A stretch of DNA of 64,000 bases from a virus (lineage: Duplodnaviria; Heunggongvirae; Uroviricota; Caudoviricetes). Every line of letters begins with the position of its first letter. Positions within the stretch are counted from its first letter, which is position 1. A program made the translations under genes and the position numbers. A model generated the notes under the pieces. It saw nothing but the letters and a program-made list of their open reading frames with translations. It made no database searches and was not told where the DNA came from. The stretch lies in IMG/VR virus record IMGVR_UViG_3300043467_001216; one strand, given 5' to 3'. Positions 1 through 64,000 of this stretch are shown here, one piece after another.

Positions 1-18
1 GCTATTGAGATTGGGGCG

Positions 19-978
19 ATGACTGCCTTAGTTGCGGTAACAAATAGAATTAAAGGTGGTGTTTGGTTAATGTTTGGATTGGTTACGTTCATTCAAATGG
101 TGGGTAATATATTCTTCTCATATAAGGAAGTTGATACTGCGAGTTACTTATTTAAATCTTGGATTGAATTAACGGCACCTATTTGGGAGGCGTTAGGTTC
201 GGACTCTACTGATTTAGTTGCTATGAAACGATGGATTGCGTTTTTGGAAGGTGGTTTACTACCAATCATTTCACTAACATCATTACACTTCTTTGTTAAG
301 TTTGATGATGGTAAACCTAAGATTGAACAAGCGGTTAATGACCAAATTACCGATTCGGTAACTCAATCAATTGAAGAAGATGTTGAACCTATGATTCATC
401 CTGAAGCTATTGAAAATGGGGTTTACGAGACAAGTAAAATAGTTAATGAACATAAGGAAGATGAAGCTAAAAAAGTTTGGAATAAAGTTCGTGAATTAAG
501 AGAAGAAGGTAAATTACCTACACCTACTCAGGAAGATTTGGAAGATGAACCAACGGCATTAGCTTTCACACCATATGAAGTTGAAGAAGAATCACCAATC
601 GTTGAAACATTTGTTAGTGAAGATGAATATCTTGATTTACAAGATAGTCATTCATTAGTAAGTGAACCTGTAAGTGAACCTGTAAGTGAACCTGTAAATG
701 AGGTTGTAAATGAGGTTGTAAATGAATCTGAAACTGAGGGAATAACTGAGGGAATAACTGAGGGTGTAAATGAGGGTGTAAATGAGGGTGTAGAACCGAT
801 TATTGAAACAACTGAAACTATTAATGACGATATTCGAGAGATATTGGAAGAAATTGGTGATGAGGTTATTTCACAAGATGAAACAGAAGAACAAGTAATT
901 AATGTTGAAGAGATTATTTCACAAGACGAACCGGAAGAAAATAAAGTAAGACGTTTGAGTTATGTGAAAAAATCATAA
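19..978 (+). CDS. acidic repeat protein (SEPV x3, NEVV x2, TEGI x2, NEGV x3 peptide repeats); may begin upstream of the window
   Basis: Long ORF with a highly acidic C-terminal half. The 12-bp tandem DNA repeats at 655-800 are in frame. Confidence 0.5.
   Translation: MTALVAVTNRIKGGVWLMFGLVTFIQMVGNIFFSYKEVDTASYLFKSWIELTAPIWEALGSDSTDLVAMKRWIAFLEGGLLPIISLTSLHFFVKFDDGKPKIEQAVNDQITDSVTQSIEEDVEPMIHPEAIENGVYETSKIVNEHKEDEAKKVWNKVRELREEGKLPTPTQEDLEDEPTALAFTPYEVEEESPIVETFVSEDEYLDLQDSHSLVSEPVSEPVSEPVNEVVNEVVNESETEGITEGITEGVNEGVNEGVEPIIETTETINDDIREILEEIGDEVISQDETEEQVINVEEIISQDEPEENKVRRLSYVKKS
655..800 (+). repeat. in-frame 12-bp tandem repeats (agtgaacctgta x3, aatgaggttgta x2, actgagggaata x2, aatgagggtgta x3)
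   Basis: Direct inspection. Encodes SEPV/NEVV/TEGI/NEGV peptide repeats. Confidence 0.8.
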
Positions 979-991
979 CACATATTTATAA

Positions 992-1606
992 ATGAAAAAA
1001 TATGGGTTGATGGTAGACATTATTGAATATAAAAATTTTAAATCGTTAAGTGAGAATACTGATAAAAAACAAATCATATTAACTCACACTTCAAGGTATA
1101 TTAACGATTATCTACAATCATTAAAATATAGACATAATGGGGATTATACTAAAATCCCCAATTATGTTATTGGTCGGGATGGTAAAATTCTTCAATTATT
1201 AAACAATGAAGAATGTTCTCAAATATTTAAAAACCCTGACATAGATAATAAATCAATTGTAATTTCATTAGAAAATTTAGGGTGGGTTCAAAAAGAACCC
1301 TTAACAAACCATTACGTTAACTGGATTGGTGATATTTATAATGGAGAGGTGTTTGAGAGAAAATGGAGAGATTACTATTTTTGGCAACCATACACTGATG
1401 GACAGATTAATTCATTAGTGTCTTTGTGTAAAAAAATATTTGGTGAAACCAAGATTGAATTTCAATTCATCGGTCATAATACAAAAATAACTGATTTTCA
1501 TAAATATGAGGGGTTATTAACAAGAAGTAATTACGATGTTTCATTTACAGATGTTAGTCCAGCCTTTAATTTTGAAGATTTTATAAAAAAAATAGAAAAT
1601 GGGTAA
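992..1606 (+). CDS. putative N-acetylmuramoyl-L-alanine amidase (Amidase_2/PGRP-like)
   Basis: Loose match to the PGRP/amidase-2 pattern (ILTHTS ... NYVIGRDGKILQLL ... SIVISLENLGW). Weak, by eye only. Confidence 0.35.
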   Translation: MKKYGLMVDIIEYKNFKSLSENTDKKQIILTHTSRYINDYLQSLKYRHNGDYTKIPNYVIGRDGKILQLLNNEECSQIFKNPDIDNKSIVISLENLGWVQKEPLTNHYVNWIGDIYNGEVFERKWRDYYFWQPYTDGQINSLVSLCKKIFGETKIEFQFIGHNTKITDFHKYEGLLTRSNYDVSFTDVSPAFNFEDFIKKIENG

Positions 1607-2219
1607 TTCACACGACGAAATTAAAAGATTATTAAAAGCCTCAAGAACATTATTATCTAACGATAAATTAAATGAGGAGTATGAAGATATTAGAATCAAA
1701 TATAACATATTATCAGAACAATCAGTGGTTGGTGATAGATATAATGTTGGTCAGAGTATTGAGGATGAAATCGAAGATGACGAATATGAAACCGCAGAAA
1801 CGGAAGATGAGGAAATTGAAGATGAAGGGAGTGGTAGTGACAAGAAACAAGGTTATAGAGTTTCAGGGGGTATTTTAGTTTTACACGGTAAAGAACAAAC
1901 CGATTTAGAATTAACTACAGACGAGAAAATCACATTTCAAGAAACTATGGATGAATTTGTTACTGAAGTTTCAGATTTGGTTGATTTTAATAAACTAAAC
2001 ATTTATCCAAAAAACGTGGAGTGGTCAGGTAAAATCATTGATTTTGACATTGAATTTTATTTTAGTATTGGTGAGGAAAATGGGGTTTATATTGATAGTC
2101 AAATGGTTAAAGTTGATGAACAGTTTTTAGACTTATTAACTAAATTACAACAATACTACGAGAAATTCAAATCTAAATGGTCTAAAGTATTAGCGAGTAG
2201 AAAACGAACAACAGTATAA
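1599..2219 (+). CDS. hypothetical acidic protein
   Basis: ORF overlaps the upstream stop by 8 nt. There is a D/E-rich stretch. Confidence 0.5.
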   Translation: MGNSHDEIKRLLKASRTLLSNDKLNEEYEDIRIKYNILSEQSVVGDRYNVGQSIEDEIEDDEYETAETEDEEIEDEGSGSDKKQGYRVSGGILVLHGKEQTDLELTTDEKITFQETMDEFVTEVSDLVDFNKLNIYPKNVEWSGKIIDFDIEFYFSIGEENGVYIDSQMVKVDEQFLDLLTKLQQYYEKFKSKWSKVLASRKRTTV

Positions 2220-2238
2220 TAAATTAAATTAGAATGAT

Positions 2239-2487
2239 ATGGCTTTAAGTACAACTGACAAACGAGAAATTGAAAATATTGTTAGAAAAGAAATAAAAGA
2301 CTTCTTGGGTTCTAATACTATTAAACAATTTGAAAATAAATTATTGGATATAATTGCTAGTGAATTAAATAACCGTAGTAAAGTTAATACTAATGTTAAA
2401 GAGATTGTGGTTAAAGTTTTTAGAGAATTCTATTACTATATGTGGTCTCAAAAAAGTTCTTGGGAACCTAAATTAAGAAATGCTTAA
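2239..2487 (+). CDS. hypothetical protein
   Basis: ORF in a compact operon, overlapping the next start. Confidence 0.45.
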   Translation: MALSTTDKREIENIVRKEIKDFLGSNTIKQFENKLLDIIASELNNRSKVNTNVKEIVVKVFREFYYYMWSQKSSWEPKLRNA

Positions 2488-3121
2488 AAAAATGGAAAGT
2501 ATTGTTAAAAGATTAGTTGATGGGTTTAATAAAAATAGTTCAGGTAAATTAACAGGTATGGAAGGTGCCTTGGCGAAGAATGATTTTATGAGAGATATTA
2601 GTGAAGAAGATATGGATGAAAAATGGTCTGAAAATTTTAAGAAAAGTATCGACTGTGATAATCCAAAAGGGTTTTCTCAAAAAGCTCATTGTCAGGGTAA
2701 AAAGAAAAAAGGTGAACATCAAGAATCAACAGGTGCTGCAAGTGCCGGTGGTTATTCCGCACCATTGTTTGGTGAGTCTGACGGGGAAATCACTAAAGTT
2801 GAGGCTAATGAAGTGACAAGTAGTTCTTCTGTTGGTGCGTATGACGCTCCTGGTTTTGAAGATGTTAAGATGAGAGGTAATCATACTCGTGGTTCAGGTA
2901 GGTCTTATAAAAAGACACAAGTACCAGGTGGTTCTTTTGTACAGGTTAAATCAAAATGTAAGAAATTTCCATATTGTAATCAAGGTATTGGAGCAATTAA
3001 ACTATATGGAGGTAAAAAACTGAACGAGGCAATATCCAAAGTGAGTAATAAAATGAATATAAGTGAAGATACCGTTAGAGAAATCATTGCTTATGAATAT
3101 AGAAATTTACTTTCAAAGTAA
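2480..3121 (+). CDS. hypothetical protein
   Basis: 213-aa ORF. The internal alternate-frame ORF 2601..2816 is judged spurious. Confidence 0.5.
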   Translation: MLKKMESIVKRLVDGFNKNSSGKLTGMEGALAKNDFMRDISEEDMDEKWSENFKKSIDCDNPKGFSQKAHCQGKKKKGEHQESTGAASAGGYSAPLFGESDGEITKVEANEVTSSSSVGAYDAPGFEDVKMRGNHTRGSGRSYKKTQVPGGSFVQVKSKCKKFPYCNQGIGAIKLYGGKKLNEAISKVSNKMNISEDTVREIIAYEYRNLLSK

Positions 3122-3161
3122 TTTAAAATAAAAACTAAATATTTATATAAAAAAATATAAA

Positions 3162-4898
3162 ATGAAAAGAGAAAATAGTTTAATATCAAAATTAGTTGAT
3201 AAAGTATTAAATGAAACAATCGAAGAAAGAGCCAATTCTTTAGTTTCAAGATTAAAACATAAAGAAATGAAAGAAACTCATACAGGTTCAAAAATCAAAG
3301 GTATTATCAATAGTATGAAAGGTGAGGTTAACGAACTTGGAGGTATGGATGATGGTCATCCAAAATTAGGTGGTAAAAGATTTAAAAAAGATATGTCAGA
3401 TGACGAAATTGATGATATCCTTAGTCAATTAAGAATGGGTGATGATGATGATTTTGAAGATGGTGTTGATGAAATGCCACCATTTAAAAGAGGACGTGAT
3501 TATGAGGATGATGATTTTGACAATGAACTTGATGAAAATTACGATAGTGAAGAATTACAAAGTCATTTTGATGATAAGGAATATGATGACTTTGATTTTG
3601 AATCGAGTAAAGGTAGACTTAGACCTAATTTAAGAGATTTAGAAGGTGGAACAACGCACGGACGTGAATTTATGAAAGATTTTAAAGATAGAAGTGATTT
3701 TGCTAAGAAATTAAGACGTGGGTTTAGAGGTGAAGAAAACGAGGAACAACTATACGAAATCGAAATGGAACCTCAAGGTGAAGTATGTGAGTGTGGTGGT
3801 GATATGTATGAGGGTGTTTGTAATGAGTGTGGTACATCTTTAGGAATGATGGAAGAATCTGAAGATATTGAAATGAAAGAAACAAATGCTGAAGGATGTA
3901 AGACTGTTAAAGAAGTTGTTAAATCACAAAACGGTGAAGTTACTGAATTAGACCAAGAATTAATGGAAAGATATAATTGTGGTTCTTTAAAAGAATCTTT
4001 AATCCGTAGAGGTCTTATGAAAGAATCTTTAAAAGGTAATCAGAAAAAAATTGACAAAAACAAAAATAATAAAATTGATGCTGAAGATTTTGCGTTATTA
4101 AGAAAAGGTAAAAAAACTGAGACTAAAGAATCATTAAAAGGTGGACAGAAAAAACTTGATAAAAACAAGAATAATAAGATTGACTCTGAAGATTTTGAGA
4201 TGTTAAGAAATGGTAAAAAATCTAAAGATAAAGAAACTGTTACAGTAACTGAAAGTGAGTTGATTTCATTAATTGAAGAAATGGTTAATGAGGAGTTTGA
4301 AACTATTGGTACTAAACCAAGAGGTTTATCTGAATATGAACGAGCTCATAAAAAATCAGGAAGTGAAAACAAAGAGTATTTCAAGTCATTGAAGAAAAAA
4401 ATGGATGATTATCTAAAAGATGGTTCTAAAGGTGATTATGAAGAAAACCCAAAACATTTTCCAAAAGGTAATGGTGAGTTAGAAAAAATGAAAGCTAAAA
4501 AATATACTATGTCTAAAGATGGTGATGAGTTCATTGATGATTTTATGAGACCTGGTATGGAAAATTTAGATTACGATGAAATTCACCCTGACGAAAAATG
4601 GATGGAGGATAATATTGAAGGTTCATCAAGAACAGGAAATAATCCTAAATGGGGTAATGCTGAAGAAACTGAATTAGGTAAAAAACTTAATAAAAAACGT
4701 AAAGACAATAAATTTGCTAAAGCAACTAGACAAGCTTATAATAAATCTGCTCAACCTGTTATATCAGATAAAACGGGTGAAGATAGTGGTAAAGGTCTTA
4801 ATATTAAATTAGAATCTACTGATAAGAAAGAAAAAGTTTTAAATGAAGAATTCATCAAGATTAAAAACTTGATGAGTTACAATAGAAAAACTCAATAA
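3162..4898 (+). CDS. hypothetical protein with tandem EF-hand-like loops (DKNKNNKIDxEDF x2) and a CxxC-x9-CxxC zinc ribbon
   Basis: A 42-aa direct repeat KESLKGxQKKxDKNKNNKIDxEDFxxLRxGKK occurs twice, with a partial third copy. CECGGDMYEGVCNECG forms a zinc ribbon. Very acidic N-terminus. Confidence 0.55.
   Translation: MKRENSLISKLVDKVLNETIEERANSLVSRLKHKEMKETHTGSKIKGIINSMKGEVNELGGMDDGHPKLGGKRFKKDMSDDEIDDILSQLRMGDDDDFEDGVDEMPPFKRGRDYEDDDFDNELDENYDSEELQSHFDDKEYDDFDFESSKGRLRPNLRDLEGGTTHGREFMKDFKDRSDFAKKLRRGFRGEENEEQLYEIEMEPQGEVCECGGDMYEGVCNECGTSLGMMEESEDIEMKETNAEGCKTVKEVVKSQNGEVTELDQELMERYNCGSLKESLIRRGLMKESLKGNQKKIDKNKNNKIDAEDFALLRKGKKTETKESLKGGQKKLDKNKNNKIDSEDFEMLRNGKKSKDKETVTVTESELISLIEEMVNEEFETIGTKPRGLSEYERAHKKSGSENKEYFKSLKKKMDDYLKDGSKGDYEENPKHFPKGNGELEKMKAKKYTMSKDGDEFIDDFMRPGMENLDYDEIHPDEKWMEDNIEGSSRTGNNPKWGNAEETELGKKLNKKRKDNKFAKATRQAYNKSAQPVISDKTGEDSGKGLNIKLESTDKKEKVLNEEFIKIKNLMSYNRKTQ
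3990..4225 (+). repeat. in-frame ~117-bp tandem duplication, with a partial third copy, encoding EF-hand-like units
   Basis: aaagaatctttaaaaggtaatcagaaaaaaattgacaaaaacaaaaataataaaattgatgctgaagattttg is repeated with ~85% identity. Confidence 0.75.
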
Positions 4899-4945
4899 TT
4901 TACTTTACAAAATAACTAATTATTATTTCTCCATAGACTAACTCT

Positions 4946-5410
4946 ATGGAGAATTTTTTTAACTATATAACAAAACCTGTGAGACCTGAAGATGTTGATG
5001 TGTGGTTTAGAAGTAATAACATTATTCCTGAAAAATTGGAATTATTTTATGATTTTACCTATTCACTTAATAAGACAATTGTTGATACGTATTTAGGTAG
5101 TACAACAGGTAATGAAACTAAAATAGTTATGACAACTGATGACATTGAAAATCATTTTAAATGGTGTTGGAATAGAACAGTTGAAAACTTCAAGAAAGAA
5201 AGTATCACATTCAATATTACAGGTGAACATTATGAATATTATAATTCATTTTTCTTAGATACTTTTTATAATCAAAAGAATGATGAGATAAGAAACTCAA
5301 TTGACGGTTTCTTTGATGATTTATTTGATACTCAAAAACCATTTACTAAATCCGATTTAGATATGATATCATCTATCTACAAAGTATTGGAAAAAAATAT
5401 TAGTAAGTAA
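4946..5410 (+). CDS. hypothetical protein
   Basis: ORF. Confidence 0.5.
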   Translation: MENFFNYITKPVRPEDVDVWFRSNNIIPEKLELFYDFTYSLNKTIVDTYLGSTTGNETKIVMTTDDIENHFKWCWNRTVENFKKESITFNITGEHYEYYNSFFLDTFYNQKNDEIRNSIDGFFDDLFDTQKPFTKSDLDMISSIYKVLEKNISK

Positions 5411-5488
5411 AAAAATCCCCCTACTATTTACATTAACGACTATAAAATTAAATTATAGTATAATAATAAAATTAAACAATTTAATTAA

Positions 5489-5668
5489 ATGGAAACATTA
5501 GAACAAATCAAAACTTTGACTGAGGAATTGTCAGTTGACGCAACTAAGTTCTTTAAAGGTAATAACAGTGCGGGAACAAGAGCGAGACAATCGGCTCAAA
5601 AATTAAAGAATTTATTACAATCTTTAAGAGAAGAGATTTTAACGGAAAGAAAAAAAGAGGAGAAGTAA
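5489..5668 (+). CDS. histone H1-like Hc1-family small DNA-binding protein (59 aa, below the ORF-track cutoff)
   Basis: METLEQIKTLTEELSVDATKFFKGNNSAGTRARQSAQKLKNLLQSLREEIL resembles the chlamydial Hc1 N-terminal domain (..KAEKGNKAAAQRVRTESIKLEK..). Lys/Arg-rich. Confidence 0.45.
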   Translation: METLEQIKTLTEELSVDATKFFKGNNSAGTRARQSAQKLKNLLQSLREEILTERKKEEK

Positions 5669-5828
5669 TGAACGACTTTAATACAATATATCTTTTTGTA
5701 TTTATCTTTTCAATGTTAACTGTGTTAAGAACAGTTTTCAGGTTTATAGTTTCCCTTCTACAAGAATCACCACAAAAATTGGTTCTTAGTAGTAGGGAAC
5801 TAATATTCCTTGCCATTTCAATATCATA

Positions 5829-6308
5829 TTGTTTAACGTATATAATAAAATTTTAATTATGAGTTTATTTACTGAATTTTCTACATTGTTTCCTTATCTA
5901 CAATCTGTTAGAAAATTAAAAAATTATTTAAGTTTTGATGTACATTTTCCAACTAGTTGGAAAATACCTAAGAAGTTTGTTAATGAACAAAAAGTTGTGG
6001 AACAAGAATCTAAATTAGATGGCCATAGATTAATTTCTTTTGTGTCGGAAATTAGTGAAACGTCTGTTGCTGATACGACATCTGATATTCAAAATATTAT
6101 TAAATATAATTTAGATAGGGAAGAAAAAGATAAGTTATTTCAAACTAAGGTTAACGAATTAAAGACTATCTTTGAAAAACAAAATTTAAACAAATTAAAG
6201 AATTTAGTATTTGATTATAAATCTGAAAGAATAACGTTAGATGACGATGATGACACCGAAGAATCCGTTGACGAAGGAAGAGAGATTGTTGGAGAGGGAC
6301 AGGATTAA
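5829..6308 (+). CDS. hypothetical protein (acidic C-terminus)
   Basis: ORF. The upstream overlapping ORFs 5553..5816(-) and 5668..5856(+) are uncertain. Confidence 0.4.
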   Translation: MFNVYNKILIMSLFTEFSTLFPYLQSVRKLKNYLSFDVHFPTSWKIPKKFVNEQKVVEQESKLDGHRLISFVSEISETSVADTTSDIQNIIKYNLDREEKDKLFQTKVNELKTIFEKQNLNKLKNLVFDYKSERITLDDDDDTEESVDEGREIVGEGQD

Positions 6309-6410
6309 AATGTTTAATGAATTGGAACGTCAAAAGTTACAATTCATTAATAATATTAAACAACAAACTAAAGAGGGTATTTTACCTAAAAAACCTGAAA
6401 AGAAATCGTT

Positions 6411-6677
6411 ATGGAAGAGAATTATAAAAGTGTTGATGGGATAATTGAGAAACTAGCGTTGATTAGTGATGCTGTTGACTCGTTATTTCCTGATGGTAGA
6501 AGTGCGGTTGTGTTTCAATTGAAGACTGAGGAGTTTAAGAAAGTACAAAGTAATTTTAGAGAAATTGATAGGGAACACAAACAATTTAAAATTGATATCT
6601 CTGGTGTTGAATTTATTTTTTTTGAGGAAACGTCGTTGACTGACGAAATAAATACTGTTTCGGATAACCAAGATTAA
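6411..6677 (+). CDS. hypothetical protein
   Basis: ORF. The same-frame ORF 6310..6444 may be a separate tiny gene or part of a split gene. Confidence 0.35.
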   Translation: MEENYKSVDGIIEKLALISDAVDSLFPDGRSAVVFQLKTEEFKKVQSNFREIDREHKQFKIDISGVEFIFFEETSLTDEINTVSDNQD

Positions 6678-7251
6678 CTAACATATCGTAAAGATATTTT
6701 CGTTGTGGGGTGGATGAATCTTTAATAAAGATACAATCCATCCTTTTTTCATTTATATACTTTTGAGATAAGTTATCTATGAAACGTGACGAATCAATTT
6801 CATTCTTAAATGTGAAAAGATTTGTGTTCTCATTTAGTTGAACGATTACCTTATTATTTAGTTTTGAAACCATTTTTAATCCGTCACCCCTTAAATACTT
6901 TTTAATTAATTCCTCACAATTGATTTTCTTTTTAGTGGAATAATCGACAAACTCTTCGTTTATTTTGTAATTGTTTATTTGTAACATACAGTAATCATCG
7001 TCTTCTACGGTAACCTTACTTTGTCTACCAAATTCATCTTTAATGTATATTGTGTTATTTTTTGATTTAGGTCCTAACAACCCTAATTCAAAGGTACTAT
7101 GATACCCGTTTTCGTGTTGTCTGTCAAAAATAACCTCATCACTAATAGATAATAGATTATTATAATACTTTTGAGCCCTATCAATTGTTTTAAATTTCTT
7201 GATAATTTTCTTTTTTAATCTATTTTTGAATAACACTATTATATAGTCCAT
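6613..7251 (-). CDS. hypothetical protein
   Basis: 212-aa ORF on the - strand, convergent with upstream genes. Confidence 0.5.
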   Translation of the reverse strand: MDYIIVLFKNRLKKKIIKKFKTIDRAQKYYNNLLSISDEVIFDRQHENGYHSTFELGLLGPKSKNNTIYIKDEFGRQSKVTVEDDDYCMLQINNYKINEEFVDYSTKKKINCEELIKKYLRGDGLKMVSKLNNKVIVQLNENTNLFTFKNEIDSSRFIDNLSQKYINEKRMDCIFIKDSSTPQRKYLYDMLVNLGYPKQYLFRQSTTFPQKK

Positions 7252-7284
7252 ACATAATAAATAATTTTATAAATAAATAAGTAA

Positions 7285-8208
7285 ATGCAAACAAATTATT
7301 ACGACGTACTTGGAGTTAAAGAAAACTCAGACCAAGACACGATTAAAAAAGCTTATAGGTCTTTGGCGAAAAAACATCATCCAGATAAAGGTGGTAATGA
7401 TGAGATGTTTAAGAAAGTTTCTGAAGCTTATGATGTTTTAGGGGATGAAAATAAACGAAGACAATATGATACCCAAAAACAAAACCCATTTCATAATGCA
7501 AGAGGTGGTGGGAATGGATTTAATCCATTTGATGAAATGTTCAATATGTTTAATGGTGGTCGACAAAGACAGAGAACTGTTCCTGATAAAATAATTGATA
7601 TTTTAATAACACCTGTAGAATCCTATAATGCGGTTGATAAACATATTAAATATCAAAGAAAACATATGTGTGTTGATTGTCACGGTAATGGGGGTGATAG
7701 ACAACACTGTGGACATTGTAATGGTACTGGTGTGATAACACAACGAATTGGTACGGGAATGTTTATTCAAATGGTTCAATCGCATTGTAATGTTTGTAAT
7801 GGTGTTGGTTATACATATACTAGAGTTTGTGGGACTTGTAAAGGTTCTTGTACTACTGAAAAAATGGACAGTATTAGTGTTAAATTACCTCACGGAATTG
7901 ATGACGGTCAATTTTTGAAAGTTCAAGGGAGAGGTGATTTTAGTAATGGTATTTATGGTAATTTAATTATTAGAATTAAAGTTAAAAATGATAGTAATTT
8001 TGAGAAATTTGGGGATGATTTAATTTATAATAAATTTTTGAACTTAGATGAATTAAAAGTGGATTCGTTTGTAGTCCCACATCCTTCAGGTGACTTATCA
8101 ATAAAAATACCACCAGTATTTGATTCATCAATACCTTTAAGAGTTAAATCTAAAGGTTATAATAATGGTGAGTTGTATATTAAATTATATGTAAAGTTCA
8201 CACGTTAA
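7285..8208 (+). CDS. DnaJ-like chaperone (J domain plus four CxxCxGxG zinc-finger repeats)
   Basis: N-terminal J domain YYDVLGV...HPDK with the HPD motif. Four repeats: [35 protein letters not shown]. Confidence 0.85.
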
Positions 8209-8433
8209 TTAACGTGTGAACAATGATGCGATATCTTTAACAATTTGAACTAAACCGTAAAATCCAAGAAATAATATTGCAACACCAATGGCAACTAATT
8301 TAAGGTTACCTGATGATAAAGCTTTATTTTTGCAACTTTTACATTCCTTTTTATTTTTATTAGGTTCTGTGTAGTTAGGGACTTCAACTAAGGTTGAAAA
8401 AATTTCTTCTTGATTTGTTTCTTGATTTTCCAT
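8209..8433 (-). CDS. small membrane protein
   Basis: C-terminal hydrophobic helix. Convergent with the dnaJ-like gene. Confidence 0.4.
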   Translation of the reverse strand: MENQETNQEEIFSTLVEVPNYTEPNKNKKECKSCKNKALSSGNLKLVAIGVAILFLGFYGLVQIVKDIASLFTR

Positions 8434-8504
8434 ATATTTTAGTATTATTAAATAATAATAATTAGTATTTTTCTAATTTTAAATAATTAAACAAAAAATA
8501 AAAT

Positions 8505-9344
8505 ATGTTATCTTATATTGGTGGTAAAAGTAAAATTGGTAAATGGATAGTTCCATTCATACCTAAAGACATTGAAACGTATGTCGAACCATTTAGTGGT
8601 ATGTATTGGGTTTTCTTCAATATGGATTTGAAAGAGTATCCTAACCTAAAGAAAGTTGTTTACAACGACTTTAACCCACTAAATTATAACCTATTCAAGT
8701 GTGTTCAGAACCCCCAAGAGTTGTTGAAGGCAATCAATTCAATTGAGTGTCAACAATTCGGAGTTGAGGTAACACCACCACACTTAAAAGAACAATTTAT
8801 CAGCTTTCAGGCTGAAATTTTTAAGGAAGGTTTCAGCGTAGAACCTGGTGATTATGTGGTCGCGGCTAAGTATGTGTATGTGTTGACTCAGGTGTTCTCA
8901 GGTTCAAAACCTGAAACCTCATCATATATTGACTTGAAAGGTAAATACAAATCAAAGTATCTAACATTTAGAGATAAGTTAAGTAAACCTGATTGGGTAG
9001 AACATTTCTTAAAGATAACTCACGTTGAGAATATGGACTTTGCTGATGTAATAACTAAGTATGATGGTGAGAAAAGTTATTTCTATACTGACCCGCCATA
9101 TTGGAAGACTGAGAATTACTATTCAAATCACGACTTCGATAGAAACGACCACGAGAGATTGGCAAATACACTAAAAGGTATTCAAGGTAAGTTCTCATTA
9201 TCTTATTATGATTTTGAAATATTATCTGAGTGGTTTCCAAAAAATGAGTATATTTGGGAGAGTAAACTATTCGCCAAAGCGGCAGCAGCTAAAAAAGGTA
9301 AAACACAAACTATGGGTGAAGAGTTATTAATTATGAATTATTAA
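8505..9344 (+). CDS. dam: DNA adenine methyltransferase, Dam/D12 class
   Basis: N-terminal YIGGK motif and the DPPY catalytic motif (YTDPPYW). Confidence 0.8.
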   Translation: MLSYIGGKSKIGKWIVPFIPKDIETYVEPFSGMYWVFFNMDLKEYPNLKKVVYNDFNPLNYNLFKCVQNPQELLKAINSIECQQFGVEVTPPHLKEQFISFQAEIFKEGFSVEPGDYVVAAKYVYVLTQVFSGSKPETSSYIDLKGKYKSKYLTFRDKLSKPDWVEHFLKITHVENMDFADVITKYDGEKSYFYTDPPYWKTENYYSNHDFDRNDHERLANTLKGIQGKFSLSYYDFEILSEWFPKNEYIWESKLFAKAAAAKKGKTQTMGEELLIMNY

Positions 9345-9385
9345 TTATTTTTGAATTTAGTAATATTTATAGATAAAAATAAAGT

Positions 9386-10771
9386 ATGAAAATAACATCA
9401 GTTTTAAGGAACATATTATTAGAAGATTCACGATTTGAAAATTTATATACTAAATTTGTTGAACCTGCTCCGTCGAAAGACCCTGCTAAACCAAATAAAC
9501 CTAAACTTAAATTCGATACGTTAAAGCAATTTATATTTGCTGACCCTACGTCAAAGATGCCTGAGGATGTTGATGCTGAAGGTTTATCGTTAGCCGATAT
9601 TAGAAATTTAGGTAATAAGTTTAAAGTAGGTGCTTATACTCAATGGTTGTTGAAAAACTTCTTTAAACCGACTTTCCAAGGAGACCAAGCGAATGTTGAC
9701 CCATCAAGTCCTGAATATAAGGAAATGGTGAAGGAATTCAGACGTTTATTCCTTGAGGATTTGTTTAAGATGAATGATATTATCGGAAAGTTTGAACGTG
9801 TTAAACCATTAATACCGGCAGAACAACGTGATATTAATTCATATACACCGACAACGTTAACAAATTTAATTCTTAATTTACCTGAAGAATTAAAAGCTAA
9901 GATTCAAACTAAGGATGTAAAATCTCAGGCGAGAGAAGAAAGAAAGGCTAACAGATTCGCCCATCCAGGTGCTACAATTATGAAAGAGGGTACTAACTAT
10001 ACTTTAATTAAAATTGAAGGGACTGATACACCTCAGAAAGAGGCGGCACAGTGGTATGGTGGATTCTATGACTATATGAATGGTGAGTCACATTGGTGTA
10101 CTTCACCTCCGGGGTCTAACTACTTTATGACTTACGCATCGGCAGGTCCATTATATGTGATTATGGCTAACGATGATAAAGGACAGGTGGGTGCAAGAAC
10201 AGGACTTCCAACTGAAAGATACCAAATCAACTTCCCTAAAAACCAATTTATGGATAGAATGGACGGTAGATTTGATGTTGTTGAGAAATTCAATGGAGAC
10301 TTCGCTGAGTTTAAAGAAATCCTTAAACCTGAATTTGCAAAAGGATTCGTTATTCCAAATACTGATGAGGTTGAAATTACATATCCTGGAAGTTCTGCGG
10401 GTGTATTCATCGCATTATATGGATTTGATGATTTGATTAAATCATTACCAAAAACTATTAAACAGTTACACGTAAGTAATACTTCAAACACACCTGTTTA
10501 TTTAGATTTAAGTGATGCTATTGGTGAATTCACTGAATTAGATACGATATTATTACATAATGTTGTAAAAGAAATTCCTGAGTCAATCGGTAATCTTAGA
10601 AACTTAGATATATTGTCATTGACTGATAATAAAGAATTGAGAACATTACCAAAATCTATTCTTAATTTAGAAAATCTAACTTTCTTAGTGTTAACAGGTA
10701 GTAATGTTGATTTAGGTGATATGTCAGAGAACTTTTTTGAAACTGCTGACGGAGTTTATGCACTTGCTTAA
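9386..10771 (+). CDS. hypothetical protein with C-terminal leucine-rich repeats
   Basis: LRR-like LxxLxxLxLxxN units in the last ~90 aa. The internal - and + ORFs 10132..10491 and 10173..10436 are judged spurious. Confidence 0.5.
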   Translation: MKITSVLRNILLEDSRFENLYTKFVEPAPSKDPAKPNKPKLKFDTLKQFIFADPTSKMPEDVDAEGLSLADIRNLGNKFKVGAYTQWLLKNFFKPTFQGDQANVDPSSPEYKEMVKEFRRLFLEDLFKMNDIIGKFERVKPLIPAEQRDINSYTPTTLTNLILNLPEELKAKIQTKDVKSQAREERKANRFAHPGATIMKEGTNYTLIKIEGTDTPQKEAAQWYGGFYDYMNGESHWCTSPPGSNYFMTYASAGPLYVIMANDDKGQVGARTGLPTERYQINFPKNQFMDRMDGRFDVVEKFNGDFAEFKEILKPEFAKGFVIPNTDEVEITYPGSSAGVFIALYGFDDLIKSLPKTIKQLHVSNTSNTPVYLDLSDAIGEFTELDTILLHNVVKEIPESIGNLRNLDILSLTDNKELRTLPKSILNLENLTFLVLTGSNVDLGDMSENFFETADGVYALA

Positions 10772-10786
10772 TAAAAAAACATAAAT

Positions 10787-11083
10787 ATGAAAAATTTAGA
10801 AGTTGATTTATACATCACACAATTTAGAGGTTTCTTCGATAAGAACCCAAATGACTTACTCTCTTTGATTGGTGATGTTTTGGTTGAAGATTTTTTTAAA
10901 CGTGTTGAAGAACAATGTTATAAAAATCTTGAGAAAGGTGATGAAGTATCTGTGACTAGACAACAACTAATTGATATTGTTGTCGACCTTAAATCGGAGG
11001 AGTCTGAATTTGAGAAAGACTTTAAGAGTTCAATCACAAAAGTATTCGAACATACTAAATTTGGAGACATCTGTCTTAACTAA
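10787..11083 (+). CDS. hypothetical protein
   Basis: ORF followed by a strong terminator. Confidence 0.45.
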   Translation: MKNLEVDLYITQFRGFFDKNPNDLLSLIGDVLVEDFFKRVEEQCYKNLEKGDEVSVTRQQLIDIVVDLKSEESEFEKDFKSSITKVFEHTKFGDICLN

Positions 11084-11087
11084 TTAA

Positions 11088-11114
11088 AACCCCCAAGACC
11101 TGGGGGTTTTTTAT
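11088..11114 (+). terminator. intrinsic terminator AAACCCCCAAGACCTGGGGGTTTTTTATT
   Basis: GC stem plus a T-run after the stop of the 10787..11083 gene. Confidence 0.8.
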
Positions 11115-11178
11115 TATCTGAAAAAAAAAACAATTATTTTTTGTTGGGTGCTTGTACAATTAGATTTTATACATATCT

Positions 11179-11967
11179 TTGATAAACCAAAACGATAGAG
11201 ATATGAGAAACACAGTTATGACATTAGACCAAGTAAAAGAAGTAGCACCATCAGTATTCGCTACAAGTGCATCACCAAAAGTATCTAACAGATACACATT
11301 CGTTCCAACCGTGGACATCGTAGAGAACTTCCAAAGAGAGGGATGGGAGATTGCAAGTGTTAAACAAACAGGTAAAGGTGTTCACGGATTACACGAAATC
11401 AAATTCCGTAATGGTGAGTTACCAAAAGTTGGTGACACATTGGTTGAGGCTATCGTTAAGAACTCACACAATGGTATGGCAACATTAAATATCTCCGCAG
11501 GACTACACAGATTGGTATGTGCTAACGGATTGACTGTCCCAACTTCATTGTCTGAGTCATTCAAAGTAAGACACACAGGTTTCGAGTTAGACGACGTTAA
11601 ACGTTTGACTGAGGACTTCTCAAAAAGATTACCATTAATCGAAGGGTCAGTGAACCGAATGATGGAGAGAGAGTTATCAACTGACGAGAAGTTGGACTTC
11701 GTTAGAAAATCCGCTGAGCTTCGTTGGAAAACAGGTTCAATTCCTGTGACATTGGACTACGAGGAAATCTTGAATCCATTGAGAGATGCTGACAACGGGG
11801 ATTCACTTTGGCAAGTATTCAACGTGGTTCAAGAGAAGTGGGTTAGAGGAGGTATCCAATACAAATCTAACGGTGGTCGTAAAACACAACTTAGAACGTT
11901 GAACGACATCTTGAACACCAACCGAATCAACACAAAACTTTGGGAGTTGGCTGAGGAAATGTTCTAA
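11179..11967 (+). CDS. DUF932-like phage/plasmid protein
   Basis: N-terminal VAPSVFATSASPKVSNRYTFVPTVDIVE resembles the DUF932/TIGR03299 signature. Confidence 0.4.
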   Translation: MINQNDRDMRNTVMTLDQVKEVAPSVFATSASPKVSNRYTFVPTVDIVENFQREGWEIASVKQTGKGVHGLHEIKFRNGELPKVGDTLVEAIVKNSHNGMATLNISAGLHRLVCANGLTVPTSLSESFKVRHTGFELDDVKRLTEDFSKRLPLIEGSVNRMMERELSTDEKLDFVRKSAELRWKTGSIPVTLDYEEILNPLRDADNGDSLWQVFNVVQEKWVRGGIQYKSNGGRKTQLRTLNDILNTNRINTKLWELAEEMF

Positions 11968-11968
11968 G

Positions 11969-11992
11969 ACAATGGGGAGTAAAATCCCCTTT
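11969..11992 (+). terminator. intrinsic terminator GGGGAGTAAAATCCCCTTTTTTT
   Basis: Stem-loop plus a T-run after the 11179..11967 gene. Confidence 0.65.
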
Positions 11993-12020
11993 TTTTATTA
12001 TCAGGTATTGAATTATTTAT

Positions 12021-12028
12021 TATATTTG
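12021..12028 (+). promoter_or_regulatory. TATATTTG motif (Bacteroidetes sigma-A -7-like) upstream of 12033 gene
   Basis: TAnnTTTG consensus. It sits only 5 nt before the annotated ATG, so either the true start is further downstream or the transcript is leaderless. Confidence 0.3.
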
Positions 12029-12032
12029 TGGT

Positions 12033-13772
12033 ATGGAAGTATTGTTAGACATTAAATCAGTTAAAAGTTCTGTAAATATATACAAGAATTATTGCCCATT
12101 AGAAATTGAAGATATTTTCGGGAAAGGGTCTTTTGATGCTAAAACGTTATATTCAGATAGTAAAAGACATACACATTACGAATTTGATAAATCTGAGGAA
12201 ATAAGTGGTTCTGACTTGTTTGACAAATATAAAAACGACCAATTATGTTCACCTTCAATAAATAGAAAAAGTGTTGAGGTATTAAAGAGTAATGAAAAGG
12301 TGACGATTAAAATTTATCGTTACAATTTACATAGAGAAATAGGGAAACCGTATTTCAGAAAATCAACCTCGTATGTTTCATTAACATATAATATTAAACG
12401 TAATCAGTTTTATTTCTTTCTTATTAACAATTATCACAAGAAAAGAAATTTTAGTAAAACACTTAGATGTCTTAGTCCGTACTTGATATTGAATCATTTC
12501 CGACACCACTTAGTTGATACTTTATCTAATCGTGATGATGTTGATAAAGTCTTTAATGTTTTTTTTAAAGGTATTTACGAAGATATGGTTAATTACGTTG
12601 ATTTACTTGAATACGTTGTTAAAAAACAAGGGTTTAAATTACCGAACAATTTTGATGTATTCGCTGATGCTATCGGTGGTAATGGTTTCTATGGTAGAAC
12701 ACCAACTAAATTAGATGGTAAGAGAAATGGGTTTAAATATATTGATACCATTATGGGTATTAACATTTTGAAGGGGGATAAACTTAGACGAGTATTACAT
12801 AAGGTATCAGGATTTAATTTGGGTTTATATTATGAAATGGCTAGTTACTTTAAGGATGATTTTATTTTATCAAGACCTGATGAGGACCTAATTAAAATCT
12901 TTAATTCAAATATTAGTTATTCATCATTAAATGGGAGTGTCTTGATGACTAGGCAAGAAAAAATTAATATGTATAATATTATTATGGAGTTGATTAATAC
13001 TAATAGTAGTGATTTGTATTCAATTTCTGACCATTTAAATATTAAAAATAAATTGTCTAAATACGAAACTGTGAAGTGGAAATCTAAAACATATGATGAG
13101 TTTGTTGATGAGCACGACGAATGGTCACGTAATTTAGATTCATACACTAAAGGTGTAACACAAAGAAGATATAATAAAGAGTTCCTTAATCACATTGAAA
13201 AACCGTTTGAAATGGATGGTATTAAATACTACCCTGTTGTTTTAAACAGTAGTGATGATTATAATAGAGAATCAACTGTTCAAACAAACTGTGTTAGAAC
13301 TTATATCCATTATGCTCATTCATTGATTGTGTCATTACGTAGAGATAGTAAAGACAGTTATGAAAGATTAACTATTGAGGTGAATTTAATACCTGATGAG
13401 GATGTTAGATTATTAAGAAAACAAACTAAGGCAAAGAGAAATTCAACACCTGACGATAGTTGGAGTTTAGCGACTCGTGAACTTGATGACAGAATTGAGT
13501 TTATTAATAAGAATGGGTTATTTACTTTACCTGAAATGGACGTAATTTATACACGAGGTTTACCTAGACACGCAAAGGTTGATAATAGACTGATTCACAA
13601 TGATGGTTACAGTTATTGGACTGTATGTTGGGATGATGAAGAAGTTGACTCTATTACTGGTCTGTCATATTTCCCTGTGATTGATGATGAGGTAACCCAA
13701 GATGAAATTGATTATTTATTAACTAATAACACTCCGAATTATGTTACGGAGGATGATGATTTACCATTATGA
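12033..13772 (+). CDS. hypothetical protein (579 aa)
   Basis: Long ORF. Confidence 0.5.
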   Translation: MEVLLDIKSVKSSVNIYKNYCPLEIEDIFGKGSFDAKTLYSDSKRHTHYEFDKSEEISGSDLFDKYKNDQLCSPSINRKSVEVLKSNEKVTIKIYRYNLHREIGKPYFRKSTSYVSLTYNIKRNQFYFFLINNYHKKRNFSKTLRCLSPYLILNHFRHHLVDTLSNRDDVDKVFNVFFKGIYEDMVNYVDLLEYVVKKQGFKLPNNFDVFADAIGGNGFYGRTPTKLDGKRNGFKYIDTIMGINILKGDKLRRVLHKVSGFNLGLYYEMASYFKDDFILSRPDEDLIKIFNSNISYSSLNGSVLMTRQEKINMYNIIMELINTNSSDLYSISDHLNIKNKLSKYETVKWKSKTYDEFVDEHDEWSRNLDSYTKGVTQRRYNKEFLNHIEKPFEMDGIKYYPVVLNSSDDYNRESTVQTNCVRTYIHYAHSLIVSLRRDSKDSYERLTIEVNLIPDEDVRLLRKQTKAKRNSTPDDSWSLATRELDDRIEFINKNGLFTLPEMDVIYTRGLPRHAKVDNRLIHNDGYSYWTVCWDDEEVDSITGLSYFPVIDDEVTQDEIDYLLTNNTPNYVTEDDDLPL

Positions 13773-14119
13773 TACCAGAACATTGTATAAAATATTTTGA
13801 AGCGAAATATGAAATTTATCCCTCCAATTGTCAGGTGATAATGTCTGAGGAATTATTTAAAAAATTAGTTAGTCGTAGTGAATTACTTTGGTGTAGACAC
13901 TCAATAACAGGTGGTGTGGATAAAATGGAATCGTCATTACATTCTTTTCACGAAACAGGTATTTATATTTACTTAGATGAAATAAGGGCGAACCAAATCG
14001 GTGCGTCGACTAAAACAATAAATGAGTATAAAGTTTACTTTATGTATGAAATTAGTAAAAAACATATCGTTGACTTTACAATAAACCAAATAATAAAACA
14101 AAACAAAAATGGAAATTAG
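13769..14119 (+). CDS. hypothetical protein
   Basis: ORF with a 4-nt overlap. Confidence 0.45.
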   Translation: MIPEHCIKYFEAKYEIYPSNCQVIMSEELFKKLVSRSELLWCRHSITGGVDKMESSLHSFHETGIYIYLDEIRANQIGASTKTINEYKVYFMYEISKKHIVDFTINQIIKQNKNGN

Positions 14120-14432
14120 TAGTTCTGAATTACAAGAAAAAATTAACAAAGGTGAAAAATTAGTAGTTGACTTTTGGGCTGAGTGGTGTGGACCGTGTAG
14201 AATGCAAAAACCAATCTTCGAACAAGTTAGTCAGACAGCTATCGAAAACAAGTCAGAGGTGTCGTATTACACATTCAACGTCGAATCTGATAAAATATTC
14301 GCAGCGTCATTAGGTATTAGAAGTATTCCAACAATCAAATCATTTTCAAATGGTGGTGAGGTTACTACTAAAGTTGGTCTTATGGATGAATCACAATTAA
14401 AATCATTAGAGTCAATATTAATTAATGGGTAA
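14109..14432 (+). CDS. trxA: thioredoxin
   Basis: WCGPC active site. ~107 aa, thioredoxin fold length. Confidence 0.8.
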   Translation: MEISSSELQEKINKGEKLVVDFWAEWCGPCRMQKPIFEQVSQTAIENKSEVSYYTFNVESDKIFAASLGIRSIPTIKSFSNGGEVTTKVGLMDESQLKSLESILING

Positions 14433-14712
14433 GTTATTAATTTTATATACGATGGACGGTTGTCCTTTCTGTCAAATGATGAAAGAGAAGTTAATTGAAT
14501 CTAACATCATTTATTATGAACGTGACATTGACGAGCATAAAGATGAGTATGACTTGTTTGTGGAAATTACGGAAAACGATTATGTTCCTGCGTTTATGAT
14601 AATAGAGGGTGATGATGAAAAACAACCAATTACATCATTGTACGCACCTGATAGGGATTTCAACGACTTAGATGAAGGTATTGAAATAATTAAAAACAAA
14701 ATGATTCTATAA
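14425..14712 (+). CDS. glutaredoxin/NrdH-like redoxin
   Basis: CPFC active-site motif close to the N-terminus. ~95 aa. Confidence 0.55.
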   Translation: MGKLLILYTMDGCPFCQMMKEKLIESNIIYYERDIDEHKDEYDLFVEITENDYVPAFMIIEGDDEKQPITSLYAPDRDFNDLDEGIEIIKNKMIL

Positions 14713-14714
14713 AA

Positions 14715-14745
14715 AACCCCCAATTAAATGGGGGTTTTGTTTTAA
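14715..14745. terminator. bidirectional intrinsic terminator AAAAAACCCCCAATTAAATGGGGGTTTTGTTTT between convergent genes
   Basis: The stem is flanked by an A-run and a T-run. Confidence 0.75.
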
Positions 14746-15548
14746 AAGATAATACAGTTATTTGTTTGGTCTTTAAATAACCAAGGTTTAGGACCGAAGG
14801 GTTCGTCAATATCTTTGGTGAACTCATATGTTGATAATGTATGTTTGAATGATTCTAAATCAAAATTAAATACATCTAGCACCATTGATTTAATTACTTC
14901 ATCATTATACATTGAATCCGTTTTAATCTCAATCATAAAATCTTCATCTTCATCAATCCTTGTTGAGATTTTAAATGTTAATTTTTTTGAACTAATACTT
15001 GTCATAATGTTATGGGCGATATATTCAGAATAATAATAATGTATTCGACCCATATTTAGACTGTAACCGTGAGGGAATTCAGATGTGATTGTTATTGGGG
15101 GGTAAATGAAATTAGGTAATACGTCAATATCGGTACTTAAAAAATCAATTTCATATACTAAATCATTTGTGATTGAAAGGGAATTATCTAAACTTGCGTT
15201 TTGAATTATGAAGTCGGAGTATATTGGTCTTGATGTGTTATAGAATGTGAACCAATAGTCTTCTTGTTTTTTAGGACTAACGTCGTATTCGACTAAATCA
15301 ACAAGGTTAAGGTCTTTATATCCCAACACCTCTAAAACGTCTTTATTTTCTTTTAAAAACGATTCTTTAATGTGTGTAAGGTCTAATGGTTTCTCATATG
15401 ACGTGAATCCGTTAATTATAACAAATTTACCACAATCTGAGGTTTCAATTACAGAGTCATAATCACCTAACTTATTAATTTCATTTAGGATATGGTCCGC
15501 AAATTTGTTAACTATACCTCTATTTCTTTTAGGGTTAATGTATTTCAT
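14742..15548 (-). CDS. hypothetical protein
   Basis: 268-aa ORF on the - strand. The internal + ORF 14815..15033 is judged spurious. Confidence 0.5.
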   Translation of the reverse strand: MKYINPKRNRGIVNKFADHILNEINKLGDYDSVIETSDCGKFVIINGFTSYEKPLDLTHIKESFLKENKDVLEVLGYKDLNLVDLVEYDVSPKKQEDYWFTFYNTSRPIYSDFIIQNASLDNSLSITNDLVYEIDFLSTDIDVLPNFIYPPITITSEFPHGYSLNMGRIHYYYSEYIAHNIMTSISSKKLTFKISTRIDEDEDFMIEIKTDSMYNDEVIKSMVLDVFNFDLESFKHTLSTYEFTKDIDEPFGPKPWLFKDQTNNCIIF

Positions 15549-15607
15549 ATTAAATATTTTTCTTAATTAATATTCAATTAAATTAACACTCTAAATAGTT
15601 AAACAAA

Positions 15608-15634
15608 AAATGGGAGTCACTGACCCCCATTTTA
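15608..15634 (-). terminator. hairpin terminator for the small - strand Cys-rich ORF
   Basis: AATGGGAGTCACTGACCCCCATTTT, A/T-flanked. Confidence 0.5.
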
Positions 15635-15654
15635 ATCGAATATCTTAACACCTT

Positions 15655-15804
15655 ACCTTTTCGTGTAGTATTTCTCAACTACTTTCTTAATTGACTCTTG
15701 AATCGTTTGGTTTTGAGGTTGAGCACCTCCTTGTTCCGGTTGTGGTTGAGCTCCTCCTTGTTGTGGTGCTTGATTTCCTTTATTTTTGCATCCGCATCCC
15801 ATTG
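15655..15804 (-). CDS. small Cys-rich protein MGCGCKNKGNQAPQQGGAQPQ... (49 aa, not in the ORF track)
   Basis: ATG on the - strand at 15804. QGGAQPQ repeats. A terminator hairpin lies immediately downstream on the - strand (15608-15634). Confidence 0.3.
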
Positions 15805-15888
15805 TATTTTTGTTTTAAAGTTTATTCATCAATAAATATCTTACAAACAACTTAATTGTAAATAATAGATAATTATTAATATAATTAA

Positions 15889-17400
15889 TTGATATTTATT
15901 GATATGAAAAATTTTAAACTAATAGAGTCGGACCTTAGAAAACTAGTCAGATTAATCATAGAAGAAACTGAGAATGAATCCGAAAGTGAAATTGTTAAGA
16001 TATTACCTACTGAGTTTTTAAAATTATTTAAATACACCAATAGTGTTGATGCGATTTTAAATCAAAAAAAATATAAAGATAAAAAGGTTGTGATTGCTGG
16101 TGACCTTAACTTTCCAAGTAATGATAAAGTTAAAACATTGGGTAAATTACACGGTGTTGAGGGTCGTTTGGATGTTAGTAGATTATCCAATCTACAGTCA
16201 TTAGGTGAATTAGATTTTGTTGACGGAGTTTTAGATATTTCAAGTACTAAAGTTAGTACGGTTGAAGGAGTTAGAGTTAGTGGTTCAATTAGAGATTGGG
16301 GAACACCTATTGAAACCGCAAGGTTGAGAAAAGAATTTCAAAGTAAATTAGATGAAGCTAATGAAAGACGTGAAAGTGGTGAGTGGGATGATGTTGAAAA
16401 TGATGATGAGTCAGCAAAAGCACACGCGTTACTAGAATACATTGATAATAATGAGCGTATTGATATATGGGATGAGGAGTCCAGAGAGGAATTTGATGGG
16501 TTGAAACGTAGATTAGAATTACTTAACGACCAATATAATGAGACTGATGATGATGATAGGATTGTTGAATTAACTAGTGAAATTGATGAAATTGAAGCTA
16601 GAATTGATGAGATGACAGGTCTTTATTATGACGTATACGATGCGTTACCAACAGGTTATAGTCATTATGGTGAAATGACTGTGTTTAATTTTAGAGACCA
16701 AGGTAATTTAGGTAATTTAAAAGAATATGCTGTAGGAACAAACGATGAAGCTGATAAGGCGTTAAAAGAATATTGGGAGAATTTATTGGATGACATTGGG
16801 GTTGATGGTATTCAACAATACATAATTGAAAATAACATTGATGGTGATAGGGTTGCTGAAGAGTTTGAAGAATATTATGAAGGTGATATTCGAGATAATT
16901 TAGATGTGTATTTTAATCTTGATGATTTGGAATTAAGTCCGGAACAAGAAAGTAGAAAAAGAGATATGGAATCATATATTGAAGAATTGGAATCATATAT
17001 TGAGGAAATGGAAGAAAAACAATCATCACTTGAAGATGAGATTGAAGACCCTGATGAATATTCTCAAGAATATGATAGGATTCAAGAATTAATTGATGAG
17101 GCTGAAAAGAAAAAAGAAGATGCTCAAGAGGAGATTGATGAAATGAGGGGTGAAGTTACTGATGAAATGATTGAATCTGAAGTTCAAGATAAATTATATG
17201 ATATTAGACAAGACCCATATGATTTCTTAAAAAATCAAATGGGTTATGACAGTAGAAGTATTCGTGATTATATTGATATGGATGGTGTTGTGGAAGATTT
17301 ATCTCGTGATAGTGATTATGGTGATTTAAATGGTTATGATGGGAGTTATGACGAAATTAAAATTGGAGGTGATTATTACGTTGTGATGAGAATTAATTAA
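15889..17400 (+). CDS. acidic coiled-coil protein
   Basis: D/E-rich with heptad-like repeats (SYIEELESYIEEME). Confidence 0.5.
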   Translation: MIFIDMKNFKLIESDLRKLVRLIIEETENESESEIVKILPTEFLKLFKYTNSVDAILNQKKYKDKKVVIAGDLNFPSNDKVKTLGKLHGVEGRLDVSRLSNLQSLGELDFVDGVLDISSTKVSTVEGVRVSGSIRDWGTPIETARLRKEFQSKLDEANERRESGEWDDVENDDESAKAHALLEYIDNNERIDIWDEESREEFDGLKRRLELLNDQYNETDDDDRIVELTSEIDEIEARIDEMTGLYYDVYDALPTGYSHYGEMTVFNFRDQGNLGNLKEYAVGTNDEADKALKEYWENLLDDIGVDGIQQYIIENNIDGDRVAEEFEEYYEGDIRDNLDVYFNLDDLELSPEQESRKRDMESYIEELESYIEEMEEKQSSLEDEIEDPDEYSQEYDRIQELIDEAEKKKEDAQEEIDEMRGEVTDEMIESEVQDKLYDIRQDPYDFLKNQMGYDSRSIRDYIDMDGVVEDLSRDSDYGDLNGYDGSYDEIKIGGDYYVVMRIN

Positions 17401-17443
17401 TTGATTAAATAACAATCAATCGTTATAATTAAATAAAAAAAAT

Positions 17444-18208
17444 ATGACTAAGAGTAGGAAAAATGATTTCATAATGGACACCGATTGGTTGTTTCAAGGA
17501 ATCATTGATGCGGAGCAAAAACAATATATCCTGTTAGATTATTTTCAAAAGTTAAATAAGGATTTTGATGAAATGAAAATATATCCAATGTTTATTGAGT
17601 TGTCATTACATTTGGGTAATATGCAAACATTGTTAACCCAAGACAAAATATTATATACCGAAAAGAAATTCACTACACCTGACGATGAATTATTGTTATC
17701 GGATTTAAAATTGAAAGAGATACCGGTATTAACTGATGAAGAAGTTGATGAGTATAAAAAGATTTTAAAACATTTCCAACCACAAATTCACGACTACTTC
17801 AACTTTGCAAAATCATTATGGACAATAGTATATGATTCTGTAACACTTAAAGTTGTTAAAAACGTTGAGAATATTGAAAAGAAGATTGGTTTTTTCTATA
17901 TTAAATACAATGAGAAAAACTACGTATGGAGATATGACAAAAAACGTGGATATAAATCACAACCTGAAGGTAGAACTGAATTAAAATTAATTTATAAAAC
18001 ATTTGATGATAATTTTGATGTGAATGAGATAATCTCGACACATTCAAAAACATATGATAAGAATAAAGAATCGGAAAGTCCGGTCTTTGAAGTTGTTTGT
18101 GATAATATATTTCCACTAAAAGAAACTGTTATTCCAATTGTGAAAAGAAAAATTTTAGCGTATATTAGCCAAACTAAAAAAGAGAAGAAACTAATAATGA
18201 TTGACTAA
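17444..18208 (+). CDS. hypothetical protein
   Basis: ORF. Confidence 0.5.
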   Translation: MTKSRKNDFIMDTDWLFQGIIDAEQKQYILLDYFQKLNKDFDEMKIYPMFIELSLHLGNMQTLLTQDKILYTEKKFTTPDDELLLSDLKLKEIPVLTDEEVDEYKKILKHFQPQIHDYFNFAKSLWTIVYDSVTLKVVKNVENIEKKIGFFYIKYNEKNYVWRYDKKRGYKSQPEGRTELKLIYKTFDDNFDVNEIISTHSKTYDKNKESESPVFEVVCDNIFPLKETVIPIVKRKILAYISQTKKEKKLIMID

Positions 18209-18405
18209 TGAGCTTTCATAAAAGATATATTAATATCGACACAACAAAAGAATATTTAAACCGAGGGGATTTAGACGAACTATATAACGCTGACGCATAC
18301 TTCTTCAATGATGATTTGAGTTACGATGTATATAGGATGTATTTAGAGGAGTTGACTGATAAAGAAATCAAATTAAAACTAAATAACTATGGACAAAACA
18401 ATTAA
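18208..18405 (+). CDS. hypothetical protein
   Basis: ORF abutting the upstream stop. Confidence 0.4.
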   Translation: MSFHKRYINIDTTKEYLNRGDLDELYNADAYFFNDDLSYDVYRMYLEELTDKEIKLKLNNYGQNN

Positions 18406-18577
18406 ATTATTACAGTCGAAACTTAGAAGACCAATTCACATTACCTACATTTCAGAACACATCTTGAAGAAAGATATTACTGAAACAAGAAAATTAGTAA
18501 CCAAACTTATGGAAGATGGTTATATGTTTGAAAGTGAAACATCTAAAGATTATTTTTATATTAAACCAAATGAGTAA
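18389..18577 (+). CDS. hypothetical protein
   Basis: ORF. Confidence 0.35.
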   Translation: MDKTIKLLQSKLRRPIHITYISEHILKKDITETRKLVTKLMEDGYMFESETSKDYFYIKPNE

Positions 18578-18800
18578 AGAACACGTAAATCACCCAACAC
18601 ATTACGGGGGAGAAGGTAACCCTTACGAAGCAATCAAAGTGATTGATGCTTGGGAATTGGGTTTTAGTTTAGGTAATACTGTGAAGTATATCTCAAGAGC
18701 TGGTAAGAAAGAGTCTGACAAAGAATTACAAGACCTTAAAAAAGCAATGTGGTATCTTCAACACCACATCGAAGAGTTGGAGAAAAAACAATCTAATTAA
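18570..18800 (+). CDS. DUF3310-family phage protein
   Basis: NHPTHYGG...EAIKVIDAW...NTVKYISRAGKK...DLKKAMWYL matches the DUF3310 signature. Start moved to the internal ATG at 18570. Confidence 0.55.
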   Translation: MSKEHVNHPTHYGGEGNPYEAIKVIDAWELGFSLGNTVKYISRAGKKESDKELQDLKKAMWYLQHHIEELEKKQSN

Positions 18801-18870
18801 TTATACAGAATAAAATAGTCTGGACTTATATTTATTAATAAAAATAAATTAAAGTTCAGATTATTTTTAG

Positions 18871-20751
18871 ATGGCTAATCAAAAAGTCCCCCAATTACCC
18901 GTATTAACCGCTATCACAGGTAGTGATTTATTTTACGTTGTTGACGTTAGTGATATAACGGATGACCCAACGGGTAGTTCCAAACAGATTACAAGAGACG
19001 AAATATTAACAAGTGTTAATCAAATAGATTTTAACTTAACTGCCGTAACAACACACGAGGAAGGTCGAGTTTCTTGGAATGATGATATTAAATCATTAGA
19101 AATTGATACTGAAAACCCTGAAGTTCAAGTCCAAGTAGGACACGAAATGGTTATTAGAGTTAACAATCAAACAGGTTCTATTTTAACTAAAGGGACTGTT
19201 GTGTATATCAACGGTGCTCAAGGTCAAAGACCTACAGTGACTAAGGCGGATTATAGTGCTGATACGTCATCAGCGTCAGTTATTGGTTTAGTTGCAGCTG
19301 ACATAAATAATGGTGATAATGGTTATGTTATCACATCAGGAATTCTTGAAGGTGTCAACACAATTGATTATACGGCAGGAACATCATTATATTTGTTCAC
19401 AGGTGGGACGTATTCCTCAAATAAACCGCAAGCCCCTGACCACGATGTTCGTATTGGTAAAGTGGTTGTGTCAAACGCAACTACGGGTTCTATATATGTT
19501 AATGTTCAGAATGGTTATGAACTAGATGAATTGCACGACGTTAGAATCACAAGTGTGTCTGAGAATGATGTCTTGGTTCGTAGTACCTATAACGGTTCAC
19601 CTGTTTGGGTGAATACTAAAACAATTTCAGGTCTTACATATGTGCAGGCGACAACAATATCTGCAACGACATATCAAAATTTACCACCTGACTTATGGAC
19701 TCAGAATGGTAGTAGTATATACTATAATGGTGGGAATGTTGGTATTGGTCAAAGTAACCCAACTAGAAAGTTTGAGGTTGTAGATGGTGCTAGTTTAGCT
19801 TATTTTAACTTAACTGGTACAAGTGGACCAGCAGCTGTTATTAGTACTACAGACCTTACAAAATTAACTAGATTTATTGCAACTGATGGGACTAATTCAA
19901 TAAATATTGGTATTAGAACATCTGGTGAAACTGATAATCCTACTGTTGGTGGACAAGGTGATGCATTTATTTATGTTAATGCAAGTGCTAAGGGTTTAAG
20001 TATTGTTAATGCACCTTTTACAGGTATTAATAATGATTATATTAGATTATATGCGGGTTTACTTGCGACTCAAGGTATATCACATTTACACGTGCAAGGT
20101 TCTGGAACTACTAAAGGGTTTATCGGAATAAATAATGAAAATCCTATTGCACGACTACATGTAAGTGGTGATACACTCATAGATGGTGTTTTATCAGCGA
20201 CAACAATATCAGCAACAACCGCATCAATATCAGGTTCAGGTCAAAATGTTTTAACTGTTACAGGTTCAGGTAATAGTACCTCATCACCAATATTTAAAGT
20301 TATTGGTTCACAAGGAGAATTGTTTAGTGTTACTGATTCATTAACAGGTTTATTACAAAGTGTTAATAATATCTCAGGTTTACCAATTTGGCAAGTATAT
20401 TCTGATAATACCATATTAATGGGAACGTATTTAGCACCTTCGTTAAACACGACCGTTAGGGTATCATTAACTGCTGGAACTAATACTGTCTATTCAATAC
20501 CGACAAGTGCCTATACAGGTGGTTTCTTTGATTATACTGTGATTAGTAGTGGAGGTGCGGGAGCTAGAGCGGGAACTGTTATGTCTATATGGAGTGGTAC
20601 TACGGCTGAATACACTGATGTATCAACTAATGATATTGGTAATACATCGGGGATATCATTTTCAGTTGCGGTTTCCGGTGGTAATTCAGTGTTAAGTTGT
20701 TCCGCAACTACTACGGGTTGGATATTAAAAACTATAGTTAGAAGTATATGA
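18871..20751 (+). CDS. putative tail fibre / receptor-binding structural protein
   Basis: 626 aa, Ser/Thr/Gly/Asn-rich and beta-rich. Repeated TISATT(YQNLP) motifs are shared with ORF 22515..22985. Confidence 0.55.
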   Translation: MANQKVPQLPVLTAITGSDLFYVVDVSDITDDPTGSSKQITRDEILTSVNQIDFNLTAVTTHEEGRVSWNDDIKSLEIDTENPEVQVQVGHEMVIRVNNQTGSILTKGTVVYINGAQGQRPTVTKADYSADTSSASVIGLVAADINNGDNGYVITSGILEGVNTIDYTAGTSLYLFTGGTYSSNKPQAPDHDVRIGKVVVSNATTGSIYVNVQNGYELDELHDVRITSVSENDVLVRSTYNGSPVWVNTKTISGLTYVQATTISATTYQNLPPDLWTQNGSSIYYNGGNVGIGQSNPTRKFEVVDGASLAYFNLTGTSGPAAVISTTDLTKLTRFIATDGTNSINIGIRTSGETDNPTVGGQGDAFIYVNASAKGLSIVNAPFTGINNDYIRLYAGLLATQGISHLHVQGSGTTKGFIGINNENPIARLHVSGDTLIDGVLSATTISATTASISGSGQNVLTVTGSGNSTSSPIFKVIGSQGELFSVTDSLTGLLQSVNNISGLPIWQVYSDNTILMGTYLAPSLNTTVRVSLTAGTNTVYSIPTSAYTGGFFDYTVISSGGAGARAGTVMSIWSGTTAEYTDVSTNDIGNTSGISFSVAVSGGNSVLSCSATTTGWILKTIVRSI

Positions 20752-21476
20752 GTACACATTATAAACCAAGGATTATTACTGATAATTTAATTTATTATGT
20801 TGACGGTGCTAATACCTCATCATACCCTGGAACAGGAACTATTTGTGATGATTTATCACGTCGTCAATTATTAGAACTGTCTTTAGTTAATGGGGTTGCA
20901 TTTGAAAATAATAATGGTGGTGTTTTTACATTTGATGGTGTTGATGACTTAATGTTATCTGATGTTACGATGAACGGTAAAATGACTAGTGGTATGACAT
21001 TTGATGTTTGGTTTAAACGAACTCAAGATATGAACGCATTTAATATGGTGGTTTCAAATCCGGTTCCTTATATTGCGTTTAGAGGTTCGGGTGCGGGTGT
21101 TAACTCTCAATATTTTTTATTTTCATTTTTAACTAGAATATCTTCAACTAATACGCAACGTTATTTATATTCTAATAATACGTTTAGTAATAATGTTTGG
21201 TATAATGTTGTTTGTACGTTATCTCAAAATACGACAACACAAGTGGTTGATGCTAAAATGTATGTTAATGGTGAATTAAACAATACTATAAGTGTTGGTT
21301 CGGCAACTGATAGTGTGTATCAACCCACTGCTGGGACTTTTTTTAGATTGGCGAATTACGCTCCAGCGGCATATCCGTTTAAAGGTAATATTTCGTCAGT
21401 TAAAATGTATGATAAATTACTAACGTCTGATGAAATTTTACAAAATTATAATACATTAAAAAATAGATTTAATTAA
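20748..21476 (+). CDS. LamG/concanavalin-like domain protein (paralog A)
   Basis: Paralogous to 21502..22185, with a shared C-terminal ..DEI(L/N)QNYN(T/A)(L/T)K.R.. and FDG(V/I)DD motifs. Composition suggests a lectin-like beta-sandwich. Confidence 0.45.
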   Translation: MSTHYKPRIITDNLIYYVDGANTSSYPGTGTICDDLSRRQLLELSLVNGVAFENNNGGVFTFDGVDDLMLSDVTMNGKMTSGMTFDVWFKRTQDMNAFNMVVSNPVPYIAFRGSGAGVNSQYFLFSFLTRISSTNTQRYLYSNNTFSNNVWYNVVCTLSQNTTTQVVDAKMYVNGELNNTISVGSATDSVYQPTAGTFFRLANYAPAAYPFKGNISSVKMYDKLLTSDEILQNYNTLKNRFN

Positions 21477-21501
21477 ATATAAAAAAAATAGTTAGAATTG
21501 T

Positions 21502-22185
21502 ATGAGTTCATTTTCAGGTCCAAAAATAGATATTAATAACCTTGTGTTGTATTTAGATGCGGGAAACTCTGATTCTTATGTTAGTGGTTCTACCACATGG
21601 TATGATTTAAGTGGTAATAATTATAATGGTACGTTAATTAATGGTACGGGTTTTAGTAGTGAAAAAAATGGTTGTATGACATTTGATGGTATTGACGATA
21701 TGGTTAGAACAAATTTTCAAACAATAACTGTAAATAGTAGTTTTGAGATATGGGCTAATAGAACTGAGAGTGTCAACGCATATAATATGATGGCTGGTAT
21801 GTATCTACCTTATTTTGCTATGAATAGTGGTAATACTTTACACTTTTCTAATTCAATAGGTGGTGTTCAAAGAAGTGCTTTTTCTTCACCATCAGGAACT
21901 TTAATGGATAATACTTGGTATTGTTTTCATTTTGTAAATTCATATGATGGTGTTAATACAACAATGAAATCGTATATTAACGGCACTTTAGTTCGTAGTA
22001 TTACTAATACAGGTCAAACGATTACAACAACTTTTCTTCCTCTAGTTATTGGTGGTTGGAGGTCTAATTTACCAACTGATTATCCATTTAAAGGTAAAAT
22101 ATCAATTGTTAAGGTTTATAATAAAGAATTAACACAAGATGAAATTAATCAAAACTATAATGCAACAAAAGGTAGATATTTATAA
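21502..22185 (+). CDS. LamG/concanavalin-like domain protein (paralog B)
   Basis: See paralog A. Confidence 0.45.
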   Translation: MSSFSGPKIDINNLVLYLDAGNSDSYVSGSTTWYDLSGNNYNGTLINGTGFSSEKNGCMTFDGIDDMVRTNFQTITVNSSFEIWANRTESVNAYNMMAGMYLPYFAMNSGNTLHFSNSIGGVQRSAFSSPSGTLMDNTWYCFHFVNSYDGVNTTMKSYINGTLVRSITNTGQTITTTFLPLVIGGWRSNLPTDYPFKGKISIVKVYNKELTQDEINQNYNATKGRYL

Positions 22186-22187
22186 TT

Positions 22188-22457
22188 ATGGAAACAATAT
22201 TACAAGATTACGAAAACAGAAAATTTATGATATTTAACGTATCTGAATTGGGCTTGATTGATTTTACACAAGTTTATCAAACATCAATTGATACTGTTAG
22301 AAAATCAGTTGATGGAACTAAAACATTGGTTAAATGGGATTCGGATGGAATACCATCATCAGTTAATCAACTAACAACCAAAGAAGGTCCATATACTTAT
22401 GATGAAATAATCGTTATTTTAAATACTTCTGAATGGAGTGGGACAATACCTGAATAA
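22188..22457 (+). CDS. hypothetical protein
   Basis: ORF. Confidence 0.4.
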   Translation: METILQDYENRKFMIFNVSELGLIDFTQVYQTSIDTVRKSVDGTKTLVKWDSDGIPSSVNQLTTKEGPYTYDEIIVILNTSEWSGTIPE

Positions 22458-22514
22458 ATTAATAATTGATGGTATTTATACATAAATAAACCTGGATAGG
22501 GAAAGGTAAAAATT

Positions 22515-22985
22515 ATGTCAAACGAATTTAATATAAAGAATGGGTTTATCTCAAACTCAGATTCTAGAGTGATTGGTGGTTTCACCGCTAACACAATATC
22601 AGCAACAACTTATCAAAACTTACCTGTTGACCCCAATTATTATGTAACTGCGTTCACGTATAGTAATAACGTATTTACGGTTAAGCAAACAGGACAATCT
22701 GATTTAACGGCAACAATAAATTCTGTAACAGGGTGGACTGTTAATGGTGTTTTAACTGTTACGGGTGATACATCATTACAGGGTGTTACTGCAAATACCA
22801 TATCGGCAACAACAATATCAGGTGGGACTATGGTTATAACAACAACACCAACTACTGATAATACGTTAACTCAAGTATTATCAAGAGACCCAGTAACGGG
22901 AACTGTCGAATTAGTCGATACAACATCATTCCCATTCAACTATGGGTTGGCAAACGCAATAATGACAGGAACTTTTTTAACATAA
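22515..22985 (+). CDS. small tail-fibre-like protein
   Basis: Contains TISATTYQNLPVD, identical to the motif in 18871..20751, plus TISATTISGG. Confidence 0.45.
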   Translation: MSNEFNIKNGFISNSDSRVIGGFTANTISATTYQNLPVDPNYYVTAFTYSNNVFTVKQTGQSDLTATINSVTGWTVNGVLTVTGDTSLQGVTANTISATTISGGTMVITTTPTTDNTLTQVLSRDPVTGTVELVDTTSFPFNYGLANAIMTGTFLT

Positions 22986-23011
22986 AAATAAAAATAAAAA
23001 TAAAGTAATAT

Positions 23012-23434
23012 ATGGCAAATACATCATTAAATACACAACCAATTTATACGGCATCCGCTGATACTCAATGGATTGGAGGGGCTTTAACTGCGAACACAAC
23101 TAAAGACTTAACATCAGGAACTGCTTATTTGGCGTTTACTGCGTCAGCGAATGGGGGGTATGTTCAAAGATTAAGATTAAGACCATTAGGGACTAACGTC
23201 GCATCATTGGCTAGAATATTTATTAATAATGGTGATGTTACAGGAACAACCGCGAATAATATTCTTTGGGATGAGATATCATTACCGGCAACAACAGTTT
23301 CTGAGACATCGGCTTTACCTACTTATGAAATTCCATTAAATTTTGCATTACCCGCAGGTTACAGATTGTTTGTGACTATTGCTACGGGTGTGGCCGCAGG
23401 TTTTGCGATAACAGTTATAGGTGGAAAATATTAA
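23012..23434 (+). CDS. hypothetical structural protein
   Basis: ORF in the structural block. Confidence 0.4.
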   Translation: MANTSLNTQPIYTASADTQWIGGALTANTTKDLTSGTAYLAFTASANGGYVQRLRLRPLGTNVASLARIFINNGDVTGTTANNILWDEISLPATTVSETSALPTYEIPLNFALPAGYRLFVTIATGVAAGFAITVIGGKY

Positions 23435-23437
23435 GAT

Positions 23438-23616
23438 ATGAACGAGTATATATTGTGGGAGTTTGAATACGGATACACAGGTCAAGTGTATCAGGAAATC
23501 AATAACGGACAAGTTATTAGATATTGTGATTTGGATGGGAATACTTTAACACTTGAAGGTGCTTACGGGTATAATTTAATAAATGTAACACCAGAAAGAC
23601 CAAGTTGGGCGTTATA
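23438..23616 (+). CDS. small hypothetical protein (59 aa, not in the ORF track)
   Basis: ATG at 23438, stop at 23614-23616. Fills the gap before the Gly-rich genes. Confidence 0.3.
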
Positions 23617-23618
23617 AT

Positions 23619-24539
23619 ATGATAGATACTTTTAACATAAATGACGGTAGTTTAAACAACCAAGTGTTCAACTATAATGGGAATACAGGGTGGCAAGTAT
23701 GGAACAAACCACCTAAATGTAATTTAGTGAATTTCTTTTTAGTTGGTGGTGGTGCCGGTGGTCAAGGTGGTATTATTAATTCTGCCGCCAATCGTAATGG
23801 AGGTGCGGGAGGTGGTTCTGCCGCCTTTTCATATATAACCGTTCCAGCATTTGCAATTCCCGATACTTTATATATATTAGTGGCAAGTGGTGGAACAGGA
23901 GGTGCGTCAAGTGGTGGTGCCGGTGGTCAAGGAAGTCTTAGTTATGTCTGTTCTGTACCTGATACGTCAACTGTTAATAATATATTAATGAGGAGTGGTT
24001 CGGCGAATGCGGGTGTTACAACAACAACAACTGCGGGTGCGGCAATTACTGTTGCGGATATTTTATTAGCTGAGGCTGCGTTTATTTCAGGATATGCGGG
24101 TCAAACAGGTGGTGCGGGTGGTGTAACAAGTACTCCTGCGGTTGATATAACACCAACAGGTATTCCATTCACATCAGGTGCGGGTGGTGCTGGATGTGGT
24201 TCGACAGGAACGTTAGGTGTTGCGGGGGATATCGTAGGTATTTTAGATTTCCCAATTATCTCAGGTGGTACAAATACATCATCGGCAGGTGCGACTGCGG
24301 GTTCGGGAAATAACGGATTTTCGACAAGAGAAAGTTTTACTAGCCAAAATTATAAATATCCTATGTTCTTTACAGGAGGTGCCGGTGGTGGTGCAGCCTC
24401 TAACGCAACAGGTGTTGGAGGACGTGGTGGTGATGGAGCCTATGGTTGTGGTGGAGGAGGTGGTGGTGCCGGTGGAAACACAACTGCGGGACGTGGTGGT
24501 GATGGTGGTCACGGATTAGTTATAATTACAGTTACATAA
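23619..24539 (+). CDS. glycine-rich protein, tandem paralog 1
   Basis: Conserved N-terminus MIDTFNINDGS..QVF...WNKP..C..V.F.L.GGG and conserved C-terminus AYGCGGGGGGAG..GGDG..VIIT. The Gly-rich middle is highly variable. Confidence 0.55.
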   Translation: MIDTFNINDGSLNNQVFNYNGNTGWQVWNKPPKCNLVNFFLVGGGAGGQGGIINSAANRNGGAGGGSAAFSYITVPAFAIPDTLYILVASGGTGGASSGGAGGQGSLSYVCSVPDTSTVNNILMRSGSANAGVTTTTTAGAAITVADILLAEAAFISGYAGQTGGAGGVTSTPAVDITPTGIPFTSGAGGAGCGSTGTLGVAGDIVGILDFPIISGGTNTSSAGATAGSGNNGFSTRESFTSQNYKYPMFFTGGAGGGAASNATGVGGRGGDGAYGCGGGGGGAGGNTTAGRGGDGGHGLVIITVT

Positions 24540-24542
24540 AAT

Positions 24543-25487
24543 ATGATAGATACTTTTCACATATCAGATGGTAGTGTCAATAGACAAGTGTTCTATGCGA
24601 CAGGACCGAATACCTTCCAAACTTGGAATAAACCCCAAAACTGTAAATTCGTTTACTTCGTATTAATCGGAGGTGGCGGAGGTGGCGGAGGTGGTCAAAG
24701 TGGTGGAACAGGAACCTCTCGTAGAGGTGGTGGTTCAGGTGGTTCAGGTGGATTAACTAAAGGTATGTTTCCCTCTTCAATTATTCCTGATAGATTATAT
24801 ATTCAAGTTGGTTCAGGTGGAACTGCTGGTGTTGGTGGTACGACTAACAGTGATGGTGGTACTGCTGGTATATCATATGTTATGGTTACACCTGACACTA
24901 CTGAAACTGCACAAAATATACTACTACAAAGTAGTTTGGCGGCTGCGGGTGGTGGTCGTTCAGGTTTAAATGGTGGTGCTCTTGGTGCTGCTGCAACGGC
25001 TTGGGTATTCACTAATAATATTTTTTATAAATTTGGGTTGGTTGATACTTATGCGGGTCAAGCGGGTGTTTTAGGTCAAACAACGGCATTACCAACTAAC
25101 TTAACAATTAGTGGTATTGTAAGTGGTGGTGGTCCAGGTGCGGGTCAAAACGGTGCAACTGCACAAGAGGGTGGTTCAGTTGTTGGTGGTGGGTCAATAC
25201 CTACAATGACAGGAGGACCAGCGGGTGGTTCAGCGACATCAACAACACCCGGAGGTAATGGTAGTGGTGGATATATGACATTTACCCCTAACACACTTGG
25301 ATACACAACAGAACCATTGATATTTATCGGTGGTGCTGGTGGTGGTTCATCAGATGGTGGACCCGGAGGTTCAGGAGCTGGCGGAGCCTATGGTTGTGGT
25401 GGTGGAGGAGGTGGAGCCGGAATAACTAACCAAGGTGGTAATGGTGGTAAAGGTGGTGACGGAATAGTCATAATAACGTGGTGGTAA
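24543..25487 (+). CDS. glycine-rich protein, tandem paralog 2
   Basis: Same architecture as paralog 1. Ends GGDGIVIITWW. Confidence 0.55.
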   Translation: MIDTFHISDGSVNRQVFYATGPNTFQTWNKPQNCKFVYFVLIGGGGGGGGGQSGGTGTSRRGGGSGGSGGLTKGMFPSSIIPDRLYIQVGSGGTAGVGGTTNSDGGTAGISYVMVTPDTTETAQNILLQSSLAAAGGGRSGLNGGALGAAATAWVFTNNIFYKFGLVDTYAGQAGVLGQTTALPTNLTISGIVSGGGPGAGQNGATAQEGGSVVGGGSIPTMTGGPAGGSATSTTPGGNGSGGYMTFTPNTLGYTTEPLIFIGGAGGGSSDGGPGGSGAGGAYGCGGGGGGAGITNQGGNGGKGGDGIVIITWW

Positions 25488-25496
25488 TATTATAAA

Positions 25497-26459
25497 ATGA
25501 TAGATACATTCAATTTACCTGGAAAGGAAAGGTATACACAAATTTTTACAGTAAACTCAAGTGGGTCAACAGGTTGGGAAACTTGGAATAAACCATCAAA
25601 CATTTCTTACATCCATATTTTATGTATTGGTGGTGGAGGAGGTGGAGGAGGGGCTCGTGGTAGTTCGCTGAATACCGCAACAGGAGGAGGTGGTGGAGGT
25701 TCTGCAGCTCACTCAATTGGATTATTTCCTGCGGTTTTATTACCTGATACATTATTCGTTCAGGTGGGTAAAGGAGGTGCTAGTGGTGTTGGTGGTGCTA
25801 AGGGTGTTAACGGAACTGATGGTGGTTCGGGAGAACATTCTTATGTGTCAGTTATACCATCAACGGGAACTACTGCGGTATTGATGAAAAACGGTACTGC
25901 GGGTGCTGATGGTGGTAATGGTGGACAAAGTTCAGTTCAAGGTGCTGCGGGAACTGCGGGAACAACTTGGACTTATAACACAACATTTATATTTCCCCAA
26001 TTAGGACAGATATCACCATTTGCTGGTCAAAATGGTGGTATCGGTGGTTCAACAGGTGGTGGTAATGGTGGTTCGATAACTATTACAGGTCCAACAACAG
26101 GTGGTGGTGGTGGAGGTGGAACAACAAGTGGTGGCTCATCAGGTGGTGGTGGTTCAATTACGGGTGTTGGGATAATACCAACTATTGTTGGTGGAACTGC
26201 GAATTCATTAACGGCTAGTAATGGTGCGGGTGGTTATGGTATGAATTTATTAACAACTGAATCAAGTTCACCAAGTCCTTTATTTTTTACGGGAGCTGCG
26301 GGTGGTGGTGGTGCTGGTCCAAATGCTGATAGAGAAGGTGGTGACGGAGGTCACGCTGCTTACGGTTCAGGAGGTGGAGGTGGAGGTGCATCTTATAATG
26401 GTAAAGGTGGTGACGGAGGTAAAGGTGGTGATGGTGTTGTAATTATTACTTGTTGGTAG
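25497..26459 (+). CDS. glycine-rich protein, tandem paralog 3
   Basis: Same architecture. Ends GGDGVVIITCW. Confidence 0.55.
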   Translation: MIDTFNLPGKERYTQIFTVNSSGSTGWETWNKPSNISYIHILCIGGGGGGGGARGSSLNTATGGGGGGSAAHSIGLFPAVLLPDTLFVQVGKGGASGVGGAKGVNGTDGGSGEHSYVSVIPSTGTTAVLMKNGTAGADGGNGGQSSVQGAAGTAGTTWTYNTTFIFPQLGQISPFAGQNGGIGGSTGGGNGGSITITGPTTGGGGGGGTTSGGSSGGGGSITGVGIIPTIVGGTANSLTASNGAGGYGMNLLTTESSSPSPLFFTGAAGGGGAGPNADREGGDGGHAAYGSGGGGGGASYNGKGGDGGKGGDGVVIITCW

Positions 26460-26493
26460 TTGACATTTCAATTTAAAAAGTCTAAAATTATTT

Positions 26494-27357
26494 ATGGAAA
26501 ATTATATAGGAAAAATTATAAATGGTGATTGTGTTGATGTTATGTCAGAAATGCCAATAAACTCAATTGACTTAATTGTAACGTCACCCCCATACGGAGT
26601 TGGGATTGCCTATGATGTTCACGATGATGATATGTATATTGATGAATATTTGAAATTTACAACCAAATGGTTAACACAAGCATATCAGATATTAAAAGAT
26701 GATGGAAGGATTGCGATAAACATTCCTTATGAAATTAATAGACAGGACAAAGGTGGAAGAATTTTCTTTTGTTCTGAGGTTTATCAGGTAATGAAAAGAA
26801 TTGGATTTAAATTCTTTGGTATTGTTGACCTTGAAGAAGATTCTCCTCATCGTAGTAAAACTACGGCTTGGGGTAGTTGGATGTCACCTTCAAGTCCTTA
26901 CATATATAATCCAAAAGAATGTGTTATATTAGCCTACAAACACAAACATATTAAAACAGTTAAAGGTGAACCACAATGGAAAGGAATGCCAACTGAGATT
27001 GAACAAGAAGATGGGACAGTTAAGAAAAAAGTTGTCTATGATGAAATGGATAAGAAAGAGTTTATGGAATTGGTGTTTGGTCAGTGGAAATATTTTGCTG
27101 ATACTAAATCGTTAACAAAAGCGACTTTCTCTATGGATATCCCAACTAAGGCGATTAAAATATTGTCATATAAGAATGACGTAATATTGGACCCATTTGC
27201 GGGTTCAGGAACAAGTTTGGTTGCTGCTGAAACATTGGATAGACGATGGGTGGGTATTGAATTATCACCAAATTATGCTGAGATAGCTTGGAAACGAGTC
27301 CAAGGATTTGTGGACCAAAAAAAACAACAAGAATTAGAATTCGAAAAGGGGGAATAA
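26494..27357 (+). CDS. DNA amino-methyltransferase, beta-class (N6-adenine or N4-cytosine)
   Basis: Motif IV SPPY (DLIVTSPPYGV) precedes motif I DPFAGSGTS, the beta-class order. Confidence 0.8.
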   Translation: MENYIGKIINGDCVDVMSEMPINSIDLIVTSPPYGVGIAYDVHDDDMYIDEYLKFTTKWLTQAYQILKDDGRIAINIPYEINRQDKGGRIFFCSEVYQVMKRIGFKFFGIVDLEEDSPHRSKTTAWGSWMSPSSPYIYNPKECVILAYKHKHIKTVKGEPQWKGMPTEIEQEDGTVKKKVVYDEMDKKEFMELVFGQWKYFADTKSLTKATFSMDIPTKAIKILSYKNDVILDPFAGSGTSLVAAETLDRRWVGIELSPNYAEIAWKRVQGFVDQKKQQELEFEKGE

Positions 27358-27366
27358 AAATCCCCC
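27334..27366 (+). terminator. intrinsic terminator AAGGGGGAATAAAAATCCCCCTTTTTTTTG
   Basis: After the methyltransferase gene. Confidence 0.75.
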
Positions 27367-27403
27367 TTTTTTTGTTTTCATAATATTTATAATAAAAAAT
27401 GTT

Positions 27404-28477
27404 ATGAGCCATTATATTATTAATAAACACGAATTTAAAGACGTTGTTAATAAAATTTACTTAGAAGAACAAAAAAACATTTTAAATGAGAAATGGTCTA
27501 AATTAAGTAAAGGGGAAAAAATATTCGTATTAGAATTTCTAAAAGTCATATATCCTGATAAATCTAAATTAATACAAGAATCTAAATGGTATAATACTTT
27601 AGGTGATATTGCCGGTATTTTTGACCCTACAGGTGTGATTGATGTTATCAACGGTATTAGTTATTGGAGACAAGATGATAAGTTATTTGCGTTACTGTCT
27701 TGGATTTCTGTAGTACCATTAATCGGTGACGTGATTGGTAAACCTGTTATTGGTGCATTAAAATTAGGTGGTGATACTGCTAAAATGTTTAAAGCCGCAG
27801 CTCTTGCGGGTGATGCTGCTAAAGTTGCTGAAACTGCAACTAAATCAGGTGGAGCTATTGGTAAATTTGTTAGTACTTCACCTACTTGGGGTGTTAAATT
27901 ATTAGAAATTTTAAAAAATGCGGGAAACAAAGTTCCAATACTAAGACGAATGTTTAAGTTAATTGAGGAATATGTTTCAGTGTTTGTAACCGCTAGTAAA
28001 GAAATGAAACTTGGTGCTGAGGTAACCAAAGGTATCGGTCTTGCGGAAAAGGAAACGTTAAAAAATACTTTTAGAGGGTTTAGAGATTTTGGTGGGTTTA
28101 AAAATAAATACCTCAAGTACATTTCATCTAAGGACGTATCACTCTGGAAAAAATTCACTGCGGGAGCACCACGAATATTTGGTGGTAATCCGGCTACTAG
28201 GTCATTAATGAGAAGAACTAAATGGTATTTAGGGTTTCTTGATTTCTTAGGTATTGGTGATTTTAAAACAACACCTGATGAATTAATGATTAAGTATCCG
28301 AATATAGAACAACAAGTTAATAAGTATAATCAAACTGAAAAGGCTCAACAAACATGGAATCAAGATTTTGGTTCAGGTGGTGATACACAAACCCAACAAA
28401 CAGATGGTGGGTTAAATACTCAAGATATTATGGGTATAAACCCGTTAGAAGTTTTTTTAAATCCTTTGTTTAAATAA
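27404..28477 (+). CDS. hypothetical protein
   Basis: 357-aa ORF. The antisense ORFs inside it are judged spurious. Confidence 0.5.
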   Translation: MSHYIINKHEFKDVVNKIYLEEQKNILNEKWSKLSKGEKIFVLEFLKVIYPDKSKLIQESKWYNTLGDIAGIFDPTGVIDVINGISYWRQDDKLFALLSWISVVPLIGDVIGKPVIGALKLGGDTAKMFKAAALAGDAAKVAETATKSGGAIGKFVSTSPTWGVKLLEILKNAGNKVPILRRMFKLIEEYVSVFVTASKEMKLGAEVTKGIGLAEKETLKNTFRGFRDFGGFKNKYLKYISSKDVSLWKKFTAGAPRIFGGNPATRSLMRRTKWYLGFLDFLGIGDFKTTPDELMIKYPNIEQQVNKYNQTEKAQQTWNQDFGSGGDTQTQQTDGGLNTQDIMGINPLEVFLNPLFK

Positions 28478-29922
28478 TGAAAAAAATAGTAAGATTAAAT
28501 GAGAATCAAATGACCGATGTCATTAAACGAATGATAATGGAGTCAGGGATTCGTGATATTAATAAAATCGCTGAGAGATATCGAAAAGCTAAAATTTATT
28601 TTCATCAAGATTTGGATGGTGTAACAACTGCGATTGCGATGAAAGAATATTTAAAACAATATGGGATTGAAACCGTTGATTGTGAGGTAATACAATACGG
28701 TGATAAAGAATGGTCGATTAAAAAACCTGAAGGTAGTGGTGATGTTATGCCTGTATTGGTTGACTTTGCTCACGGTAAACCAATGTTTGTTATTCACACA
28801 GACCACCACGACACACAAGCGGGTGTTGAATCAGGGACTGCAACAAACTTTAAATCATCACGTTCAAATGTTGAAACTATATCACAATCAATATCACCAA
28901 AAGAATTATTCCCAAGTGATGATTTGTTATTAATCTCGACGGTTGACTCGGCGAATTTTGCACCAAACGATATCACAGTTGATGAGGTTAATAATTACAT
29001 CTTCAACTTAGATAAAGAAAAATCAGTTCCAAAAAACAAAATGGCTCTTGGTTTGACGATTAATAAATTATTATTGGCGTTTAAAAACAAACCTGATTTC
29101 TTAGAAGAATTGGTTATGGAATCAACACCATCTTTACTTAATATCTTAACTAACATTAAGAGAATTATGAAAGAGAAGGGGTTTGCGTCAGTTGATGTTC
29201 TACAACAAAATAGAGACAACTACGTTCAATCAATGAAGAATCATCCTAACGTTAAAGTTATGGATAATATCATTGTTCAATACGGTGGTGGTAATATGAT
29301 GAAACCTGGTTCTTATGATAGGTATACACCATTTAAAAACAATCCTGAAGCTGACTTTATAGTTATTGCTTGGCCGTTGGGGTTAGTTCAAGCGTCTTGT
29401 AATCCATTCAAAAAAGAGAGAGCATTGAAAGGTGTTAACTTAGGTGAGGTTAAAGATGAGGTGTTATCTAAATGGGAAACACAATTAAAACAAAAAGAAA
29501 TTCCATTATCTACAATCAAATGGGTATCTGAGAACAAATTAAATACTGAGTCAGTTGGTTTTACGTTTAAAGATTTTGAAGCATTGTATGGTGAAAAATT
29601 TAGTAAGATTAACAACGGACCTGAATTATTAAACATTATTAGTAATATAATGCAAAGACATTATAATAGTTTAAGTGATAAACAAAAATCTATTATGGAG
29701 AAAGTAACTGTTAGTGCTTGGGATATAATTCAAGCTAATAGTGGTGGACACAAATGTATTACGAATATATCAGGTCTTAGTTATTTAGGTAAGAACCCTC
29801 AGAAATTATCAGGAGGTGGAAGTTACCAAAAAAGTGAAGATGATTCACCATCGGTTAAGTTTACAAAAATGATTCAAAACGAATTTGTAAGAGTATTACA
29901 ACAAAAAATACAAGAAGGTTAA
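28477..29922 (+). CDS. hypothetical protein (481 aa)
   Basis: ORF abutting the upstream stop. Confidence 0.5.
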   Translation: MKKIVRLNENQMTDVIKRMIMESGIRDINKIAERYRKAKIYFHQDLDGVTTAIAMKEYLKQYGIETVDCEVIQYGDKEWSIKKPEGSGDVMPVLVDFAHGKPMFVIHTDHHDTQAGVESGTATNFKSSRSNVETISQSISPKELFPSDDLLLISTVDSANFAPNDITVDEVNNYIFNLDKEKSVPKNKMALGLTINKLLLAFKNKPDFLEELVMESTPSLLNILTNIKRIMKEKGFASVDVLQQNRDNYVQSMKNHPNVKVMDNIIVQYGGGNMMKPGSYDRYTPFKNNPEADFIVIAWPLGLVQASCNPFKKERALKGVNLGEVKDEVLSKWETQLKQKEIPLSTIKWVSENKLNTESVGFTFKDFEALYGEKFSKINNGPELLNIISNIMQRHYNSLSDKQKSIMEKVTVSAWDIIQANSGGHKCITNISGLSYLGKNPQKLSGGGSYQKSEDDSPSVKFTKMIQNEFVRVLQQKIQEG

Positions 29923-30260
29923 AATTCTATTCGGTCGTCAAGTTTAATACCTAAACGTTTGCATGTACCACCTTTAACTTCTAAAATCATATCACCTTCA
30001 CCACAATAGTTTCCACAATCTTTTGATTTACAAGGGGGACAATTGTGGTGGATGTTTGATATCATACCATCTTTAATAAAGATTATATCCAAAGGTATCA
30101 CACAATTTTTCATCCAAAAACAATGGTCGGCATCATCCATTAAAAATAACATACCTTGATTTGGTGATGTAAACTTTTTTCCCATCATACCGTTTGATTT
30201 ATCCTTGGGGGTAATCATAGTTTTTACTACAAACTTGTTATTATTAATTCGAATATTCAT
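29919..30260 (-). CDS. DUF192-like protein with a Cys-rich C-terminal extension
   Basis: GMMGKKF...MLFLM...IPLDIIFI resembles DUF192 (COG1430). The C-terminus has CPPCKSKDCGNYCGEGD. Confidence 0.45.
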   Translation of the reverse strand: MNIRINNNKFVVKTMITPKDKSNGMMGKKFTSPNQGMLFLMDDADHCFWMKNCVIPLDIIFIKDGMISNIHHNCPPCKSKDCGNYCGEGDMILEVKGGTCKRLGIKLDDRIEF

Positions 30261-30307
30261 ATCTATAAATATTGTGAGGTTAAATAAAATTAACTATATT
30301 TGTTACT

Positions 30308-30742
30308 ATGAAATCGAGAGTGAATATAGTTAACAAGAAAGTTAAGTTTGAATACTTTTTCGTTGAGACATTTGTCGTTGGGGTTAAACTACAGGGTTCT
30401 GAGGTTAAGTCAATCAGTGACTCAAAAGTTTCAATGACTGATACGTATTGTTACTTTAAGAATGGTGAGTTATATGTTAAAGGGTTAAACATTGCTAGTT
30501 CTAATGTGTCATACGCTCACGAACCTATGAGGGAACGTAAATTGTTAATGAAGAAGAAAGAATTGCGTAAACTTGAGAACGAATTAATTAATGGGTTAAC
30601 GATTGTTCCGTATAGATTGTATCGTAATGAGACCGGGTTGATTAAGATGGAGATTGTATTAGCCAAAGGTAAGAAGTTGTGGGATAAGAGAGATTCGATT
30701 AAAGAACGAGATATAAATAGAGAATTAAAACGAGGTCTATGA
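30308..30742 (+). CDS. smpB: SsrA-binding protein SmpB
   Basis: Aligns along its whole length with bacterial SmpB: NKK.KFEYF..E....G..L.GSEVKS, NI....A...P.R.RKLL....EL.KL, LT.VP..LY......K.E..LAKGKK..DKR.SIKERD. 144 aa. Confidence 0.85.
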   Translation: MKSRVNIVNKKVKFEYFFVETFVVGVKLQGSEVKSISDSKVSMTDTYCYFKNGELYVKGLNIASSNVSYAHEPMRERKLLMKKKELRKLENELINGLTIVPYRLYRNETGLIKMEIVLAKGKKLWDKRDSIKERDINRELKRGL

Positions 30743-30978
30743 CAAAGGTATTAAAAGGTAAAATAGTCCACCAAGGTGGTGAACTAATGGTGGAACATTC
30801 ACCAAAGAAAATATTTGCAGAATTAAAAGGGGAGTCAATTGAAAAAGTCTTTTACAAGTATGATATTCTTAACCCCTTCACTGAACACAATTTAAAGGAG
30901 GGTGATGAGGTTGAATTTGTGTTTGAATTATATATTGATAATGGAGGTTCATTTAAATTTTGTGAAATAGTAAAATAG
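30739..30978 (+). CDS. hypothetical protein
   Basis: ORF overlapping the smpB stop. Confidence 0.4.
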   Translation: MTKVLKGKIVHQGGELMVEHSPKKIFAELKGESIEKVFYKYDILNPFTEHNLKEGDEVEFVFELYIDNGGSFKFCEIVK

Positions 30979-31121
30979 TGTTATATTTGTTGAAATAATT
31001 AAAGGATATGAAAACAATAGAGATAACACCACAAGAATTAAGAATGGCTACAAGACCTAACATCTATCGTAATAAGAAAAAATATTACAGAAAGAGTAAG
31101 CACAAGAATTCAGAAATTTAG

Positions 31122-31129
31122 TATATTTG
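31122..31129 (+). promoter_or_regulatory. TATATTTG -7-like promoter element upstream of the 31152 gene
   Basis: TAnnTTTG ~23 nt before the ATG. A second copy at 30982-30989 precedes a 37-aa Lys-rich ORF (31008-31121). Confidence 0.4.
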
Positions 31130-31151
31130 TTGAACATTTAAAATTTGAGAT

Positions 31152-31430
31152 ATGGTGATTAATAGTTTTCATAACATTAAAATAGAACACGAAAAGTTTG
31201 GAGTAGTATTAGATGAGACATTCATTGATGGAACACAATTCAAATTATTCCTTAAAGCGATTCACGGGTGTTTAGTTGAGAAAGAGGATTTGACATTCTT
31301 CAACGGGACTGATTTTTTAGTTCACGTCCCATTTAAACATTTGGTTGATTCGATAATCAAAACAGGTAAGACCGAGTATACCTCATCTGACCACGTTAAA
31401 AGTAAAATCGAAGCATTGGTAACAAAATGA
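31152..31430 (+). CDS. hypothetical protein
   Basis: ORF downstream of a TATATTTG promoter motif. Confidence 0.4.
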   Translation: MVINSFHNIKIEHEKFGVVLDETFIDGTQFKLFLKAIHGCLVEKEDLTFFNGTDFLVHVPFKHLVDSIIKTGKTEYTSSDHVKSKIEALVTK

Positions 31431-31876
31431 TGAAACTAATTTACATATTGTTGGTGGTGTTGGGGGTAAGTTCTTGTTATAAAGAAGACCCCCAACCAAA
31501 AGAGTCTAAACCTATTATCGTTTACCCATATGTGACTGATACAGTTACTGATTCAATACCAACATTGAAAGGGTCAACTTGGGTATTAACGGGAATCAGA
31601 ATTGGAGGTATAGGTAATCCTCAAACAGTTAGTGATACGTTACAATTTATATCAAACACAAGTTATAAATACAACGGGTATAGTTCAAAATATTCGTTGT
31701 ATTACACAGGTGGTGGTTTTAATATGAGTATTAACGGAACGTCTTGGGGTAATTTAAGTGGGACAATCTATGAATACAATTTAAAGAGTGGTAAAATCGA
31801 AGGGTTGAAATTTATTGATATTACACCTGGTTCGAGTAACCAAACAAATTATTTTCTTTGGATGAATAAAATCTGA
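31427..31876 (+). CDS. putative lipoprotein
   Basis: Signal peptide with a lipobox-like LGVSSC. Confidence 0.5.
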   Translation: MMKLIYILLVVLGVSSCYKEDPQPKESKPIIVYPYVTDTVTDSIPTLKGSTWVLTGIRIGGIGNPQTVSDTLQFISNTSYKYNGYSSKYSLYYTGGGFNMSINGTSWGNLSGTIYEYNLKSGKIEGLKFIDITPGSSNQTNYFLWMNKI

Positions 31877-31936
31877 TTGATAGTTTGAAATATTATATAT
31901 AAGTTTATTAACAATTAAAAATCTATTAGTTATGAA

Positions 31937-32170
31937 ATGAAAAGTTGGTTAAATTTAAGTAGTAATGGTTGGTTGGTATTGGCCTCTACGATTGTCTACA
32001 TCAGTGTCCTTACAATAATATTTGAATATGTTATTAGTAGAGAATTTCCGATGTTCTTACAAATGATATCAGTGTTTTTTGGGTTATTTTACACTGTGTC
32101 TCAATTAAAAATAATATCCAAATATGTTATAAATTTATTTAATTTTAAAGAAAAAGAAGAAGAAGTATGA
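31937..32170 (+). CDS. small membrane protein
   Basis: Two hydrophobic helices. Confidence 0.4.
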   Translation: MKSWLNLSSNGWLVLASTIVYISVLTIIFEYVISREFPMFLQMISVFFGLFYTVSQLKIISKYVINLFNFKEKEEEV

Positions 32171-33069
32171 TTACAATTATTTTATTAGTATTGTCATTGG
32201 TTGTTGCAGGTGTAATGATTTTTAGAGGTGTTGCGAATGATGACACTGTGAGTTTAAGAAACGGGATTATCGTTGGTGTATTGGGGATTGTTATCTCATT
32301 AATTCAACCATTCTCAACAGAACGAGTGGATACAGGTAACGTTGGTATCAAAGTTAATTTAACAGGTGATGCTCGTGGTGTATCGAAGTATGAGTACAAA
32401 ACAGGTTGGGTAGTTTATAACTCTTGGACTGAAACAATGTATGAGTTCCCTGTGTTCCAACAACACATTGAGTATGGTGACCAAATGGTGATTACTAAGG
32501 GTGGATTTACCACAACTATTAACCCTACGTTTAACTACAAATTGAAATCTAGTACAGTTGGGGATATGTTCCAAAACTTGAGATTACCGATTAAAGAAGT
32601 GGAGCAAGGATGGTTGAAAAATGCAATCGTTGGAGCGGTGAATGACGTGGCGAATACTTGGTCTGTCGATAGTATCTTTAACCACCGTGAAAATTTCGAG
32701 TCTAATATCGTAGTCGAATGTAATAAACGATTGATTAAATGGTTTGACGTATCTCAGTTGAGAACTAACATTACACCTCCTGAGGCATTACAAGAATCAA
32801 TTATCGCAAAAACAAGAGCCATCCAACAAGCGGAAGCATCTAAACAACAAGCAATTGCTGCTCAGGCTGATGGTCAACGTAAAGTTGCGGTTGCAAAGGC
32901 TGACTCCGCAGAGACTGTTATCAACGCATCCGCTAAGGCGAGAGCGATGGATTTAACACAACAAAAGTTAACACCTTTGTATGTTGAATATAAGAAAATT
33001 GAGAAATGGGATGGTCAATTACCTTCAACAGTTGCGGGTGGAACAGGAACATTCTTGAATATAAAATAA
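32167..33069 (+). CDS. SPFH/band-7 (prohibitin-like) membrane protein
   Basis: N-terminal TM helix. C-terminal Ala/Gln-rich coiled region (AIQQAEASKQQAIAAQADGQRKVAVAKAD) typical of the SPFH family. Confidence 0.5.
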   Translation: MITIILLVLSLVVAGVMIFRGVANDDTVSLRNGIIVGVLGIVISLIQPFSTERVDTGNVGIKVNLTGDARGVSKYEYKTGWVVYNSWTETMYEFPVFQQHIEYGDQMVITKGGFTTTINPTFNYKLKSSTVGDMFQNLRLPIKEVEQGWLKNAIVGAVNDVANTWSVDSIFNHRENFESNIVVECNKRLIKWFDVSQLRTNITPPEALQESIIAKTRAIQQAEASKQQAIAAQADGQRKVAVAKADSAETVINASAKARAMDLTQQKLTPLYVEYKKIEKWDGQLPSTVAGGTGTFLNIK

Positions 33070-33140
33070 TAAACATAATACAATATGGTAACGACAATGG
33101 TGTCGTTACCATTAATAACCAACAACCAAAACTTATAGAT

Positions 33141-33656
33141 ATGAAATTAGATGTGTCAAATTTATTATTAAACGATTTAGTTGAACTTAGAGATAAAATC
33201 AATGGTTTAATTTGGGAATATAAAGATGGACACATCTACATCTGTAAGGTTAGGTCTTATGGTCGTAATTGGGAAGAAAAGGGTATTACTAATATAAGTA
33301 GATTGAGAGACTTATGTTATGAATATGATGGTGAAAACGGTATTGTTGACATCTACACGACAAATACTGACTTAGGTGAAGGTTTTTATAACTATGGTGA
33401 TACTAAAGTTATAAAATCACTTGAGGACTATGAGAAGTGGAATAAACACAAGGGATTAACTATACTCCTTCAAAGGATGGAAGAAGAATTACGTGATGAT
33501 GCTGAGGACCAAGAGAAACCTTATAATCAACGACGTTCTCATTTTAGAACATACTACACTCAGGAAATGGTTGATGAACTGAAGGAAGATATAAAAAACC
33601 TTCCAATGGATTTTGAACCTCCAAGAAATTATTTTCAGTATGAGGATGCTGAGTAA
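33141..33656 (+). CDS. hypothetical protein
   Basis: The ORF-track ORF 33006..33656 is trimmed to the first in-frame ATG after the upstream stop. The start is uncertain. Confidence 0.4.
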   Translation: MKLDVSNLLLNDLVELRDKINGLIWEYKDGHIYICKVRSYGRNWEEKGITNISRLRDLCYEYDGENGIVDIYTTNTDLGEGFYNYGDTKVIKSLEDYEKWNKHKGLTILLQRMEEELRDDAEDQEKPYNQRRSHFRTYYTQEMVDELKEDIKNLPMDFEPPRNYFQYEDAE

Positions 33657-33669
33657 TTGAAATTTTGTT

Positions 33670-33677
33670 TATATTTG
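33670..33677 (+). promoter_or_regulatory. TATATTTG -7-like promoter element upstream of the 33703 gene
   Basis: TAnnTTTG 26 nt before the ATG. Confidence 0.4.
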
Positions 33678-33702
33678 TATATATAAATAAAAACAAACGG
33701 AT

Positions 33703-33927
33703 ATGAGTTCAGAGACATTAGGTACATTAGCAGTGATAGGTTTTGGTGGGTATATGATTTTCAAATTTTGGAAGACAGCAATAAAATTAGTGATTGGATT
33801 AATTTGTTTTTGTATTGTTTACACTTATTTTTCATTGAAAAAATATTTTAACGGTTCAACTGAAGGTAAACAAAAAATTGAACAAGTTGTTGAAGAAACT
33901 GTTAAAGAATCAACACCTGGTTATTAG
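33703..33927 (+). CDS. small membrane protein
   Basis: Two TM helices. A promoter motif lies upstream and a terminator downstream. Confidence 0.45.
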   Translation: MSSETLGTLAVIGFGGYMIFKFWKTAIKLVIGLICFCIVYTYFSLKKYFNGSTEGKQKIEQVVEETVKESTPGY

Positions 33928-33985
33928 GAAATAACGTTTCTTTGTATCGTATAACAAAGTGGTGGATGTGCCTCTATGGCCCCAA

Positions 33986-34013
33986 AGGGAGATTTCGGTC
34001 TCCCTTTTTTTAT
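33986..34013 (+). terminator. intrinsic terminator AGGGAGATTTCGGTCTCCCTTTTTTTATTT
   Basis: After the 33703..33927 gene. Confidence 0.75.
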
Positions 34014-34041
34014 TTAGATATATTTATAAATAAAAGGTATT

Positions 34042-34398
34042 ATGGGAACAATTATTATAAATGAAAAACAATTAGAAACTTTAGTTAATAGATTGAAAAA
34101 TAACATTAATGAAGGTGGTAATCACAATAACTCTCGATATATGTTCTTTAGTAATTTGGAACAAATTAAAAGACAATGTGAAATGTTATTGGAAATGGAT
34201 GAATCAACAATTAATGAGATATTAGAAAACGGTCACGATTGGGCTCAGGACCATATTGCTGAAGCAAAAAACAATATGGACCAAGTATTTGATTTCTTAA
34301 TGAATGAGACAAAAGGTGAAGGTGAGGATGATGAAGATTACGAAGATGATGATTACGAAGATGATGATGAGGACGTTGATTTCGGTGACGATTTTTAA
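34042..34398 (+). CDS. acidic hypothetical protein
   Basis: C-terminal run DDEDYEDDDYEDDDEDVDFGDDF. Confidence 0.45.
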   Translation: MGTIIINEKQLETLVNRLKNNINEGGNHNNSRYMFFSNLEQIKRQCEMLLEMDESTINEILENGHDWAQDHIAEAKNNMDQVFDFLMNETKGEGEDDEDYEDDDYEDDDEDVDFGDDF

Positions 34399-34455
34399 TT
34401 AACAAATGTTTGATATTATAAAACCTTTATCCTATAATTAGATAAAGGTTTTTTT

Positions 34456-34977
34456 ATGGAATATCCCCAAGTTAATTTCAATCAGGTGTTTGTGGACCAC
34501 CGAGGAACATTCACTCCACTATCTTTAAATTCCTACGATAAGGAATGGTTACAAAGTAACATTAGTATTAACCCCCAAATGTTTACTCTAAGAGGTTTAC
34601 ACTTCCAAGTTGGGGATAAGGCTCAGTCCAAACTAATTAAGGTGATTACAGGGTCTATTGTTGATTTCATAGTTGATATTCGTGAGGATTCACCTGAGTA
34701 TATGAAATTGTATCATTATAATATGGTGTCGGGTTCTGAATTACTAGTACCGAGGGGTTTTGCTCACGGGTTTATGACAACGCAACCAAATACGGTAGTT
34801 CAGTATTTAGTTGACAATGTTTATTCACCCGAATCGGAAGGGTCGATTTATTGGAAAGAGATTGAAGGGTTGTACGATGTGTTGAATTTTGCGTCATATT
34901 TTAAAGAATTAGAAGATGAAGACATTATAATGTCGGTTAAAGATTATAAAACTATAAATTTTAAATTAAACAAATAA
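34456..34977 (+). CDS. dTDP-4-dehydrorhamnose 3,5-epimerase-like cupin (RmlC family)
   Basis: RGLHFQ...QSKLIKV.TGSIVDFIVDIR..SP.......S.....L.VPRGFAHGF matches conserved RmlC blocks. Confidence 0.6.
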   Translation: MEYPQVNFNQVFVDHRGTFTPLSLNSYDKEWLQSNISINPQMFTLRGLHFQVGDKAQSKLIKVITGSIVDFIVDIREDSPEYMKLYHYNMVSGSELLVPRGFAHGFMTTQPNTVVQYLVDNVYSPESEGSIYWKEIEGLYDVLNFASYFKELEDEDIIMSVKDYKTINFKLNK

Positions 34978-34988
34978 AATATAGAGGT

Positions 34989-35207
34989 ATGTTATACGAA
35001 AATGAAATTAAAAAATTAGATGTGTATTTTGAAGGGAAGTATCTTATTGATGAAGAGAAAGACCTTGAGTTAAAGAAAATACTAAGTTACGTTATTGAAG
35101 AACGTAAGAAGTTCAAACAGATGGTGAATGAAACCCCAAACGATATGGACTTAGGTAAACTAGTAAGAAGTTATTATAGAAATTTAAATGAAGGTGAAAC
35201 GATTTAA
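34989..35207 (+). CDS. hypothetical protein
   Basis: ORF. Confidence 0.35.
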   Translation: MLYENEIKKLDVYFEGKYLIDEEKDLELKKILSYVIEERKKFKQMVNETPNDMDLGKLVRSYYRNLNEGETI

Positions 35208-35385
35208 ATTTGATATTCCAACTTTAATTGTTGGTAAATCAATAGATGAGGCTCGAAAGATATGTTTGGCGGAAGGTTATGTTTTAAGTTTGGGTGACAA
35301 GGTGGATATGAATGAAACTTATCTTATTAATGTAACAGAATTAGGACCTGATGGTAAAATATTAAACGCCAAATACGGTAAATAA
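35188..35385 (+). CDS. hypothetical protein
   Basis: ORF. Confidence 0.35.
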   Translation: MKVKRFKFDIPTLIVGKSIDEARKICLAEGYVLSLGDKVDMNETYLINVTELGPDGKILNAKYGK

Positions 35386-35421
35386 GGGTATTGGGTATAT
35401 TTATAAATAAAAGTTTATAAA

Positions 35422-35889
35422 ATGGAAAAAGTTTTTAGTAAAAAATCAATATTGAATAAAAGACTATTCGAACAGGAAGAGGAAAAGGATGATACTAACG
35501 TTGAAAAATCTGAAGGTAAAGTAAGCGGGTCATTTGTTGATATAGTTTCAGGGATTTTACATTCAAGAACTCAAATACATATATATCATTTACAAACAAA
35601 ATCGTTTGCGGTTCATAAAGCCTTAAATGATTATTATGATGGTGTTGTTGATTTATTTGACGGTTTAGTTGAATCATATCAAGGTAAACACGGAATTGTT
35701 GAGGATTATAAATGTGATGGTTACGATAATTACACTAGTGTTAATAGTGCAATTGAATACTTACAGAAATTGGATAAAACAATTGAGAGTTCAAGAAAAT
35801 CAGTTAAAGAAAGTTTCATTCAAAATCAAATAGACACAGTTCAAGAATTAATTTACTCAACTATTTATAAGTTGAAATTCTTGGAATAA
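35422..35889 (+). CDS. hypothetical protein (possibly ferritin/Dps-like, helical)
   Basis: IYHLQTKSFAVHKALNDYYD has His/Asp spacing reminiscent of a Dps ferroxidase site. Weak. Confidence 0.4.
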   Translation: MEKVFSKKSILNKRLFEQEEEKDDTNVEKSEGKVSGSFVDIVSGILHSRTQIHIYHLQTKSFAVHKALNDYYDGVVDLFDGLVESYQGKHGIVEDYKCDGYDNYTSVNSAIEYLQKLDKTIESSRKSVKESFIQNQIDTVQELIYSTIYKLKFLE

Positions 35890-35916
35890 TTTACTTTTCA
35901 TAGTATTTTAATTTTT

Positions 35917-35947
35917 ACCCCAATTTTAATTAGTTGGGGTTTTTTAT
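35917..35947 (+). terminator. intrinsic terminator CCCCAATTTTAATTAGTTGGGGTTTTTTATT
   Basis: Stem plus a T-run. Confidence 0.7.
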
Positions 35948-35955
35948 TATATTTG
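35948..35955 (+). promoter_or_regulatory. TATATTTG -7-like promoter element
   Basis: Immediately after the terminator at 35917-35947 and before the ATG at 35960. Confidence 0.4.
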
Positions 35956-35959
35956 TTTT

Positions 35960-36286
35960 ATGGATGCGAAAGGAAAATATAAGTTAGCCGAATTGCTTGT
36001 TGATAAGACAAAATTAGCCGTAAATTATGAAGGGATTAACTTCATCCAATTCAGAATTGAATTTCCATTTTTAAAAGGTGGTGTTTGTAAGGATTACTAT
36101 TTAAAACTTGAGTTGGAAAAAAATTCTTGGAATTTTGGAATGCCACCTAATTATCACTTAATCACTTACTTAGAAACTTTATTCAGAATTAAAGATGAAT
36201 CAATAATAAACGAGATTCGTGAATTATATCTTGATATATTTGAAGAAAGAATTAAAAATTTACAAGTATATCTATTGACACATTGA
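35960..36286 (+). CDS. hypothetical protein
   Basis: ORF. Confidence 0.4.
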   Translation: MDAKGKYKLAELLVDKTKLAVNYEGINFIQFRIEFPFLKGGVCKDYYLKLELEKNSWNFGMPPNYHLITYLETLFRIKDESIINEIRELYLDIFEERIKNLQVYLLTH

Positions 36287-36329
36287 AATAAAATCTATAT
36301 GATTGTTATATAAGAAAAAAGATAATAAT

Positions 36330-36764
36330 ATGACAATCAAACAGGCGTTAAAGGAGAAGAACCGATTGATTAAAGCAATCGACGATGAGTTCAAAAAAGT
36401 GTACTCATACAACTCAATAGATGAGGGTAATGTTAGACCATACTCAACGGTTACGGCATTAGAAAACATAATGACTTTGGAAGAAGGTCTAATCGACATC
36501 AAAACAAAAATCCATAGAGCAAATATGGGTGTTTACAATAAGATTTTCAGATTGTCTGAGTTGAAATCTTTGGCGAAAAGATTAACCCAAATTAATTGTG
36601 ATGAAGGTAAAGTAACTGACAGATACCATAGAGGTACTGAACCATCAATTAAAACTGCGGAAGTGTCAGTTGTTGATAGAGACTCACGAGTTAAAATGAT
36701 TGAAGAAGAGATTGAACAATTGCAAGAAGAGTTAGATACTCACAACGCAACCACATCAATATAA
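36330..36764 (+). CDS. hypothetical protein
   Basis: ORF 36303..36764 trimmed to the internal ATG. Confidence 0.45.
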   Translation: MTIKQALKEKNRLIKAIDDEFKKVYSYNSIDEGNVRPYSTVTALENIMTLEEGLIDIKTKIHRANMGVYNKIFRLSELKSLAKRLTQINCDEGKVTDRYHRGTEPSIKTAEVSVVDRDSRVKMIEEEIEQLQEELDTHNATTSI

Positions 36765-36936
36765 TCGGACTTGTTGTTGACTAATAAATCATTACTAAAT
36801 TCTTCAGAGATGTTCGATGTTTATGACCGTGATGCCGACTCAAAGTTCAACCATCAAATTTATTCAAGGTTCACTAATTAAAAATTAAAACTCGTCTACC
36901 TGGGATTTGTTTTTCAACACAATAAGATTATATTTC

Positions 36937-36968
36937 CCCCCATCTGTTAAAGGTGGGGGTTTTTTTAT
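36937..36968 (+). terminator. intrinsic terminator CCCCCCATCTGTTAAAGGTGGGGGTTTTTTTATT
   Basis: Stem plus a T-run. It sits 175 nt after the 36764 stop, implying a long 3' UTR. Confidence 0.7.
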
Positions 36969-36969
36969 T

Positions 36970-36977
36970 ATATTTGT
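36970..36977 (+). promoter_or_regulatory. TATATTTG -7-like promoter element
   Basis: After the terminator at 36937-36968 and before the ATG at 36998. Confidence 0.4.
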
Positions 36978-36997
36978 ATTTAGTAATATTTATTGAT

Positions 36998-37678
36998 ATG
37001 GAAGACAAAAAATATATAGAAATCTTTAACAAATACTCTAAAAACGCGGTTGATATTGAAGGTATCAAATTTACGTTGATAGGTATCAATAACCCTGGTG
37101 TTGGAAACCAATTAATCAACGAACAATTGGTGTTTAGAATGTCAAATGTAGATGATTTATCTTATAATATATTTTCGTTAGTTGAATTAATTCGGGATAA
37201 AGTTCTAAAGTTTAACAGGTTATTTAGTTTGGGGAATTTTGGTTTTGATGAAATTGAAATTGAAAATGCTGATGGAGTTTACATTGGTAAAGGTGATAAT
37301 GTGGGGGAATTAATTAGTGGTGTGTTTGAGAATACTACAAAATTAAAAACACACAAATATTACTCAACTGATTATGGTCAAGAAGTGGTAGATGTGTTTA
37401 TGGTTAAACACATTTCATTTAAATATGAAATGGATGGTGACTTTATTAGATTTGTGAATAAAGTAAGACCAATTAAAGCTTATGTTGTTGGGGTTAATTC
37501 AAGACAACCTGTTGGTGAACTTGACCTTGAAGATGCTGAATATGTGTATCAGGAAGGTTTTACTGGTTCGTATGAGGAAACTGAATTGAATTATACTAAG
37601 ATGGATTACCTTGATTTTCCTAAAAGGTTTATGGATGGAGATTTCCAATCAACTTATGTCTATACCGATTTCTTATAA
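36998..37678 (+). CDS. hypothetical protein
   Basis: ORF 36953.. trimmed to the ATG at 36998, which is downstream of the terminator and promoter motif. Confidence 0.45.
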   Translation: MEDKKYIEIFNKYSKNAVDIEGIKFTLIGINNPGVGNQLINEQLVFRMSNVDDLSYNIFSLVELIRDKVLKFNRLFSLGNFGFDEIEIENADGVYIGKGDNVGELISGVFENTTKLKTHKYYSTDYGQEVVDVFMVKHISFKYEMDGDFIRFVNKVRPIKAYVVGVNSRQPVGELDLEDAEYVYQEGFTGSYEETELNYTKMDYLDFPKRFMDGDFQSTYVYTDFL

Positions 37679-37683
37679 AAAAA

Positions 37684-37707
37684 CCCCCAAGATAGGGGGT
37701 TTTTCTT
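37684..37707. terminator. bidirectional terminator AAAAAACCCCCAAGATAGGGGGTTTTTC between convergent genes
   Basis: A/T-flanked GC stem. Confidence 0.75.
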
Positions 37708-38314
37708 ATTTGATATCAGTTGATTCTAATAATGTGTAACTAAATTTGTTACCGTGAATTTTAAGTGCTTTTTTACAGATTTTCATAAACTCGTTAAAGT
37801 CTTTAACTCTTTTGAATACTTGACATCCTTCAGACCAGTTTTCAACCCAAGTAGAATCTGTTCCTGCTTTATGGATGTTAATACCAAACATACCTTCATC
37901 AATTAAAGTCTCTTCGAATATTAAATCTTTATTAGCGTCTCTCCATACTTTTACTTTCGCCAATCTTTGACAAAGAGCTTCGTATTTTCCTTGATGTAAA
38001 TCAACCGCCCAAGTAGTTCTATATTGATTTGGAACTAATCTAGCAACACCTTTTTTATTGTGGAATTGTTGAACTCCTTTTTTACCTGGGTCACAGGTTG
38101 CGTTCCAGCAATAGAATTGCCAAACACCTTTCTCATCTTTAAATGAAATTGTGATATGGTCATCAAATACGTTAGTTACTTTTTTAGCAACTGATGGTGC
38201 GTTGTTTCTAACACCAACGATATTAACATCATAACTTTTATTTGATTTGTCCTCAAACCACACATAACCTTTAGCTTTTAAAGCTGATTCAATCTGTTCT
38301 CTTGTATAAGACAT
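37706..38314 (-). CDS. putative cell-wall L,D-peptidase (YkuD/L,D-transpeptidase catalytic fold)
   Basis: GINIHKAGTDSTWVENWSEGCQVF fits the YkuD catalytic signature H-x-G...S-x-G-C-[IV]. Confidence 0.4.
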   Translation of the reverse strand: MSYTREQIESALKAKGYVWFEDKSNKSYDVNIVGVRNNAPSVAKKVTNVFDDHITISFKDEKGVWQFYCWNATCDPGKKGVQQFHNKKGVARLVPNQYRTTWAVDLHQGKYEALCQRLAKVKVWRDANKDLIFEETLIDEGMFGINIHKAGTDSTWVENWSEGCQVFKRVKDFNEFMKICKKALKIHGNKFSYTLLESTDIK

Positions 38315-38463
38315 AATTTAAATTTTTTTGTTTATTTAATTATAAATATGTAGTCGGTTATATTTATTGGTTTAAAAACCCCCGAACTAATGGAAGATAT
38401 TATTGAAGAATTTGAAGAATTTGGTGACCACCTTATTTGTTCTTTTTAAGAGTGGTTATTGAT

Positions 38464-38631
38464 ATGGATGAAACTATTGGAAAATTGATTAAGAAGATAA
38501 TTGATAAACAATTAAACTCGCCGCGGTGTGGCGAGTATTCATCTCAAATTGATTATGATAAAATCATAAAAGATTTAAAGAAATTGAAAAAACGGTTGAG
38601 TTCTGGTATGGTTATTGATGATGATAAGTAA
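38464..38631 (+). CDS. small hypothetical protein
   Basis: ORF trimmed to the internal ATG. Confidence 0.3.
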   Translation: MDETIGKLIKKIIDKQLNSPRCGEYSSQIDYDKIIKDLKKLKKRLSSGMVIDDDK

Positions 38632-38739
38632 AACTTATATTATGATACACAATACCGAAGCCATATTACAAACAACATTAGGTTCTGTTGTTATTTTAGT
38701 TGTAATCACACAATTGATTGTTAGTAAAGTGAAGGGGAA

Positions 38740-39237
38740 TTAAATTGGTTTAACATCACGGTTGTAAATACCCCAATCATCCATTGAACCATCTAAATGG
38801 TCCTGACTCATTTCTTGACCACTAAATAAATCTAACGCACCATCATATTCTAATTCCTTAAATAGATTAATAGCGTCGGAACTATCACCATACGACTCAA
38901 TTTCTTGTGAGTATTCAGTTCTCATTATAATACTTTCAACAACCCAATATGGTACTTGATAAGTATTATATTGAGGTTCAATTAAATTATCGTAATCTTC
39001 GTTTGCTAAACTATCGTCGTTTAATTTAATAAAATTAACAATGTATGATGTGTCAAGTCTTAAATCATCAGATTTAATACCAAATAATTTAAGTAATTTA
39101 CTAACTTGATTTAATATATCACCATATTCGATATAATCAAACTCACGGTCTAAGATATTTTCAAGTAAATCTGTGGTTTTATAAAAACGTTTAACAATCG
39201 CGTGTCTTAATTTTTCGGGTTGTTCTCCTAATCTCAT
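38740..39237 (-). CDS. acidic hypothetical protein
   Basis: ORF on the - strand. Confidence 0.45.
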   Translation of the reverse strand: MRLGEQPEKLRHAIVKRFYKTTDLLENILDREFDYIEYGDILNQVSKLLKLFGIKSDDLRLDTSYIVNFIKLNDDSLANEDYDNLIEPQYNTYQVPYWVVESIIMRTEYSQEIESYGDSSDAINLFKELEYDGALDLFSGQEMSQDHLDGSMDDWGIYNRDVKPI

Positions 39238-39310
39238 AATGTTAAATTTATATGTATAAATAGTTGAGTTGTATAATAAATTTAGTTACCTTTATTAAAA
39301 AGAAAATTAT

Positions 39311-39526
39311 ATGCAAACATTAGTATTTAACACAACAACAAAAACTGCAAAACTTTATGAAGGTATTGCGGAAAGTACAACCCTAATCGCTCACTACACT
39401 GACGTTCCAACTGTGAAAGTTATGGATGATGGGTATTACCAAGTAATGCAAAGAGACGCATTAGAAAAACAATTACCTGTATTAAGAGTTCCAATCGCAA
39501 ACACAAATATGTTTATTAAAGAGTAA
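39311..39526 (+). CDS. hypothetical protein
   Basis: ORF. Confidence 0.35.
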   Translation: MQTLVFNTTTKTAKLYEGIAESTTLIAHYTDVPTVKVMDDGYYQVMQRDALEKQLPVLRVPIANTNMFIKE

Positions 39527-39837
39527 TGAAATCAATCGGTCAAATTTTTAGAAGTAATAGACAATTAATGGATGAACCTGAAGTTCAGGTGTTAATAGAA
39601 TATTGCCGTGAATTGGAAGGGCAAGTTATGGATAGAAAGATTGATGATAATTACGATAAGGAACACGTTCTACGTAGTATGTTAAAGGACATTAGAACAG
39701 GTATTGATGACACATTAAAAGACGACGAGGAATCAATCAGGTTCAATGAAACACCAAGAGTTGATTTCAAAGATGCTATGTTGAATTTGAAAAAATTCCT
39801 TGCCGAAATGTGTTTAATTAACAAAATTATTTTATGA
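39526..39837 (+). CDS. hypothetical protein
   Basis: ORF. Confidence 0.4.
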   Translation: MKSIGQIFRSNRQLMDEPEVQVLIEYCRELEGQVMDRKIDDNYDKEHVLRSMLKDIRTGIDDTLKDDEESIRFNETPRVDFKDAMLNLKKFLAEMCLINKIIL

Positions 39838-40220
39838 AGAAAAGAGTTTATTTAGTCGATATTGATGGGACTATCTGTGATGATATAAAGAATGAAGAGA
39901 GTCATTTATATCCTGACGCTAAAGTATATGATGGTGCTTTAGAAGAATTAAATAAGTTGTATGATGAAGGTAATATAATTACATTCTTCACTGCCAGAGA
40001 AAGTAAAGACCGTGAGGTTACGGAAAAGTGGTTGAACGATAATGGGTTCAAGTATCACGGATTAATCACTGATAAACCAAGAATCAAAGATGCTCAGGAG
40101 TATGTTTGGATTGATAACATTCCAATCAGAGGTATTACCTATAAAGGTAAGTGGTCACCAATCATTGAGAAACAATTATTCTGTGATGAGGTGAAATCAA
40201 TGTTGATGTTTAAGAAATGA
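39834..40220 (+). CDS. HAD-superfamily phosphatase-like protein
   Basis: N-terminal motif I LVDIDGTI (DxDGT). Confidence 0.5.
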   Translation: MKKRVYLVDIDGTICDDIKNEESHLYPDAKVYDGALEELNKLYDEGNIITFFTARESKDREVTEKWLNDNGFKYHGLITDKPRIKDAQEYVWIDNIPIRGITYKGKWSPIIEKQLFCDEVKSMLMFKK

Positions 40221-40248
40221 AAAAAGGGGTCTAATTCGACCCCTTTTC
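40221..40248. terminator. bidirectional terminator AAAAAGGGGTCTAATTCGACCCCTTTTC
   Basis: Lies between the HAD gene stop and the stop of the RlpA-like - strand gene. Confidence 0.7.
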
Positions 40249-40596
40249 AATTGGAATTACTTTTACTCTGATACGTCCCACTTGGTGGTTTGCTAACTTG
40301 CCAAATGATTTTTTACTTAAATCAATTCTGTTTTGTGATTTATTACCCATCCTATCGGTAATTTCAACAGTGTCTGATTTATTGTTTGATAAGTTAACAA
40401 CGATTGCTTTTGAACGTAGTGGTAAGTAATTGTAAGCTGCCGTCGAATATTCTCTATGAACTTTTGGATGTCCTGTTGTATCATACCAAGTTGCGGTGTG
40501 AACGTCAGGTTGAGTGTTCGTTAGTGAGGTTAATGACAGACATAATAAAATAAATATTACTCTCATAGTGTATAAGTATACGTATAATCTTGACAA
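40231..40596 (-). CDS. RlpA-like double-psi beta-barrel protein (secreted)
   Basis: Signal peptide. TATWYDTTGH...TAAYNYLPL...VVNLSNNKSDTVEITDRMGNKSQNRIDLS matches the RlpA/DPBB_1 signature. Confidence 0.6.
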   Translation of the reverse strand: MSRLYVYLYTMRVIFILLCLSLTSLTNTQPDVHTATWYDTTGHPKVHREYSTAAYNYLPLRSKAIVVNLSNNKSDTVEITDRMGNKSQNRIDLSKKSFGKLANHQVGRIRVKVIPIEKGSN

Positions 40597-40633
40597 AAGG
40601 AAACCATTGAGTATTTATTAATAAAAATCTGAT

Positions 40634-41836
40634 ATGAAACATAAAATAATGATTACTGAATCTCAGTATAAAAAATTATTGAGGGGTATTAATGAACAAC
40701 AGAATAAAAATTTTTCACCTCAGTTAAGTTTTGGGCGTAAATCAGCACCTTGGTTGAGTGCAATTTTTGGAAATAAGCAAGATGGTTATACTATTTATTT
40801 ACCACAGTCAATAAAAACTGAAGAAGTTAACAGTCTTATTAGTGACGATGAAGTTAAAGAGTTAAATAAAAGTGGGTATGGGCAAAGATTATCTTATCAA
40901 TTGGGTGAACGTAACGGAAGTCATTTTATGGGTACAATGAGACAAATAAACCCAAAATACCGAGCTCTAATAATTAAAACGTATCAAATGCTTATTGAAA
41001 GTGGGGTTAAAAATCCGAAACTTAAATTTGAGAGAACTGAAAAAACAACAACAACTAAACCAACAGGTGAACCTGGAGGTGAAATACCGTTTACTAAAAA
41101 GTTTCCTGTTAAAGATGATTTAAAAAGTGAAAAATATTTTGTTGATAATAGTTGGGCGTTAGATATACAATTTGTTACAAAATTTAGAGAAACTACCCTT
41201 AAAAATATTAAAGATGAATTGTCAAATACACCTAACGGTCAAGGTGTTTTAAATGGAATCACAGTTAGAACATCTTGTTCAACATTACCTAATGGTAAAT
41301 CACCTGATGGTAAAGTTCACACATTTGCTGAATTATCTAAATTAAGAAACAAATCGGCAAAAGATTTTGTTCTTAAAGAATTACAATCAATTGGGGTTAA
41401 GATATCACCTGAATTAATTTATGAAGATGATTGGGAAGGTGGTCTTACGGGTAAATATTTAGGGGCGTCAAGTAACAGTGGTAATATTTGGGGTCAACCT
41501 GGAGCGTCAAAAAACACTGATGATTATGAACAGGATAAATATTTAGAAATTGCCTTAGATTTGGTTATTTCAGGTAAGAGAAAAATCCCTATTGACCCAA
41601 CTAATGAGGATGGAACGAAAAATGTTAGTTATGATTATGTTGCGGCATTTTATGTTCCTGATATTCCACGTACTATACCAACTATTGACCTTGCTTGGGT
41701 TTGGAATCCAAAAACCCAATCTAAATGTAAAATTGGTGAACCAAATACTCAAATGAAATGTGAAACTTGGGGTGAAGGTCCTAAAGATTGGTCAACCAAT
41801 ATGAAAGGTAAAATTCATTGGGGAACTGAAGATTAA
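40634..41836 (+). CDS. hypothetical protein (400 aa)
   Basis: ORF. Confidence 0.5.
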   Translation: MKHKIMITESQYKKLLRGINEQQNKNFSPQLSFGRKSAPWLSAIFGNKQDGYTIYLPQSIKTEEVNSLISDDEVKELNKSGYGQRLSYQLGERNGSHFMGTMRQINPKYRALIIKTYQMLIESGVKNPKLKFERTEKTTTTKPTGEPGGEIPFTKKFPVKDDLKSEKYFVDNSWALDIQFVTKFRETTLKNIKDELSNTPNGQGVLNGITVRTSCSTLPNGKSPDGKVHTFAELSKLRNKSAKDFVLKELQSIGVKISPELIYEDDWEGGLTGKYLGASSNSGNIWGQPGASKNTDDYEQDKYLEIALDLVISGKRKIPIDPTNEDGTKNVSYDYVAAFYVPDIPRTIPTIDLAWVWNPKTQSKCKIGEPNTQMKCETWGEGPKDWSTNMKGKIHWGTED

Positions 41837-41842
41837 TAAAAA

Positions 41843-41868
41843 AAGGGAGATAATACTCCCTTTTTTTA
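41843..41868. terminator. bidirectional terminator AAAAAGGGAGATAATACTCCCTTTTTTT
   Basis: Between convergent genes. Confidence 0.7.
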
Positions 41869-42423
41869 TTTACAACGAATTACTATGTGAATGGTTGAGT
41901 CTTCAAGAGTGAATCCAAAACCAAATTCTTTGTATTTTTCGTCAAGTAATATTGACATATGTGGTTTAGATGCTACAAAGATATCGAAGATACATTCAGA
42001 TACTAATTTATTGAAGTCACCATCAGTTTTTTTGATTAGTGTGAACGTTTCGATAGGTAACATACTAATACATTCGGCACCTTTAGTTATCTTATCGTGA
42101 CAGTACTTCTTTACTAATTTTTTAGAGTATTTTTGACAATCAATGGTTAATTGTTTGTCTTCAACAACTGAACATTTACCATAGTCATTTCTGAATTCAT
42201 TGAATGATTCAAACAAATATGATTTTATTTTGTTAGTGTCTATTTTTGAATTAACTGAGTCTAAGTAGTCATATCTAAAACTAACTAAACCGTTTATTGG
42301 TTGAACAACTGAAGTTTTACTGTTGAAGTCAAATAACCATACTTTAGAGTGTAGTTTGTAACCACTTTGAGCGTTAACGTTTAACGTTACTAAGATTGTC
42401 AATATCAAGATTAATGTTTTCAT
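41866..42423 (-). CDS. secreted hypothetical protein
   Basis: N-terminal signal peptide MKTLILILTILVTLNVNAQ. Confidence 0.45.
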   Translation of the reverse strand: MKTLILILTILVTLNVNAQSGYKLHSKVWLFDFNSKTSVVQPINGLVSFRYDYLDSVNSKIDTNKIKSYLFESFNEFRNDYGKCSVVEDKQLTIDCQKYSKKLVKKYCHDKITKGAECISMLPIETFTLIKKTDGDFNKLVSECIFDIFVASKPHMSILLDEKYKEFGFGFTLEDSTIHIVIRCK

Positions 42424-42507
42424 AGTATGATGTGTTTGTCTTATAAAAATACAATAATTATTCTTTACTCAAACAATTTCTTGAATATTTATTAATAAAC
42501 TTTTAGA

Positions 42508-44172
42508 ATGAGAAATATATTAGCCGAACAAATTAGTAAGATGCAATCTATGATGGGTATTCAAGATGACTTACTACTTGAAGCTTCGAAATTAAAAATA
42601 TTAACAGACAAAGAAGGTTTAGACCAAGACCAAGCGGAATTACTTGATGAGTTATGCGGTGGGTTATCGGTTTGGATGTTAAGTAAGATAAAAGATTTCC
42701 AAAGAGAAACGGCTAGAATTAGAAATATGGAGGATTTATCCGATAAAGCAATGATTAATTTAATAAATGTCAATGGGTTAACTAGTAGGATAAGACCAAA
42801 CATTATTAATGTTATGGATTGGGTTCGAGTTGGGTTGAATAGTAATGTTAAACCATTTAAAAACTTAACATTACAAGAGTTAGATAAGAAAGCTAAGGAA
42901 TGGCACGAATCATTGAGTATTGGTCAAGGTGATATTAATTATGTTGAGAAAAATGACATAATTAAAGACTTCCGTGATGAAAATGGTAATGGGTTTTATT
43001 GGGCTGACTTGAATACTAAGGATTCGAAGGAAGAGTCTGAAAGAATGGGTCACTGTGGTCGTTCAAATTATGGGTATATATATTCATTAAGAGAAACAAA
43101 ACCTATTAATGATAAATTCAAAATCAATAGAAGTCATTTAACAACCGCAATTGGACATGATGGTATTATGTATCAATTAAAAGGTCCTAAGAACTCTAAA
43201 CCTAAAGAAGAATACCATAACTACATTTTACCATTGTTTTATGTGTTAGGTGGTGAAGGTGAAGAAGATGATTATTTAGTTAAAGGATTTGGAACCGAAT
43301 ACGCGTCACAACAGGATTTCAAATTAAGTGACTTACCTGATGATGTTATCAGAGAGTTATATCGAAATAGACCTGAATTGTTTGAAGGTAGAGTGATGAT
43401 GAGAAAATTGGTTGATATGGGTATAATTGATGCTCCTAATGTTAACTATAATATTACACTTAATATAGACCCTGATGATGTTACAAGATATGTTGATGGT
43501 GATTACGTTTATAGAAGATATAAGAAAAAGGTTACAACACCTGCGGGTCAAGAATATGAAAGAACTGTTGAAGTTACAATGTTTGAATTAATATTAGCGG
43601 GAGAAACTTGGGATTTATATTATAATGACTATACGGATTGGAGAGATTGTCTTAACTATTACGTAGATGATAAGAATGAACAAGAAATTAGAGAAATTTT
43701 AAGAAAAGTTGCTGAACGTGATGATGATGAATTCATTGCTGAAGATTTTGACGAAATGGATATTGAGGATATTATTGAAGAATATGATGATAATCATAGT
43801 ATACAAAGTGCGTTAGGTAATGCTCAAAGTAACGCTGAAGCGGATGATTACTCTAATTATTTATATGGATTATTAAAAGATGCGTTACAAGAATATGGGA
43901 CAATTGAGAAAATGAATGATGAGGGGGTAATCTTACATATAGATACACAACGATATTTTGATGATGTTCATTCTGATTATCTTGATGAATATTTTGAAAG
44001 ATGTGATGATGATATTGAATGTACCTTTAAGGAACTTGCGTATGAAGGTGAAATTGAAAAACCAAAGTGGGACCCTGATGATAGATGGTATCCAAGCGTT
44101 GATAAAAATAACTATAATGAAATGTTATCCGATTATCTCTACGATGTAAGAAGTGAATATAATGTAAAATAA
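42508..44172 (+). CDS. hypothetical protein (554 aa, acidic C-terminus)
   Basis: ORF. Confidence 0.5.
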   Translation: MRNILAEQISKMQSMMGIQDDLLLEASKLKILTDKEGLDQDQAELLDELCGGLSVWMLSKIKDFQRETARIRNMEDLSDKAMINLINVNGLTSRIRPNIINVMDWVRVGLNSNVKPFKNLTLQELDKKAKEWHESLSIGQGDINYVEKNDIIKDFRDENGNGFYWADLNTKDSKEESERMGHCGRSNYGYIYSLRETKPINDKFKINRSHLTTAIGHDGIMYQLKGPKNSKPKEEYHNYILPLFYVLGGEGEEDDYLVKGFGTEYASQQDFKLSDLPDDVIRELYRNRPELFEGRVMMRKLVDMGIIDAPNVNYNITLNIDPDDVTRYVDGDYVYRRYKKKVTTPAGQEYERTVEVTMFELILAGETWDLYYNDYTDWRDCLNYYVDDKNEQEIREILRKVAERDDDEFIAEDFDEMDIEDIIEEYDDNHSIQSALGNAQSNAEADDYSNYLYGLLKDALQEYGTIEKMNDEGVILHIDTQRYFDDVHSDYLDEYFERCDDDIECTFKELAYEGEIEKPKWDPDDRWYPSVDKNNYNEMLSDYLYDVRSEYNVK

Positions 44173-44176
44173 TTTA

Positions 44177-44205
44177 AACCCCCAGGTAAAATTGGGGGTT
44201 TTTTA
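44177..44205 (+). terminator. intrinsic terminator AAACCCCCAGGTAAAATTGGGGGTTTTTTATT
   Basis: After the 42508..44172 gene. Confidence 0.8.
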
Positions 44206-44229
44206 TTTGGTAGATGTTTGGATATGTAT

Positions 44230-44237
44230 TATATTTG
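44230..44237 (+). promoter_or_regulatory. TATATTTG -7-like promoter element
   Basis: After the terminator at 44177-44205 and before the lipoprotein ATG at 44255. Confidence 0.4.
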
Positions 44238-44254
44238 TTAAAAATGTAACGGAT

Positions 44255-44560
44255 ATGAGAAAAGTAGTTTTATTAGGGTTGTTAGTTTTGGGGGTGGTGT
44301 CTTGTAAAAAAGAAGATAAAGTATTAATGAAGTATGCCTACATCACTCAGGACAACGTAGACTATAAAAACGAGAAAGGTTACGGTGTTATAACAACACA
44401 CTTATGTCCGGTAGATAAGTCAGTATCTTCTGTAGATATTGAGAACGAGAGAAGTAATCAAAAATACTTAACTGAAATGAAAGGTAAAGAAATATTGGCT
44501 GACACCTTGGTTGATATTAATTCTGATGTTACCAAAATTTTATTTAGTAGATTAAAATAA
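44255..44560 (+). CDS. putative lipoprotein
   Basis: MRKVVLLGLLVLGVVSC lipobox. Start moved downstream of the promoter motif at 44230. Confidence 0.45.
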   Translation: MRKVVLLGLLVLGVVSCKKEDKVLMKYAYITQDNVDYKNEKGYGVITTHLCPVDKSVSSVDIENERSNQKYLTEMKGKEILADTLVDINSDVTKILFSRLK

Positions 44561-44749
44561 TATTTATACATTTGTAAAAACGATAAGAGTTATGGAAAGA
44601 TTTTCAATGAGAGAAGTGTTAAAGGAGAAATACGGTGAAACTGAGAAAAACACTAAAACTGCCAAGTCAACTAAGAAAGTTGAGAAGAAGGGTAACTATG
44701 TTGTGAAGATAGTAGATGGTGTTAAATATATGGTTTTAAAATAATAGAT

Positions 44750-45082
44750 ATGTTAAATATAGTTTCAAAAACATTAATGGTTGATATTGAGAATGATATC
44801 ACATTACATAACGGAGCGATTACAATGAAGGTATTACATCAAGCGTATATTAATCAAGATAATGAAGGTGAAATTTACGTTGATGTTGAATTAACCGACT
44901 ACTTAAACGTTAAATTTTTAGGTAAAGAAATTGATTATTCAAAGTTGAAATTAAATTTGAAACAGTTAGATGTTGACCTTGACGAATTAGTTCAAAATTC
45001 AGTGGTAGATATTGTAACTGATGAGGATGTAGAATATTTAAAACAATTGTATTTAACAATTAAATCACCATATACGAAATAA
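44750..45082 (+). CDS. hypothetical protein
   Basis: ORF. Confidence 0.4.
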   Translation: MLNIVSKTLMVDIENDITLHNGAITMKVLHQAYINQDNEGEIYVDVELTDYLNVKFLGKEIDYSKLKLNLKQLDVDLDELVQNSVVDIVTDEDVEYLKQLYLTIKSPYTK

Positions 45083-45085
45083 GAT

Positions 45086-45622
45086 ATGCAAAACAGGGCT
45101 AAAACAGGTATTGAATTTGAAAACTTAGTTCAAGTTGATGGTTGGGTGAAAAAAACCAAATCACCAAGAATGAAGTGGAGTGGTAAAGGTAGAACTATAT
45201 TCGACAAGATTAAGTCGGTAGATTACGACCCAACTCGTTTTATCTTGGACGAGACGGTTGAGATTAGTAAATATGATATCTTTCACCCTGAAACAAAAAG
45301 ATATCGTGAGGTAAAGAAATATAATAAAGACACGTTTAATGGTTGGTTATTATATTCTGAACCGTATTTTAAAATGGCTTCGAAACATTTTTTACATAAA
45401 ATAAATGTTGAAGATTATAATAACTTTGTTGAGGAGTTTTATAATCATAATCTTAATACCGGTTTATTTGATAGAGTTATCAAATTGATAAATGAAAAAA
45501 GTGAGGGGATTAGGGTTGTTGATGGGTTTATACCCAAGGAAGAGTTAGAGTTTAGAACAATTATTGATAGAAACAATTGGATGGGTTATTATAGAATTAC
45601 TATTCAAGTAAAAAGAAAGTGA
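45086..45622 (+). CDS. hypothetical protein
   Basis: ORF. Confidence 0.45.
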   Translation: MQNRAKTGIEFENLVQVDGWVKKTKSPRMKWSGKGRTIFDKIKSVDYDPTRFILDETVEISKYDIFHPETKRYREVKKYNKDTFNGWLLYSEPYFKMASKHFLHKINVEDYNNFVEEFYNHNLNTGLFDRVIKLINEKSEGIRVVDGFIPKEELEFRTIIDRNNWMGYYRITIQVKRK

Positions 45623-45623
45623 T

Positions 45624-45944
45624 ATGACATTTGAAAATTTTTTTAAGATACTTGATTGTTACAAGAGAGGGTCTGAAATGATATCAGACCTTCACGATTT
45701 TGGTTTTGATTTGATGGAGGGTAAATTTAAATTATCCGATATTTTATACGAACAATTACAACACTCAATACGTTCTGTTTATGGTGATGAAGGATTGGAT
45801 TGGGTGGAATGGTTCATATTTGAAAATAAGTATGGTGAGGGTGATTTTGTTATGGAGGCTTGGCACGAAGATGAATTAATCTGTCAAACATATGAAGAAT
45901 TATATAAATATTTAGAAAAACATCATAAATTATGTACACATTAA
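45624..45944 (+). CDS. hypothetical protein
   Basis: ORF. Confidence 0.4.
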   Translation: MTFENFFKILDCYKRGSEMISDLHDFGFDLMEGKFKLSDILYEQLQHSIRSVYGDEGLDWVEWFIFENKYGEGDFVMEAWHEDELICQTYEELYKYLEKHHKLCTH

Positions 45945-46222
45945 AAAGAAGTGATGGTTTAGTTAAAAGGTCCGAAGATATTAGATGGATTGAGTTTAAC
46001 GAAGAAGGTAGTGGTAAAGAAATGCACGAAAAACCTGATGTTGGTTTAAGTTTAATTATGTCACCATTCAATATGTTTTATACTTGGATGACAACTGAGG
46101 TTACAGAACTATTGGAAAGTTCAGAAAATTATATTAAATTTAGGACTAAGAATAGTGATTACGAATTAATTAAAGAAGACGATGACTTGGATAAACCCGG
46201 AAGCTTGGATGAAGAATCTTGA
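45932..46222 (+). CDS. hypothetical protein
   Basis: ORF. Confidence 0.4.
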   Translation: MYTLKRSDGLVKRSEDIRWIEFNEEGSGKEMHEKPDVGLSLIMSPFNMFYTWMTTEVTELLESSENYIKFRTKNSDYELIKEDDDLDKPGSLDEES

Positions 46223-46577
46223 TGCCAAGCCAATTAACTTTAACTTAGATACTAAACTTAAAACTTATGATGAGTATCTTAAAGATAACTTCTTCTATAA
46301 GTTTGGTGAGGTGTTTAGAACCTTAGTCGGGACTAAATTTATGTGTTACGAAGGTGATGAATTAATTACTAAAACAATTAAGGAAATCAAGTTCAACGCT
46401 GATATAGTATACGATGAGGTCCGTAAAGAATATGTTGATAAGAAAAACAAATTTGTTGCTTTACACGAGTTACCAATGCCGAATGATTACACAGGATATA
46501 AATTGTTTATGTTTGTAATTAGTGATGACGACATTCAATATAATTTTAGTGAAATTTATTTAAAACCTGAGAAATGA
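46209..46577 (+). CDS. hypothetical protein
   Basis: ORF trimmed to an internal ATG. Confidence 0.4.
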   Translation: MKNLDAKPINFNLDTKLKTYDEYLKDNFFYKFGEVFRTLVGTKFMCYEGDELITKTIKEIKFNADIVYDEVRKEYVDKKNKFVALHELPMPNDYTGYKLFMFVISDDDIQYNFSEIYLKPEK

Positions 46578-46721
46578 GAAGAGTTAAAATCCCCATTGAT
46601 GCGGCAGTCAAGGTAATACCTGAGATTGCTAACATAGGTAGTTTACCAAGAAAGAAAAAGAAACAAATGAAAAAGTACTTTGATAAAGTCTTTATGGATA
46701 AATTTTATAAATGGTTAGAAA

Positions 46722-46940
46722 ATGGAAAACGATAAATATGATAAAATGTTGGAGCGTTTAATTGAGGATGCTTTAAAATATGGTTCAGGTTTGGAGGCGG
46801 CTATAGACCATCTTAATCTGGGTTTTGTTCATCTGTATAGACATTTAAATGGTGATGATAAACAAAATCTGTTACAAGACTTACAGGAGTATAATGAAAA
46901 ACTAAAAAAGATATTAGTGGATGAAGGAGATAGCGTTTAG
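46722..46940 (+). CDS. hypothetical protein
   Basis: ORF. Confidence 0.35.
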   Translation: MENDKYDKMLERLIEDALKYGSGLEAAIDHLNLGFVHLYRHLNGDDKQNLLQDLQEYNEKLKKILVDEGDSV

Positions 46941-47104
46941 TATTGGTGGTTTGTTGGTATTCTTAACTGTTATATTAATGGTTAATTATTCTTTGAGATT
47001 AAAAAGTTTTGGGTTCGATAATAAGAAGTATTTTAATTTTTTAGTATATTTGTTATTCGTAGAAATGTTATTATTAGGAATCAGTCAAATTATACTTTAA
47101 GATT

Positions 47105-47359
47105 ATGGCAGCAATTACAATGAGTGAGGTGAAGATAGGTAGAACAACATATCCTGTTAAGAGTGGTGATTATATTTTATATAATGGTGCTTGTTATCAG
47201 TTTATAGCTGGTGATGGTAGAACTTTGAAACAAGAAGGTTTTACCGGTTATAGTAATTTGAAAATGCCTATGACATTAATTAAGAAAATACCGTTCATCA
47301 GAATGACAAAAGTTAGTTTCAATAAAAATGGGGTGGATTTAGTAAAATGGTATTTCTAA
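47105..47359 (+). CDS. hypothetical protein
   Basis: ORF. Confidence 0.4.
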   Translation: MAAITMSEVKIGRTTYPVKSGDYILYNGACYQFIAGDGRTLKQEGFTGYSNLKMPMTLIKKIPFIRMTKVSFNKNGVDLVKWYF

Positions 47360-47685
47360 ATATAAGGATTACCAAACTCTTTTAAACTATTAAACATATC
47401 TTCGATACGTTTACATTCTTTAATGAAGTTAGATGCAATCTCAGGGGGTAATTGGAACCATTCAGTTCCCCCTTCCAACAAATACTTAAAGTAATCTCGT
47501 TTCATTACCGTTTCAATTTTTGTGTAGTATTCTGATTGGTGTTTACGTAGTAAGACTAACTCGTGAGGGTTTGAAGTCTGATGGGCTTTTAGTCTTAATT
47601 GGGGGTCATTTTTTGAGATACCGATTTTATATCGTTCAGGTTCGGAACCCCATTCAACTATTAGATATACATAACCATAATCCAT
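47356..47685 (-). CDS. T5orf172/MUG113 (GIY-YIG-like) domain protein
   Basis: YVYLIVEWG....YKIGISKNDPQLRLKAHQTSNPHEL matches the T5orf172 signature. Confidence 0.5.
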   Translation of the reverse strand: MDYGYVYLIVEWGSEPERYKIGISKNDPQLRLKAHQTSNPHELVLLRKHQSEYYTKIETVMKRDYFKYLLEGGTEWFQLPPEIASNFIKECKRIEDMFNSLKEFGNPYI

Positions 47686-47720
47686 ATGGTTAAATGTAAA
47701 TCAAGGGGATTTTAAGTAAA

Positions 47721-48191
47721 TTATTCTTCCTTTCTTATGAATTTTATTTTATTAACATCAATATCAACACTACCCATATATTCAGGGTCTAATTCACCAT
47801 TATAGTACATTTTTGTGTAGAATTTATATTCTTTTGGTAAATATCTGTGATACTTGTTAAGTTGTTTTTTTAAGTCAAAATAGTCCTTAAAACAAGGTCT
47901 GTTTTCAAAACCATCCATTGATGAGTATTGTAGTGGTGCACATAAAGAATAACCAGTCCTCATAAATTCATATTCACTAAAATAGCTAATTACAGGTACT
48001 TTAAAATAATCAGATAATTTATCAACATCTACTATAATATCAATACCAACTATTGTTGAATATCTATTAGGTTCATTATCGGTAAATTCCCAACCAACAA
48101 TATACGGGTATTTTTTATGAATTGTTTTAAGCAACATATCAATACCTTTTAATTGGTTTTCGGTTGGTTCATCTCTAAAAATCTTGAACAT
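47721..48191 (-). CDS. hypothetical protein
   Basis: ORF on the - strand. Confidence 0.45.
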   Translation of the reverse strand: MFKIFRDEPTENQLKGIDMLLKTIHKKYPYIVGWEFTDNEPNRYSTIVGIDIIVDVDKLSDYFKVPVISYFSEYEFMRTGYSLCAPLQYSSMDGFENRPCFKDYFDLKKQLNKYHRYLPKEYKFYTKMYYNGELDPEYMGSVDIDVNKIKFIRKEE

Positions 48192-48253
48192 ACAAATAAA
48201 TAGTTTTGTTTTTAAAATTAAAAAGTTATCTTTGTTCTATAAATATATCACTT

Positions 48254-48493
48254 ATGAGAAAGACGTGTAATGTAGTTGAAATGTTAGAATACGCAAATAT
48301 GCAATTGGCTAGAACTGATGAGTTTGCAACTAAAGATTTTAAAGTCGGTATTAGTGTAATGATTGAACATATATTACACTTAACAGGTAATTATTCAGGG
48401 TTTATGTTTATTAATAACGAAGATTCTGACACAGGAACGTTAGGTTATTACAGTAGATATTATTTTACTAACAGAAAATTGGAGAAAAAATGA
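48254..48493 (+). CDS. hypothetical protein
   Basis: ORF trimmed to an internal ATG. Confidence 0.3.
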   Translation: MRKTCNVVEMLEYANMQLARTDEFATKDFKVGISVMIEHILHLTGNYSGFMFINNEDSDTGTLGYYSRYYFTNRKLEKK

Positions 48494-48867
48494 CATACGA
48501 TGAAATGAAAGAGTTTTTGGAGTCCATTGGTGGACTTGAAAATGGGTTTTTTACTGACAGACCCCCAATCACTGACCCACATTTTTTTGGTGTTAAGGAA
48601 GGTTGGTATCAATTAATCAAAGACTTGATTGTGGACCTAAATGAAATGGGTTGGGATAAACAGGTGATGCAAGTTAAAGAGAAATTTGGTGGGTTAAGAT
48701 TCTATGTGAATTCACATATTGAAAATGATGATTTACACAATAGAGTATTCAAAGCAGAAAAAGATAGTTATAAAATTTGTGAAGTATGTGGGGAACCTGG
48801 TAGAGTAAGAAATAACGGGTGGTATATGACCTTATGTTATTCACACAGAAGAGAAGGAGACGATTGA
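48490..48867 (+). CDS. hypothetical protein with a C-terminal Cys/His zinc-ribbon-like motif
   Basis: CEVCGEPGRVRNNGWYMTLCYSH. Confidence 0.4.
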   Translation: MTYDEMKEFLESIGGLENGFFTDRPPITDPHFFGVKEGWYQLIKDLIVDLNEMGWDKQVMQVKEKFGGLRFYVNSHIENDDLHNRVFKAEKDSYKICEVCGEPGRVRNNGWYMTLCYSHRREGDD

Positions 48868-49272
48868 ATGAAAAAGGTTAGTTTTGATTATGATGGAACA
48901 TTGGCATTACCCGCAGTGGAGGAGTTTGCTAAGGAGTTAGTGGACCAAGGTTATGATGTTTGGGTGGTCACTTCAAGAGTGGGTGATGACAATTTAGATA
49001 AGTCATTCCAACCTTGGAAATCACCTGATTGGAATAAAGATTTGTGGGACACTTGTTTAAATGTGGGTATACCTAAAAGTAAAGTTGTATTCACAAGTTT
49101 TGTGGATAAGATTGAATTTTTAAAAGGAAAGAATTATATTTTTCATTTAGATGATGATTTGTATGAGTTAACCGCAATTATGGAATCCAAAGATGGTTGT
49201 ATGCCATTGAATGTTGGTCACTCAGATTGGAAAAGAAATTGTTTAGAAGAATTAGAAAAACATAAAATATGA
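48868..49272 (+). CDS. HAD-superfamily hydrolase-like protein
   Basis: N-terminal motif I VSFDYDGTL. Confidence 0.45.
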   Translation: MKKVSFDYDGTLALPAVEEFAKELVDQGYDVWVVTSRVGDDNLDKSFQPWKSPDWNKDLWDTCLNVGIPKSKVVFTSFVDKIEFLKGKNYIFHLDDDLYELTAIMESKDGCMPLNVGHSDWKRNCLEELEKHKI

Positions 49273-49634
49273 AAAAAAACAGACGTAGAGCGGTCCACGC
49301 TGAGTTAATTAGAGAAAGTAGAGATAACCCAGGTTATTTCAGGTATAACATTACCATCAGGGAAAAAGATGGAATGGAACACATAGTTCCTGCTTATGGT
49401 AAAGATATGCAAGATGCGATTGAAAGATTGTTATGGAATGAACGTGTTGGTAAGGTAACCAAATCAAAAATAATGGCACCAAGTTTTGCTATATTATTAC
49501 TTGCCGTTGTTGCATTATCAGGTATGACGGGTGTAATCTACGACAATCCATTATGGGTTGCTGGTGGTCTTGGATTTTGTGGTGTTTCATTATTATTAAC
49601 ATCATTGGTGGATAAATATTTAAATAGAAAATAA
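49269..49634 (+). CDS. membrane protein
   Basis: Two C-terminal TM helices. Confidence 0.4.
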   Translation: MKKNRRRAVHAELIRESRDNPGYFRYNITIREKDGMEHIVPAYGKDMQDAIERLLWNERVGKVTKSKIMAPSFAILLLAVVALSGMTGVIYDNPLWVAGGLGFCGVSLLLTSLVDKYLNRK

Positions 49635-49635
49635 T

Positions 49636-49872
49636 ATGACAAGTAGAGATTTTGCGTTTTGGTTGCAAGGATTCTTTGAAGTTGCAAACCCAATTTCTAT
49701 CGGTTCAAAAGAAACTGAAATGATTAAGAGACATTTAAATCTTGTTTTCAAACACGAGATTGACCCGGCAATGGGTGATGAAAAACACCAACAAGTGTTG
49801 AATGAAATTCATACACCAAGTAAATGGCCGTCAACATTTTCAAATCCTGATAAAGAAATATTACGTTGTTGA
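49636..49872 (+). CDS. hypothetical protein
   Basis: ORF. Confidence 0.35.
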   Translation: MTSRDFAFWLQGFFEVANPISIGSKETEMIKRHLNLVFKHEIDPAMGDEKHQQVLNEIHTPSKWPSTFSNPDKEILRC

Positions 49873-49874
49873 TT

Positions 49875-50063
49875 ATGAGTGAATTTGAATTACCTAATTA
49901 TACTACATCAGAGTGTAGTGATGGACCTAAGTCAGGTGCTGTTGTATTAAAAGAGTTCGTTGTTCGATGGGATTACAATGGTGATGGTAGTATCACCGTA
50001 TCATTGAATAATAGTGACGATAAACTAATCCAAAGTTTGGAACATACAAAATCAAAAGTATGA
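49875..50063 (+). CDS. hypothetical protein
   Basis: ORF trimmed to the internal ATG. Confidence 0.3.
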   Translation: MSEFELPNYTTSECSDGPKSGAVVLKEFVVRWDYNGDGSITVSLNNSDDKLIQSLEHTKSKV

Positions 50064-50320
50064 GAATTGATTATTTAACGGAGAATTTTGAAGGTGAAGA
50101 TTTTTTGGTTGCGGATGGTTTTGACGATGCCATTATTGGTGTTGACGAAAATAGTATGAGAATTATATATTCTGTGACTAAATCCATTGAAATTTTAATG
50201 AAAGAAAATATGACATATGAAGAAGCTAATGAGTATTTTTACTTTAATGTTAGTGGTTCTTATGTTGGTGATAAGACACCGATTTGGTGTTACGATAATT
50301 GTTTAACAAACCAAAACTGA
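50060..50320 (+). CDS. hypothetical protein
   Basis: ORF. Confidence 0.35.
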   Translation: MRIDYLTENFEGEDFLVADGFDDAIIGVDENSMRIIYSVTKSIEILMKENMTYEEANEYFYFNVSGSYVGDKTPIWCYDNCLTNQN

Positions 50321-50480
50321 TATTATGTTAGAACTAGTAAAAATAAGTCACAACGCTGATAAAGCAACTGCGATTAGACTAATATCGCAAACATTGGAAA
50401 ATTATGGGTTAGTGGTTAAAGTCCACGAGATTAATGATGAAGAAACGGTATATTCAATTGATGTTTTAAAATAAAAAAGT

Positions 50481-50750
50481 ATGGGTATTTCAATTCACGT
50501 TGATTTAGATGAGGTTTACGACCAAATGGATTCTTGGGATAAAAAAGAAATGGTTAGTTTCCTTCGTCATGATGGTTATTTAACTGAGGAAAAAACACCT
50601 ATTAATGAAGGTGTTAGAATAGAAATACCATTGGATGCGACATTTGAACAGGAACAACATTTAAGGATGATTTCAAAGTTAGGTGGATTATTTTATCGTA
50701 TCAGTGATGAGGATATGGAAATAATTCGTAATATTGTAAAAAAGTATTAG
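50481..50750 (+). CDS. hypothetical protein
   Basis: ORF. A 49-aa unlisted ORF at 50326..50475 precedes it. Confidence 0.35.
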   Translation: MGISIHVDLDEVYDQMDSWDKKEMVSFLRHDGYLTEEKTPINEGVRIEIPLDATFEQEQHLRMISKLGGLFYRISDEDMEIIRNIVKKY

Positions 50751-50754
50751 TGTT

Positions 50755-50976
50755 ATGAAGAAAAAAGATTTCAAATTCAATACAAAAGAACGTAAGTCAG
50801 TTAACGCAGACTTAAATGATTTCTGTTATTTGGCAAAACCTCACGACTTCATTGAAGTTACTGATTGGTCCAATCTTGATGGTTATGATATCACATTAAA
50901 TGATAAACATATCTCATTAACAAGAGGTGAGTTGGATGCAATTAAAGCGTTAGTTAAAAAATTAAATAAATTATGA
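50755..50976 (+). CDS. hypothetical protein
   Basis: ORF. Confidence 0.35.
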   Translation: MKKKDFKFNTKERKSVNADLNDFCYLAKPHDFIEVTDWSNLDGYDITLNDKHISLTRGELDAIKALVKKLNKL

Positions 50977-51458
50977 ACTTATACGAAACATATCTTAATA
51001 CTAAATCATCAGGTTCAGTTGAAGATAGAATTGAGGTGATGAACGACATCATCAGACAAAATCCTAAGTTAATGGATTATATTGAAACCAAGATTGATTC
51101 CTGTTATGGGACTCACATTGTTTACTTGGTTAATATGAGGGTTAACGGTGAAGATATGTTGAAGATAGGTTATACCAAGAATTCTGTTGATGGTAGATTT
51201 GGTGAACATAGATATGCCGGTAGAGATAGTTTGGAGATTGTTGAGAAAATCCGAGAAGGTAAGTTACAAGCCAAAGGTGCGATTGAGTTTGAGAAATCAC
51301 TAAAAGAGAAGTTTAAAGACTTCAAAATCACGACTGATTTAACACTACCTGGTAAAGGTGAATTTTATGACATCGTATTCTATGATGAAATGATAAGGAT
51401 ATACGACGAAGAATATCCCAAATTTATAAATGTTATCGGTTTAAAGTCCCCTAATTAA
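50973..51458 (+). CDS. T5orf172/MUG113 (GIY-YIG-like) domain protein, second copy
   Basis: THIVYLVNMRVNGEDMLKIGYTKNSVDGRFGEH matches the T5orf172 signature. Confidence 0.45.
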   Translation: MNLYETYLNTKSSGSVEDRIEVMNDIIRQNPKLMDYIETKIDSCYGTHIVYLVNMRVNGEDMLKIGYTKNSVDGRFGEHRYAGRDSLEIVEKIREGKLQAKGAIEFEKSLKEKFKDFKITTDLTLPGKGEFYDIVFYDEMIRIYDEEYPKFINVIGLKSPN

Positions 51459-51479
51459 TGTTAGGGGATATTTATTTAT

Positions 51480-52028
51480 ATGAAAGTTATAATTACGGAA
51501 TCTAATTTAAAATATGTGATATTCAGATATTTTGATAATCAAAAAAGTAAAGGTCAACAACCTTATGTAAGTAGTAGACTGTATAAATTATTTAAAAGTG
51601 ATGAAGACACTTTGTTGGATTACTTATTTGATTACCTTGGTGGTAGAGACGGTGCTACTGAGGTTGCTAAAAAAATGTTAAAAGAATTACCTGATAGGAT
51701 TAAAATAAATGATGCACAATTTGAGGGTGAGTTTTATTATTCAATCTATGATGTAGGTAGTGAGATTAACCCATATGATGGTTATTTACCTGTGTTTATA
51801 GATTGTTATGGTGATGTTAATGGTGCTCCTGTATGGAATGATGATAATGGAGATTACGATTATATTGATACTACATTATATGATTGGTATTCGGAGTTGG
51901 ATATGACTGAAGGTTGGGAAGTAAAAGATACTTTTGTTTCAGATATTAATGGTCAATTTTTTGATTTGATAACACGATATACGGGTGTACCAATTAATGT
52001 TGAAGGATTCTCAGTAATTGATGGATAA
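51480..52028 (+). CDS. hypothetical protein
   Basis: ORF. Confidence 0.45.
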   Translation: MKVIITESNLKYVIFRYFDNQKSKGQQPYVSSRLYKLFKSDEDTLLDYLFDYLGGRDGATEVAKKMLKELPDRIKINDAQFEGEFYYSIYDVGSEINPYDGYLPVFIDCYGDVNGAPVWNDDNGDYDYIDTTLYDWYSELDMTEGWEVKDTFVSDINGQFFDLITRYTGVPINVEGFSVIDG

Positions 52029-52035
52029 AAAATAA

Positions 52036-52059
52036 ACCCCCTTAATTGGGGGTTTTTTG
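52036..52059. terminator. bidirectional terminator AAACCCCCTTAATTGGGGGTTTTTTG
   Basis: Between the 51480..52028 gene and the convergent 3D-domain gene. Confidence 0.75.
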
Positions 52060-52581
52060 TTATAGTTTACATAGAAGAATATCGTTGAATTTATATTGGG
52101 GAGTTCCTTCAGTTTCAAGGATGTCAATTCTATTAACATATCGTTTATTCATTGTGTCGGTTACTTTATACACACCTGATTTTTTACCAGCATTAGTAAT
52201 CAAAACCTCATCACCATAATCAAATTGACCTCCCCATCTTTTTAATAAGTTACGACTCATAGCAATCCATTTATGTTGACTTGCTTTCTTTGGGTTTATC
52301 TTATACATTCCCGCAGTTACCAATGGGTCCTTATCACATTGTTTGATTACCGGGTAATACATTGTTGCGGTTAAATGTTTCAAAACCTTTTTACTTTTCT
52401 TCAAGGTTTTAAACTGCATAGTTACCTCAACTGATTTAGGTTTCTCAACCTTAACAACTTTTTGTGTTTTGTGTTTTTCATTTAATTCCTTGGCTAAGTT
52501 CATCATATAGACTACATAGGAATGGTAATACATACCTAACACTAAAATAATTGCCGATTTAAAAAGTTCTTTCACATTCAT
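52060..52581 (-). CDS. 3D-domain cell-wall-binding/lytic protein (membrane-anchored)
   Basis: N-terminal TM helix. C-terminal 3D-domain-like block IAMSRNLLKRWGGQFDYGDEVLITNAGKKSGVYKVTDTMNKRYVNRIDIL. Confidence 0.5.
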   Translation of the reverse strand: MNVKELFKSAIILVLGMYYHSYVVYMMNLAKELNEKHKTQKVVKVEKPKSVEVTMQFKTLKKSKKVLKHLTATMYYPVIKQCDKDPLVTAGMYKINPKKASQHKWIAMSRNLLKRWGGQFDYGDEVLITNAGKKSGVYKVTDTMNKRYVNRIDILETEGTPQYKFNDILLCKL

Positions 52582-52676
52582 ACGTTTTATATTTAAGGGT
52601 TACGAATACGAAGATAGTTAATATTTAAAATTTGGGGGTCTTTTAATTTCCGAAATAAATTACTATAATTAGAGAT

Positions 52677-53063
52677 ATGAGTAGAGTTAATTTGATTGCA
52701 TCAACAGGGTTAATCTTCAATGAAGATAAGTCAATGGTATTAGGTGTGTCACGTAAAGACGATAAAACTAAATTTGGTTTACCTGGTGGTAAGGTTGATG
52801 AAGGTGAAACAATGTATGAAGCATTGGTTAGAGAGTTGAAAGAAGAAACAGGATTGGATGTTATTAAGGCGGTCCCGATATATTTCAGAGAAGATGGTAT
52901 ATACGTGACCGTGGTTTATTTGATTAGTGAATATTCAGGTGATATATATACAGAAGAGGCCGGTGTCGTTAAATGGGTTACATTTGAAGAATTGAAACAC
53001 GGGGCGTTCTCAGAATACAATACAATGTTGGAGGAACATTTGAAATTTATAAATTATATATGA
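52677..53063 (+). CDS. Nudix hydrolase
   Basis: Nudix box GLPGGKVDEGETMYEALVRELKEETGL (Gx5Ex7REUxEExGU). Confidence 0.75.
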   Translation: MSRVNLIASTGLIFNEDKSMVLGVSRKDDKTKFGLPGGKVDEGETMYEALVRELKEETGLDVIKAVPIYFREDGIYVTVVYLISEYSGDIYTEEAGVVKWVTFEELKHGAFSEYNTMLEEHLKFINYI

Positions 53064-53818
53064 ATATGAAGAAATTAATTTATTTTACATTAGGTAATAA
53101 TCCAAATTACTTAAAATTGGCTGATATGTGTATTAACAGTTTATATCATAATGGTTATGATGGTGATTTTTTATTTATAACTGACTTAAAGAATGAGATT
53201 TTAAACCAAATCAATTTTAAAACTCAACCTTATTTTTTAGAATTAAAAGAATCTTCATTGTTAGAATCGTCGGCGAATAAACTTAAAGTTTATTCATTTA
53301 ATAAAATAAATGAATATGATAAAATTATATTTTCAGATTTAGATATTTTATGGGTGTCGAACCCTGAAATAATTTTTAATCTTATTGATGAGGATAAATT
53401 TTATATGAGTAATGAAGAAGGGTTAATGACTGATGAATTATGGGGTGGTTTGTTGTTAACTGATACTGAAAAAATTGAAATTGACCAATTGAAAATTTTT
53501 GGGTTAAATTGTGGTCTATTTGCGTTTAATAACAAAATGATACCGTATTTAGAGCAGGTTGATTTATTTTTGAATAATAATTTAGAGTTACAAAATGTGT
53601 GTTTAGAACAACCATTTTTGAATGTTTATGTTTATCGTAATAATTTATATAATAATAAATTGAATGGTTTGGTTAGTCATAAAGGTTATCATTTTGTTAA
53701 TTCACCTTTAGATTTAATCAAATATGATGGTGTTGTTTTACATTTTGCAGGTGGTCCTGGTAATTATGATTTTAAATATGAAAAAATGTTGATTTATTTT
53801 AACGAATATTTTAAATAA
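53060..53818 (+). CDS. putative glycosyltransferase (GT-A fold, DxD)
   Basis: IIFSDLDILW DxD-type motif and GT8-like layout. By eye only. Confidence 0.5.
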   Translation: MNMKKLIYFTLGNNPNYLKLADMCINSLYHNGYDGDFLFITDLKNEILNQINFKTQPYFLELKESSLLESSANKLKVYSFNKINEYDKIIFSDLDILWVSNPEIIFNLIDEDKFYMSNEEGLMTDELWGGLLLTDTEKIEIDQLKIFGLNCGLFAFNNKMIPYLEQVDLFLNNNLELQNVCLEQPFLNVYVYRNNLYNNKLNGLVSHKGYHFVNSPLDLIKYDGVVLHFAGGPGNYDFKYEKMLIYFNEYFK

Positions 53819-53830
53819 ATAACGTGTTAT

Positions 53831-54031
53831 ATGTTGGTTGAGGGGGAATATAATTATGCTAAACTAATTACTATTGAAGGTGATGTTGTCGCGGTTGCGG
53901 TTATGGAAGTAGGTTCAGAGAATGAAGCTGGTGTTGTTAATTGGGCTTTAGATAATGATTTCACCTTAGTTAAGATTGACGAACAAGAGTTTTTGGATTT
54001 TGAAAGTGATTATGATATTGAACTTGAATAA
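53831..54031 (+). CDS. hypothetical acidic protein
   Basis: ORF. Confidence 0.3.
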   Translation: MLVEGEYNYAKLITIEGDVVAVAVMEVGSENEAGVVNWALDNDFTLVKIDEQEFLDFESDYDIELE

Positions 54032-54069
54032 AATTTTCACTCAGGTGTTGTGCATATCCAAAAGATAGT

Positions 54070-54077
54070 TATATTTG
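54070..54077 (+). promoter_or_regulatory. TATATTTG -7-like promoter element driving the ORF-free ncRNA candidate
   Basis: TAnnTTTG followed by an ORF-free 220-nt region and a terminator. Confidence 0.4.
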
Positions 54078-54084
54078 TAGTGTG

Positions 54085-54307
54085 TGAGTGTCACACAGGA
54101 TGTCAGAACTCCTAACTTACAATCTGACCATTAAGTATCAGGTGAGATGATACGGGTTGATTACCCCAACTTAGTAAGTGAAACCATCAGGATGTCAGAA
54201 CTCCTAGTTCACAATCTGACCACTAAGAATCGGGTGAGGCGGTTCGGGTTAAACACCTCAATCCAAAGGATGAAATTTAAACCCCCAAGTACATTGGGGG
54301 TTTTTTG
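54085..54307 (+). ncRNA. candidate structured ncRNA with its own promoter and terminator, containing two tandem ~70-nt homologous units
   Basis: No ORF. A TATATTTG -7 motif sits at 54070-54077. A 5' hairpin GTGTGA-gtg-TCACAC opens the transcript. Units at 54096-54166 and 54188-54258 share AGGATGTCAGAACTCCTA..ACAATCTGACCA.TAAG.ATC.GGTGAG..CGGGTT.A..ACC. Each unit forms GTCAGA/TCTGAC and GGTG/CACC helices. An intrinsic terminator lies at 54279-54307. Confidence 0.5.
54279..54307 (+). terminator. intrinsic terminator AAACCCCCAAGTACATTGGGGGTTTTTTG ending the ncRNA candidate
   Basis: Stem plus a T-run. Confidence 0.8.
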
Positions 54308-54328
54308 TTTTATCTAATATTTATTGAT

Positions 54329-54805
54329 ATGAAAATAATATTAACTGAGAATAAGTTAGATAAAATAATTGAAAAATATGGTATAGTTAAAACCATTAGA
54401 AATATTGGTGGGTATAAAAATTTTGATAAAATATACCCTGATTATTTTTATTCAGGTGATACATCACAATGGGATAGAGAACGTGTTATTAATTTTTTAA
54501 ATGAATGTGTTGAGGTTAATAACAGAATAGAAAATGAATCAAGTATTTATCTTCACGACTATTGGGAAGATATCTTATATCAAAGTTGGAGTGATTATAA
54601 TGAAGATGCTGGTAGAGAGTTTCAGTATGAATCTAGAATAATGTCTATTAGTACTGATTTTGCACATACTGAAGTGTGGCAATATGATGAGGAAGGTGAA
54701 ATGTTTGATGAAGCTTACGATTATAATGATATACCTTTGAATAGATTGGAAACTAGGTTTTTAAGTAAAATATTTGGGCAACTTTGGGGGGTATTTAAAT
54801 TATGA
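54329..54805 (+). CDS. hypothetical protein
   Basis: ORF trimmed to the ATG downstream of the terminator at 54279-54307. Confidence 0.4.
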   Translation: MKIILTENKLDKIIEKYGIVKTIRNIGGYKNFDKIYPDYFYSGDTSQWDRERVINFLNECVEVNNRIENESSIYLHDYWEDILYQSWSDYNEDAGREFQYESRIMSISTDFAHTEVWQYDEEGEMFDEAYDYNDIPLNRLETRFLSKIFGQLWGVFKL

Positions 54806-55278
54806 AGTTATTAAAATTATTATCGACATTAATTACTGAGAGTAGGTTATTTGACAGATTTGTTGTCAACGGTCTTGTTGTTGATGTAACCAGCACTCGT
54901 GAGTCTGATGTTGCGGTAATGGATAATACAACATTCGGTAGAGTTCCCAAAGAAGAAATATTAGAATCAATGAGAGATATCATTGAAGTTATTGTAACAC
55001 AAGGATTGGTGGTATTAGATACTTGTGAAAGAAGATGTGGTTTATTAGTAAGTGATTATTCAATGGGGTTCGATTACCAACTTTGGGTAACATTGAAGAC
55101 TAATAAATTAGAATTGAAAATTAACACATCAATCAAACATCCAAAACAATTATTTAACGATAAACACAAAACAAGACGTGTTATCGTAACTAGAGACGGT
55201 GAGACCGTTATCAGAGAATCATTAGAACATTATCGTTCAGTTAAAATCGGAAAAAAAATCGTTTATTTTATAGACTAA
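54802..55278 (+). CDS. hypothetical protein
   Basis: ORF. Confidence 0.4.
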   Translation: MKLLKLLSTLITESRLFDRFVVNGLVVDVTSTRESDVAVMDNTTFGRVPKEEILESMRDIIEVIVTQGLVVLDTCERRCGLLVSDYSMGFDYQLWVTLKTNKLELKINTSIKHPKQLFNDKHKTRRVIVTRDGETVIRESLEHYRSVKIGKKIVYFID

Positions 55279-55337
55279 ATCGTAAATTATCTATAACTTT
55301 AGTCATAAAAGAAATTTTAGATTAAATACTAACGATT

Positions 55338-55535
55338 ATGAATAAGCATAGAATTAACATTATCAACAAACAGAGTAGTAGGTTGATACATAAGAACCAC
55401 TTAGATAGTTGTTTAGAACATTTATCAATCGCTCACTTTCACTTATCAAAACATCTTAAAGGTAAGAATGATATGGGGTTATTGACTAACATATTGAACT
55501 CATCTTTTGAGATAAAAAAACATTTAAAACGATGA
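55338..55535 (+). CDS. hypothetical protein
   Basis: ORF. Confidence 0.3.
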   Translation: MNKHRINIINKQSSRLIHKNHLDSCLEHLSIAHFHLSKHLKGKNDMGLLTNILNSSFEIKKHLKR

Positions 55536-55958
55536 ATGGATAAAAAGATTGGATTTACGTGTTCCTGTTTTGATTTATTTCATGCGGGACATATTATGAT
55601 GCTTAAAGAAGCTAAAAGTGTTTGTGATTACTTAATAGTTGGTTTACAGAGTGACCCCACGTTAGACAGACCTGAGAAGAATAAACCTGTTCAAAGTATA
55701 GTTGAAAGATTTATTCAATTGGATGCTTGTAAGTATGTTGATGAGATTGTGGTTTATGCGACAGAAAAAGATTTAATGGACGTATTGTTATCGTATCCAA
55801 TCAATGTTAGGATTGTTGGGGATGAATACGCTGAAGTTAATTTTACAGGTAAAAACTTACAACATATTGAAATTTATTATAATACAAGACGACATTCATT
55901 TTCAACAACAGAATTAAGAAAACGAGTAATTGAATTATCAAATGGACAAAGTAAGTGA
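55536..55958 (+). CDS. HxGH-motif nucleotidyltransferase (cytidylyltransferase/NMNAT-like)
   Basis: GFTCSCFDLFHAGHIMMLKEAK matches the (T/H)xGH nucleotidyltransferase motif of TagD/RfaE-II/NadM-like enzymes. Confidence 0.6.
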   Translation: MDKKIGFTCSCFDLFHAGHIMMLKEAKSVCDYLIVGLQSDPTLDRPEKNKPVQSIVERFIQLDACKYVDEIVVYATEKDLMDVLLSYPINVRIVGDEYAEVNFTGKNLQHIEIYYNTRRHSFSTTELRKRVIELSNGQSK

Positions 55959-56478
55959 TATATTGGTTAAACAATTTTCCTTGTCGGATGAGTTTAAAGA
56001 TTACATTCAAGATAATATTAATAATTCAGGTTGTTCTAACATTGAATTTTTAGAATTTAATAATGGTTTGTTTGGTGTTTCATTACACGATGGTATAATA
56101 CTAAATGATACGTTGTTAAAATATCCATTATCGTTATGTATTTTCATAATACTACACGAATTAACACACCAATTACAATTTAATAAATATGGTGTTGACA
56201 AGATGTATCTTTATTTAAATGATGTGAGTGATGATGAGGTTAGTGAATTCATTTTAAAACAAGAAATCGTTGCTGATAGATTGGCATCACTGAAAATACG
56301 TCAATTACAAAAGAAAGGTTTAATTAGTAAAGATTTTACACCAATACAGATTCATAAAAAGGTCGACCCAAAACTCTTTAAACAAAAGATTGTAAATTAT
56401 AGAAACCTGATGAGAGAACAAAACGTTAGAACACCTGACGATGTTAGTTGTTTTTTTAAATCATTAATATTATATTAG
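55942..56478 (+). CDS. putative HEXXH zinc metallopeptidase-like protein
   Basis: IILHELTHQLQ (HExxH). Confidence 0.45.
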   Translation: MDKVSDILVKQFSLSDEFKDYIQDNINNSGCSNIEFLEFNNGLFGVSLHDGIILNDTLLKYPLSLCIFIILHELTHQLQFNKYGVDKMYLYLNDVSDDEVSEFILKQEIVADRLASLKIRQLQKKGLISKDFTPIQIHKKVDPKLFKQKIVNYRNLMREQNVRTPDDVSCFFKSLILY

Positions 56479-56482
56479 TAAA

Positions 56483-57196
56483 ATGAAAAAGAAAATTGTT
56501 GTATTCACAGGTGCTGGTGTTTCAAGAGAAAGTGGTGTCTTGACATTTAGAGATAGTGTGGATGGGTTATGGGAGAATCATAGTATTGATGATGTTTGTA
56601 CACCTTCAGGATGGAAAAAAGACCGTGAGAAGGTTTTGAATTTTTATAACGATAGACGAAGACAATTACCTACGGTTGAACCTAACTCAGCCCACACAGG
56701 TTTGGTTAAGTTAGAGGACAAATATGACGTAACAATCGTTACCCAAAATGTTGATGACCTACACGAAAGAGCGGGTTCATCTAAGATATTACATTTACAC
56801 GGTGAGTTGACTAAAGCCAGAGGTGCGATGTATAGTCATAAGACAAGTCCATTGGATAATATCGTGGTGATTGGTTATAATGATATTAACATTGGTGATA
56901 AGTGTGAGATAACAGGTTCACAGTTGAGACCCCACATTGTTTGGTTTGAAGAGATGCCATTCAACGTCGAGGAAAGTTATGACGCAATAACCGAATCTGA
57001 TGTGTTAATCATTATCGGAACTAGTTTGATGATTGGTTACACATTAAATCTATTATCAAGTGTTAGTGATGAGTGTAAGATTTATTATATTGACCCCCAA
57101 CCAAGTAGGTATTTGGACCATTTAGGTAAAGATATTACTTACATTGAGAAACCGGCAACGGAAGGTGTTGAATTAATTTTAAATGAATTGTTATGA
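56483..57196 (+). CDS. Sir2-family (sirtuin-like) NAD-dependent protein
   Basis: VVFTGAGVSRESGVLTFRD, QNVDDLHERAG and HLHG Sir2 blocks. No obvious Zn-ribbon Cys tetrad. Confidence 0.75.
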   Translation: MKKKIVVFTGAGVSRESGVLTFRDSVDGLWENHSIDDVCTPSGWKKDREKVLNFYNDRRRQLPTVEPNSAHTGLVKLEDKYDVTIVTQNVDDLHERAGSSKILHLHGELTKARGAMYSHKTSPLDNIVVIGYNDINIGDKCEITGSQLRPHIVWFEEMPFNVEESYDAITESDVLIIIGTSLMIGYTLNLLSSVSDECKIYYIDPQPSRYLDHLGKDITYIEKPATEGVELILNELL

Positions 57197-57600
57197 AAAG
57201 AAATATACCTGATATGAAGAACCAATTGTTGTTCTATATGGATAAGTGGGGTGAAAAAGGAAACAAGTCTGACCGAACACCTGAAAAGTATGAGGAAACT
57301 ATGATTAATCTTGAGAAGAAGATTGAGAAGGATATGATTGAGGTTTTATCTAAAATGGGGATTAATGCCAGTGTTAAGACTGATAGATATTCATTACCAC
57401 ATCAGTTTCAAATTAAAACTACACAATACGGAGAATCATATTTGAATGGGGCATTCGAATCTGTTAAATTATATCGTGCGGTTTTAAAAGAAATGACTAC
57501 TTTGAATTTATATAAAATTAGATTTTATATTTTAGCCGAGGTCGAAGATTGTTTACCTATAGGTAAGGTTAATTATTACTTCAATTATTATATTCACTAA
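57193..57600 (+). CDS. hypothetical protein
   Basis: ORF. Confidence 0.4.
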   Translation: MKRNIPDMKNQLLFYMDKWGEKGNKSDRTPEKYEETMINLEKKIEKDMIEVLSKMGINASVKTDRYSLPHQFQIKTTQYGESYLNGAFESVKLYRAVLKEMTTLNLYKIRFYILAEVEDCLPIGKVNYYFNYYIH

Positions 57601-57613
57601 AAACAAATAAAAA

Positions 57614-57973
57614 ATGAAAAAATTAACATATCACGAAATTAAAGAACGTGAACTGAAAGTTGTTGAGAAGTATGATGACAAAGATTTCGATAGGTATATT
57701 AAATTATTAATACTTGCTAAAAAAATCTTCTCTGAAAAAATATTATGGGTTGTTAGTTTCATACCCTTTTTAATTATTTGGGGGATATTTTATTTATTTG
57801 GAGCCATTAAATTAGATTTACCAACTATCATCACTTTTGTTATTTCACATATGATATATTGGATATTTGCTGGTAAGAAAAGTACTCAAAAATTGATTAA
57901 TAATGTTGTTCCCGAATTAGAAATGGTTATTGATGCGATAAAAGAAATTAAAGAAGAACGTTTAAAAAAATAA
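57614..57973 (+). CDS. membrane protein
   Basis: Two TM helices. Confidence 0.4.
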   Translation: MKKLTYHEIKERELKVVEKYDDKDFDRYIKLLILAKKIFSEKILWVVSFIPFLIIWGIFYLFGAIKLDLPTIITFVISHMIYWIFAGKKSTQKLINNVVPELEMVIDAIKEIKEERLKK

Positions 57974-57977
57974 TATT

Positions 57978-58466
57978 ATGTCAATAGATTTAGATAACCT
58001 CAAAAAACATATTGAGGAATTAAATAAAAAAACTGAAGCGATGATGCAAACTCCTGAGTGGGAAGAATATGCTAAATTAAAAAAAGATTTTGACGGGTTT
58101 GTTTCTCATATGAAACAACGAAGAATTGATAAACTATACACATACGTGATTGGTTTAATCAACGATTCAAGTTCATATGAGGTTAAAGTACGTAGACCTG
58201 CGGAAGATAAGATTGAGGAATGGTTGGAACGTCTTGATGGTCACAGAAGTAATTTATATCGTAATGGTCTTAAAAAAGGTTACATTGCTTGTGAATCTAA
58301 CGCTTTAGATTTATTGTGGGAAATGTTCAGTAAGTATGGTCTAAAAAGTGATTATTCTGACACTTTTACCGATGCCGCTTATACTCTTAATATCTACACA
58401 ATGGAAATGTATTCAGGTCAAGGTGAATATGGTTATCACATACATAAATTAACACAGGTATTATGA
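57978..58466 (+). CDS. hypothetical protein
   Basis: ORF. Confidence 0.4.
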   Translation: MSIDLDNLKKHIEELNKKTEAMMQTPEWEEYAKLKKDFDGFVSHMKQRRIDKLYTYVIGLINDSSSYEVKVRRPAEDKIEEWLERLDGHRSNLYRNGLKKGYIACESNALDLLWEMFSKYGLKSDYSDTFTDAAYTLNIYTMEMYSGQGEYGYHIHKLTQVL

Positions 58467-58607
58467 GCGAATTAAGTATTTGGAACAAATTAAAGTTACG
58501 CATTGGTGCGGTGGCTTTCGGTATATTCATTTGGTCTATGGGAATGACTGATGAAGAATATTTTGATGCGATTTACGAACAAGAAAAAAAGTTAAAAGAA
58601 AAGACCG

Positions 58608-58790
58608 ATGAGCAAGAGAATTAAGATTAATTTTGAAACAGTTAATGAAGGTGAATACACAGTTATTCATCCGAAAGAAATTGCTGAAATAAATAGAAGG
58701 ATTAAAATTGAAATGACACCATTTATTGAGGAGTTTAAAAAGAAAGAATACGAATCTTGGTTACAAGCTGGTAAAACTATTATGAAATGA
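58608..58790 (+). CDS. hypothetical protein
   Basis: ORF. An unlisted 53-aa ORF at 58463..58624 overlaps upstream. Confidence 0.3.
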   Translation: MSKRIKINFETVNEGEYTVIHPKEIAEINRRIKIEMTPFIEEFKKKEYESWLQAGKTIMK

Positions 58791-59107
58791 GTTCAAAAAA
58801 AATCAAAATCGGTGACTCTCAATTCACATTTGTGTTAAGACATCGTTGGGAGAAAGGTAGTAAATCTATTTTAGATAATTACGATGCGAACAAGTTAAGA
58901 AAAGAATTATCACTAGGTGTTTGGTTTAAGAAAGATAAGGTCGTTGGTAGGGTTAAGAAGGGTTCAGACAAAGGTGAAACGGTAAAGAATACCTTCAATG
59001 TTGATAATATGGTTAATGATTACTACGTTGGTCTCAACTTGATTGTTTGTAAATTTTGGGTTAATTTTTCATTTAAACCAACATTTGGTTCGAATTATAA
59101 AGGATAA
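58787..59107 (+). CDS. hypothetical protein
   Basis: ORF. Confidence 0.35.
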   Translation: MSSKKIKIGDSQFTFVLRHRWEKGSKSILDNYDANKLRKELSLGVWFKKDKVVGRVKKGSDKGETVKNTFNVDNMVNDYYVGLNLIVCKFWVNFSFKPTFGSNYKG

Positions 59108-59110
59108 GAT

Positions 59111-59464
59111 ATGAGTGATTGGAAAGACGAAATTGAATTACCCTCAGATGATGAGTATTCAAAGTTTATGGATAAAATTACAGGTAAAGAGGGGTTTAAG
59201 AATGAAGCAATAAAAGTGTTGGACCATTATATCGGTTCAGAATTTGAAGAGACGTTAATGAAGAAGATACAATCTGATTTAGATGTTGTCTTAAATAACT
59301 ATTTGAAGGATGTCCCAATGTATAAAACAGATTTCCCAATTAGTTTTAACCACGATATCGGTGAATTTATTATATCCGAAAATGGGTATGTTGCATTTCT
59401 ACCTAAGAAAACTCCCCAATACATTGAAGTAAATATAACAATAAATAAAACAGGTGAATTATGA
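59111..59464 (+). CDS. hypothetical protein
   Basis: ORF. Confidence 0.35.
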   Translation: MSDWKDEIELPSDDEYSKFMDKITGKEGFKNEAIKVLDHYIGSEFEETLMKKIQSDLDVVLNNYLKDVPMYKTDFPISFNHDIGEFIISENGYVAFLPKKTPQYIEVNITINKTGEL

Positions 59465-59537
59465 TATCAAGGTATATGATGATATAAAAAGTTTAACAGA
59501 AAATTTGGTTAGAGTTTTGAAATCAAAATAAGTTTTC

Positions 59538-59545
59538 TATATTTG
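59538..59545 (+). promoter_or_regulatory. TATATTTG -7-like promoter element
   Basis: ~20 nt before the ATG at 59565. Confidence 0.35.
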
Positions 59546-59564
59546 TAAGACAAAACACAGAGAT

Positions 59565-59831
59565 ATGGAAATTACACGCTTCGACAGACACGAATCAATG
59601 AACGATGAAACTCGTTCTGAAATCTTACAAGTAATTAGAACGTTATCATTTAGTGATGAGTCGTCTTTTAAACTTGAAAATTACTTATACGGTTTGTTCG
59701 ATGGGTATGATTACACACCATTCATCTTAAACTCTGAGGACTTCAAGAACATTAAGGACAAAGAGTTGACTGATAGAGTTACAAAAATCTTGGATGAGGT
59801 TAACAAATATCCAAGAGTGGTTTATAAATAA
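59565..59831 (+). CDS. hypothetical protein
   Basis: ORF downstream of a TATATTTG motif. Confidence 0.35.
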   Translation: MEITRFDRHESMNDETRSEILQVIRTLSFSDESSFKLENYLYGLFDGYDYTPFILNSEDFKNIKDKELTDRVTKILDEVNKYPRVVYK

Positions 59832-59925
59832 ATTATTGTGTTGTTCCCTTGAGAAAGGAACTAGGGTAAAAACGGAGCATAGGAAGGGTGAAGATTGCTA
59901 CAACACAGAGGCTCTCAACCTCAAA

Positions 59926-60012
59926 TAGTCAGGTAATGCGTAATGGGAAAACGGTTATCTCATCCAACTAAAAAGGGTTGCATCGTTGTGGGTTCGAGTC
60001 CCACCCTGGCTA
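59926..60012 (+). tRNA. tRNA-like element 0 (T-arm GTGGGTTCGAGTCCCAC; 7-bp acceptor AGTCAGG/CCTGGCT with one G-U)
   Basis: Perfect T-arm and pairing termini. I could not fold the D and anticodon arms canonically by eye. 87 nt. Confidence 0.4.
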
Positions 60013-60271
60013 CAACTTCGCTGGTTAATGGGGGTAGTTTGCATCTTGCAACTCAAGTGGTTAAGTTCGGCGTTAAGATATTAATCCTACTATGGTGATT
60101 GATTGAAATGTACGGCTCACACCAACCTCTGCAAGTTAAAACAAACTGTACTACACATTCAAAGATGGGTTACACAATAGAATTTATTCTATAAGATGCT
60201 GTGTCAAATTGAGATATGTGTAAGTATAACATCTGAAGTTTGCCTCAATGGTATTTTTAGTAAGATGTATT

Positions 60272-60371
60272 TAGTCAGGTGGCGTAATGGTAAAAGCGTT
60301 GGTCAGTGGGTTTAAACACCTAACGGTAAAAATGGGTACCAGATATACAGGTTCGAATCCTGTCCTGACTA
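60272..60371 (+). tRNA. tRNA-like element 1 (Leu-type D-arm; shared termini AGTCAGGTGGCG ... ACAGGTTCGAATCCTGTCCTGACT); 100 nt
   Basis: Acceptor AGTCAGG/CCTGACT (7 bp). T-arm ACAGG-TTCGAAT-CCTGT. D-arm GCG-TAATGGTAAAAG-CGT. The interior is longer than a class II tRNA. Confidence 0.45.
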
Positions 60372-60441
60372 CTGACAATAAAACTTTGGGGTCAGGGTTT
60401 TGTTGGCACTGAAAGGTGTGTGTTTTCAACGGTTCGAGTCC

Positions 60442-60553
60442 GAGTCAGGTGGCGGAATTGGTAGACGCTAACGGTGGTAAGTGTGATAGTCAGAGCTCGG
60501 GAACTCCTATCAAAAAGTTTGGTTCACACATACAGGTTCAAGTCCTGTCCTGA
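60442..60553 (+). tRNA. tRNA-like element 2 (D-arm GGTGGCGGAATTGGTAGACGC identical to canonical tRNA-Leu); 112 nt
   Basis: Same termini as element 1. The 63-nt region between the D- and T-arms includes a long hairpin GTGTGA...TCACAC. No canonical anticodon arm found by eye. Confidence 0.45.
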
Positions 60554-60569
60554 CTACTAAAAATAAGAT

Positions 60570-60800
60570 ATGAATAATAGAGAACAAAAATTGATTGATT
60601 TAATGTTTGAAATGGTGTTAGTGACAACAAACGACCCCGTATTTTGTAAAAGACCAAGAGGTGAAAGAATGGCTTGGGTTGCAGATAATTTGAGGGGTTC
60701 GGGATTTGATACACATCCAATCGGAATGAGTTGGGGGGTTTTGGTTGACTCTTCATTCAGGGACACAATTGATGTTAAAACAGAAAATTTAGATAATTAA
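60570..60800 (+). CDS. small hypothetical protein embedded in the tRNA-like island
   Basis: 76-aa ORF between tRNA-like elements 2 and 3. The antisense ORFs 60538..60766 are judged spurious. Confidence 0.25.
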   Translation: MNNREQKLIDLMFEMVLVTTNDPVFCKRPRGERMAWVADNLRGSGFDTHPIGMSWGVLVDSSFRDTIDVKTENLDN

Positions 60801-60805
60801 CTAAC

Positions 60806-60949
60806 AGTCAGGTGGTGGAATGGTAGACGTGTAATGGGTGATTTGATTAATGGGGCCGTGAGACATCACATTAAATATGTTGACCATCCCCAAGAACCGA
60901 ATAAAATCGGTCTTTTCAAATCGTACAGGTTCGAATCCTGTCCTGACTG
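60806..60949 (+). tRNA. tRNA-like element 3; 144 nt, with internal direct repeat TAATGGG
   Basis: Same termini (AGTCAGGTGGTGGAATGGTAGACG ... ACAGGTTCGAATCCTGTCCTGACT). Very long interior. Confidence 0.4.
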
Positions 60950-61119
60950 CTGAATTAGCCCTCTGGTGGTGCACCGCTAAGGAACGAAGATAGAGATTAC
61001 AGATATGGGTTGAAATAAAAAGACCTTCGGGTTTACACATATGTTGGCGTGGACGCTCTCCGAATCGTATGTCGGCATAGTTTGTGTGTTCTAGGGATAA
61101 TTTAAAAACACACATTTTT

Positions 61120-61232
61120 AGTCAGGTGGCGGAAGGGATTGAGGTAACTCGGTCGTTGGTAGACGCACATATCCATACAGGGATGATGCAGTACTGTATT
61201 ACTGTGTCTTACAAGTTCGAATCTTGTCCTGA
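61120..61232 (+). tRNA. tRNA-like element 4; 113 nt, with a ~22-nt insertion inside the D-loop
   Basis: GGTGGCGGAA-[GGGATTGAGGTAACTCGGTCG]-TTGGTAGACGC. T-arm ACAAG-TTCGAAT-CTTGT, where compensatory changes keep the stem paired. Acceptor AGTCAGG/CCTGACT. Confidence 0.4.
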
Positions 61233-61296
61233 CTACAAAAAATAACGAAGGTATTGTTTAATTAAATAAAAAAACATATCTTTGAAATGTTAATAT

Positions 61297-61412
61297 AGAT
61301 AGGTGGCGGATGGGTAGACGCAGAGGTGAGGGGATATAGTAACACTCTGAAAGTAGCAGTCTCGTTACGTCCTACGGTGAAATCGAACAGGTTCGAATCC
61401 TGTCCTATCTAC
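61297..61412 (+). tRNA. tRNA-like element 5; 116 nt, acceptor AGATAGG/CCTATCT
   Basis: D-arm GCG-GATGGGTAGA-CGC. T-arm ACAGG-TTCGAAT-CCTGT. Acceptor changed at two base pairs with full compensation. Confidence 0.45.
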
Positions 61413-61460
61413 ACTATAATGAATTTGGGTAACGATTTAGATACAAGAATTCATATAGTT

Positions 61461-61530
61461 AAGCGGAGTAGTGTAATTGGTAACATATTGGATTGTCTCC
61501 TTTGATGTGGGTTCGAGTCCCATCGCCGCA
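61461..61530 (+). tRNA. candidate tRNA (T-arm GTGGGTTCGAGTCCCAT, D-loop AATTGGTAAC)
   Basis: tRNA-like D- and T-loops. The acceptor pairing is imperfect by eye and the isotype is undetermined. Confidence 0.35.
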
Positions 61531-61545
61531 ACTAAAATTTAAATT

Positions 61546-62076
61546 ATGAAAACAGTTCTTACATTCTTATTATTACTTGCGTTTAATACATTCGCACAGG
61601 ACGTTACAGTATTGGGTAGAATCTATATTGATACGGCAGTTATGTCACCAACTGAGTATACAACTTGTGATACAACAAAGACACTCAGAATTATGACTGA
61701 TAACGACCTTTCAAATATTGCCTCAGATAGGTTATCCAAAATGTATAGTTTATCTAACGATTATGATAATGAATTTTTAAATGGGGGGTTTGATTTCTGT
61801 AAAAAAGTTGCGGTAGATTCAAGTAAGAATATATTACTAATCTATGTTGATGTTAGTAATAGTTACAAGATAGATGCTATTGAAGCTATTATGGAATATG
61901 TTGATGAAGATAAAGTATTACATAAAGACATTAAAGAACTAACACCTAAAATGATTTACACAAATTATTTCCAAGTGTTTACAAGTACCTCTAAACGTGA
62001 ACACGTTGTGGTTACGTTAGTGTTACCTAATGATGAAAATAAAAAGTATTACTACATAGATACTATACCTGAATAA
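61546..62076 (+). CDS. secreted hypothetical protein
   Basis: Signal peptide MKTVLTFLLLLAFNTFAQD. Confidence 0.45.
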   Translation: MKTVLTFLLLLAFNTFAQDVTVLGRIYIDTAVMSPTEYTTCDTTKTLRIMTDNDLSNIASDRLSKMYSLSNDYDNEFLNGGFDFCKKVAVDSSKNILLIYVDVSNSYKIDAIEAIMEYVDEDKVLHKDIKELTPKMIYTNYFQVFTSTSKREHVVVTLVLPNDENKKYYYIDTIPE

Positions 62077-62079
62077 ATT

Positions 62080-62313
62080 ATGACAAAGAAAGAATTAGTA
62101 GAGATATTAAGTCAGTATGACGATGATATGTTAATCTTGATACCAGGTTATGAAAACGGTTTTAATTTAACTGGTTATGTTACTTCAACACTCGTTATGA
62201 AACGACCTAGAGCTAGTTGGTGGGATGGTGAATATTTGGTATTAAATGATTCACAACTAACACCAAATGGTATATTATTACATCCAAGAGAAAGGGATAA
62301 TGAAAAAGGTTAA
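62080..62313 (+). CDS. hypothetical protein
   Basis: ORF. Confidence 0.35.
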   Translation: MTKKELVEILSQYDDDMLILIPGYENGFNLTGYVTSTLVMKRPRASWWDGEYLVLNDSQLTPNGILLHPRERDNEKG

Positions 62314-62593
62314 TATTAAAGGTCGTGAATTCAAGTATATAGTTCAAAATCAATGTAGTGAATATGGTGATTACTATTGGACTGAGTTTTATGAGGAAAC
62401 ATATACTAAAACATATAAAAAGTATTGGTTATTTGGTCCGACATTGACTAAGGAAGAACCAATTGTGTTATTTCAATTATCTTTAAATGTTGAAGACGAG
62501 TATTACACCAAATCAGATATTAGGTCAAAAATTTTAAGACAACTTGAATTGCTGGATAGGAAAGAACAAATTGAAAGAGGTGAATTGATATGA
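62300..62593 (+). CDS. hypothetical protein
   Basis: ORF trimmed to an internal ATG. Confidence 0.35.
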   Translation: MKKVNIKGREFKYIVQNQCSEYGDYYWTEFYEETYTKTYKKYWLFGPTLTKEEPIVLFQLSLNVEDEYYTKSDIRSKILRQLELLDRKEQIERGELI

Positions 62594-62961
62594 AAAATCG
62601 TTATAATGATATAATTGATGAGGTGTATGACAAATACGATGAGTTATTTGATTCATATTATCCTGCGTTTAGTGCTCCATATCCAAAAAGATTAACCAAA
62701 GAAGAATTGGTTCAGGAAATAAAGAATGGTGGTAGTGTTCTTAAAGAGTTCCAATTGGATGTTAAGATAACTGAACGTGAGTTGAGTTTGGAGGAAAGGT
62801 TTAATCTAAGATATCCTGGTGGTAAATTCTCGGTATTCCAAGAGAACTACCCCAACACACACAAAAGAAATGACCCAAATGGGTTATTAGATGCTTTCGA
62901 TATCCCCACCAAAAAATATAGACTTGAATATAAAAACGAAATTGTTGAATATTATGAATGA
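62590..62961 (+). CDS. hypothetical protein, tandem paralog family member 1 (ends YKNEIVEYYE)
   Basis: N-terminus MKNRYNDIIDEVYDKYDE and C-terminus YKNEIVEYYE are shared with the next gene. Confidence 0.4.
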   Translation: MKNRYNDIIDEVYDKYDELFDSYYPAFSAPYPKRLTKEELVQEIKNGGSVLKEFQLDVKITERELSLEERFNLRYPGGKFSVFQENYPNTHKRNDPNGLLDAFDIPTKKYRLEYKNEIVEYYE

Positions 62962-63394
62962 AAGATATAATCAAATAATTGATGAGGTATATAATGGGTA
63001 TTTAGTTCATACTATCTCAGGTGTTGAAAATGGTTTTGATAAAATCAAAGGTTATTTAGATAAATGTTTAGTTGAATTTGATGGTGAGTACGAACATTTT
63101 AATAATCCATCATTTCAATATGGGTATCGTCCACATACACAAGAAGAGTTCGTCAACAAAATCAAAACAGATGATGAGTTTGGTGAAAAGTGGGGTAAAA
63201 TAACTGAACGTGAGTTGAGTTTTAAAGAAAGACAGAACTATGGTATTGATATTCTTGGATATGAGAGCTTATTAGATTATGGTCATTCACAAAATGATGA
63301 TGATATAATATTAGAATTATTAAATATTTGGAATGTTCCCACCAAAGTAATAACACTTGATTATAAAAACGAAATTGTTGAATATTATGAATGA
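62954..63394 (+). CDS. hypothetical protein, tandem paralog family member 2
   Basis: MNERYNQIIDEVYNGY ... YKNEIVEYYE. The start overlaps the previous stop through the repeated junction ttgaatattatgaatga. Confidence 0.4.
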   Translation: MNERYNQIIDEVYNGYLVHTISGVENGFDKIKGYLDKCLVEFDGEYEHFNNPSFQYGYRPHTQEEFVNKIKTDDEFGEKWGKITERELSFKERQNYGIDILGYESLLDYGHSQNDDDIILELLNIWNVPTKVITLDYKNEIVEYYE

Positions 63395-63611
63395 CGAAAC
63401 GAGAGTGCTTGACCACATAGATTATAAAGGTTATTGTTATGTATATGAAAGACGACCTGGTAAAAATGGTGAAATATGTTTGGCGACTAAAGACCCTACG
63501 AAATATTGTAATGGTTTTTATTCTTTCTCAAGTAAAGACCCAGGTAGTGGTGTTGCTTTCGTTGTAATTGCTCACGATAATCCAAATGAAGATTGGTATG
63601 AAAATTATTAA
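63387..63611 (+). CDS. hypothetical protein (the same junction sequence is reused at its start)
   Basis: Start sits in a third copy of the junction motif GAATATTATGAATGA. Confidence 0.35.
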   Translation: MNDETRVLDHIDYKGYCYVYERRPGKNGEICLATKDPTKYCNGFYSFSSKDPGSGVAFVVIAHDNPNEDWYENY

Positions 63612-63801
63612 TAAATTTAAAGTCGGTGATAAGTTAAAGGCTAGTGATTATGATAAAGAACATCACGGTTTGGAATTTGTAACAATTACCTCAATAAACG
63701 AGGAGAATGAAGTTTACCATTGGGAATCACCTTGTCCTTATTTAGGTGGTAAAATACATTCGGGTTATTTTTTTAATGAAGCGGAAAGTTATGAGTATTG
63801 A
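63598..63801 (+). CDS. hypothetical protein
   Basis: ORF. The start is uncertain. Confidence 0.3.
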   Translation: MKIINKFKVGDKLKASDYDKEHHGLEFVTITSINEENEVYHWESPCPYLGGKIHSGYFFNEAESYEY

Positions 63802-63970
63802 AGTTAAAAAATGTGTTGGTGAAATCATTGATACATTATGTGATAGAGGTGGATTCGATGATTGGTGGTATAACCTTGATGATGAGGTTGAAAAAGAAAT
63901 CACCGACAAGTTAGAAGAAATTGTTAAACGAAGATTTGAGAAATACAATGGGGGTAGTGGTAAGTTATAA
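63794..63970 (+). CDS. hypothetical protein
   Basis: ORF trimmed to an internal ATG. Confidence 0.3.
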   Translation, partial: SIEVKKCVGEIIDTLCDRGGFDDWWYNLDDEVEKEITDKLEEIVKRRFEKYNGGSGKL

Positions 63971-64000
63971 AGAAGAAAGATACTCAGGTAGAGTATATGA

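Follow-up and report, generated by a model that had tools for sequence, protein, structure and literature searches.

A full-length SmpB of a huge-phage lineage, encoded in a 64-kb window without a recognisable tmRNA

Trans-translation components in described phages

Phage-encoded tmRNA (ssrA) occurs in the OM43 phage Melnitz, in phage G and in about 2.3% of isolate phage genomes, and its suggested roles are the maintenance of the hijacked translation machinery or the re-targeting of tagging (PMC9004378, PMC12484599). Phage-encoded SmpB is not reported in either of these papers. tmRNAs and SmpB are both listed among the translation genes of huge phages (Al-Shayeb et al., 2020, Nature 578:425, PMC7162821), and at least eight supplementary GenBank files of that study contain an annotated SsrA-binding protein, for which the best hits are in Cecembia, Sphingobacterium, Fibrisoma and Fulvivirga. 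Phage SmpB is also represented in PHROGs (phrog_6791), and 67 INPHARED records match the SmpB described here, including every Lak megaphage record among the matches listed. A preliminary description of the present DNA had regarded a viral SmpB as unusual, which these records contradict; the protein is a further case of the already reported huge-phage SmpB.

The DNA analysed is a 64,000-nt stretch, hereafter the window. Compared with the window SmpB, the huge-phage SmpBs (LR756501-04, LR745206 and the Lak megaphages of Prevotella) are likewise full-length and closest to Bacteroidota proteins. The window SmpB shares 44–47% identity with the Lak SmpBs and 46% with that of the 735-kb phage. In a neighbor-joining tree, however, the Lak and LR756501/504 SmpBs nest within bacterial sequences, apart from the virus-only clade that contains the window SmpB. 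The six huge-phage loci that were fetched resemble the window in that no tmRNA was detected up to 20 kb on either side of smpB. The ssrA carriers Melnitz and phage G have the RNA, whereas the window has the protein and no RNA; both invest in trans-translation.

The smpB gene and its phage surroundings

The sequence examined comprised the window plus flanks of 10 kb on the upstream side and about 0.5 kb on the downstream side, which is about a fifth of the genome. smpB and its immediate neighbors are arranged as follows:

29919–30260, minus strand: DUF192 gene (PF02643, E 6.8e-26), divergent upstream neighbor in a separate transcription unit
30295–30303, plus strand: promoter-like motif TATATTTGT, which starts 13 nt 5´ of the smpB ATG
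30308–30742, plus strand: smpB, SsrA-binding protein, 144 aa, ATG start (assigned from family HMMs, PDB sequence matches, AlphaFold with Foldseek, and dN/dS)
Residues about 121–144 of SmpB: C-terminal helix/tail, preceded by the β-barrel core
30739–30978, plus strand: 79-aa ORF without assigned function or Pfam match, whose ATG overlaps the smpB stop (ATGA)

The 144-aa product had been described as an SmpB from end to end, including the tail, and all the approaches agree on this. PF01668, the check that had been proposed for it, matches with an E value of 1.4e-44 and 151.9 bits (cut-off 27) over profile positions 2–139 of 143. The NCBIfam models TIGR00086 and NF003843 score 155.1 and 150.3 bits, respectively, above equivalog cut-offs of 119.1 and 130. 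The top PDB sequence match is the SmpB of Thermotoga maritima (7ljp; E 2e-33, residues 5–141 aligned). The AlphaFold model, which is of moderate confidence (mean pLDDT 70.6, with residues 1–13 and 67–74 low), contains the oligonucleotide-binding β-barrel core and flanking helices, and all 19 of its significant Foldseek matches in the PDB are SmpB, with E values down to 1.4e-11 and TM values of 0.57–0.79 (normalised by target length).

In E. coli and T. thermophilus, the basic tail of SmpB, which contains G-K-K and D-K-R, fills the mRNA channel. The tail of the window SmpB is complete (G121-K122-K123-L-W-D126-K127-R128-D-S-I-K-E-R-D; tail sequence GKKLWDKRDSIKERDINRELKRGL), and G121, K122, D126, K127 and R128 are invariant across 12 members of its clade. 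Sixteen residues lie beyond DKR (the median for 79 SmpBs of Bacteroidota is 18), and a helix is predicted at residues 124–143 in the AlphaFold model. The ORF is a genuine full-length SmpB with an intact C-terminal tail.

The motif TATATTTGT corresponds in form to TAnnTTTG, the -7 box of Bacteroidota. It is present in 13 copies in the window (3.3 expected), 12 of them on the plus strand, and further copies begin 12 nt 5´ of the ATGs at 12033 and 35960. This putative promoter suggests that smpB is transcribed from a promoter of its own, with a leader that is very short or absent. The 79-aa ORF is probably co-transcribed with smpB; a 79-aa gene is found in the same place directly 3´ of smpB in two loci with an identical SmpB (L001 and L002), and slightly farther away in L033, whose SmpB is 74% identical. 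An operon of smpB with the DUF192 gene, as previously proposed, does not exist, since the two genes diverge on opposite strands. The earlier statement that smpB is not next to an integrase is correct for the called genes within ±10 kb, none of which contains an integrase domain.

The window was also taken to be phage DNA rather than a fragment of a bacterial chromosome, and the gene content agrees with this. A tail-fibre homologue is located at 18871–20751 and PHROG matches to tail or virion-structural families extend across 20748–26459, which places such homologues 4–11 kb upstream of smpB. The window is rich in ORFans, the majority of the scanned ORFs have no Pfam family match, and almost all ORFs are on one strand. 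No housekeeping genes are found nearby. A DHH-like neighbor gene has matches confined to phages of 635–642 kb, and IMG/VR contains near-identical contigs as well as 30 contigs with SmpB relatives. No capsid, portal or terminase genes were identified within the 64-kb window; the phage assignment therefore rests on the tail-fibre genes, the IMG/VR membership and the relatives. The lack of these three genes would also suit the alternative that the window is a piece of a bacterial chromosome or of a plasmid, or that smpB is host DNA from the edge of a prophage. Some INPHARED matches indeed resemble host flanks, one of them being Staphylococcus phage StauST398-5, whose smpB is at bases 46–459, and similar gene sets occur on large putative plasmids (Al-Shayeb et al., PMC7162821). 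However, a non-phage origin is highly improbable in view of the structural homologues upstream, the strand bias and Pfam-poor ORFs, the absence of integrase and housekeeping genes, the near-identical IMG/VR contigs, and the fact that SmpB is at most 59% identical in every species-representative bacterial genome searched.

The window is part of a much larger genome. Its gene at 992–1606 is located near 236.7 kb in a contig of 250,222 bp, a second contig, of 195,267 bp, has the gene at 61546–62076 at its end, and the exact window SmpB is indexed on contigs of 0.2–1 Mb. Candidate sources of the complete sequence, besides the latter, are the JGI contigs Ga0453103_0000006 (250 kb), Ga0453143_0000003 (226 kb) and Ga0453712_0000047 and contig k141_1473407 (195 kb) of ENA ERZ27272044. 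These assemblies imply that the complete genome measures about 300 kb or more, the size of a huge or jumbo phage (>200 kb). A megablast search of the phage collection with the 22 kb surrounding smpB returned a single 134-nt match (LR745206.1).

Ancestry and selection of the phage SmpB

The best 120 database matches to the window SmpB share 62–98% identity and are all metagenomic, and relatives with 74% and 67% identity lie in phage-like gene contexts. The best cellular match, from a search of 185,579 species-representative bacterial genomes, is 59% identical. The top cellular matches are all Bacteroidota, except one small Limnohabitans-binned contig and one further bin, and the nearest cellular relatives (Cytophagales and Chitinophagales) share 48–59% identity. 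Length class, fold and tail motif are likewise common to the window SmpB and bacterial SmpBs (PF01668/TIGR00086), especially those of Bacteroidota, whereas the former is virus-encoded and forms part of a separate clade. The neighbor-joining tree was built on the 144-residue protein with E. coli SmpB as the outgroup. On the question raised in the preliminary description, whether the gene is host-acquired or belongs to a viral clade, it places the window SmpB inside a clade of 44 taxa with zero cellular members (bootstrap 54), with Bacteroidota as the cellular kin.

Comparison with five relatives for which dS is unsaturated gave dN/dS values of 0.027–0.070, which indicates strong purifying selection. 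Together with the virus-only clade, this supports the earlier view that smpB is not a captured attachment-site fragment. We consider it likely that the gene encodes a working phage SmpB that was acquired long ago from a Bacteroidota-type host by a lineage of very large phages and has been retained since.

What this SmpB does biochemically, with which partner and to what advantage for the phage, is inferred. By analogy with the family, it would bind the tRNA-like domain of alanyl-tmRNA. Where a ribosome has reached the 3´ end of a broken mRNA and stalled, the SmpB-tmRNA complex would move with EF-Tu into its unoccupied A site. The C-terminal tail would occupy the vacant mRNA channel, translation would move to the tag frame of the tmRNA, and the ribosome would be freed. 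For the phage, this may sustain ribosome rescue during a long infection with destruction of host mRNA and shut-off of host expression.

The same SmpB could in principle act as a decoy. The preliminary description named as one possibility that the phage titrates or redirects host tmRNA; a phage SmpB that sequesters host tmRNA or blocks stalled ribosomes would switch host tagging off, and an SmpB whose cognate RNA is missing from the window could compete in this way, although none of the results points to it. The RNA-binding core would suffice for such a role, yet the tail has kept both an invariant motif and a normal length, strong purifying selection acts on the entire protein, and sister phages pair SmpB with a functional-looking tmRNA. 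Because the tail that enters the ribosome is fully conserved, we regard antagonism as unlikely and a working SmpB as the better reading.

Candidate RNA partners of the phage SmpB

At the default setting, ARAGORN reports tRNA-Thr only, and no tmRNA is called in the 64-kb window at the default, 95% or 90% thresholds; lower thresholds yield noise, with 6 calls at 80% and 84 at 70%. The Rfam tmRNA families and GOLLD are absent from the window both at the gathering score and at E ≤ 10, and six related phage tmRNAs, combined into a profile for nhmmer, gave no match in the window at E ≤ 10. A tmRNA is also missing from the 10 kb upstream. The three methods thus agree with the first impression that the window has no obvious tmRNA, which leaves either the host tmRNA or a phage tmRNA elsewhere in the genome as the partner of SmpB.

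Relatives of the window SmpB in a sister subclade (L013, L015–L018, L310, L178 and L447; 58–65% identity, from the same group of low-GC viral contigs) have a different arrangement. These phages carry a compact module in which a canonical one-piece tmRNA lies 0.1–0.9 kb from smpB in convergent orientation. RF00023 scores 65–105 bits (cut-off 47) at 0.1–0.5 kb from smpB in L013, L017, L018 and L310, nhmmer detects the tmRNA beside smpB in L015 and L016, and both genes are present in L178, L447 and L421. The phage tmRNAs of the relatives contain G3:U70 and a tag frame. A GOLLD RNA is located directly upstream in L013, L017 and L018; a tRNA separates it from smpB in L017 and L018, and in L013 the tRNA is found upstream of GOLLD. 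The SmpB of these modules is homologous to that of the window, whereas their tmRNA, GOLLD and adjacent tRNA are all missing from it. ARAGORN missed the tmRNAs in all four smpB-tmRNA loci scanned, so phage tmRNAs are probably under-annotated.

In other relatives, the tmRNA is located 1.2–2.8 kb 3´ of a tail-fibre/Laminin_G cluster. Both of these sites, beside smpB and 3´ of the tail-fibre cluster, exist in the window and both are empty, which leaves a phage-encoded partner unproven for the window phage. The related tmRNA family has at least 96 loci in low-GC viral contigs with near-full-length matches; the set contains 99 sequences, including three from SmpB loci, and forms 71 clusters at 95% identity. 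smpB is present inside the locus (≤15 kb) in just 7 of the 96 tmRNA loci listed, three of the 7 being near-identical copies, which means that the two genes are usually apart.

A self-contained viral system of rescue and tagging, possibly with a phage-specific tag, would result if the phage encodes its tmRNA outside the window. This is a real possibility, although we stop short of calling it probable. The commonness of the related tmRNA family, its usual separation from smpB, and the 64 kb seen out of at least about 300 kb all speak for it, as does the finding that relatives sharing the tail-fibre cluster of the window or the RNA ligase of L033 carry a tmRNA. In contrast, both syntenic positions are vacant, Rfam detects no tmRNA within ±10 kb of smpB in the five closer relatives L007, L011, L012, L033 and L035, and the phage-tmRNA profile gives no additional match in L003–L012, L014 and L033–L035. 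The same vacancies, in the window with its 10 kb upstream, fit a lineage without its own tmRNA, in which SmpB would load the tmRNA of a Bacteroidota host and thereby raise or maintain the SmpB level after shut-off. The 48–59% identity to Cytophagales and Chitinophagales proteins makes compatibility with the host tmRNA plausible. This reading, to which we give comparable credence, argues from absence over about a fifth of the genome, and a tmRNA is common among the relatives. The odds between a host tmRNA and a phage tmRNA elsewhere are roughly even. Separately, tmRNA-bearing IMG/VR contigs were found in the same samples, with no shared sequence to link them to the window phage.

The window does contain the atypical tRNA-like elements that had been reported at 59.9–61.5 kb; they are located at 60273–61412. 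The five elements are 100–145 nt long and retain an acceptor stem, a regular tRNA-Leu-like D-arm and a T-arm, whereas the anticodon arm is replaced by an unrelated insert of 33–80 nt with simple hairpins. Members of the family are present in more than 120 viral contigs, and we found no relevant literature on such anticodon-less tRNA-like RNAs. Intron-containing tRNAs were considered and rejected, as the ARAGORN models are forced, with intron sites at 31–36, mismatched anticodon stems and A34 anticodons.

A tmRNA is about 260–420 nt long; its tRNA-like domain lacks a D-stem, and it also contains pseudoknots and an mRNA-like tag frame. The elements had been put forward as a tmRNA-like partner of SmpB, that is, as miniature tmRNA-like molecules; the retained acceptor stem, D-arm and T-arm with their insert, and a position 1–4.5 kb from smpB on the same strand in five relatives, would suit this role. 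However, the acceptor stems are AGTCAGG/CCTGACT (U3:A70) or AGATAGG/CCTATCT (A3:U70), never G3:U70, and the D-stem is present. No tag frame or pseudoknots are apparent, and the tmRNA-family models do not match the elements at E ≤ 10. The sole 'permuted' tmRNA call on the elements, one of the six such calls among the 80%-threshold noise, overlaps element B with a nonsense tag that runs through the T-arm. A distance of 29.5 kb separates the elements from smpB in the window, and smpB is present in just two of the fetched element loci (each at most about 15 kb). In L178, one element adjoins both a true tmRNA and smpB, which indicates that the element is no substitute for a tmRNA. A partnership of this kind is therefore extremely improbable. 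It is scarcely more credible that SmpB has become uncoupled from phage tmRNA and acts on a non-canonical RNA, such as this family 30 kb downstream. In that case, SmpB might stabilise these RNAs, which have a hypervariable insert and a constant 'handle' of acceptor stem, D-arm and T-arm, or they might be delivered to stalled ribosomes.

Phage SmpB, in the literature since 2020, shows ribosome rescue to be among the investments of very large phages, besides tRNAs and translation factors. To this the window and its relatives make incremental additions: a large SmpB clade that is virus-only, of Bacteroidota descent and strongly constrained by purifying selection, and a sister branch with the compact smpB-tmRNA module. 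The tRNA-like family may be the more original lead. In the window lineage SmpB persists though both usual tmRNA positions are empty; if the lineage truly is without a tmRNA, it would offer a natural experiment on whether a phage gains from additional SmpB by itself.

Identity and surroundings of the phage smpB

The smpB gene encodes a 144-residue protein that matches the Pfam SmpB profile PF01668 over essentially the full length, at profile positions 2-139 of 143 (151.9 bits, E 1.4e-44), so the profile search proposed in the preliminary description supports its assignment. The protein also scores above the cut-offs of two NCBIfam equivalogs, TIGR00086 (155.1 against 119.1) and NF003843 (150.3 against 130). 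The top PDB sequence match is Thermotoga maritima SmpB (7ljp, E 2e-33, residues 5-141), followed by the Thermus, Aquifex, Mycobacterium and E. coli proteins. An AlphaFold model of moderate confidence (12-sequence alignment, mean pLDDT 70.6) predicts a β-barrel with two helices plus a C-terminal helix at residues 124-143, and all 19 significant Foldseek matches of this model in the PDB are SmpBs (E down to 1.4e-11). The C-terminal tail, GKKLWDKRDSIKERDINRELKRGL, retains G121, K122, D126, K127 and R128, which are invariant across the clade alignment, and extends 16 residues past DKR compared with a median of 18 in 79 Bacteroidota SmpBs. In E. coli and Thermus, the GKK hinge and the DKR motif are required after tmRNA binding, as the tail fills the empty mRNA channel. 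This confirms the first description: the ORF is a genuine smpB with an intact tail. The locus is arranged as follows.

29919-30260, - strand: DUF192 gene, divergent from smpB
30295, + strand: motif TATATTTGT, beginning 13 nt before the smpB ATG
30308-30742, + strand: smpB, ATG start
30739-30978, + strand: 79-aa ORF, its ATG overlapping the smpB stop codon (ATGA)

The DUF192 gene lies on the opposite strand and diverges from smpB, which contradicts the proposed operon of the two genes. Relatives carry the 79-aa gene at the corresponding position downstream of smpB. The window has 13 copies of the motif TATATTTGT where 3.3 would be expected, an about four-fold excess, and 12 of them are on the + strand (12021, 19388, 30295, 30982, 31122, 33670, 35948, 36969, 44230, 47045, 54070 and 59538). 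Set against the ORF list, two further copies (12021 and 35948) each begin 12 nt ahead of an ATG (12033 and 35960, respectively). The motif follows the pattern TAnnTTTG of the -7 promoter box of Bacteroidota, which would fit a Bacteroidota host. The copy upstream of smpB is thus a candidate dedicated promoter with little or no leader, and the positions near three ATGs hint at leaderless or very-short-leader mRNAs.

Genome context and ancestry

The long ORFs of the window are nearly all on the + strand, most of the proteins scanned have no Pfam match, and the G+C content is 27-36% except for one 46% block at 24-26 kb. A 626-aa protein (18871-20751) has homologues annotated as tail-fibre proteins in several phages, and the PHROG matches of the ORFs that follow, up to 26459, are virion-structural, tail-fibre-assembly and minor-tail proteins. 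Just upstream of the DUF192/smpB pair, a 481-aa DHH-like protein is encoded whose only relatives in the phage collection come from two uncultured phages, 635 and 642 kb in size. Genes for a capsid, portal or terminase are not found within the 64-kb window, so the phage assignment rests on the tail genes, the relatives and database membership: IMG/VR holds contigs with SmpBs 95-98% identical to that of the window. On this evidence, an origin from a bacterial chromosome, which the preliminary description named as a refuting case, is very unlikely. The identical SmpB sequence is listed for contigs of 0.2-1 Mb. The gene at 992-1606 corresponds to about 236.7 kb on a 250,222-bp JGI contig, where the 10 kb upstream encode, among others, a sigma factor and an SbcCD-like pair, and the gene at 61546-62076 corresponds to the end of a 195,267-bp contig; together these contigs indicate that the genome has a size of at least about 300 kb.

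At 23619-26459 (+ strand), three paralogous ORFs (306-320 aa) follow one another in tandem. They show weak tail-fibre-assembly and minor-tail PHROG matches and, in two of them, faint or weak Gly_rich_2 (Pfam) matches, and they coincide with the only G+C-rich block (46% against about 31%). The window also carries auxiliary genes for a full three-domain DnaJ (7285-8208), a Dam-type (D12) methyltransferase (8505-9344), an N6/N4 methyltransferase (26494-27357), a Band_7/SPFH protein (32167-33069), a NUDIX hydrolase (52677-53063), a CTP_transf_like protein (cytidylyl-/nucleotidyltransferase domain; 55536-55958) and SIR2 (56483-57196), the last three of which could make up a set related to NAD.

The best 120 of 5373 homologues of SmpB (E<=1e-10) are all metagenomic and 62-98% identical. 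Two of their contigs, L033 (132 kb, SmpB 74% identical) and L035 (67%), are phage-like one-strand arrays of ORFans, one with T4-type RNA ligase and T5orf172 genes and the other with NAD-salvage genes; close to smpB, L033 shares with the window a Band_7 gene and a 79-aa ORF. Among 185,579 bacterial and archaeal species (one genome per species), the highest identity is 59%, and the best 80 cellular matches are nearly all from Bacteroidota (Xanthocytophaga, Cyclobacteriaceae, Spirosomataceae, Chitinophagales and Saprospirales). In a neighbor-joining tree of 107 dereplicated sequences, the window SmpB falls into a 44-member clade without cellular sequences (bootstrap 54) that is sister to a Bacteroidota group. 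The SmpBs of Lak phages and LR756501/504 are nested among bacterial sequences, and those of LR745206/LR756502 lie outside. The phylogeny, which had been proposed to separate host acquisition from a viral clade, thus favors a virus-only clade nearest to Bacteroidota, at modest support for a short protein analyzed by neighbor joining, with a manually entered E. coli outgroup sequence. The dN/dS of smpB is 0.027-0.070 against five close relatives with unsaturated synonymous sites. Sequence comparison thus identifies smpB as an old, maintained phage gene of Bacteroidota ancestry, and neither as a recent capture nor as a decaying fragment.

tmRNAs of relatives and tRNA-like elements of the window

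ARAGORN calls only a tRNA-Thr (61462-61532) in the window and no tmRNA at the 95% and 90% thresholds; Rfam yields tRNA matches only at gathering score and no tmRNA family, including permuted forms, at E<=10. The initial remark that the window has no obvious tmRNA is thereby borne out. Relatives (L-numbers denote stored stretches of their contigs) carry tmRNAs at two positions, both convergent.

Compact smpB-tmRNA clusters
L013, 9518-11336
L017, 5288-7178
L018, 9007-10909
L310, 6053-6997

tmRNA after a tail-fibre/Laminin_G_3/89-aa cluster matching window region 18871-22457
L425, 4822-5233
L375, 10004-10399
L438, 2716-3111
L400, 4698-5094

In L013, L017 and L018, the tmRNA (65-68 bits in Rfam, cut-off 47) lies 0.1-0.5 kb downstream of smpB, and a GOLLD RNA (>300 bits) is located just upstream, with a tRNA between GOLLD and smpB in the latter two. 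L310, reached by an IMG/VR scan for a generic tmRNA 3´ end and protein comparison of the flanks, has a tmRNA (105.5 bits) 100 nt from smpB, and its stored stretch shows only these two members of the cluster. An nhmmer search with a six-sequence tmRNA profile added L015 and L016. ARAGORN missed the tmRNAs of L013, L015, L016 and L017 (L018 was scanned for tRNAs only), and phage tmRNAs of this smpB-adjacent type are probably under-annotated. These tmRNAs start with GGG, end with CTCCA and contain the G3:U70 pair. Their tag frames are ~21 codons long; one example is GNVLDKMETLGLVRESEVTVA, after which come two stop codons.

At the second position, the tail-fibre/Laminin_G cluster ends with a homologue of window ORF 22188-22457, and the tmRNA follows 1.2-2.8 kb downstream of it. 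A second IMG/VR scan with nhmmer gave, among the matches listed, at least 96 low-G+C viral loci with a near-full-length tmRNA-family match; three tmRNAs from SmpB loci bring the set to 99 sequences, which group into 71 clusters when compared at 95% identity. Only seven of the 96 listed loci have smpB within the stored stretch (<=15 kb), three being near-identical copies. This large phage tmRNA family (L250-L486) occurs on contigs of 30-38% G+C; many of its tags are unusually long (~21 residues), with a conserved start (GNVL[DN]KM.., GNVINKL..) and most often an ..AVA, ..TVA or ..VAA end instead of ..LAA.

The tmRNA-adjacent SmpBs (L013, L178, L162, L447, L017 and L310) share at least 70% identity among themselves and 58-65% with that of the window, which groups with L011 (78%), L033 (74%), L012 (69%) and L035 (65%). 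Within ±10 kb of smpB, Rfam finds no tmRNA or GOLLD in L007, L011, L012, L033 and L035 or in the more distant L019-L021, and the nhmmer profile finds no tmRNA across the loci of the window's subclade. The window keeps the tail-fibre/Laminin_G cluster with no tmRNA after it, so both positions are present but empty. About four fifths of the genome lies outside the window, which leaves room for a third location.

The preliminary description suggested atypical tRNA-like elements as tmRNA-like partners. There are five.

60273-60372, + strand: tRNA-like element
60443-60557, + strand: tRNA-like element
60806-60950, + strand: tRNA-like element, called by ARAGORN intron mode only
61120-61236, + strand: tRNA-like element
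61297-61412, + strand: tRNA-like element

Four reach the Rfam tRNA cut-off (30-50 bits). The acceptor stem is AGTCAGG/CCTGACT in four and AGATAGG/CCTATCT in the fifth; discriminator A73 and a tRNA-Leu-like D-arm are common to all five, their T-arms follow ACAGGTTCGAATCCTGT with minor variants, and 33-80 nt of unrelated sequence replace the anticodon arm. The elements differ from tmRNA in every feature compared: they lack G3:U70, keep a D-stem, span only 100-145 nt and match no tmRNA model. Moreover, L178 carries one next to smpB and a true tmRNA. The elements therefore belong to an RNA family of their own and are not the missing tmRNA. Reading them as spliced tRNAs was also rejected, as the cloverleaves that ARAGORN forces in intron mode have introns at odd sites, mismatches in the anticodon stem and A34 anticodons.

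The T-arm/acceptor module recurs on at least 120 IMG/VR contigs, in up to seven copies in about 3 kb, and the matches listed include 140 distinct elements of 70-190 nt. In five relatives, the elements lie 1-4.5 kb from smpB. Across this family (L130-L249 and the window), the acceptor stem (AGTCAGG/CCTGACT, A73) and T-arm are nearly constant, most members have the tRNA-Leu-like D-arm, hypervariable sequence replaces the anticodon arm, and some insert types recur on different contigs. Rfam holds no family for them besides tRNA, and no literature match for an anticodon-less family was found. Two partial pieces (59929-60005 and 60375-60442, + strand), upstream of and inside the array, have no ARAGORN or Rfam call; one has the acceptor pairing AGTCAGG/CCTGGCT (U3:G70) and T-arm GTGGGTTCGAGTCCCAC, and the other an isolated T-arm-like ACGGTTCGAGTCCG.

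Function of SmpB and its RNA partner

A viral SmpB is less unusual than initially thought. Huge phages encode tmRNAs and SmpB (Al-Shayeb et al., 2020; PMC7162821), and at least eight supplementary GenBank files of that study annotate an SsrA-binding protein, with best hits mostly in Bacteroidetes. Lak megaphages encode SmpB in 15 matched records (44-47% identical to the window SmpB), and phrog_6791, which matches the window SmpB (E 8.3e-40), is plainly SmpB; its label, 'unknown function', leaves an annotation gap through which the gene escapes notice in annotated phages. About 2.3% of isolate phage genomes contain a tmRNA (PMC9004378). Given these precedents, phage smpB is not new as a phenomenon, and the incremental points are the virus-only SmpB clade, the smpB-tmRNA module of the sister branch (in some cases with GOLLD RNA and a tRNA) and the empty tmRNA positions of the window.

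A working SmpB is the most economical reading, because the canonical job calls for just such an RNA-binding core, ribosome-entering tail and strength of selection, and because this protein occurs together with a canonical tmRNA in sister phages. A decoy is unlikely, since it would not need the conserved tail. For a working SmpB, the chances are about even that the partner is the host tmRNA or a phage tmRNA encoded elsewhere in the genome. By analogy with the family, the phage protein would bind alanyl-tmRNA and, together with EF-Tu, move into stalled ribosomes, where it would allow translation to switch to the tag frame. Ribosome recycling would thereby go on despite the degradation of host mRNAs and the end of host smpB expression.

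Follow-up and report, generated by a model that had tools for sequence, protein, structure and literature searches.

The 4.5-kb stretch studied here, located in a 64-kb window of phage DNA (the window being the whole stretch of DNA that was analysed), is best read as a mosaic accessory-gene region rather than as a dedicated NAD or sugar pathway, a reading to which we assign a probability of about 0.7. Its five enzyme genes, encoding a Nudix hydrolase, a glycosyltransferase (GT), an HxGH nucleotidyltransferase (NT), a HEXXH protein and a Sir2 sirtuin, are independently acquired, strain-variable accessory genes, and the cluster that they form is not conserved. Of the five, only Sir2 has a solid tie to NAD, which comes from its relatives: in other large phages they lie inside a conserved NAD-recycling/RNA-repair island. 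The source is an uncultivated huge phage with a low-GC genome (about 30%) of at least 310 kb, since a protein identical to the window GT was found on a 310-kb contig and a protein identical to the window Sir2 on contigs of the 0.2-1 Mb class. The five ORFs lie exactly where a first-pass annotation had placed them, and its domain calls were borne out by strong Pfam matches for Nudix, NT and Sir2 and by a structural model for the GT, the peptidase fold of the HEXXH protein being weakly supported. Of its broader interpretation, the loss of the zinc cysteines and the family-level link between Sir2 and NAD stood, whereas an NMN adenylyltransferase, an ADP-ribose Nudix and both proposed pathways did not.

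Table 1. Features of the region, with positions in the 64-kb window.
Feature	Position	Strand	Remarks
Nudix hydrolase, minimal MutT-like	52677..53063	+	128 aa, complete Nudix box
Retaining GT-A glycosyltransferase (GT8/GT6-like)	53060..53818	+	252 aa, strain-variable
ORF66	53831..54031	+	66 aa, no Pfam or PHROG match
Two 74-nt direct repeats, candidate structured small RNA	54096-54169 and 54188-54261	+	
Predicted intrinsic terminator	54279..54303	+	10-bp C5/G5 hairpin and T-run
Three ORFs without assigned function	54329-54805, 54802-55278, 55338-55535	+	
HxGH nucleotidyltransferase (NT), predicted TagD/ECT/CCT/RfaE-II class	55536..55958	+	140 aa
HEXXH protein, probable minimal zincin metallopeptidase	55942..56478	+	178 aa, lineage-specific
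Sir2, predicted class III (CobB/SIRT5-like) sirtuin	56483..57196	+	237 aa, 4-Cys zinc site missing
ORF135	57193..57600	+	135 aa, start overlaps Sir2 stop

An intrinsic terminator, detected by a terminator scan and aligned by Rfam leader and terminator models, is predicted to separate two transcription units. Nudix, GT and ORF66 would form the first; the second would begin with three uncharacterised ORFs and continue with NT, zincin, Sir2 and ORF135. The ACCCCC..GGGGGT hairpin of the terminator occurs six times in the window, against 0 copies expected, and directly follows an ORF end in five of the six cases, the exception being the copy considered here, which lies 250 nt downstream of the closest ORF end. 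The stops and starts of NT, zincin, Sir2 and ORF135 overlap or stand 4 nt apart and, because of this tight packing, the four genes are almost certainly co-transcribed. The remaining ORFs varied among related loci (numbered with the prefix L). Homologs of ORF66 were present in L004 and L009 and not in L085, and the three ORFs that open the second unit, which had no match in Pfam, PHROG or PADLOC, were lineage-specific and rearranged in the relatives L006 and L009. ORF135 is the only gene retained just downstream of Sir2 in close relatives: homologs 76-87% identical occurred shortly 3′ of Sir2 in L004-L009, either abutting it or within about 400 nt, with an extra ORF between the two in L006 and L008. 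It had no family match in Pfam or PHROG, and by hhalign it was unrelated to the genes beside Sir2 in more distant phages. The two 74-nt repeat copies, 81% identical to each other, are a candidate structured small RNA duplicated here; the unit recurred in L006 and L009 (85-88% DNA identity) and in 4 further contigs, with compensatory changes at 7 of the 20 predicted pairs, and gave neither an Rfam family nor a tRNA call.

The comparison covered 160 viral loci, 80 with a Sir2 gene and 80 with an NT gene; as similarity to the query proteins decided which were chosen, the frequencies given here are not population estimates. Sir2 and NT occurred together only in a near-identical strain of the same species-level lineage (L004/L084), which has no GT. 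The combination of Sir2, Nudix and NT was confined to a single species-level lineage. In L005, L006 and L009, whose Sir2 proteins are 82-94% identical to that of the window, no Nudix, GT or NT was present within 10 kb; the homolog of the gene at 52060(-) came shortly before Sir2, separated from it by one or two unrelated ORFs, among them one for a 194-202 aa signal-peptide protein absent from the window, and a homolog of the HEXXH protein lay 5-8 kb away. The window Nudix and NT are 63% and up to about 80% identical, respectively, to copies in aquatic T4-like phages, where the Nudix gene was found 4.6-7.6 kb downstream of NT in 11 NT loci. This sharing suggests that both genes have been exchanged with aquatic T4-like phages.

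The Sir2 protein matched PF02146 (E = 1.9e-38) and E. coli CobB (1s5p; 1.6e-46, 46% identity), and is nearer to CobB than to the Sir2 proteins of KVP40, rV5 and T5-like phages (31-38%). The GAG, FR, YxxR, TQNxD, H106-G and GTS motifs were conserved in 82 clade members, and to judge from its sequence the protein is a catalytically intact CobB-type class III sirtuin that retains all catalytic and NAD-binding motifs and the Y-x-x-R acyl pocket and has lost the structural zinc site. The absence of the Zn-ribbon cysteines, already noticed in the first-pass annotation, was confirmed: one of the four zinc cysteines of CobB is left, and the site was missing from all 80 Sir2 relatives, a trait of the whole phage clade. 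Defence Sir2 domains likewise lack the zinc module. We give very little credence to the idea that the phage carries Sir2 as an NADase or toxin of the ThsA/DSR/Sir2-HerA kind, acting in defence, superinfection exclusion or abortive infection with its neighbours as partners. Effectors that deplete NAD commonly have Sir2 domains, and Sir2-HerA is carried by some phages (PMC9503650), but no PADLOC model, defence Sir2 included, matched at E <= 0.01, the best matches were the housekeeping deacylases CobB and SIRT5, the 237-aa protein lacks a sensor or partner domain (no HerA, SLOG, TIR or Macro as fusion or neighbour), and lytic-type large phages conserve the clade beside NAD salvage genes.

The suggested tie between Sir2 and NAD metabolism held at the family level: in many related large-phage contigs, NadV, NadM, Prs, NADAR, Macro and Nudix genes lie around the orthologue. 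The island of the related phages reads NadM, NadV, NADAR, Macro, HAD_SAK, dCMP deaminase, Sir2, DUF3127, Prs, Thg1, metallophosphoesterase, Nudix and NDT, an order that was the same in about 30 loci with domains verified by Pfam. Among 65 distinct Sir2 proteins, 27 were encoded near one or more NAD/ADPr genes, against 0/79 NT loci, and L005, with a Sir2 94% identical to that of the window, carried NadV 8.6 kb upstream of it.

The same neighbourhood makes it possible, if rather unlikely, that Sir2 is an NAD+-dependent RNA 2′-phosphotransferase analogue (KptA/Tpt1-like) working in tRNA or RNA repair and not a protein deacylase. Removal of RNA 2′-phosphates was proposed for the main viral sirtuin clade by Iyer et al. 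2022 (PMC9503650). Neighbours of Sir2 in the related islands include a HAD_SAK ‘Swiss-army-knife RNA repair’ phosphatase (6e-22), a Thg1-family tRNA 5′-end repair enzyme (6e-30) and metallophosphoesterases, the rV5 Sir2 adjoins RNA ligase 1 and a phosphoesterase, and the Macro domain could process ADPr-1′′-phosphate. However, the window Sir2 shares 46% identity with cellular CobB and 31-36% with the rV5 and T5-like sirtuins, and, unlike those sirtuins, has an unaltered Y-x-x-R acyl-lysine pocket and TQN motif; moreover, Pfam and PHROG searches of the window gave no gene for an RNA ligase, 2H or cREC protein beside it. To our knowledge, no sirtuin has been demonstrated to have this activity.

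The NT, with a HAGH motif, matched PF01467 (E = 4.3e-15) and phrog_7878 (6.5e-37). The first-pass annotation had considered it a possible NMN/NaMN adenylyltransferase (NMNAT), which we rejected: its family profile matched ECT (4e-28), TagD (1.2e-15) and CCT (5e-8) in the PDB far better than NMNAT (0.04), and the NCBIfam scores were 68 bits for RfaE-II, 60 for TagD and 16 for NMNAT. These profiles group NT with the cytidylyltransferases, and we assign it by homology to the TagD/ECT/CCT/RfaE-II class. It matched at least 8000 metagenomic protein clusters, which carry the JGI name glycerol-3-phosphate cytidylyltransferase. As for the GT, its Pfam GT8 match was weak and below cutoff (E = 1.8e-3); its AF2 model (pLDDT 94.8) resembled retaining GT-A enzymes, with ABO GT6 transferases, the GT8 enzyme glycogenin and WbbM as best Foldseek matches (E about 1e-9, prob 1.0). 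D93-x-D95 was invariant among 31 homologs compared. The model confirmed the GT as a genuine retaining GT-A enzyme, and part of its 146 metagenomic homologs were fused to TylF/Methyltransf_24.

These assignments bear on the proposal that the region encodes a nucleotide-sugar or glycan/DNA-modification pathway, in which NT would activate and the GT transfer a sugar- or alcohol-phosphate, with an RmlC-like cupin and HAD phosphatases feeding the route. The NT class comprises sugar- and alcohol-phosphate nucleotidyltransferases, the GT is a true GT-A enzyme with some homologs fused to sugar O-methyltransferases, the RmlC at 34456-34977 is real (PF00908, 1.4e-34) and a HAD phosphatase lies at 39834-40220. 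Nevertheless, we consider such a pathway improbable. The GT comes and goes between strains, being cleanly missing from L004/L084, where the flanks are 96-98% identical and NT is kept; neither GT nor RmlC homologs occurred in any of the 160 related loci, be they Sir2 loci or the 79 other NT loci; RmlC, at a distance of 18 kb, has no RmlA, RmlB or RmlD near it; and the terminator separates GT from NT. In aquatic T4-like phages the NT gene stands alone between gp55 and gp47, without sugar genes. Furthermore, UDP-sugars are the donors for GT6/GT8-type retaining GT-A enzymes, whereas the products of TagD/ECT-type enzymes are CDP-alcohols.

Even less probable is a counter-defence module in which Sir2, Nudix and NT would restore the NAD+ that Sir2, TIR or SEFIR effectors had depleted, or destroy ADP-ribose-derived signals. 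Phages do rebuild NAD+ through NARP1, NARP2 and NARP3 (PMC13464706; PMC9503650), the orthologous Sir2 genes of related phages adjoin NadV and NadM, as NadV lies near Sir2 in the close relative L005, and NadM/NatV joins Nudix and HxGH-NT domains. But the Nudix, described earlier as a possible pyrophosphatase of ADP-ribose or NAD derivatives, turned out to be MutT-like. It matched PF00293 (E = 8.6e-18) and phrog_1198 MutT/NUDIX (1.9e-22) with a complete Nudix box (G38-x5-E44-x7-R52-E53-x2-E56-E57-x-G59); MutT was the top match both in NCBIfam (55 bits, short of the cutoff of 98) and in the PDB (4v14, 8.5e-10), and NadM-type and NudE-type families scored far lower. A Nudix is also present in the NAD islands of related phages, but it is of another subfamily, with an HMM E of 4.6e-10 where the T4-like type reached 4e-75. 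NT is in the cytidylyltransferase class, and none of NadV, NadM, Prs, Macro, NADAR, Namat, Adps, PnuC and NadR is present in the 64-kb window; the trio is limited to one lineage, its Nudix and NT fall in different predicted transcription units, and sirtuins consume NAD+ and do not produce it.

The HEXXH protein is a probable minimal zincin metallopeptidase, with weak support for the fold. H76-E77-x2-H80, E112 and D116 were invariant across 9 homologs, and database homologs numbered only 6; Pfam gave a weak SprT/YgjP match (E about 0.03), and with a low-confidence AF2 model (pLDDT 62.8) all top Foldseek matches were minimal zincins, SPRTN or PprI, at non-significant values (E 0.2-3).

Taken together, the mosaic reading treats each enzyme gene as independent. 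The MutT-type Nudix probably clears a nucleoside-polyphosphate-type substrate, the stand-alone NT would use CTP or ATP to activate an alcohol- or sugar-phosphate, and the GT, gained or lost between strains, and the lineage-specific zincin would be further independent genes, although NT, zincin, Sir2 and ORF135 may share a lineage-specific functional link. Sir2 would be the sole NAD-dependent component, most likely deacylating proteins with NAD+ or removing RNA 2′-phosphates, and either reaction would release nicotinamide and an ADP-ribose derivative. Links between sirtuins and NAD recycling had been predicted bioinformatically before. In many related large phages, the island would recycle these products through Macro and NADAR, then Nudix, Prs, NadV and finally NadM. 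Over the 64 kb analysed, the Sir2 of this phage lies apart from any such island, though the rest of the genome may carry NadV, NadM and the like.

The window derives from an uncultivated huge phage with a low GC content (~30%) and almost all of its genes on the plus strand. We assign this source because identical copies of its sirtuin (Sir2) and glycosyltransferase (GT) proteins are encoded on metagenomic contigs that reach 310 kb or fall in the 0.2-1 Mb class, and because the closest GenBank Sir2 matches belong to 'uncultured phage' megaphage assemblies of 460-640 kb. Megablast of positions 52000-58000 found no match among GenBank phages, so no annotated close relative exists. Megaphage LR745206, which carries the best GenBank Sir2 match (54% identity), showed no synteny with the window; over 16.7 kb, the two have nothing in common but Sir2 and a Dam methylase. 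Between 52677 and 57600, eleven ORFs lie on the plus strand, including genes for a Nudix hydrolase, the GT, a nucleotidyltransferase (NT), a protein with an HEXXH motif and Sir2.

Genes of the Nudix-to-Sir2 region and other features of the window
Feature	Position	Strand	Remark
Nudix gene	52677-53063	+	complete Nudix box
GT	53060-53818	+	start overlaps Nudix stop
66-aa ORF	53831-54031	+	
Non-coding gap, 270 nt			after the 66-aa ORF
Three ORFs without family match	54329-55535	+	
NT	55536-55958	+	
HEXXH protein	55942-56478	+	overlaps NT end
Sir2	56483-57196	+	
135-aa ORF	57193-57600	+	overlaps Sir2 stop
Recurring hairpin, six copies	11089-11107, 14716-14735, 37683-37700, 44178-44199, 52036-52053, 54281-54301		
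T5orf172/MUG113-type (GIY-YIG-like) gene	47356-47685	-	
T5orf172/MUG113-type (GIY-YIG-like) gene	50973-51458	+	
DnaJ	7285-8208		full length
Dam-type N6-adenine DNA methyltransferase	8505-9344		also beside Sir2 in LR745206
Three tandem paralogs, 306-320 aa	23619-26459		glycine-rich PF21722; only GC-rich stretch (46% vs ~30%)
SPFH/Band 7	32167-33069		
RmlC-like dTDP-sugar epimerase	34456-34977		alone, without RmlA, RmlB or RmlD
Rfam tRNA match, 99 nt	60273-60371		49.5 bits
Rfam tRNA match, 114 nt	60443-60556		35.5 bits
tRNA-Thr	61462-61532		only tRNA reported by ARAGORN

The first-pass annotation had read the five neighbouring enzyme genes either as a counter-defence module that would regenerate NAD+ or as a nucleotide-sugar pathway. 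To place the genes in their genomic context, we compared 80 viral contigs around relatives of Sir2 and 80 around relatives of NT, with flanks of up to 10 kb on each side; the 160 loci were searched with all ORFs of the window, and all of their own ORFs were clustered. Sir2 and NT were found together in one contig only, IMGVR_UViG_3300008261_000100, a near-identical strain fetched in both searches (L004 and L084) whose proteins are 84-100% identical to those of the window. This strain lacks exactly the GT, so that the Nudix gene is directly followed by the 66-aa ORF, and another strain, from the NT search (L085), has neither the GT nor the 66-aa ORF. The polymorphic segment, 53060-53818 in the window against 7179-7184 in L004 and 8314-8432 in L085, is bordered by flanks that are 96-98% identical, a pattern that suggests a hot spot for insertions immediately behind the Nudix gene.

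Three close relatives by Sir2, L005, L006 and L009 (94%, 89% and 82% identical to the window protein), have Sir2 shortly after a homolog of the minus-strand gene at 52060-52581, with one or two intervening ORFs that the window lacks: a signal-peptide protein of 194-202 aa and, in L006, an additional 128-aa ORF. None of these three loci has the Nudix-to-HEXXH block at Sir2; a homolog of the HEXXH protein, 38% identical, is located at a distance of 5-8 kb. The signal-peptide gene maps directly upstream of Sir2 at 9391-9999 in L005, 9415-9999 in L006, 9212-9799 in L008 and 9391-9999 in L009; in the window, NT and the HEXXH gene occupy this position. The 135-aa ORF alone stays just downstream of Sir2 in close relatives, abutting it in L004, L005 and L009 and lying ~400 nt downstream, past another ORF, in L006-L008. 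This ORF was also considered as a diverged version of the DUF3127/cluster-7 protein that follows Sir2 in other phages, a relationship to which hhalign gave probabilities below 1%.

At 54279-54303, an intrinsic terminator composed of a 10-bp C5/G5 hairpin and a T-run places Nudix and GT in a different transcription unit from NT, the HEXXH gene and Sir2. The window contains six hairpins of the form ACCCCC-(6-10 nt)-GGGGGT plus a T-run, compared with 0 expected. In five cases, an ORF ends only a few bases before the hairpin; the remaining copy, which starts at 54281, follows the repeats described below and is separated from the end of the 66-aa ORF by 250 nt. The copy at 52034-52055 is bidirectional and is situated between convergent genes. 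Judged by its sequence, this recurring hairpin is the phage's own predicted type of intrinsic terminator.

Since there is no synteny across loci, the five genes are best described as independently mobile accessory genes. There is clear evidence that their adjacency is peculiar to a single species-level lineage and that the 'cluster' of the window is coincidental. The proposed counter-defence combination of Sir2, Nudix and NT is not supported, given that NT and Sir2 share a single contig among the 160 loci and that the terminator splits the region. The alternative of a nucleotide-sugar pathway built on GT and RmlC fares no better, as homologs of these two genes were present in 0 of the 160 loci. 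The two T5orf172/MUG113-type genes that flank the variable region upstream are probably homing endonucleases, which is consistent with a mosaic structure.

The gap at 54032-54278 contains, upstream of the terminator, two 74-nt direct repeats (54096-54169 and 54188-54261) that are 81% identical to each other. The 74-nt unit is present as a single copy in relatives (L006 16585-16657, L009 14020-14092, L169 3464-3560, L170 4023-4120, L172 2291-2390, and L173), where its nucleotide identity reaches 85-88% compared with 30-70% for the neighbouring proteins. It is always followed by a terminator, has three or four predicted hairpins with compensatory changes in 7 of 20 pairs, and gave neither an Rfam family nor a tRNA call. 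We interpret this unit as a candidate small RNA of the phage; the 56-aa ORF at 54147-54317 is probably not a real gene but an artefact of the repeat element. Elsewhere in the window, ARAGORN reports neither of the two Rfam tRNA matches, which may represent tRNAs interrupted by introns or long insertions. Paralogy between 51480-52028 and 54305-54805 was barely backed by BLAST, in which the first 17 residues alone matched (E 0.011).

The NT domain call was confirmed (PF01467, E 4.3e-15, 56.5 bits against a cutoff of 21; TIGR00125, the generic cytidylyltransferase domain, 58 bits against 27.7). The protein carries H16-A-G-H19 and a C-terminal R118-x-H-S-F-S-T-T equivalent to RTxGISTT; within the family, R118, H120, F122, S123 and T124 are invariant, S121 is conserved in at least 90% of members and the final T is replaced by S in some. 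The TagD and RfaE-II equivalog models scored below their cutoffs (TIGR01518, 59.8 bits against 165.4; TIGR02199, 68.3 against 181.5), and the NMNAT and NadR models of NCBIfam reached only ~16 bits. We then searched a profile of 14 family members against all PDB sequences. Results showed the strongest match to human ethanolamine-phosphate cytidylyltransferase (ECT, 4e-28), followed by TagD (1.2e-15 and 5e-14), choline-phosphate cytidylyltransferases (CCT, ~5e-8) and an archaeal RfaE-like protein (4e-6), while NMNAT structures appeared at 0.04-0.05 and NadR at 0.5. On the basis of the NCBIfam scores and the PDB profile E-values, the NT is firmly placed, at the level of sequence, in the alcohol/sugar-phosphate cytidylyltransferase class and not among NMN adenylyltransferases. 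The proposal of an NMN/NaMN adenylyltransferase is thus set aside, a placement in the cytidylyltransferase clade (4e-28 against 0.04 for NMNAT) being the very result that the first-pass annotation had counted against it. Its scores fall so far short of the TagD and RfaE-II cutoffs that the assignment is made to the class and to no single member. The NT has in common with B. subtilis TagD (1coz), human ECT (3elb), CCT and domain II of RfaE/HldE the HxGH motif, an RTxGISTT-type motif and a size of ~130-140 aa; it differs in its low equivalog scores and in that it stands alone, with no partner pathway genes. Class-level chemistry predicts that it would produce a CDP- or ADP-activated alcohol- or sugar-phosphate.

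The NT family is widespread, with at least 8000 matching metagenomic protein clusters and 138 GenBank phages in which it is named TagD, RfaE or cytidylyltransferase. Both the JGI name ('glycerol-3-phosphate cytidylyltransferase') and the GenBank name 'TagD' are automatic annotations, and phage 'TagD' has been treated, without biochemistry, as an auxiliary metabolic gene of cyanophages and marine viromes (PMC12801897, PMC11515562). In 44 of the 80 NT loci, the immediate neighbours of the gene are a gp55-like late sigma factor on one side and gp47/gp46 (Mre11/Rad50-like) on the other, and UvsW and peptide deformylase are close by, a setting that corresponds to the core of aquatic T4-like phages; the identities of gp55, gp47, gp46 and UvsW were established by eye and from the T4 gene order. 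No sugar or NAD genes were seen beside NT in these T4-like loci. For the same genome pairs, median identity was 75-76% for NT compared with 51% for gp47, 58% for gp46, 63% for UvsW and 69% for gp55. NT is, by these comparisons, strongly constrained, and it is predicted to act alone on a host-supplied substrate. DnaJ, which is present in 21 NT loci, was examined as a clue to NT function and discarded, being an ordinary DnaJ whose distance and orientation vary in T4-like phages.

The Nudix domain call was equally sound (PF00293, 8.6e-18, 65 bits against a cutoff of 21) in a protein of 128 aa, with the Nudix box GX5EX7REUXEEXGU complete in its sequence (G38..E44..R52-E53-L-K-E56-E57-T-G59-L60). 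Its best matches were MutT models (6.6e-15, 55 bits against a cutoff of 98) and MutT structures in the PDB; other Nudix models, all far under their cutoffs, included NadM-type (1e-6 to 4e-3), NudE (1.5e-5) and NAD diphosphatase (3e-4). The suggestion of an ADP-ribose or NAD-derivative pyrophosphatase finds no support here, since MutT matches best and nothing in the protein is specific to ADP-ribose. The window Nudix resembles the MutT-type minimal enzymes (E. coli MutT 1mut; 4v14) in size class, complete box and top profile and PDB matches, although its score falls under the MutT equivalog cutoff. As a member of this type, it would hydrolyse a nucleoside-diphosphate-X compound. In 11 T4-like loci, a 63%-identical Nudix copy lies 4.6-7.6 kb downstream of NT, and both NT and Nudix may have come to the huge phage from T4-like phages.

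The GT reached only a sub-threshold Pfam match to GT8 (18.4 against a cutoff of 24.3), belonged to no PHROG family and found no match in a PDB sequence search, so that a structure model was needed. An AlphaFold model based on 31 aligned sequences out of its 146 metagenomic homologs, some of which are fused to TylF/Methyltransf_24 methyltransferases, had a pLDDT of 94.8, and Foldseek matched it with a probability of 1.0 to retaining GT-A enzymes, which bore out the earlier call of a GT-A glycosyltransferase. The matches comprised the ABO GT6 transferases, glycogenin (GT8) and WbbM, with a TM score of ~0.6. The DxD motif D93-x-D95 is invariant and a C-terminal H-F-x-G motif is present. The protein thus has the predicted fold, DxD and H-F-x-G in common with glycogenin, LgtC (GT8), ABO (GT6) and WbbM, from which it differs in sequence, with an identity of only 10-14%. 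Enzymes of this class would use a UDP-sugar as donor and transfer the sugar with its configuration retained.

The HEXXH protein has six database homologs only. Its H76-E77-x2-H80 motif is invariant, as are E112 and D116, the candidates for the third zinc ligand. Pfam SprT/YgjP matches were marginal. The structure model was of low confidence (pLDDT 62.8), and its top fold matches, all minimal zincins (jannalysin, selecase, abylysin, SPRTN and PprI), were not significant (E 0.2-3). The protein is a probable small zincin, which would cleave a peptide bond.

The Sir2 domain call was confirmed with PF02146 (E 1.9e-38), and the best PDB matches were E. coli CobB (1.6e-46) followed by archaeal Sir2-Af1 and human SIRT5. 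Identity is 46% to the CobB core, 38% to the KVP40 sirtuin, 36% to those of T5-like phages and 31% to that of rV5. The protein has all of the catalytic and NAD motifs, whose conservation across 82 clade members is 90-100%, namely G10-A-G12 (GAGxS), F22-R23, T87-Q88-N89-x-D91, H106-G107, R149-P, F155-x-E157 and G179-T-S. In addition, Y55-N-D-R58 aligns with F-Y-N-A-R of CobB, with Y in 75 and R in 78 of the 82 members; we take this Y-x-x-R to be the acidic-acyl pocket pair of class III sirtuins (Y102/R105 in SIRT5). The CobB equivalogs of NCBIfam stayed below their cutoffs (NF001755, 186.5 bits against 318; NF040867, 153.6 against 320).

The zinc site is usually held to be a structural requirement of sirtuins. 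The earlier observation that the window Sir2 lacks the zinc-ribbon cysteines was correct, and extends to its relatives. In the window protein, C139 alone aligns with one of the four CobB zinc cysteines, and the site is replaced by a Cys-poor insert of ~35 residues. All 80 phage Sir2 relatives retain 0-2 of the four cysteines, the full set being found in none of the 80 viral loci, and the sirtuins of KVP40, rV5 and T5-like phages also lack them. In the literature that we consulted for zinc-free sirtuins, the canonical description of a four-Cys structural Zn2+ site was the only one found (PMC8603916). The window Sir2 shares with E. coli/Salmonella CobB and human SIRT5 (class III sirtuins; 1s5p, 6rxj, 2b4y) the motifs GAGxS, FR, TQNxD, His-Gly, GTS and Y-x-x-R, but is phage-encoded and without the four-Cys zinc site. 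It is homologous to the KVP40-, rV5- and T5-like phage proteins and to the viral sirtuin clade described previously (PMC9503650), all without zinc cysteines. These occur in large or jumbo phages, in some lineages with NAD/ADPr or RNA-repair genes nearby; the KVP40-, rV5- and T5-like proteins differ from the window Sir2, to which they are 31-38% identical, in that TQN is changed to TTN or TAN and the small domain carries a deletion.

A conserved gene neighbourhood became apparent around related Sir2 genes. In ~30 loci in which Sir2 is 50-67% identical to that of the window, gene order is kept over ~17 kb, about -9 to +9 kb around Sir2 (at ~10001). These loci (L010-L036, L038-L040, L045, L047-L049, L055, L058, L059, L063 and L064 of the Sir2 search) come from uncultivated large phages, on contigs up to 368 kb. 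The island begins with a metallophosphoesterase, an AAA ATPase, NadM (CTP_transf_like + NUDIX), NadV (Pfam NAMPT_N + NAPRTase, 4.5e-41), NADAR (1e-47), Macro (2.3e-9), a HAD_SAK phosphatase (HAD_SAK_2, 'Swiss Army Knife RNA repair', 6.2e-22), a dCMP deaminase and a HAD-like protein. It continues with two small ORFs, Sir2, DUF3127, a small ORF, Prs (Pribosyltran_N, 3e-33) and a Thg1-family enzyme (6.4e-30), and ends with a 528-aa metallophosphoesterase, a HAD-like protein, a Nudix protein and a nucleoside deoxyribosyltransferase-like protein (Nuc_deoxyri_tr2, 1.7e-33). At least one of NadV, NadM, Prs, NADAR and Macro was present in the fetched flank of 27 of 65 distinct Sir2 proteins against 0 of 79 NT loci, and in L005 NadV lies 8.6 kb upstream of Sir2. 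KVP40 is a phage with a proven NAD salvage pathway; its Sir2 is not beside NadV or NatV, so the island is not universal.

In the 64-kb window, HMM and tblastn searches with queries from the related loci found no NadV, NadM, Prs, NADAR or Macro, and PnuC and NadR were likewise not found. The pair of genes required for NAD salvage, NadV and an NMN adenylyltransferase, is accordingly missing from the window. With respect to the NAD reconstitution pathways that have been experimentally established (PMC13464706), namely NARP2 (NadV + NadM/NatV), NARP1 and NARP3, the island of the related phages has NadV, a NadM-type NMNAT-Nudix fusion and Prs, whereas the window has none of the salvage genes and its NT and Nudix belong to other subfamilies. 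Phage sirtuins and their NAD/ADPr and RNA-repair links in jumbo phages have already been described bioinformatically (PMC7824862; PMC9503650).

The gene content of the island suggests the following cycle. Sir2 would consume NAD+ to give nicotinamide and an ADP-ribose derivative, either by deacylating lysines, as CobB and SIRT5 do, or by stripping RNA 2′-phosphates in place of KptA. Macro or NADAR would take off the acyl or phosphate group to leave ADP-ribose, which the island Nudix would convert to AMP and ribose-5-phosphate; Prs would then yield PRPP, NadV would join PRPP and nicotinamide, and NadM would adenylate the resulting NMN to NAD+. As predicted from its genes, the island is a chemically complete return path for either mechanism of Sir2.

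As to which of the two mechanisms applies to the window Sir2, deacylation is favoured by its similarity to CobB and by the Y-x-x-R pocket that it has kept; we give this mechanism a probability of about 0.4, slightly ahead of the RNA reading. The latter follows Iyer et al. 2022, who proposed NAD+-dependent removal of RNA 2′-phosphates as the activity of the main clade of sirtuins in viruses (PMC9503650). Such an RNA-repair setting is favoured by the island genes for Thg1, HAD_SAK and phosphoesterases, and HAD_SAK, Thg1 and metallophosphoesterases do flank related Sir2 genes; beside the window Sir2, in turn, none of RNA ligase, 2H, cREC, HAD_SAK, kinase or calcineurin-like phosphoesterase was found. 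We rate removal of RNA 2′-phosphates by this protein as somewhat less probable than deacylation. A defence-type effector (ThsA, DSR or Sir2-HerA) is very unlikely, as no PADLOC defence Sir2 model matched at E <= 0.01 and the protein is a single domain of 237 aa with no SLOG, HerA or TIR neighbour, that is, no linked sensor or partner. Judging from its sequence, the window Sir2 resembles an active enzyme of the CobB type whose small domain lacks the zinc site, and does not resemble an NADase effector. Beyond deacylation by the window protein, we tentatively suggest, as a possibility that may well prove wrong, that the zinc-less CobB-like sirtuins of uncultivated huge phages, that of the window among them, are the NAD+ consumer of a self-contained NAD cycle, and that the window Sir2 has left the island and is transcribed together with NT and the small zincin, which might then be its new partners.

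No new kind of system is described here, and 'TagD' is already well known as an annotation in viromes. What is new is modest: otherwise intact CobB-like phage sirtuins have lost the zinc site throughout the clade, a particular conserved island of NAD-salvage, ADPr and Thg1/HAD_SAK repair genes surrounds related sirtuin genes, and the cluster of the window is coincidental. The case is a caution against reading pathways from neighbouring enzyme domains in huge phages, where genes move independently. Few 'auxiliary' genes of aquatic phages are as conserved and as abundant as the NT; its 'TagD' name is unsupported, and it is worth an assay. Matches to Sir2 at E < 1e-5 were obtained in 1022 phage records. 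More than 1000 sequenced phages carry a sirtuin, and many large phages embed one among NAD-salvage, ADPr and RNA-repair genes. A phage clade of CobB-like enzymes without the zinc site provides a concrete target for testing the role of phage sirtuins.

Follow-up and report, generated by a model that had tools for sequence, protein, structure and literature searches.

A tandem structured RNA with two predicted pseudoknots from uncultured freshwater phages, and its conserved gene context

A 270-nt gap between two genes of an uncultured tailed phage (IMG/VR record IMGVR_UViG_3300043467_001216) contains two tandem copies of a structured RNA, at 54097-54280; coordinates refer to the window, that is, the whole 64,000-nt stretch of DNA that was analysed. 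The original prediction described this gap as a dedicated small RNA gene and not as a UTR, which raises the question of what kind of RNA it encodes and whether this RNA acts on its own or on the genes that follow it. To our knowledge, few phage-encoded structured RNAs have known roles, and we know of none that has been characterised for Bacteroidota phages. The features of the locus, all on the plus strand, are the following:

54047-54077 (+), promoter-like element of the Bacteroidota sigma-A type: -33 TTG at 54047-54049, 20-nt spacer, -7 TATATTTG at 54070-54077
54082-54096 (+), P0, 5'-terminal hairpin GUGUGA-GUG-UCACAC, from the sequence and the MFE fold
54097-54189 (+), RNA unit A, match to the R1 covariance model with 109.5 bits
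54097-54100 (AGGA) with 54110-54113 (UCCU) (+), PK1 of unit A, from covariation in divergent relatives
54102-54107 with 54123-54128 (+), P1 of unit A, from RNAalifold and covariation in divergent relatives
54135-54140 with 54148-54153 (+), P2 of unit A, loop GGUGAGA, from helix counts in 29 homologues and RNAalifold
54154-54157 with 54163-54166 (+), P3 of unit A, from helix counts in 29 homologues and RNAalifold
54169-54172 with 54176-54179 (+), P4 of unit A, from helix counts in 29 homologues
54180-54183 (+), GAAA of unit A
54158-54161 (UGAU) with 54186-54189 (AUCA) (+), PK2 of unit A, from the PK2 complementarity test
54189-54280 (+), RNA unit B, direct repeat of unit A, 81% identical
54189-54192 with 54202-54205 (+), PK1 of unit B
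54194-54199 with 54215-54220 (+), P1 of unit B
54227-54232 with 54240-54245 (+), P2 of unit B, loop GGUGAGG
54246-54249 with 54255-54258 (+), P3 of unit B
54261-54264 with 54268-54271 (+), P4 of unit B
54272-54275 (+), GAAA of unit B
54250-54253 (UAAA) with 54276-54279 (UUUA) (+), PK2 of unit B
54279-54309 (+), intrinsic terminator: AAACCCCCAA-GUACA-UUGGGGGUUU, then UUUGUUUU
54329-54805 (+), gene X, 158 aa, the first gene 3' of the terminator
54802-55278 (+), gene Y, 158 aa, its start overlapping the stop of X

The tandem duplication reported in the original prediction is real: two direct repeats of 74 nt (54096-54169 and 54188-54261) are 81% identical at a spacing of 92 nt, and the 19-mer CAGGATGTCAGAACTCCTA is found exactly twice in the window, against 0.02 occurrences expected. 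The unit had been taken to measure about 70 nt; the full unit has the length of the repeat spacing, about 92 nt, and also comprises a fourth hairpin as well as the conserved tail GAAAYAAUC. From unit A to unit B, P2 changes from GUAUCA/UGAUAC to GAAUCG/CGGUUC, P4 from ACUU/AAGU to AUCC/GGAU and PK2 from UGAU/AUCA to UUAAA/UUUAA, pairing being kept in all three. Two copies are present in the window and one at most loci, single-copy loci being commoner than tandem ones.

Exact and degenerate pattern scans of IMG/VR and of JGI/ENA metagenomes revealed about 59 distinct units across about 70 viral or metagenomic contigs, and a looser scan of viral sequences gave one new true unit, L053, among the matches listed (L numbers designate homologous loci). 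In 185,579 species genomes, two pattern scans found 0 matches. The RNA family is previously uncatalogued, absent from Rfam and confined to uncultured freshwater phages. Indeed, the Infernal/Rfam check proposed for the region found no family match, so that the RNA is not a member of a known family: with Rfam 15, the whole window at gathering thresholds gave only 3 tRNA matches, all elsewhere; for 53950-54400 at E <= 10 the best matches were driven by the terminator, with 21 bits against thresholds of 47-65; and 17 homologous loci gave tRNA matches only. Searched by blastn, 50,697 phage records contained no match to the region, and the surrounding 8 kb gave weak matches only, to huge uncultured phages and to Vibrio/Aeromonas phages. 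A tRNA or tmRNA identity was ruled out: ARAGORN finds neither in the region nor at the RNA in 53 homologous loci, the unit lacks an acceptor pairing and the P3 loop is not a conserved T-loop. The ~92-nt RNA is a candidate for a new Rfam family.

The case for the predicted structure rests on comparative data; thermodynamic folding of the whole region alone gives z = -1.18, which is not significant. Covariation in related phages, set beforehand as the test of the predicted RNA, is present. Among 29 units, 95.7% of the helix cells are paired and 9 pairs are altered on both sides; the covariation score observed was reached by 0 of 500 shuffles, and sliding the partner strands by 1-3 columns makes pairing fall to 27-44%. 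Covariation supports P2, P3, P4 and a pseudoknot, PK2, formed by the P3 loop with the 3' tail: its UGAUU/AAUCA pairing has the variants UAAUC/GAUUG, UAUG/CAUA, UAAUU/AAUUA and UUAAA/UUUAA, as well as AGAUAG/CUAUCU in a divergent lineage, and its complementarity was equalled by 0 of 2000 shuffles. P1 and the 5' pseudoknot PK1 (AGGA/UCCU) are supported additionally by the divergent relatives; the outer pair of PK1 is A-U in 27 cases, G.U in 3, G-C in 2 and a mismatch in 1, and in P1, a C-G pair is replaced by U-A in L184, and at the sixth pair A-U gives way to C-G. These two elements were counted by hand-anchored parsing, because the MAFFT and CM alignments shift the GGGAAUG of the divergent lineage one column out of register.

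The 5' domain is nearly invariant in sequence, with GGAUG followed by P1 (GUCAG/CUGAC) and its ACUCCUA loop, and it probably forms an H-type pseudoknot, AGGA:UCCU; the 3' domain consists of three covarying hairpins (P2 with its GGUGAG loop, P3 and P4) closed by PK2. RNAalifold independently recovers P1, P2 and P3 and offers an alternative in which the 5' GG pairs with YY after P1, in competition with PK1. With two predicted pseudoknots and a nearly invariant core, the RNA would have the complexity of a riboswitch or a ribozyme. The GTCAG(A)/(T)CTGAC helix of the original prediction is found in both units. Conversely, its GGTG...CACC helix is without covariation in the 29 homologues and competes with the covarying local P3 hairpin, and the compensation seen between ACTTA/TAAGT and TAGT/ACTA was not borne out, the register differing between the units, with 67.6% paired and no covariation beyond shuffles across the same homologues; both helices were rejected.

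An RNA with a complex, pseudoknotted fold whose core nucleotides are invariant, found in tandem, could also be a self-cleaving ribozyme or a processing signal that cuts multi-unit transcripts, for instance between AAUC and AGGAUG; in L168 and L151 a tRNA-like gene adjoins the RNA, which is also found fused to other RNA modules. This explanation is very improbable, considering that no Rfam ribozyme family is matched even at E <= 10, that the order of helices is presumably unlike that of HDV-like, hammerhead, twister, pistol and hatchet ribozymes, and that a single copy, which leaves nothing to process, is the usual case.

The gap had also been described as free of ORFs, whereas ORFs of 20-56 aa overlap it; they are not conserved, 1-nt indels and substitutions altering both length and sequence in the homologues. 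A coding function was considered, in which the repeats would be translated into small peptides, MSELLTYNLTIKYQVR from one unit and a longer form from unit B, as a near-invariant ATG (GGATG) at the start of each unit and the 20- and 56-aa ORFs of the window might suggest. Between the units, however, 7 codon differences correspond to 5 amino-acid changes, 1 stop turned to sense and 1 synonymous change, the frames of homologues end after 5-16 codons at varying places owing to 1-nt indels and substitutions, and the peptides differ (MSVTPTQ* in L053, MSALPLES* in L189, (TTG)SESY* in L170), while variation preserves base pairs instead. The probability of this reading is close to nil, and it was rejected, the ORFs not being conserved.

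Upstream of the RNA, the promoter motif indicated at 54070 is present, and it forms part of an element of the Bacteroidota sigma-A type, whose consensus was reportedly described by Bayley in 2000 and by Chen in 2007. TTTG-N18-19-TAnnTTTG occurs at equal distance upstream of the RNA in L182, L184, L187, L189 and L131, and TTG-N19-TAAATTTG lies upstream of the RNA in L003. Across the window, TAnnTTTG alone has 116 sites versus 102 +/- 8.5 expected, a mild enrichment only, and the exact -33/-7 pattern has 1 site versus 0.75 expected, with no enrichment. We infer a host of the Bacteroidota type; the neighbouring DnaJ gene gives no clue to the host. A 5' hairpin, GTGTGA-GTG-TCACAC, had likewise been noticed and is present as P0, which begins about at the expected transcription start; promoter-proximal copies elsewhere have a hairpin in the same position with a different sequence (GUGAU/AUCAC in L184, GUGU/ACAC in L182, UGUUG..UGUG/CACA..CAACA in L003). 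The strong terminator is confirmed as well: its stem (54279-54303, 10 bp, 5 of them G-C) with the T-run is the sole terminator-like site in 53000-55500, and nearly all homologous loci have a terminator after the last unit. Sequence features thus delimit, at 54082-54309, a single predicted non-coding transcription unit with promoter, 5' hairpin, two 92-nt RNA copies and terminator.

This architecture of promoter, 5' hairpin and terminator is typical of sRNAs, and conserved loop sequences free for pairing, such as the ACUCCUA of the P1 loop or the GGUGAG of the P2 loop, might serve as a single-stranded seed directed at phage or host mRNAs. Such a base-pairing function appears decidedly improbable: the conserved CUCCU is predicted to be occupied in PK1, targets of an anti-SD seed are few (SD-like motifs lie upstream of 7 of 79 ORFs, versus a background of 10.7%), and four helices plus two pseudoknots far exceed the needs of a seed-and-terminator sRNA. 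A protein sponge of the CsrA/CsrB/RsmZ type was also considered. Each unit holds one GGA, which is predicted to be paired in PK1, and a third AGGATG, at 54267, is replaced by AUAGAUG or ACGAUG in homologues; the sponge was rejected because homologues do not retain this third GGA and because the host appears to be of the Bacteroidota type.

The two genes that follow the terminator match no entry in Pfam, PHROG or PADLOC. The X family comprises multi-copy acidic phage proteins with the pattern MKxLIxxILKEE...GGY..F.K..PDYF, often adjoining the RNA; in L001, L135, L154, L156, L158 and L172 the X gene stops 2 nt before it. The Y family is conserved, with invariant E13, R47 and D85 and near-invariant T109, S110, H113 and P114. 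The structure model of Y bears a weak resemblance to RelE/RegB-type endoribonucleases, its fold matches being mostly the RNases RelE, ParE, HigB, YoeB, BrnT, CdiA-CT and RegB; according to this model, Y is possibly an RNA-cutting endoribonuclease. The comparison with T4 RegB and the RelE-family endoribonucleases concerns protein Y alone.

The RNA is not a free-floating gene. Many phages share the order Dam(-), promoter-RNA-terminator, protein Y, DnaJ(-), and genes of the Y family are usually encoded directly 3' of the RNA's terminator. Y is immediately 3' of the RNA in at least 22 loci, and the RNA lies upstream of all 7 Y relatives with readable upstream DNA, including the most divergent examined, most of these relatives being only 25-31% identical to the Y of the window. 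Conserved gene order thus links the RNA to Y, an uncharacterised protein and possible RNase. The distance from the terminator U-run to the start codon is 12-25 nt (X-Y in the window, Y elsewhere), and no clear separate promoter was noticed between the terminator and the downstream gene. The RNA and its terminator are found without Y at that place in L003, L007, L130, L160 and the L001 group, and Y is therefore not required in cis. The downstream gene varies between loci, the RNA being directly 5' of a tRNA-like gene in the two loci cited above and fused to other structured modules in L126 and L131.

The explanation that we favour, tentatively, is that of a stable RNA recognised by a protein, most likely Y. 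The RNA would be bound through its invariant 5' domain and loops, and its likeliest partner would be the protein encoded just 3' of the terminator, Y, with its RelE/RegB-like fold and possible endoribonuclease activity; the RNA may sequester or regulate Y, or Y may process the RNA. The strong terminator would pass only a fraction of the transcripts into X-Y, leaving the RNA in excess over the protein, and the tandem duplication would simply double the dose of RNA per transcript. The autonomy of the RNA is counted from the conserved promoter and 5' hairpin that accompany it, and from its varied gene contexts. Against a partnership with Y, a 92-nt unit greatly exceeds the repeats of type III antitoxins in size, and single copies are commoner than tandem ones; moreover, a cis-regulator would be equally well suited to a place in a 5' leader that ends in a terminator.

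The last point bears on the claim of a dedicated gene. A conserved structured non-coding RNA with a promoter-like element, a 5' hairpin and a terminator is indeed present; that it is "not a UTR" is unproven, because the RNA and its terminator lie 12-25 nt upstream of conserved genes with no clear separate promoter, and the RNA could equally be the leader of an X-Y (or Y) operon. A cis-acting leader, either a riboswitch or a protein-responsive attenuator, would set terminator read-through into X-Y, Y or a 53-aa gene; its double-pseudoknot aptamer would sense a metabolite or Y itself, resulting in autoregulation, and tandem copies would sharpen the response as in tandem riboswitches. The placing of the RNA between promoter and terminator, directly 5' of a conserved gene in a conserved layout and with Y starting so close to the terminator, is consistent with this, as is the aptamer-like conservation, in which junction and loop nucleotides are invariant while stems and pseudoknots covary; the 5' GG:YY pairing of RNAalifold, rival to PK1, could be a switch. 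On the other hand, no RNA-specific, mutually exclusive terminator/antiterminator pairing was found, and in L184 and L189 4-5 nt part the 3' strand of PK2 from the terminator. The GGGUU/AACCC complementarity is generic, a C-rich 5' arm able to pair with GGGUU being present in 11 of the 16 terminators of the window. Furthermore, unit A of every tandem pair is without a terminator, units are also found 2 nt past X stops, before tRNA-like genes and ahead of unrelated RNA modules, and the downstream gene is not constant. On balance, a leader function is possible but doubtful; if true, it would represent a new phage regulatory aptamer. An antiterminator formed by the P3 5' strand with the terminator 5' arm, or by the P1 loop with the 3' arm, was not retained, terminators of the CCCCC...GGGGG type being usual in this genome.

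The persistence of the RNA at loci without Y would also agree with a trans-acting decoy independent of Y, which, by imitating a host RNA with its invariant 5' pseudoknot, would trap a host nuclease, a defence sensor or a translation factor. The RNA is phage-only according to the scans of species genomes, its host-type promoter suggests early expression, and the extreme sequence conservation of the 5' domain includes an SD-like AGGA and an anti-SD-like CUCCU. However, the same two scans found no resembling host RNA, Rfam gave no match, and there is no tie to a known defence or anti-defence gene, the neighbours being without PADLOC matches; a decoy seems quite unlikely.

Returning to the favoured recognition by Y, a close parallel in organisation is offered by type III TA loci, where a constitutive promoter precedes the repeats and the ratio of RNA to protein is set by a terminator that separates the repeats from the protein gene (PMC3401426). 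Both elements are found at this locus, which, like ToxIN, CptIN and TenpIN, combines promoter, repeated pseudoknot RNA, terminator and a gene for a protein of ~160-170 aa that is an endoribonuclease, here possibly so. It differs in having repeats of 92 nt in 1-2 copies, versus arrays of 34-45 nt, in being carried by virulent-looking phage genomes and not by bacterial chromosomes or plasmids, in the presence of gene X between terminator and Y in the window and in the existence of phages with the RNA and no Y. Furthermore, Y is not a relative of ToxN, AbiQ, CptN or TenpN, and it gave no Pfam or PADLOC match. The fold of ToxN is Kid/MazF-like, whereas Y has a weak fold similarity to RelE/RegB (ParE-like); the likeness of Y to a toxic, RNA-neutralised type III RNase would thus depend on a weak fold resemblance. 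It is conceivable, though unlikely, that the RNA and the modelled Y constitute a new RNA-protein pair of virulent phages, in which a 92-nt double-pseudoknot RNA restrains or directs a RelE/RegB-fold endoribonuclease. If so, this would be a type-III-like toxin-antitoxin or an RNA-gated host-shutoff nuclease in which the RNA and the toxin both have new folds, and, should RNA and Y cooperate, type III TA logic would be extended to viruses and to new folds of both RNA and protein. An alternative to such a pair would be a new riboswitch class controlling the putative Y nuclease. Either reading provides a defined, testable RNA of about 95 nt and an Rfam family candidate.

Other known RNAs share part of these properties. 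Like the preQ1-I, SAM-II and ZTP aptamers, the RNA has a predicted compact H-type pseudoknot with an A-rich third loop and invariant loop and junction nucleotides; like riboswitches with terminator platforms and tandem glycine aptamers, it lies in a 5' leader with an intrinsic terminator and can occur in tandem. Unlike riboswitches, it matches no Rfam riboswitch model, shows no aptamer-terminator overlap, is also found in non-leader contexts and precedes genes that give no hint of a ligand. The orphan structured RNA candidates that Fremin, Bhatt and Kyrpides (2023; PMC10690425) obtained from intergenic regions of phages and viruses are similar in deriving from IMG/VR contigs and in having covariation without a function; the family may be included among their 10,006 candidates, and the abstract and section headings of that paper make no mention of the fold or of a link to Y.

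Stable structured phage RNAs are represented by rnaC and rnaD of T4 (species 1 and 2), of ~120-140 nt and with function not known, which are arranged in tandem beside tRNA genes. By casual comparison no sequence similarity to them was noticed, and, unlike them, the RNA lies upstream of Y and outside the tRNA region in the window and at most loci. As in T4, tRNA-like genes can be neighbours: L168 and L151 have one immediately 3' of the RNA, and in the window a tRNA-like array is located 6 kb downstream of the RNA.

A real, conserved family of phage RNAs with a complex fold is represented in the window by two tandem copies, provided with a promoter, a 5' hairpin and a terminator. These elements, all present in the original prediction, were located by sequence, repeat and terminator scans.

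Features of the locus in the window
54032-54328: intergenic gap between a 66-aa ORF (53831-54031) and a 158-aa ORF beginning at 54329
54070-54077: promoter box TATATTTG, read from the sequence
54082-54096: hairpin GUGUGA-GUG-UCACAC (P0), read from the sequence
54096-54169 and 54188-54261: direct repeats, 81% identical, spacing 92
54279-54303 plus T-run: terminator, the sole terminator-like site within 53000-55500
54329-54805: gene X, from an acidic, multi-copy family
54802-55278: gene Y, overlapping the X stop

The 19-mer opening each repeat occurs twice, against 0.02 occurrences expected. The unit, first put at ~70 nt, is ~92 nt long, the same as the repeat spacing, and the gap, first described as free of ORFs, is overlapped by small ones of 20-56 aa; a peptide-coding reading of the repeats is effectively excluded, since homologues differ in where the ORF ends and their variation keeps base pairs intact instead. 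Folded as a whole, the stretch reaches a minimum energy no better than that of shuffles (z = -1.18), so relatives had to be compared to judge structure.

Rfam 15 does not contain the family: the Infernal search proposed with the prediction gave no match to the RNA region at gathering thresholds and, at E <= 10, terminator-driven noise only. ARAGORN finds neither tRNA nor tmRNA there, and blastn against 50,697 phage records returns no match. Relatives occur on viral and metagenomic contigs (loci with L numbers; A or B marks the unit within a tandem pair): an IMG/VR scan with a 17-mer gave 8 true loci, with a single unit and terminator in some and a tandem pair in others, and a metagenome pattern scan gave 43, apparently mostly from freshwater-lake assemblies, judging by record names. 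A pattern from the 3' half of the unit, leaving the 5' half free, added two lineages, GGUUG...AAUCCUA and UCCUCCUA, and a much more divergent one was reached via the downstream protein Y; distinct units total ~59. Two pattern scans of 185,579 bacterial and archaeal species, one genome each, found no match, and within the reach of these patterns the RNA is confined to phage contigs. The 10,006 unnamed candidates of Fremin et al. 2023 (PMC10690425) may include it; in Rfam 15 and the limited literature covered, no description was found of the fold, its two supported pseudoknots or the conserved linkage to Y.

Elements of the unit, 5' to 3'
5' start: (A)GGAUG
P1: GUCAG(A)/(U)CUGAC, enclosing a 15-17-nt loop that begins ACUCCUA
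Linker 3' of P1: CCrYYAAG
P2: 6 bp, loop GGUG(A/U)Gn
P3: GGGU/ACCY, then CAA
P4: 4 bp, triloop
3' tail: GAAAYAAUC

Covariation in related phages, proposed as a check on the prediction, was found among 29 distinct units: 95.7% of helix cells are paired, changes on both sides occur in 9 pairs, and the score is reached by none of 500 shuffles; when partner columns are slid, pairing falls to 27-44%. Double changes affect five of the six pairs of P2 and three of the four of P4, and the closing pair of P3 varies between G-C, G-U and A-U. P1, P2 and P3 are recovered independently by RNAalifold; P1 is the GTCAGA...TCTGAC helix already predicted, and is found as GUUAGC/GCUAAC in the divergent L184. Two other predicted helices fared worse: ACTTA/TAAGT is only 67.6% paired and lacks covariation, and GGTG/CACC lacks it too and competes with P3.

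A pseudoknot, PK2, pairs the P3 loop with the tail 3' of P4. Its common form, UGAUU/AAUCA, is replaced by UAAUC/GAUUG (L151), UAUG/CAUA (L160), UAAUU/AAUUA (L164B, L139, L174) and UUAAA/UUUAA (unit B of the window), and by AGAUAG/CUAUCU (6 bp, L184) and AGAUAG/CUAUUU (L189) in the divergent lineage; none of 2000 re-pairings reaches the loop-tail complementarity observed. The 5' pseudoknot, PK1, would pair AGGA with UCCU in the P1 loop. Both P1 and PK1 are invariant in the first set of relatives, in part because the search patterns forced them. Divergent relatives have C-G as the sixth P1 pair, and PK1 as GGGA/UCCC (L182, L189) or GGGA/UCCU (L191); the outer PK1 pair is A-U in 27 cases, G.U in 3, G-C in 2 and mismatched in 1. 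These changes are few, and PK1 is therefore plausible, no firmer; RNAalifold instead pairs two Gs with the YY after P1 (G-U or G-C in 29/29 units). The P0 hairpin is found at promoter-proximal copies, with a sequence that differs between them.

Promoter-proximal copies are preceded by a conserved TTTG, 18-19 nt, TAnnTTTG, which is the Bacteroidota sigma-A consensus (Bayley et al. 2000; Chen et al. 2007); the element in the window is TTG-N20-TATATTTG. Shine-Dalgarno sequences are not used in the window, where similar motifs precede 7/79 ORFs versus a background of 10.7%; positions -14 to -10 are A-rich, which also fits a Bacteroidota host. Nucleotide search and DnaJ comparison found no cultured relative. 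The only nucleotide-level similarity to deposited phages is at 56470-56948 of the window, ~480 nt that are ~70% identical to the 630-640-kb uncultured 'huge phage' genomes LR745206 and LR756502, which encode a DnaJ resembling that beside the RNA in other loci.

Clustering of ORFs around the RNA loci revealed two adjoining uncharacterised families, X and Y, with no Pfam, PHROG or PADLOC match. X genes lie just 3' of the RNA or end 2 nt 5' of it. Y lies directly 3' of the terminator in at least 22 loci, with 12-25 nt from U-run to start codon, and the recurrent layout is Dam methylase (-), promoter-RNA-terminator (+), Y (+), a 53-aa protein and DnaJ (-). The 116 relatives of Y retrieved by a profile search all lack a Pfam domain; seven relatives were examined, most only 25-31% identical to Y of the window, and the RNA is upstream at all 7 Y places with readable upstream DNA, twice as a tandem pair or divergent form. 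AlphaFold models Y confidently (pLDDT 84, pTM 0.77), and among the Foldseek matches of the model in BFVD is a RegB homologue (E 0.054, probability 0.94); Foldseek against PDB gave no match, the Y profile no relevant match among PDB sequences, and hhalign with T4 RegB none (probability 0.1). On these results, Y as a candidate RelE/RegB-like endoribonuclease is kept as a lead, not a finding.

As to the mode of action, we infer, as the favoured reading, a stable RNA that would bind a protein, most likely Y; through the terminator, RNA would be made in excess of protein, as at type III toxin-antitoxin loci, whose layout serves as comparison for the RNA-terminator-protein order (PMC3401426). The locus differs from that class in toxin family, repeat size and repeat number, so that it may work like such a system rather than be one. 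The chief alternative is a cis-acting leader, that is a riboswitch or autoregulatory attenuator, favoured by the leader position and aptamer-like conservation of the RNA; however, no specific overlap of aptamer and terminator was found, and the complementarity of GGGUU or CUCC to terminator arms is generic, because 11/16 terminators detected in the window follow the CCCCC...GGGGG pattern, C-rich arm first. In layout, this phage structured RNA resembles a type III TA locus or a leader. Less likely readings are a host-factor decoy, a ribozyme and a base-pairing sRNA. Two CCCCCA...TGGGGG hairpins between A- and T-runs (11090-11112, 14717-14740) score as terminators on both strands, and so are likely bidirectional.

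Non-leader contexts also stand against the leader reading, and several loci argue for an autonomous RNA. L003, L007, L130 and L160 have no Y here: RNA and terminator precede DnaJ and a membrane protein that is small and Cys-rich. In the L001 group the RNA is 3' of an X gene; in L168 (9435-9628) and L151 (1108-1226) one of the tRNA-like elements described below follows the unit within 5-6 nt, suggesting co-transcription and a 3' end from tRNA-type processing; and unit and terminator are separated by further structured modules in L126/L159 and L131/L138. The RNA seems to be one module within mosaic non-coding transcripts. These further modules are conserved, hairpin-rich and non-coding, and take the place of the second unit: that of L126 (~1853-1930; also L159, L142, L163) combines a GUUGAG...CUCAAC hairpin with a long terminator hairpin, and that of L131 and L138, 3' of the unit, is a ~120-nt stretch.

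In the window and among the L001, L004 and L131 neighbours, the N-terminal helix motif MKxLxxxLKxLIxE(E/S) recurs in much the same form in X, Y and an unclassified protein 3' of the L131 RNA (MKILNSLKTIILESR...); these may belong to a broader superfamily of paralogous phage proteins clustered around the RNA. X reaches up to three copies within 3 kb. A leucine-rich-repeat protein with a weak LRR_14 match is encoded at 9386-10771 of the window, and a 649-aa LRR protein lies upstream of Dam, adjoining the Dam-RNA-Y block, in L187 and L191. In one lineage (L184/L185, 1890-2696) a LAGLIDADG-like ORF with a faint Pfam match is inserted between Dam and the RNA promoter, which indicates homing-endonuclease traffic at this locus.

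The window also carries an array of five tRNA-like elements at 60273-61411.

tRNA-like elements
60273-60371: first
60443-60556: second
60806-60949: third
61120-61235: fourth, with an insert within the D-loop
61297-61411: fifth
L168, 9531-9628: related element

They have a common acceptor stem, AGUCAGG...CCUGACU, with a compensatory change in the fifth (AGAUAGG...CCUAUCU), and the array elements share a tRNA-Leu-like D-arm UGGCGGAAUUGGUAGACGC and T-arm CAGGUUCGAAUCCUG; long, mutually unrelated inserts replace the normal anticodon arm. ARAGORN calls none of the five and reports only an ordinary tRNA-Thr at 61462-61532; the Rfam tRNA model scores three, two of them with inserts of 33 and 53 nt. 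The elements look like tRNA scaffolds bearing other RNA modules, and the fifth is provided with a TATCTTTG promoter box of its own, at 61277.
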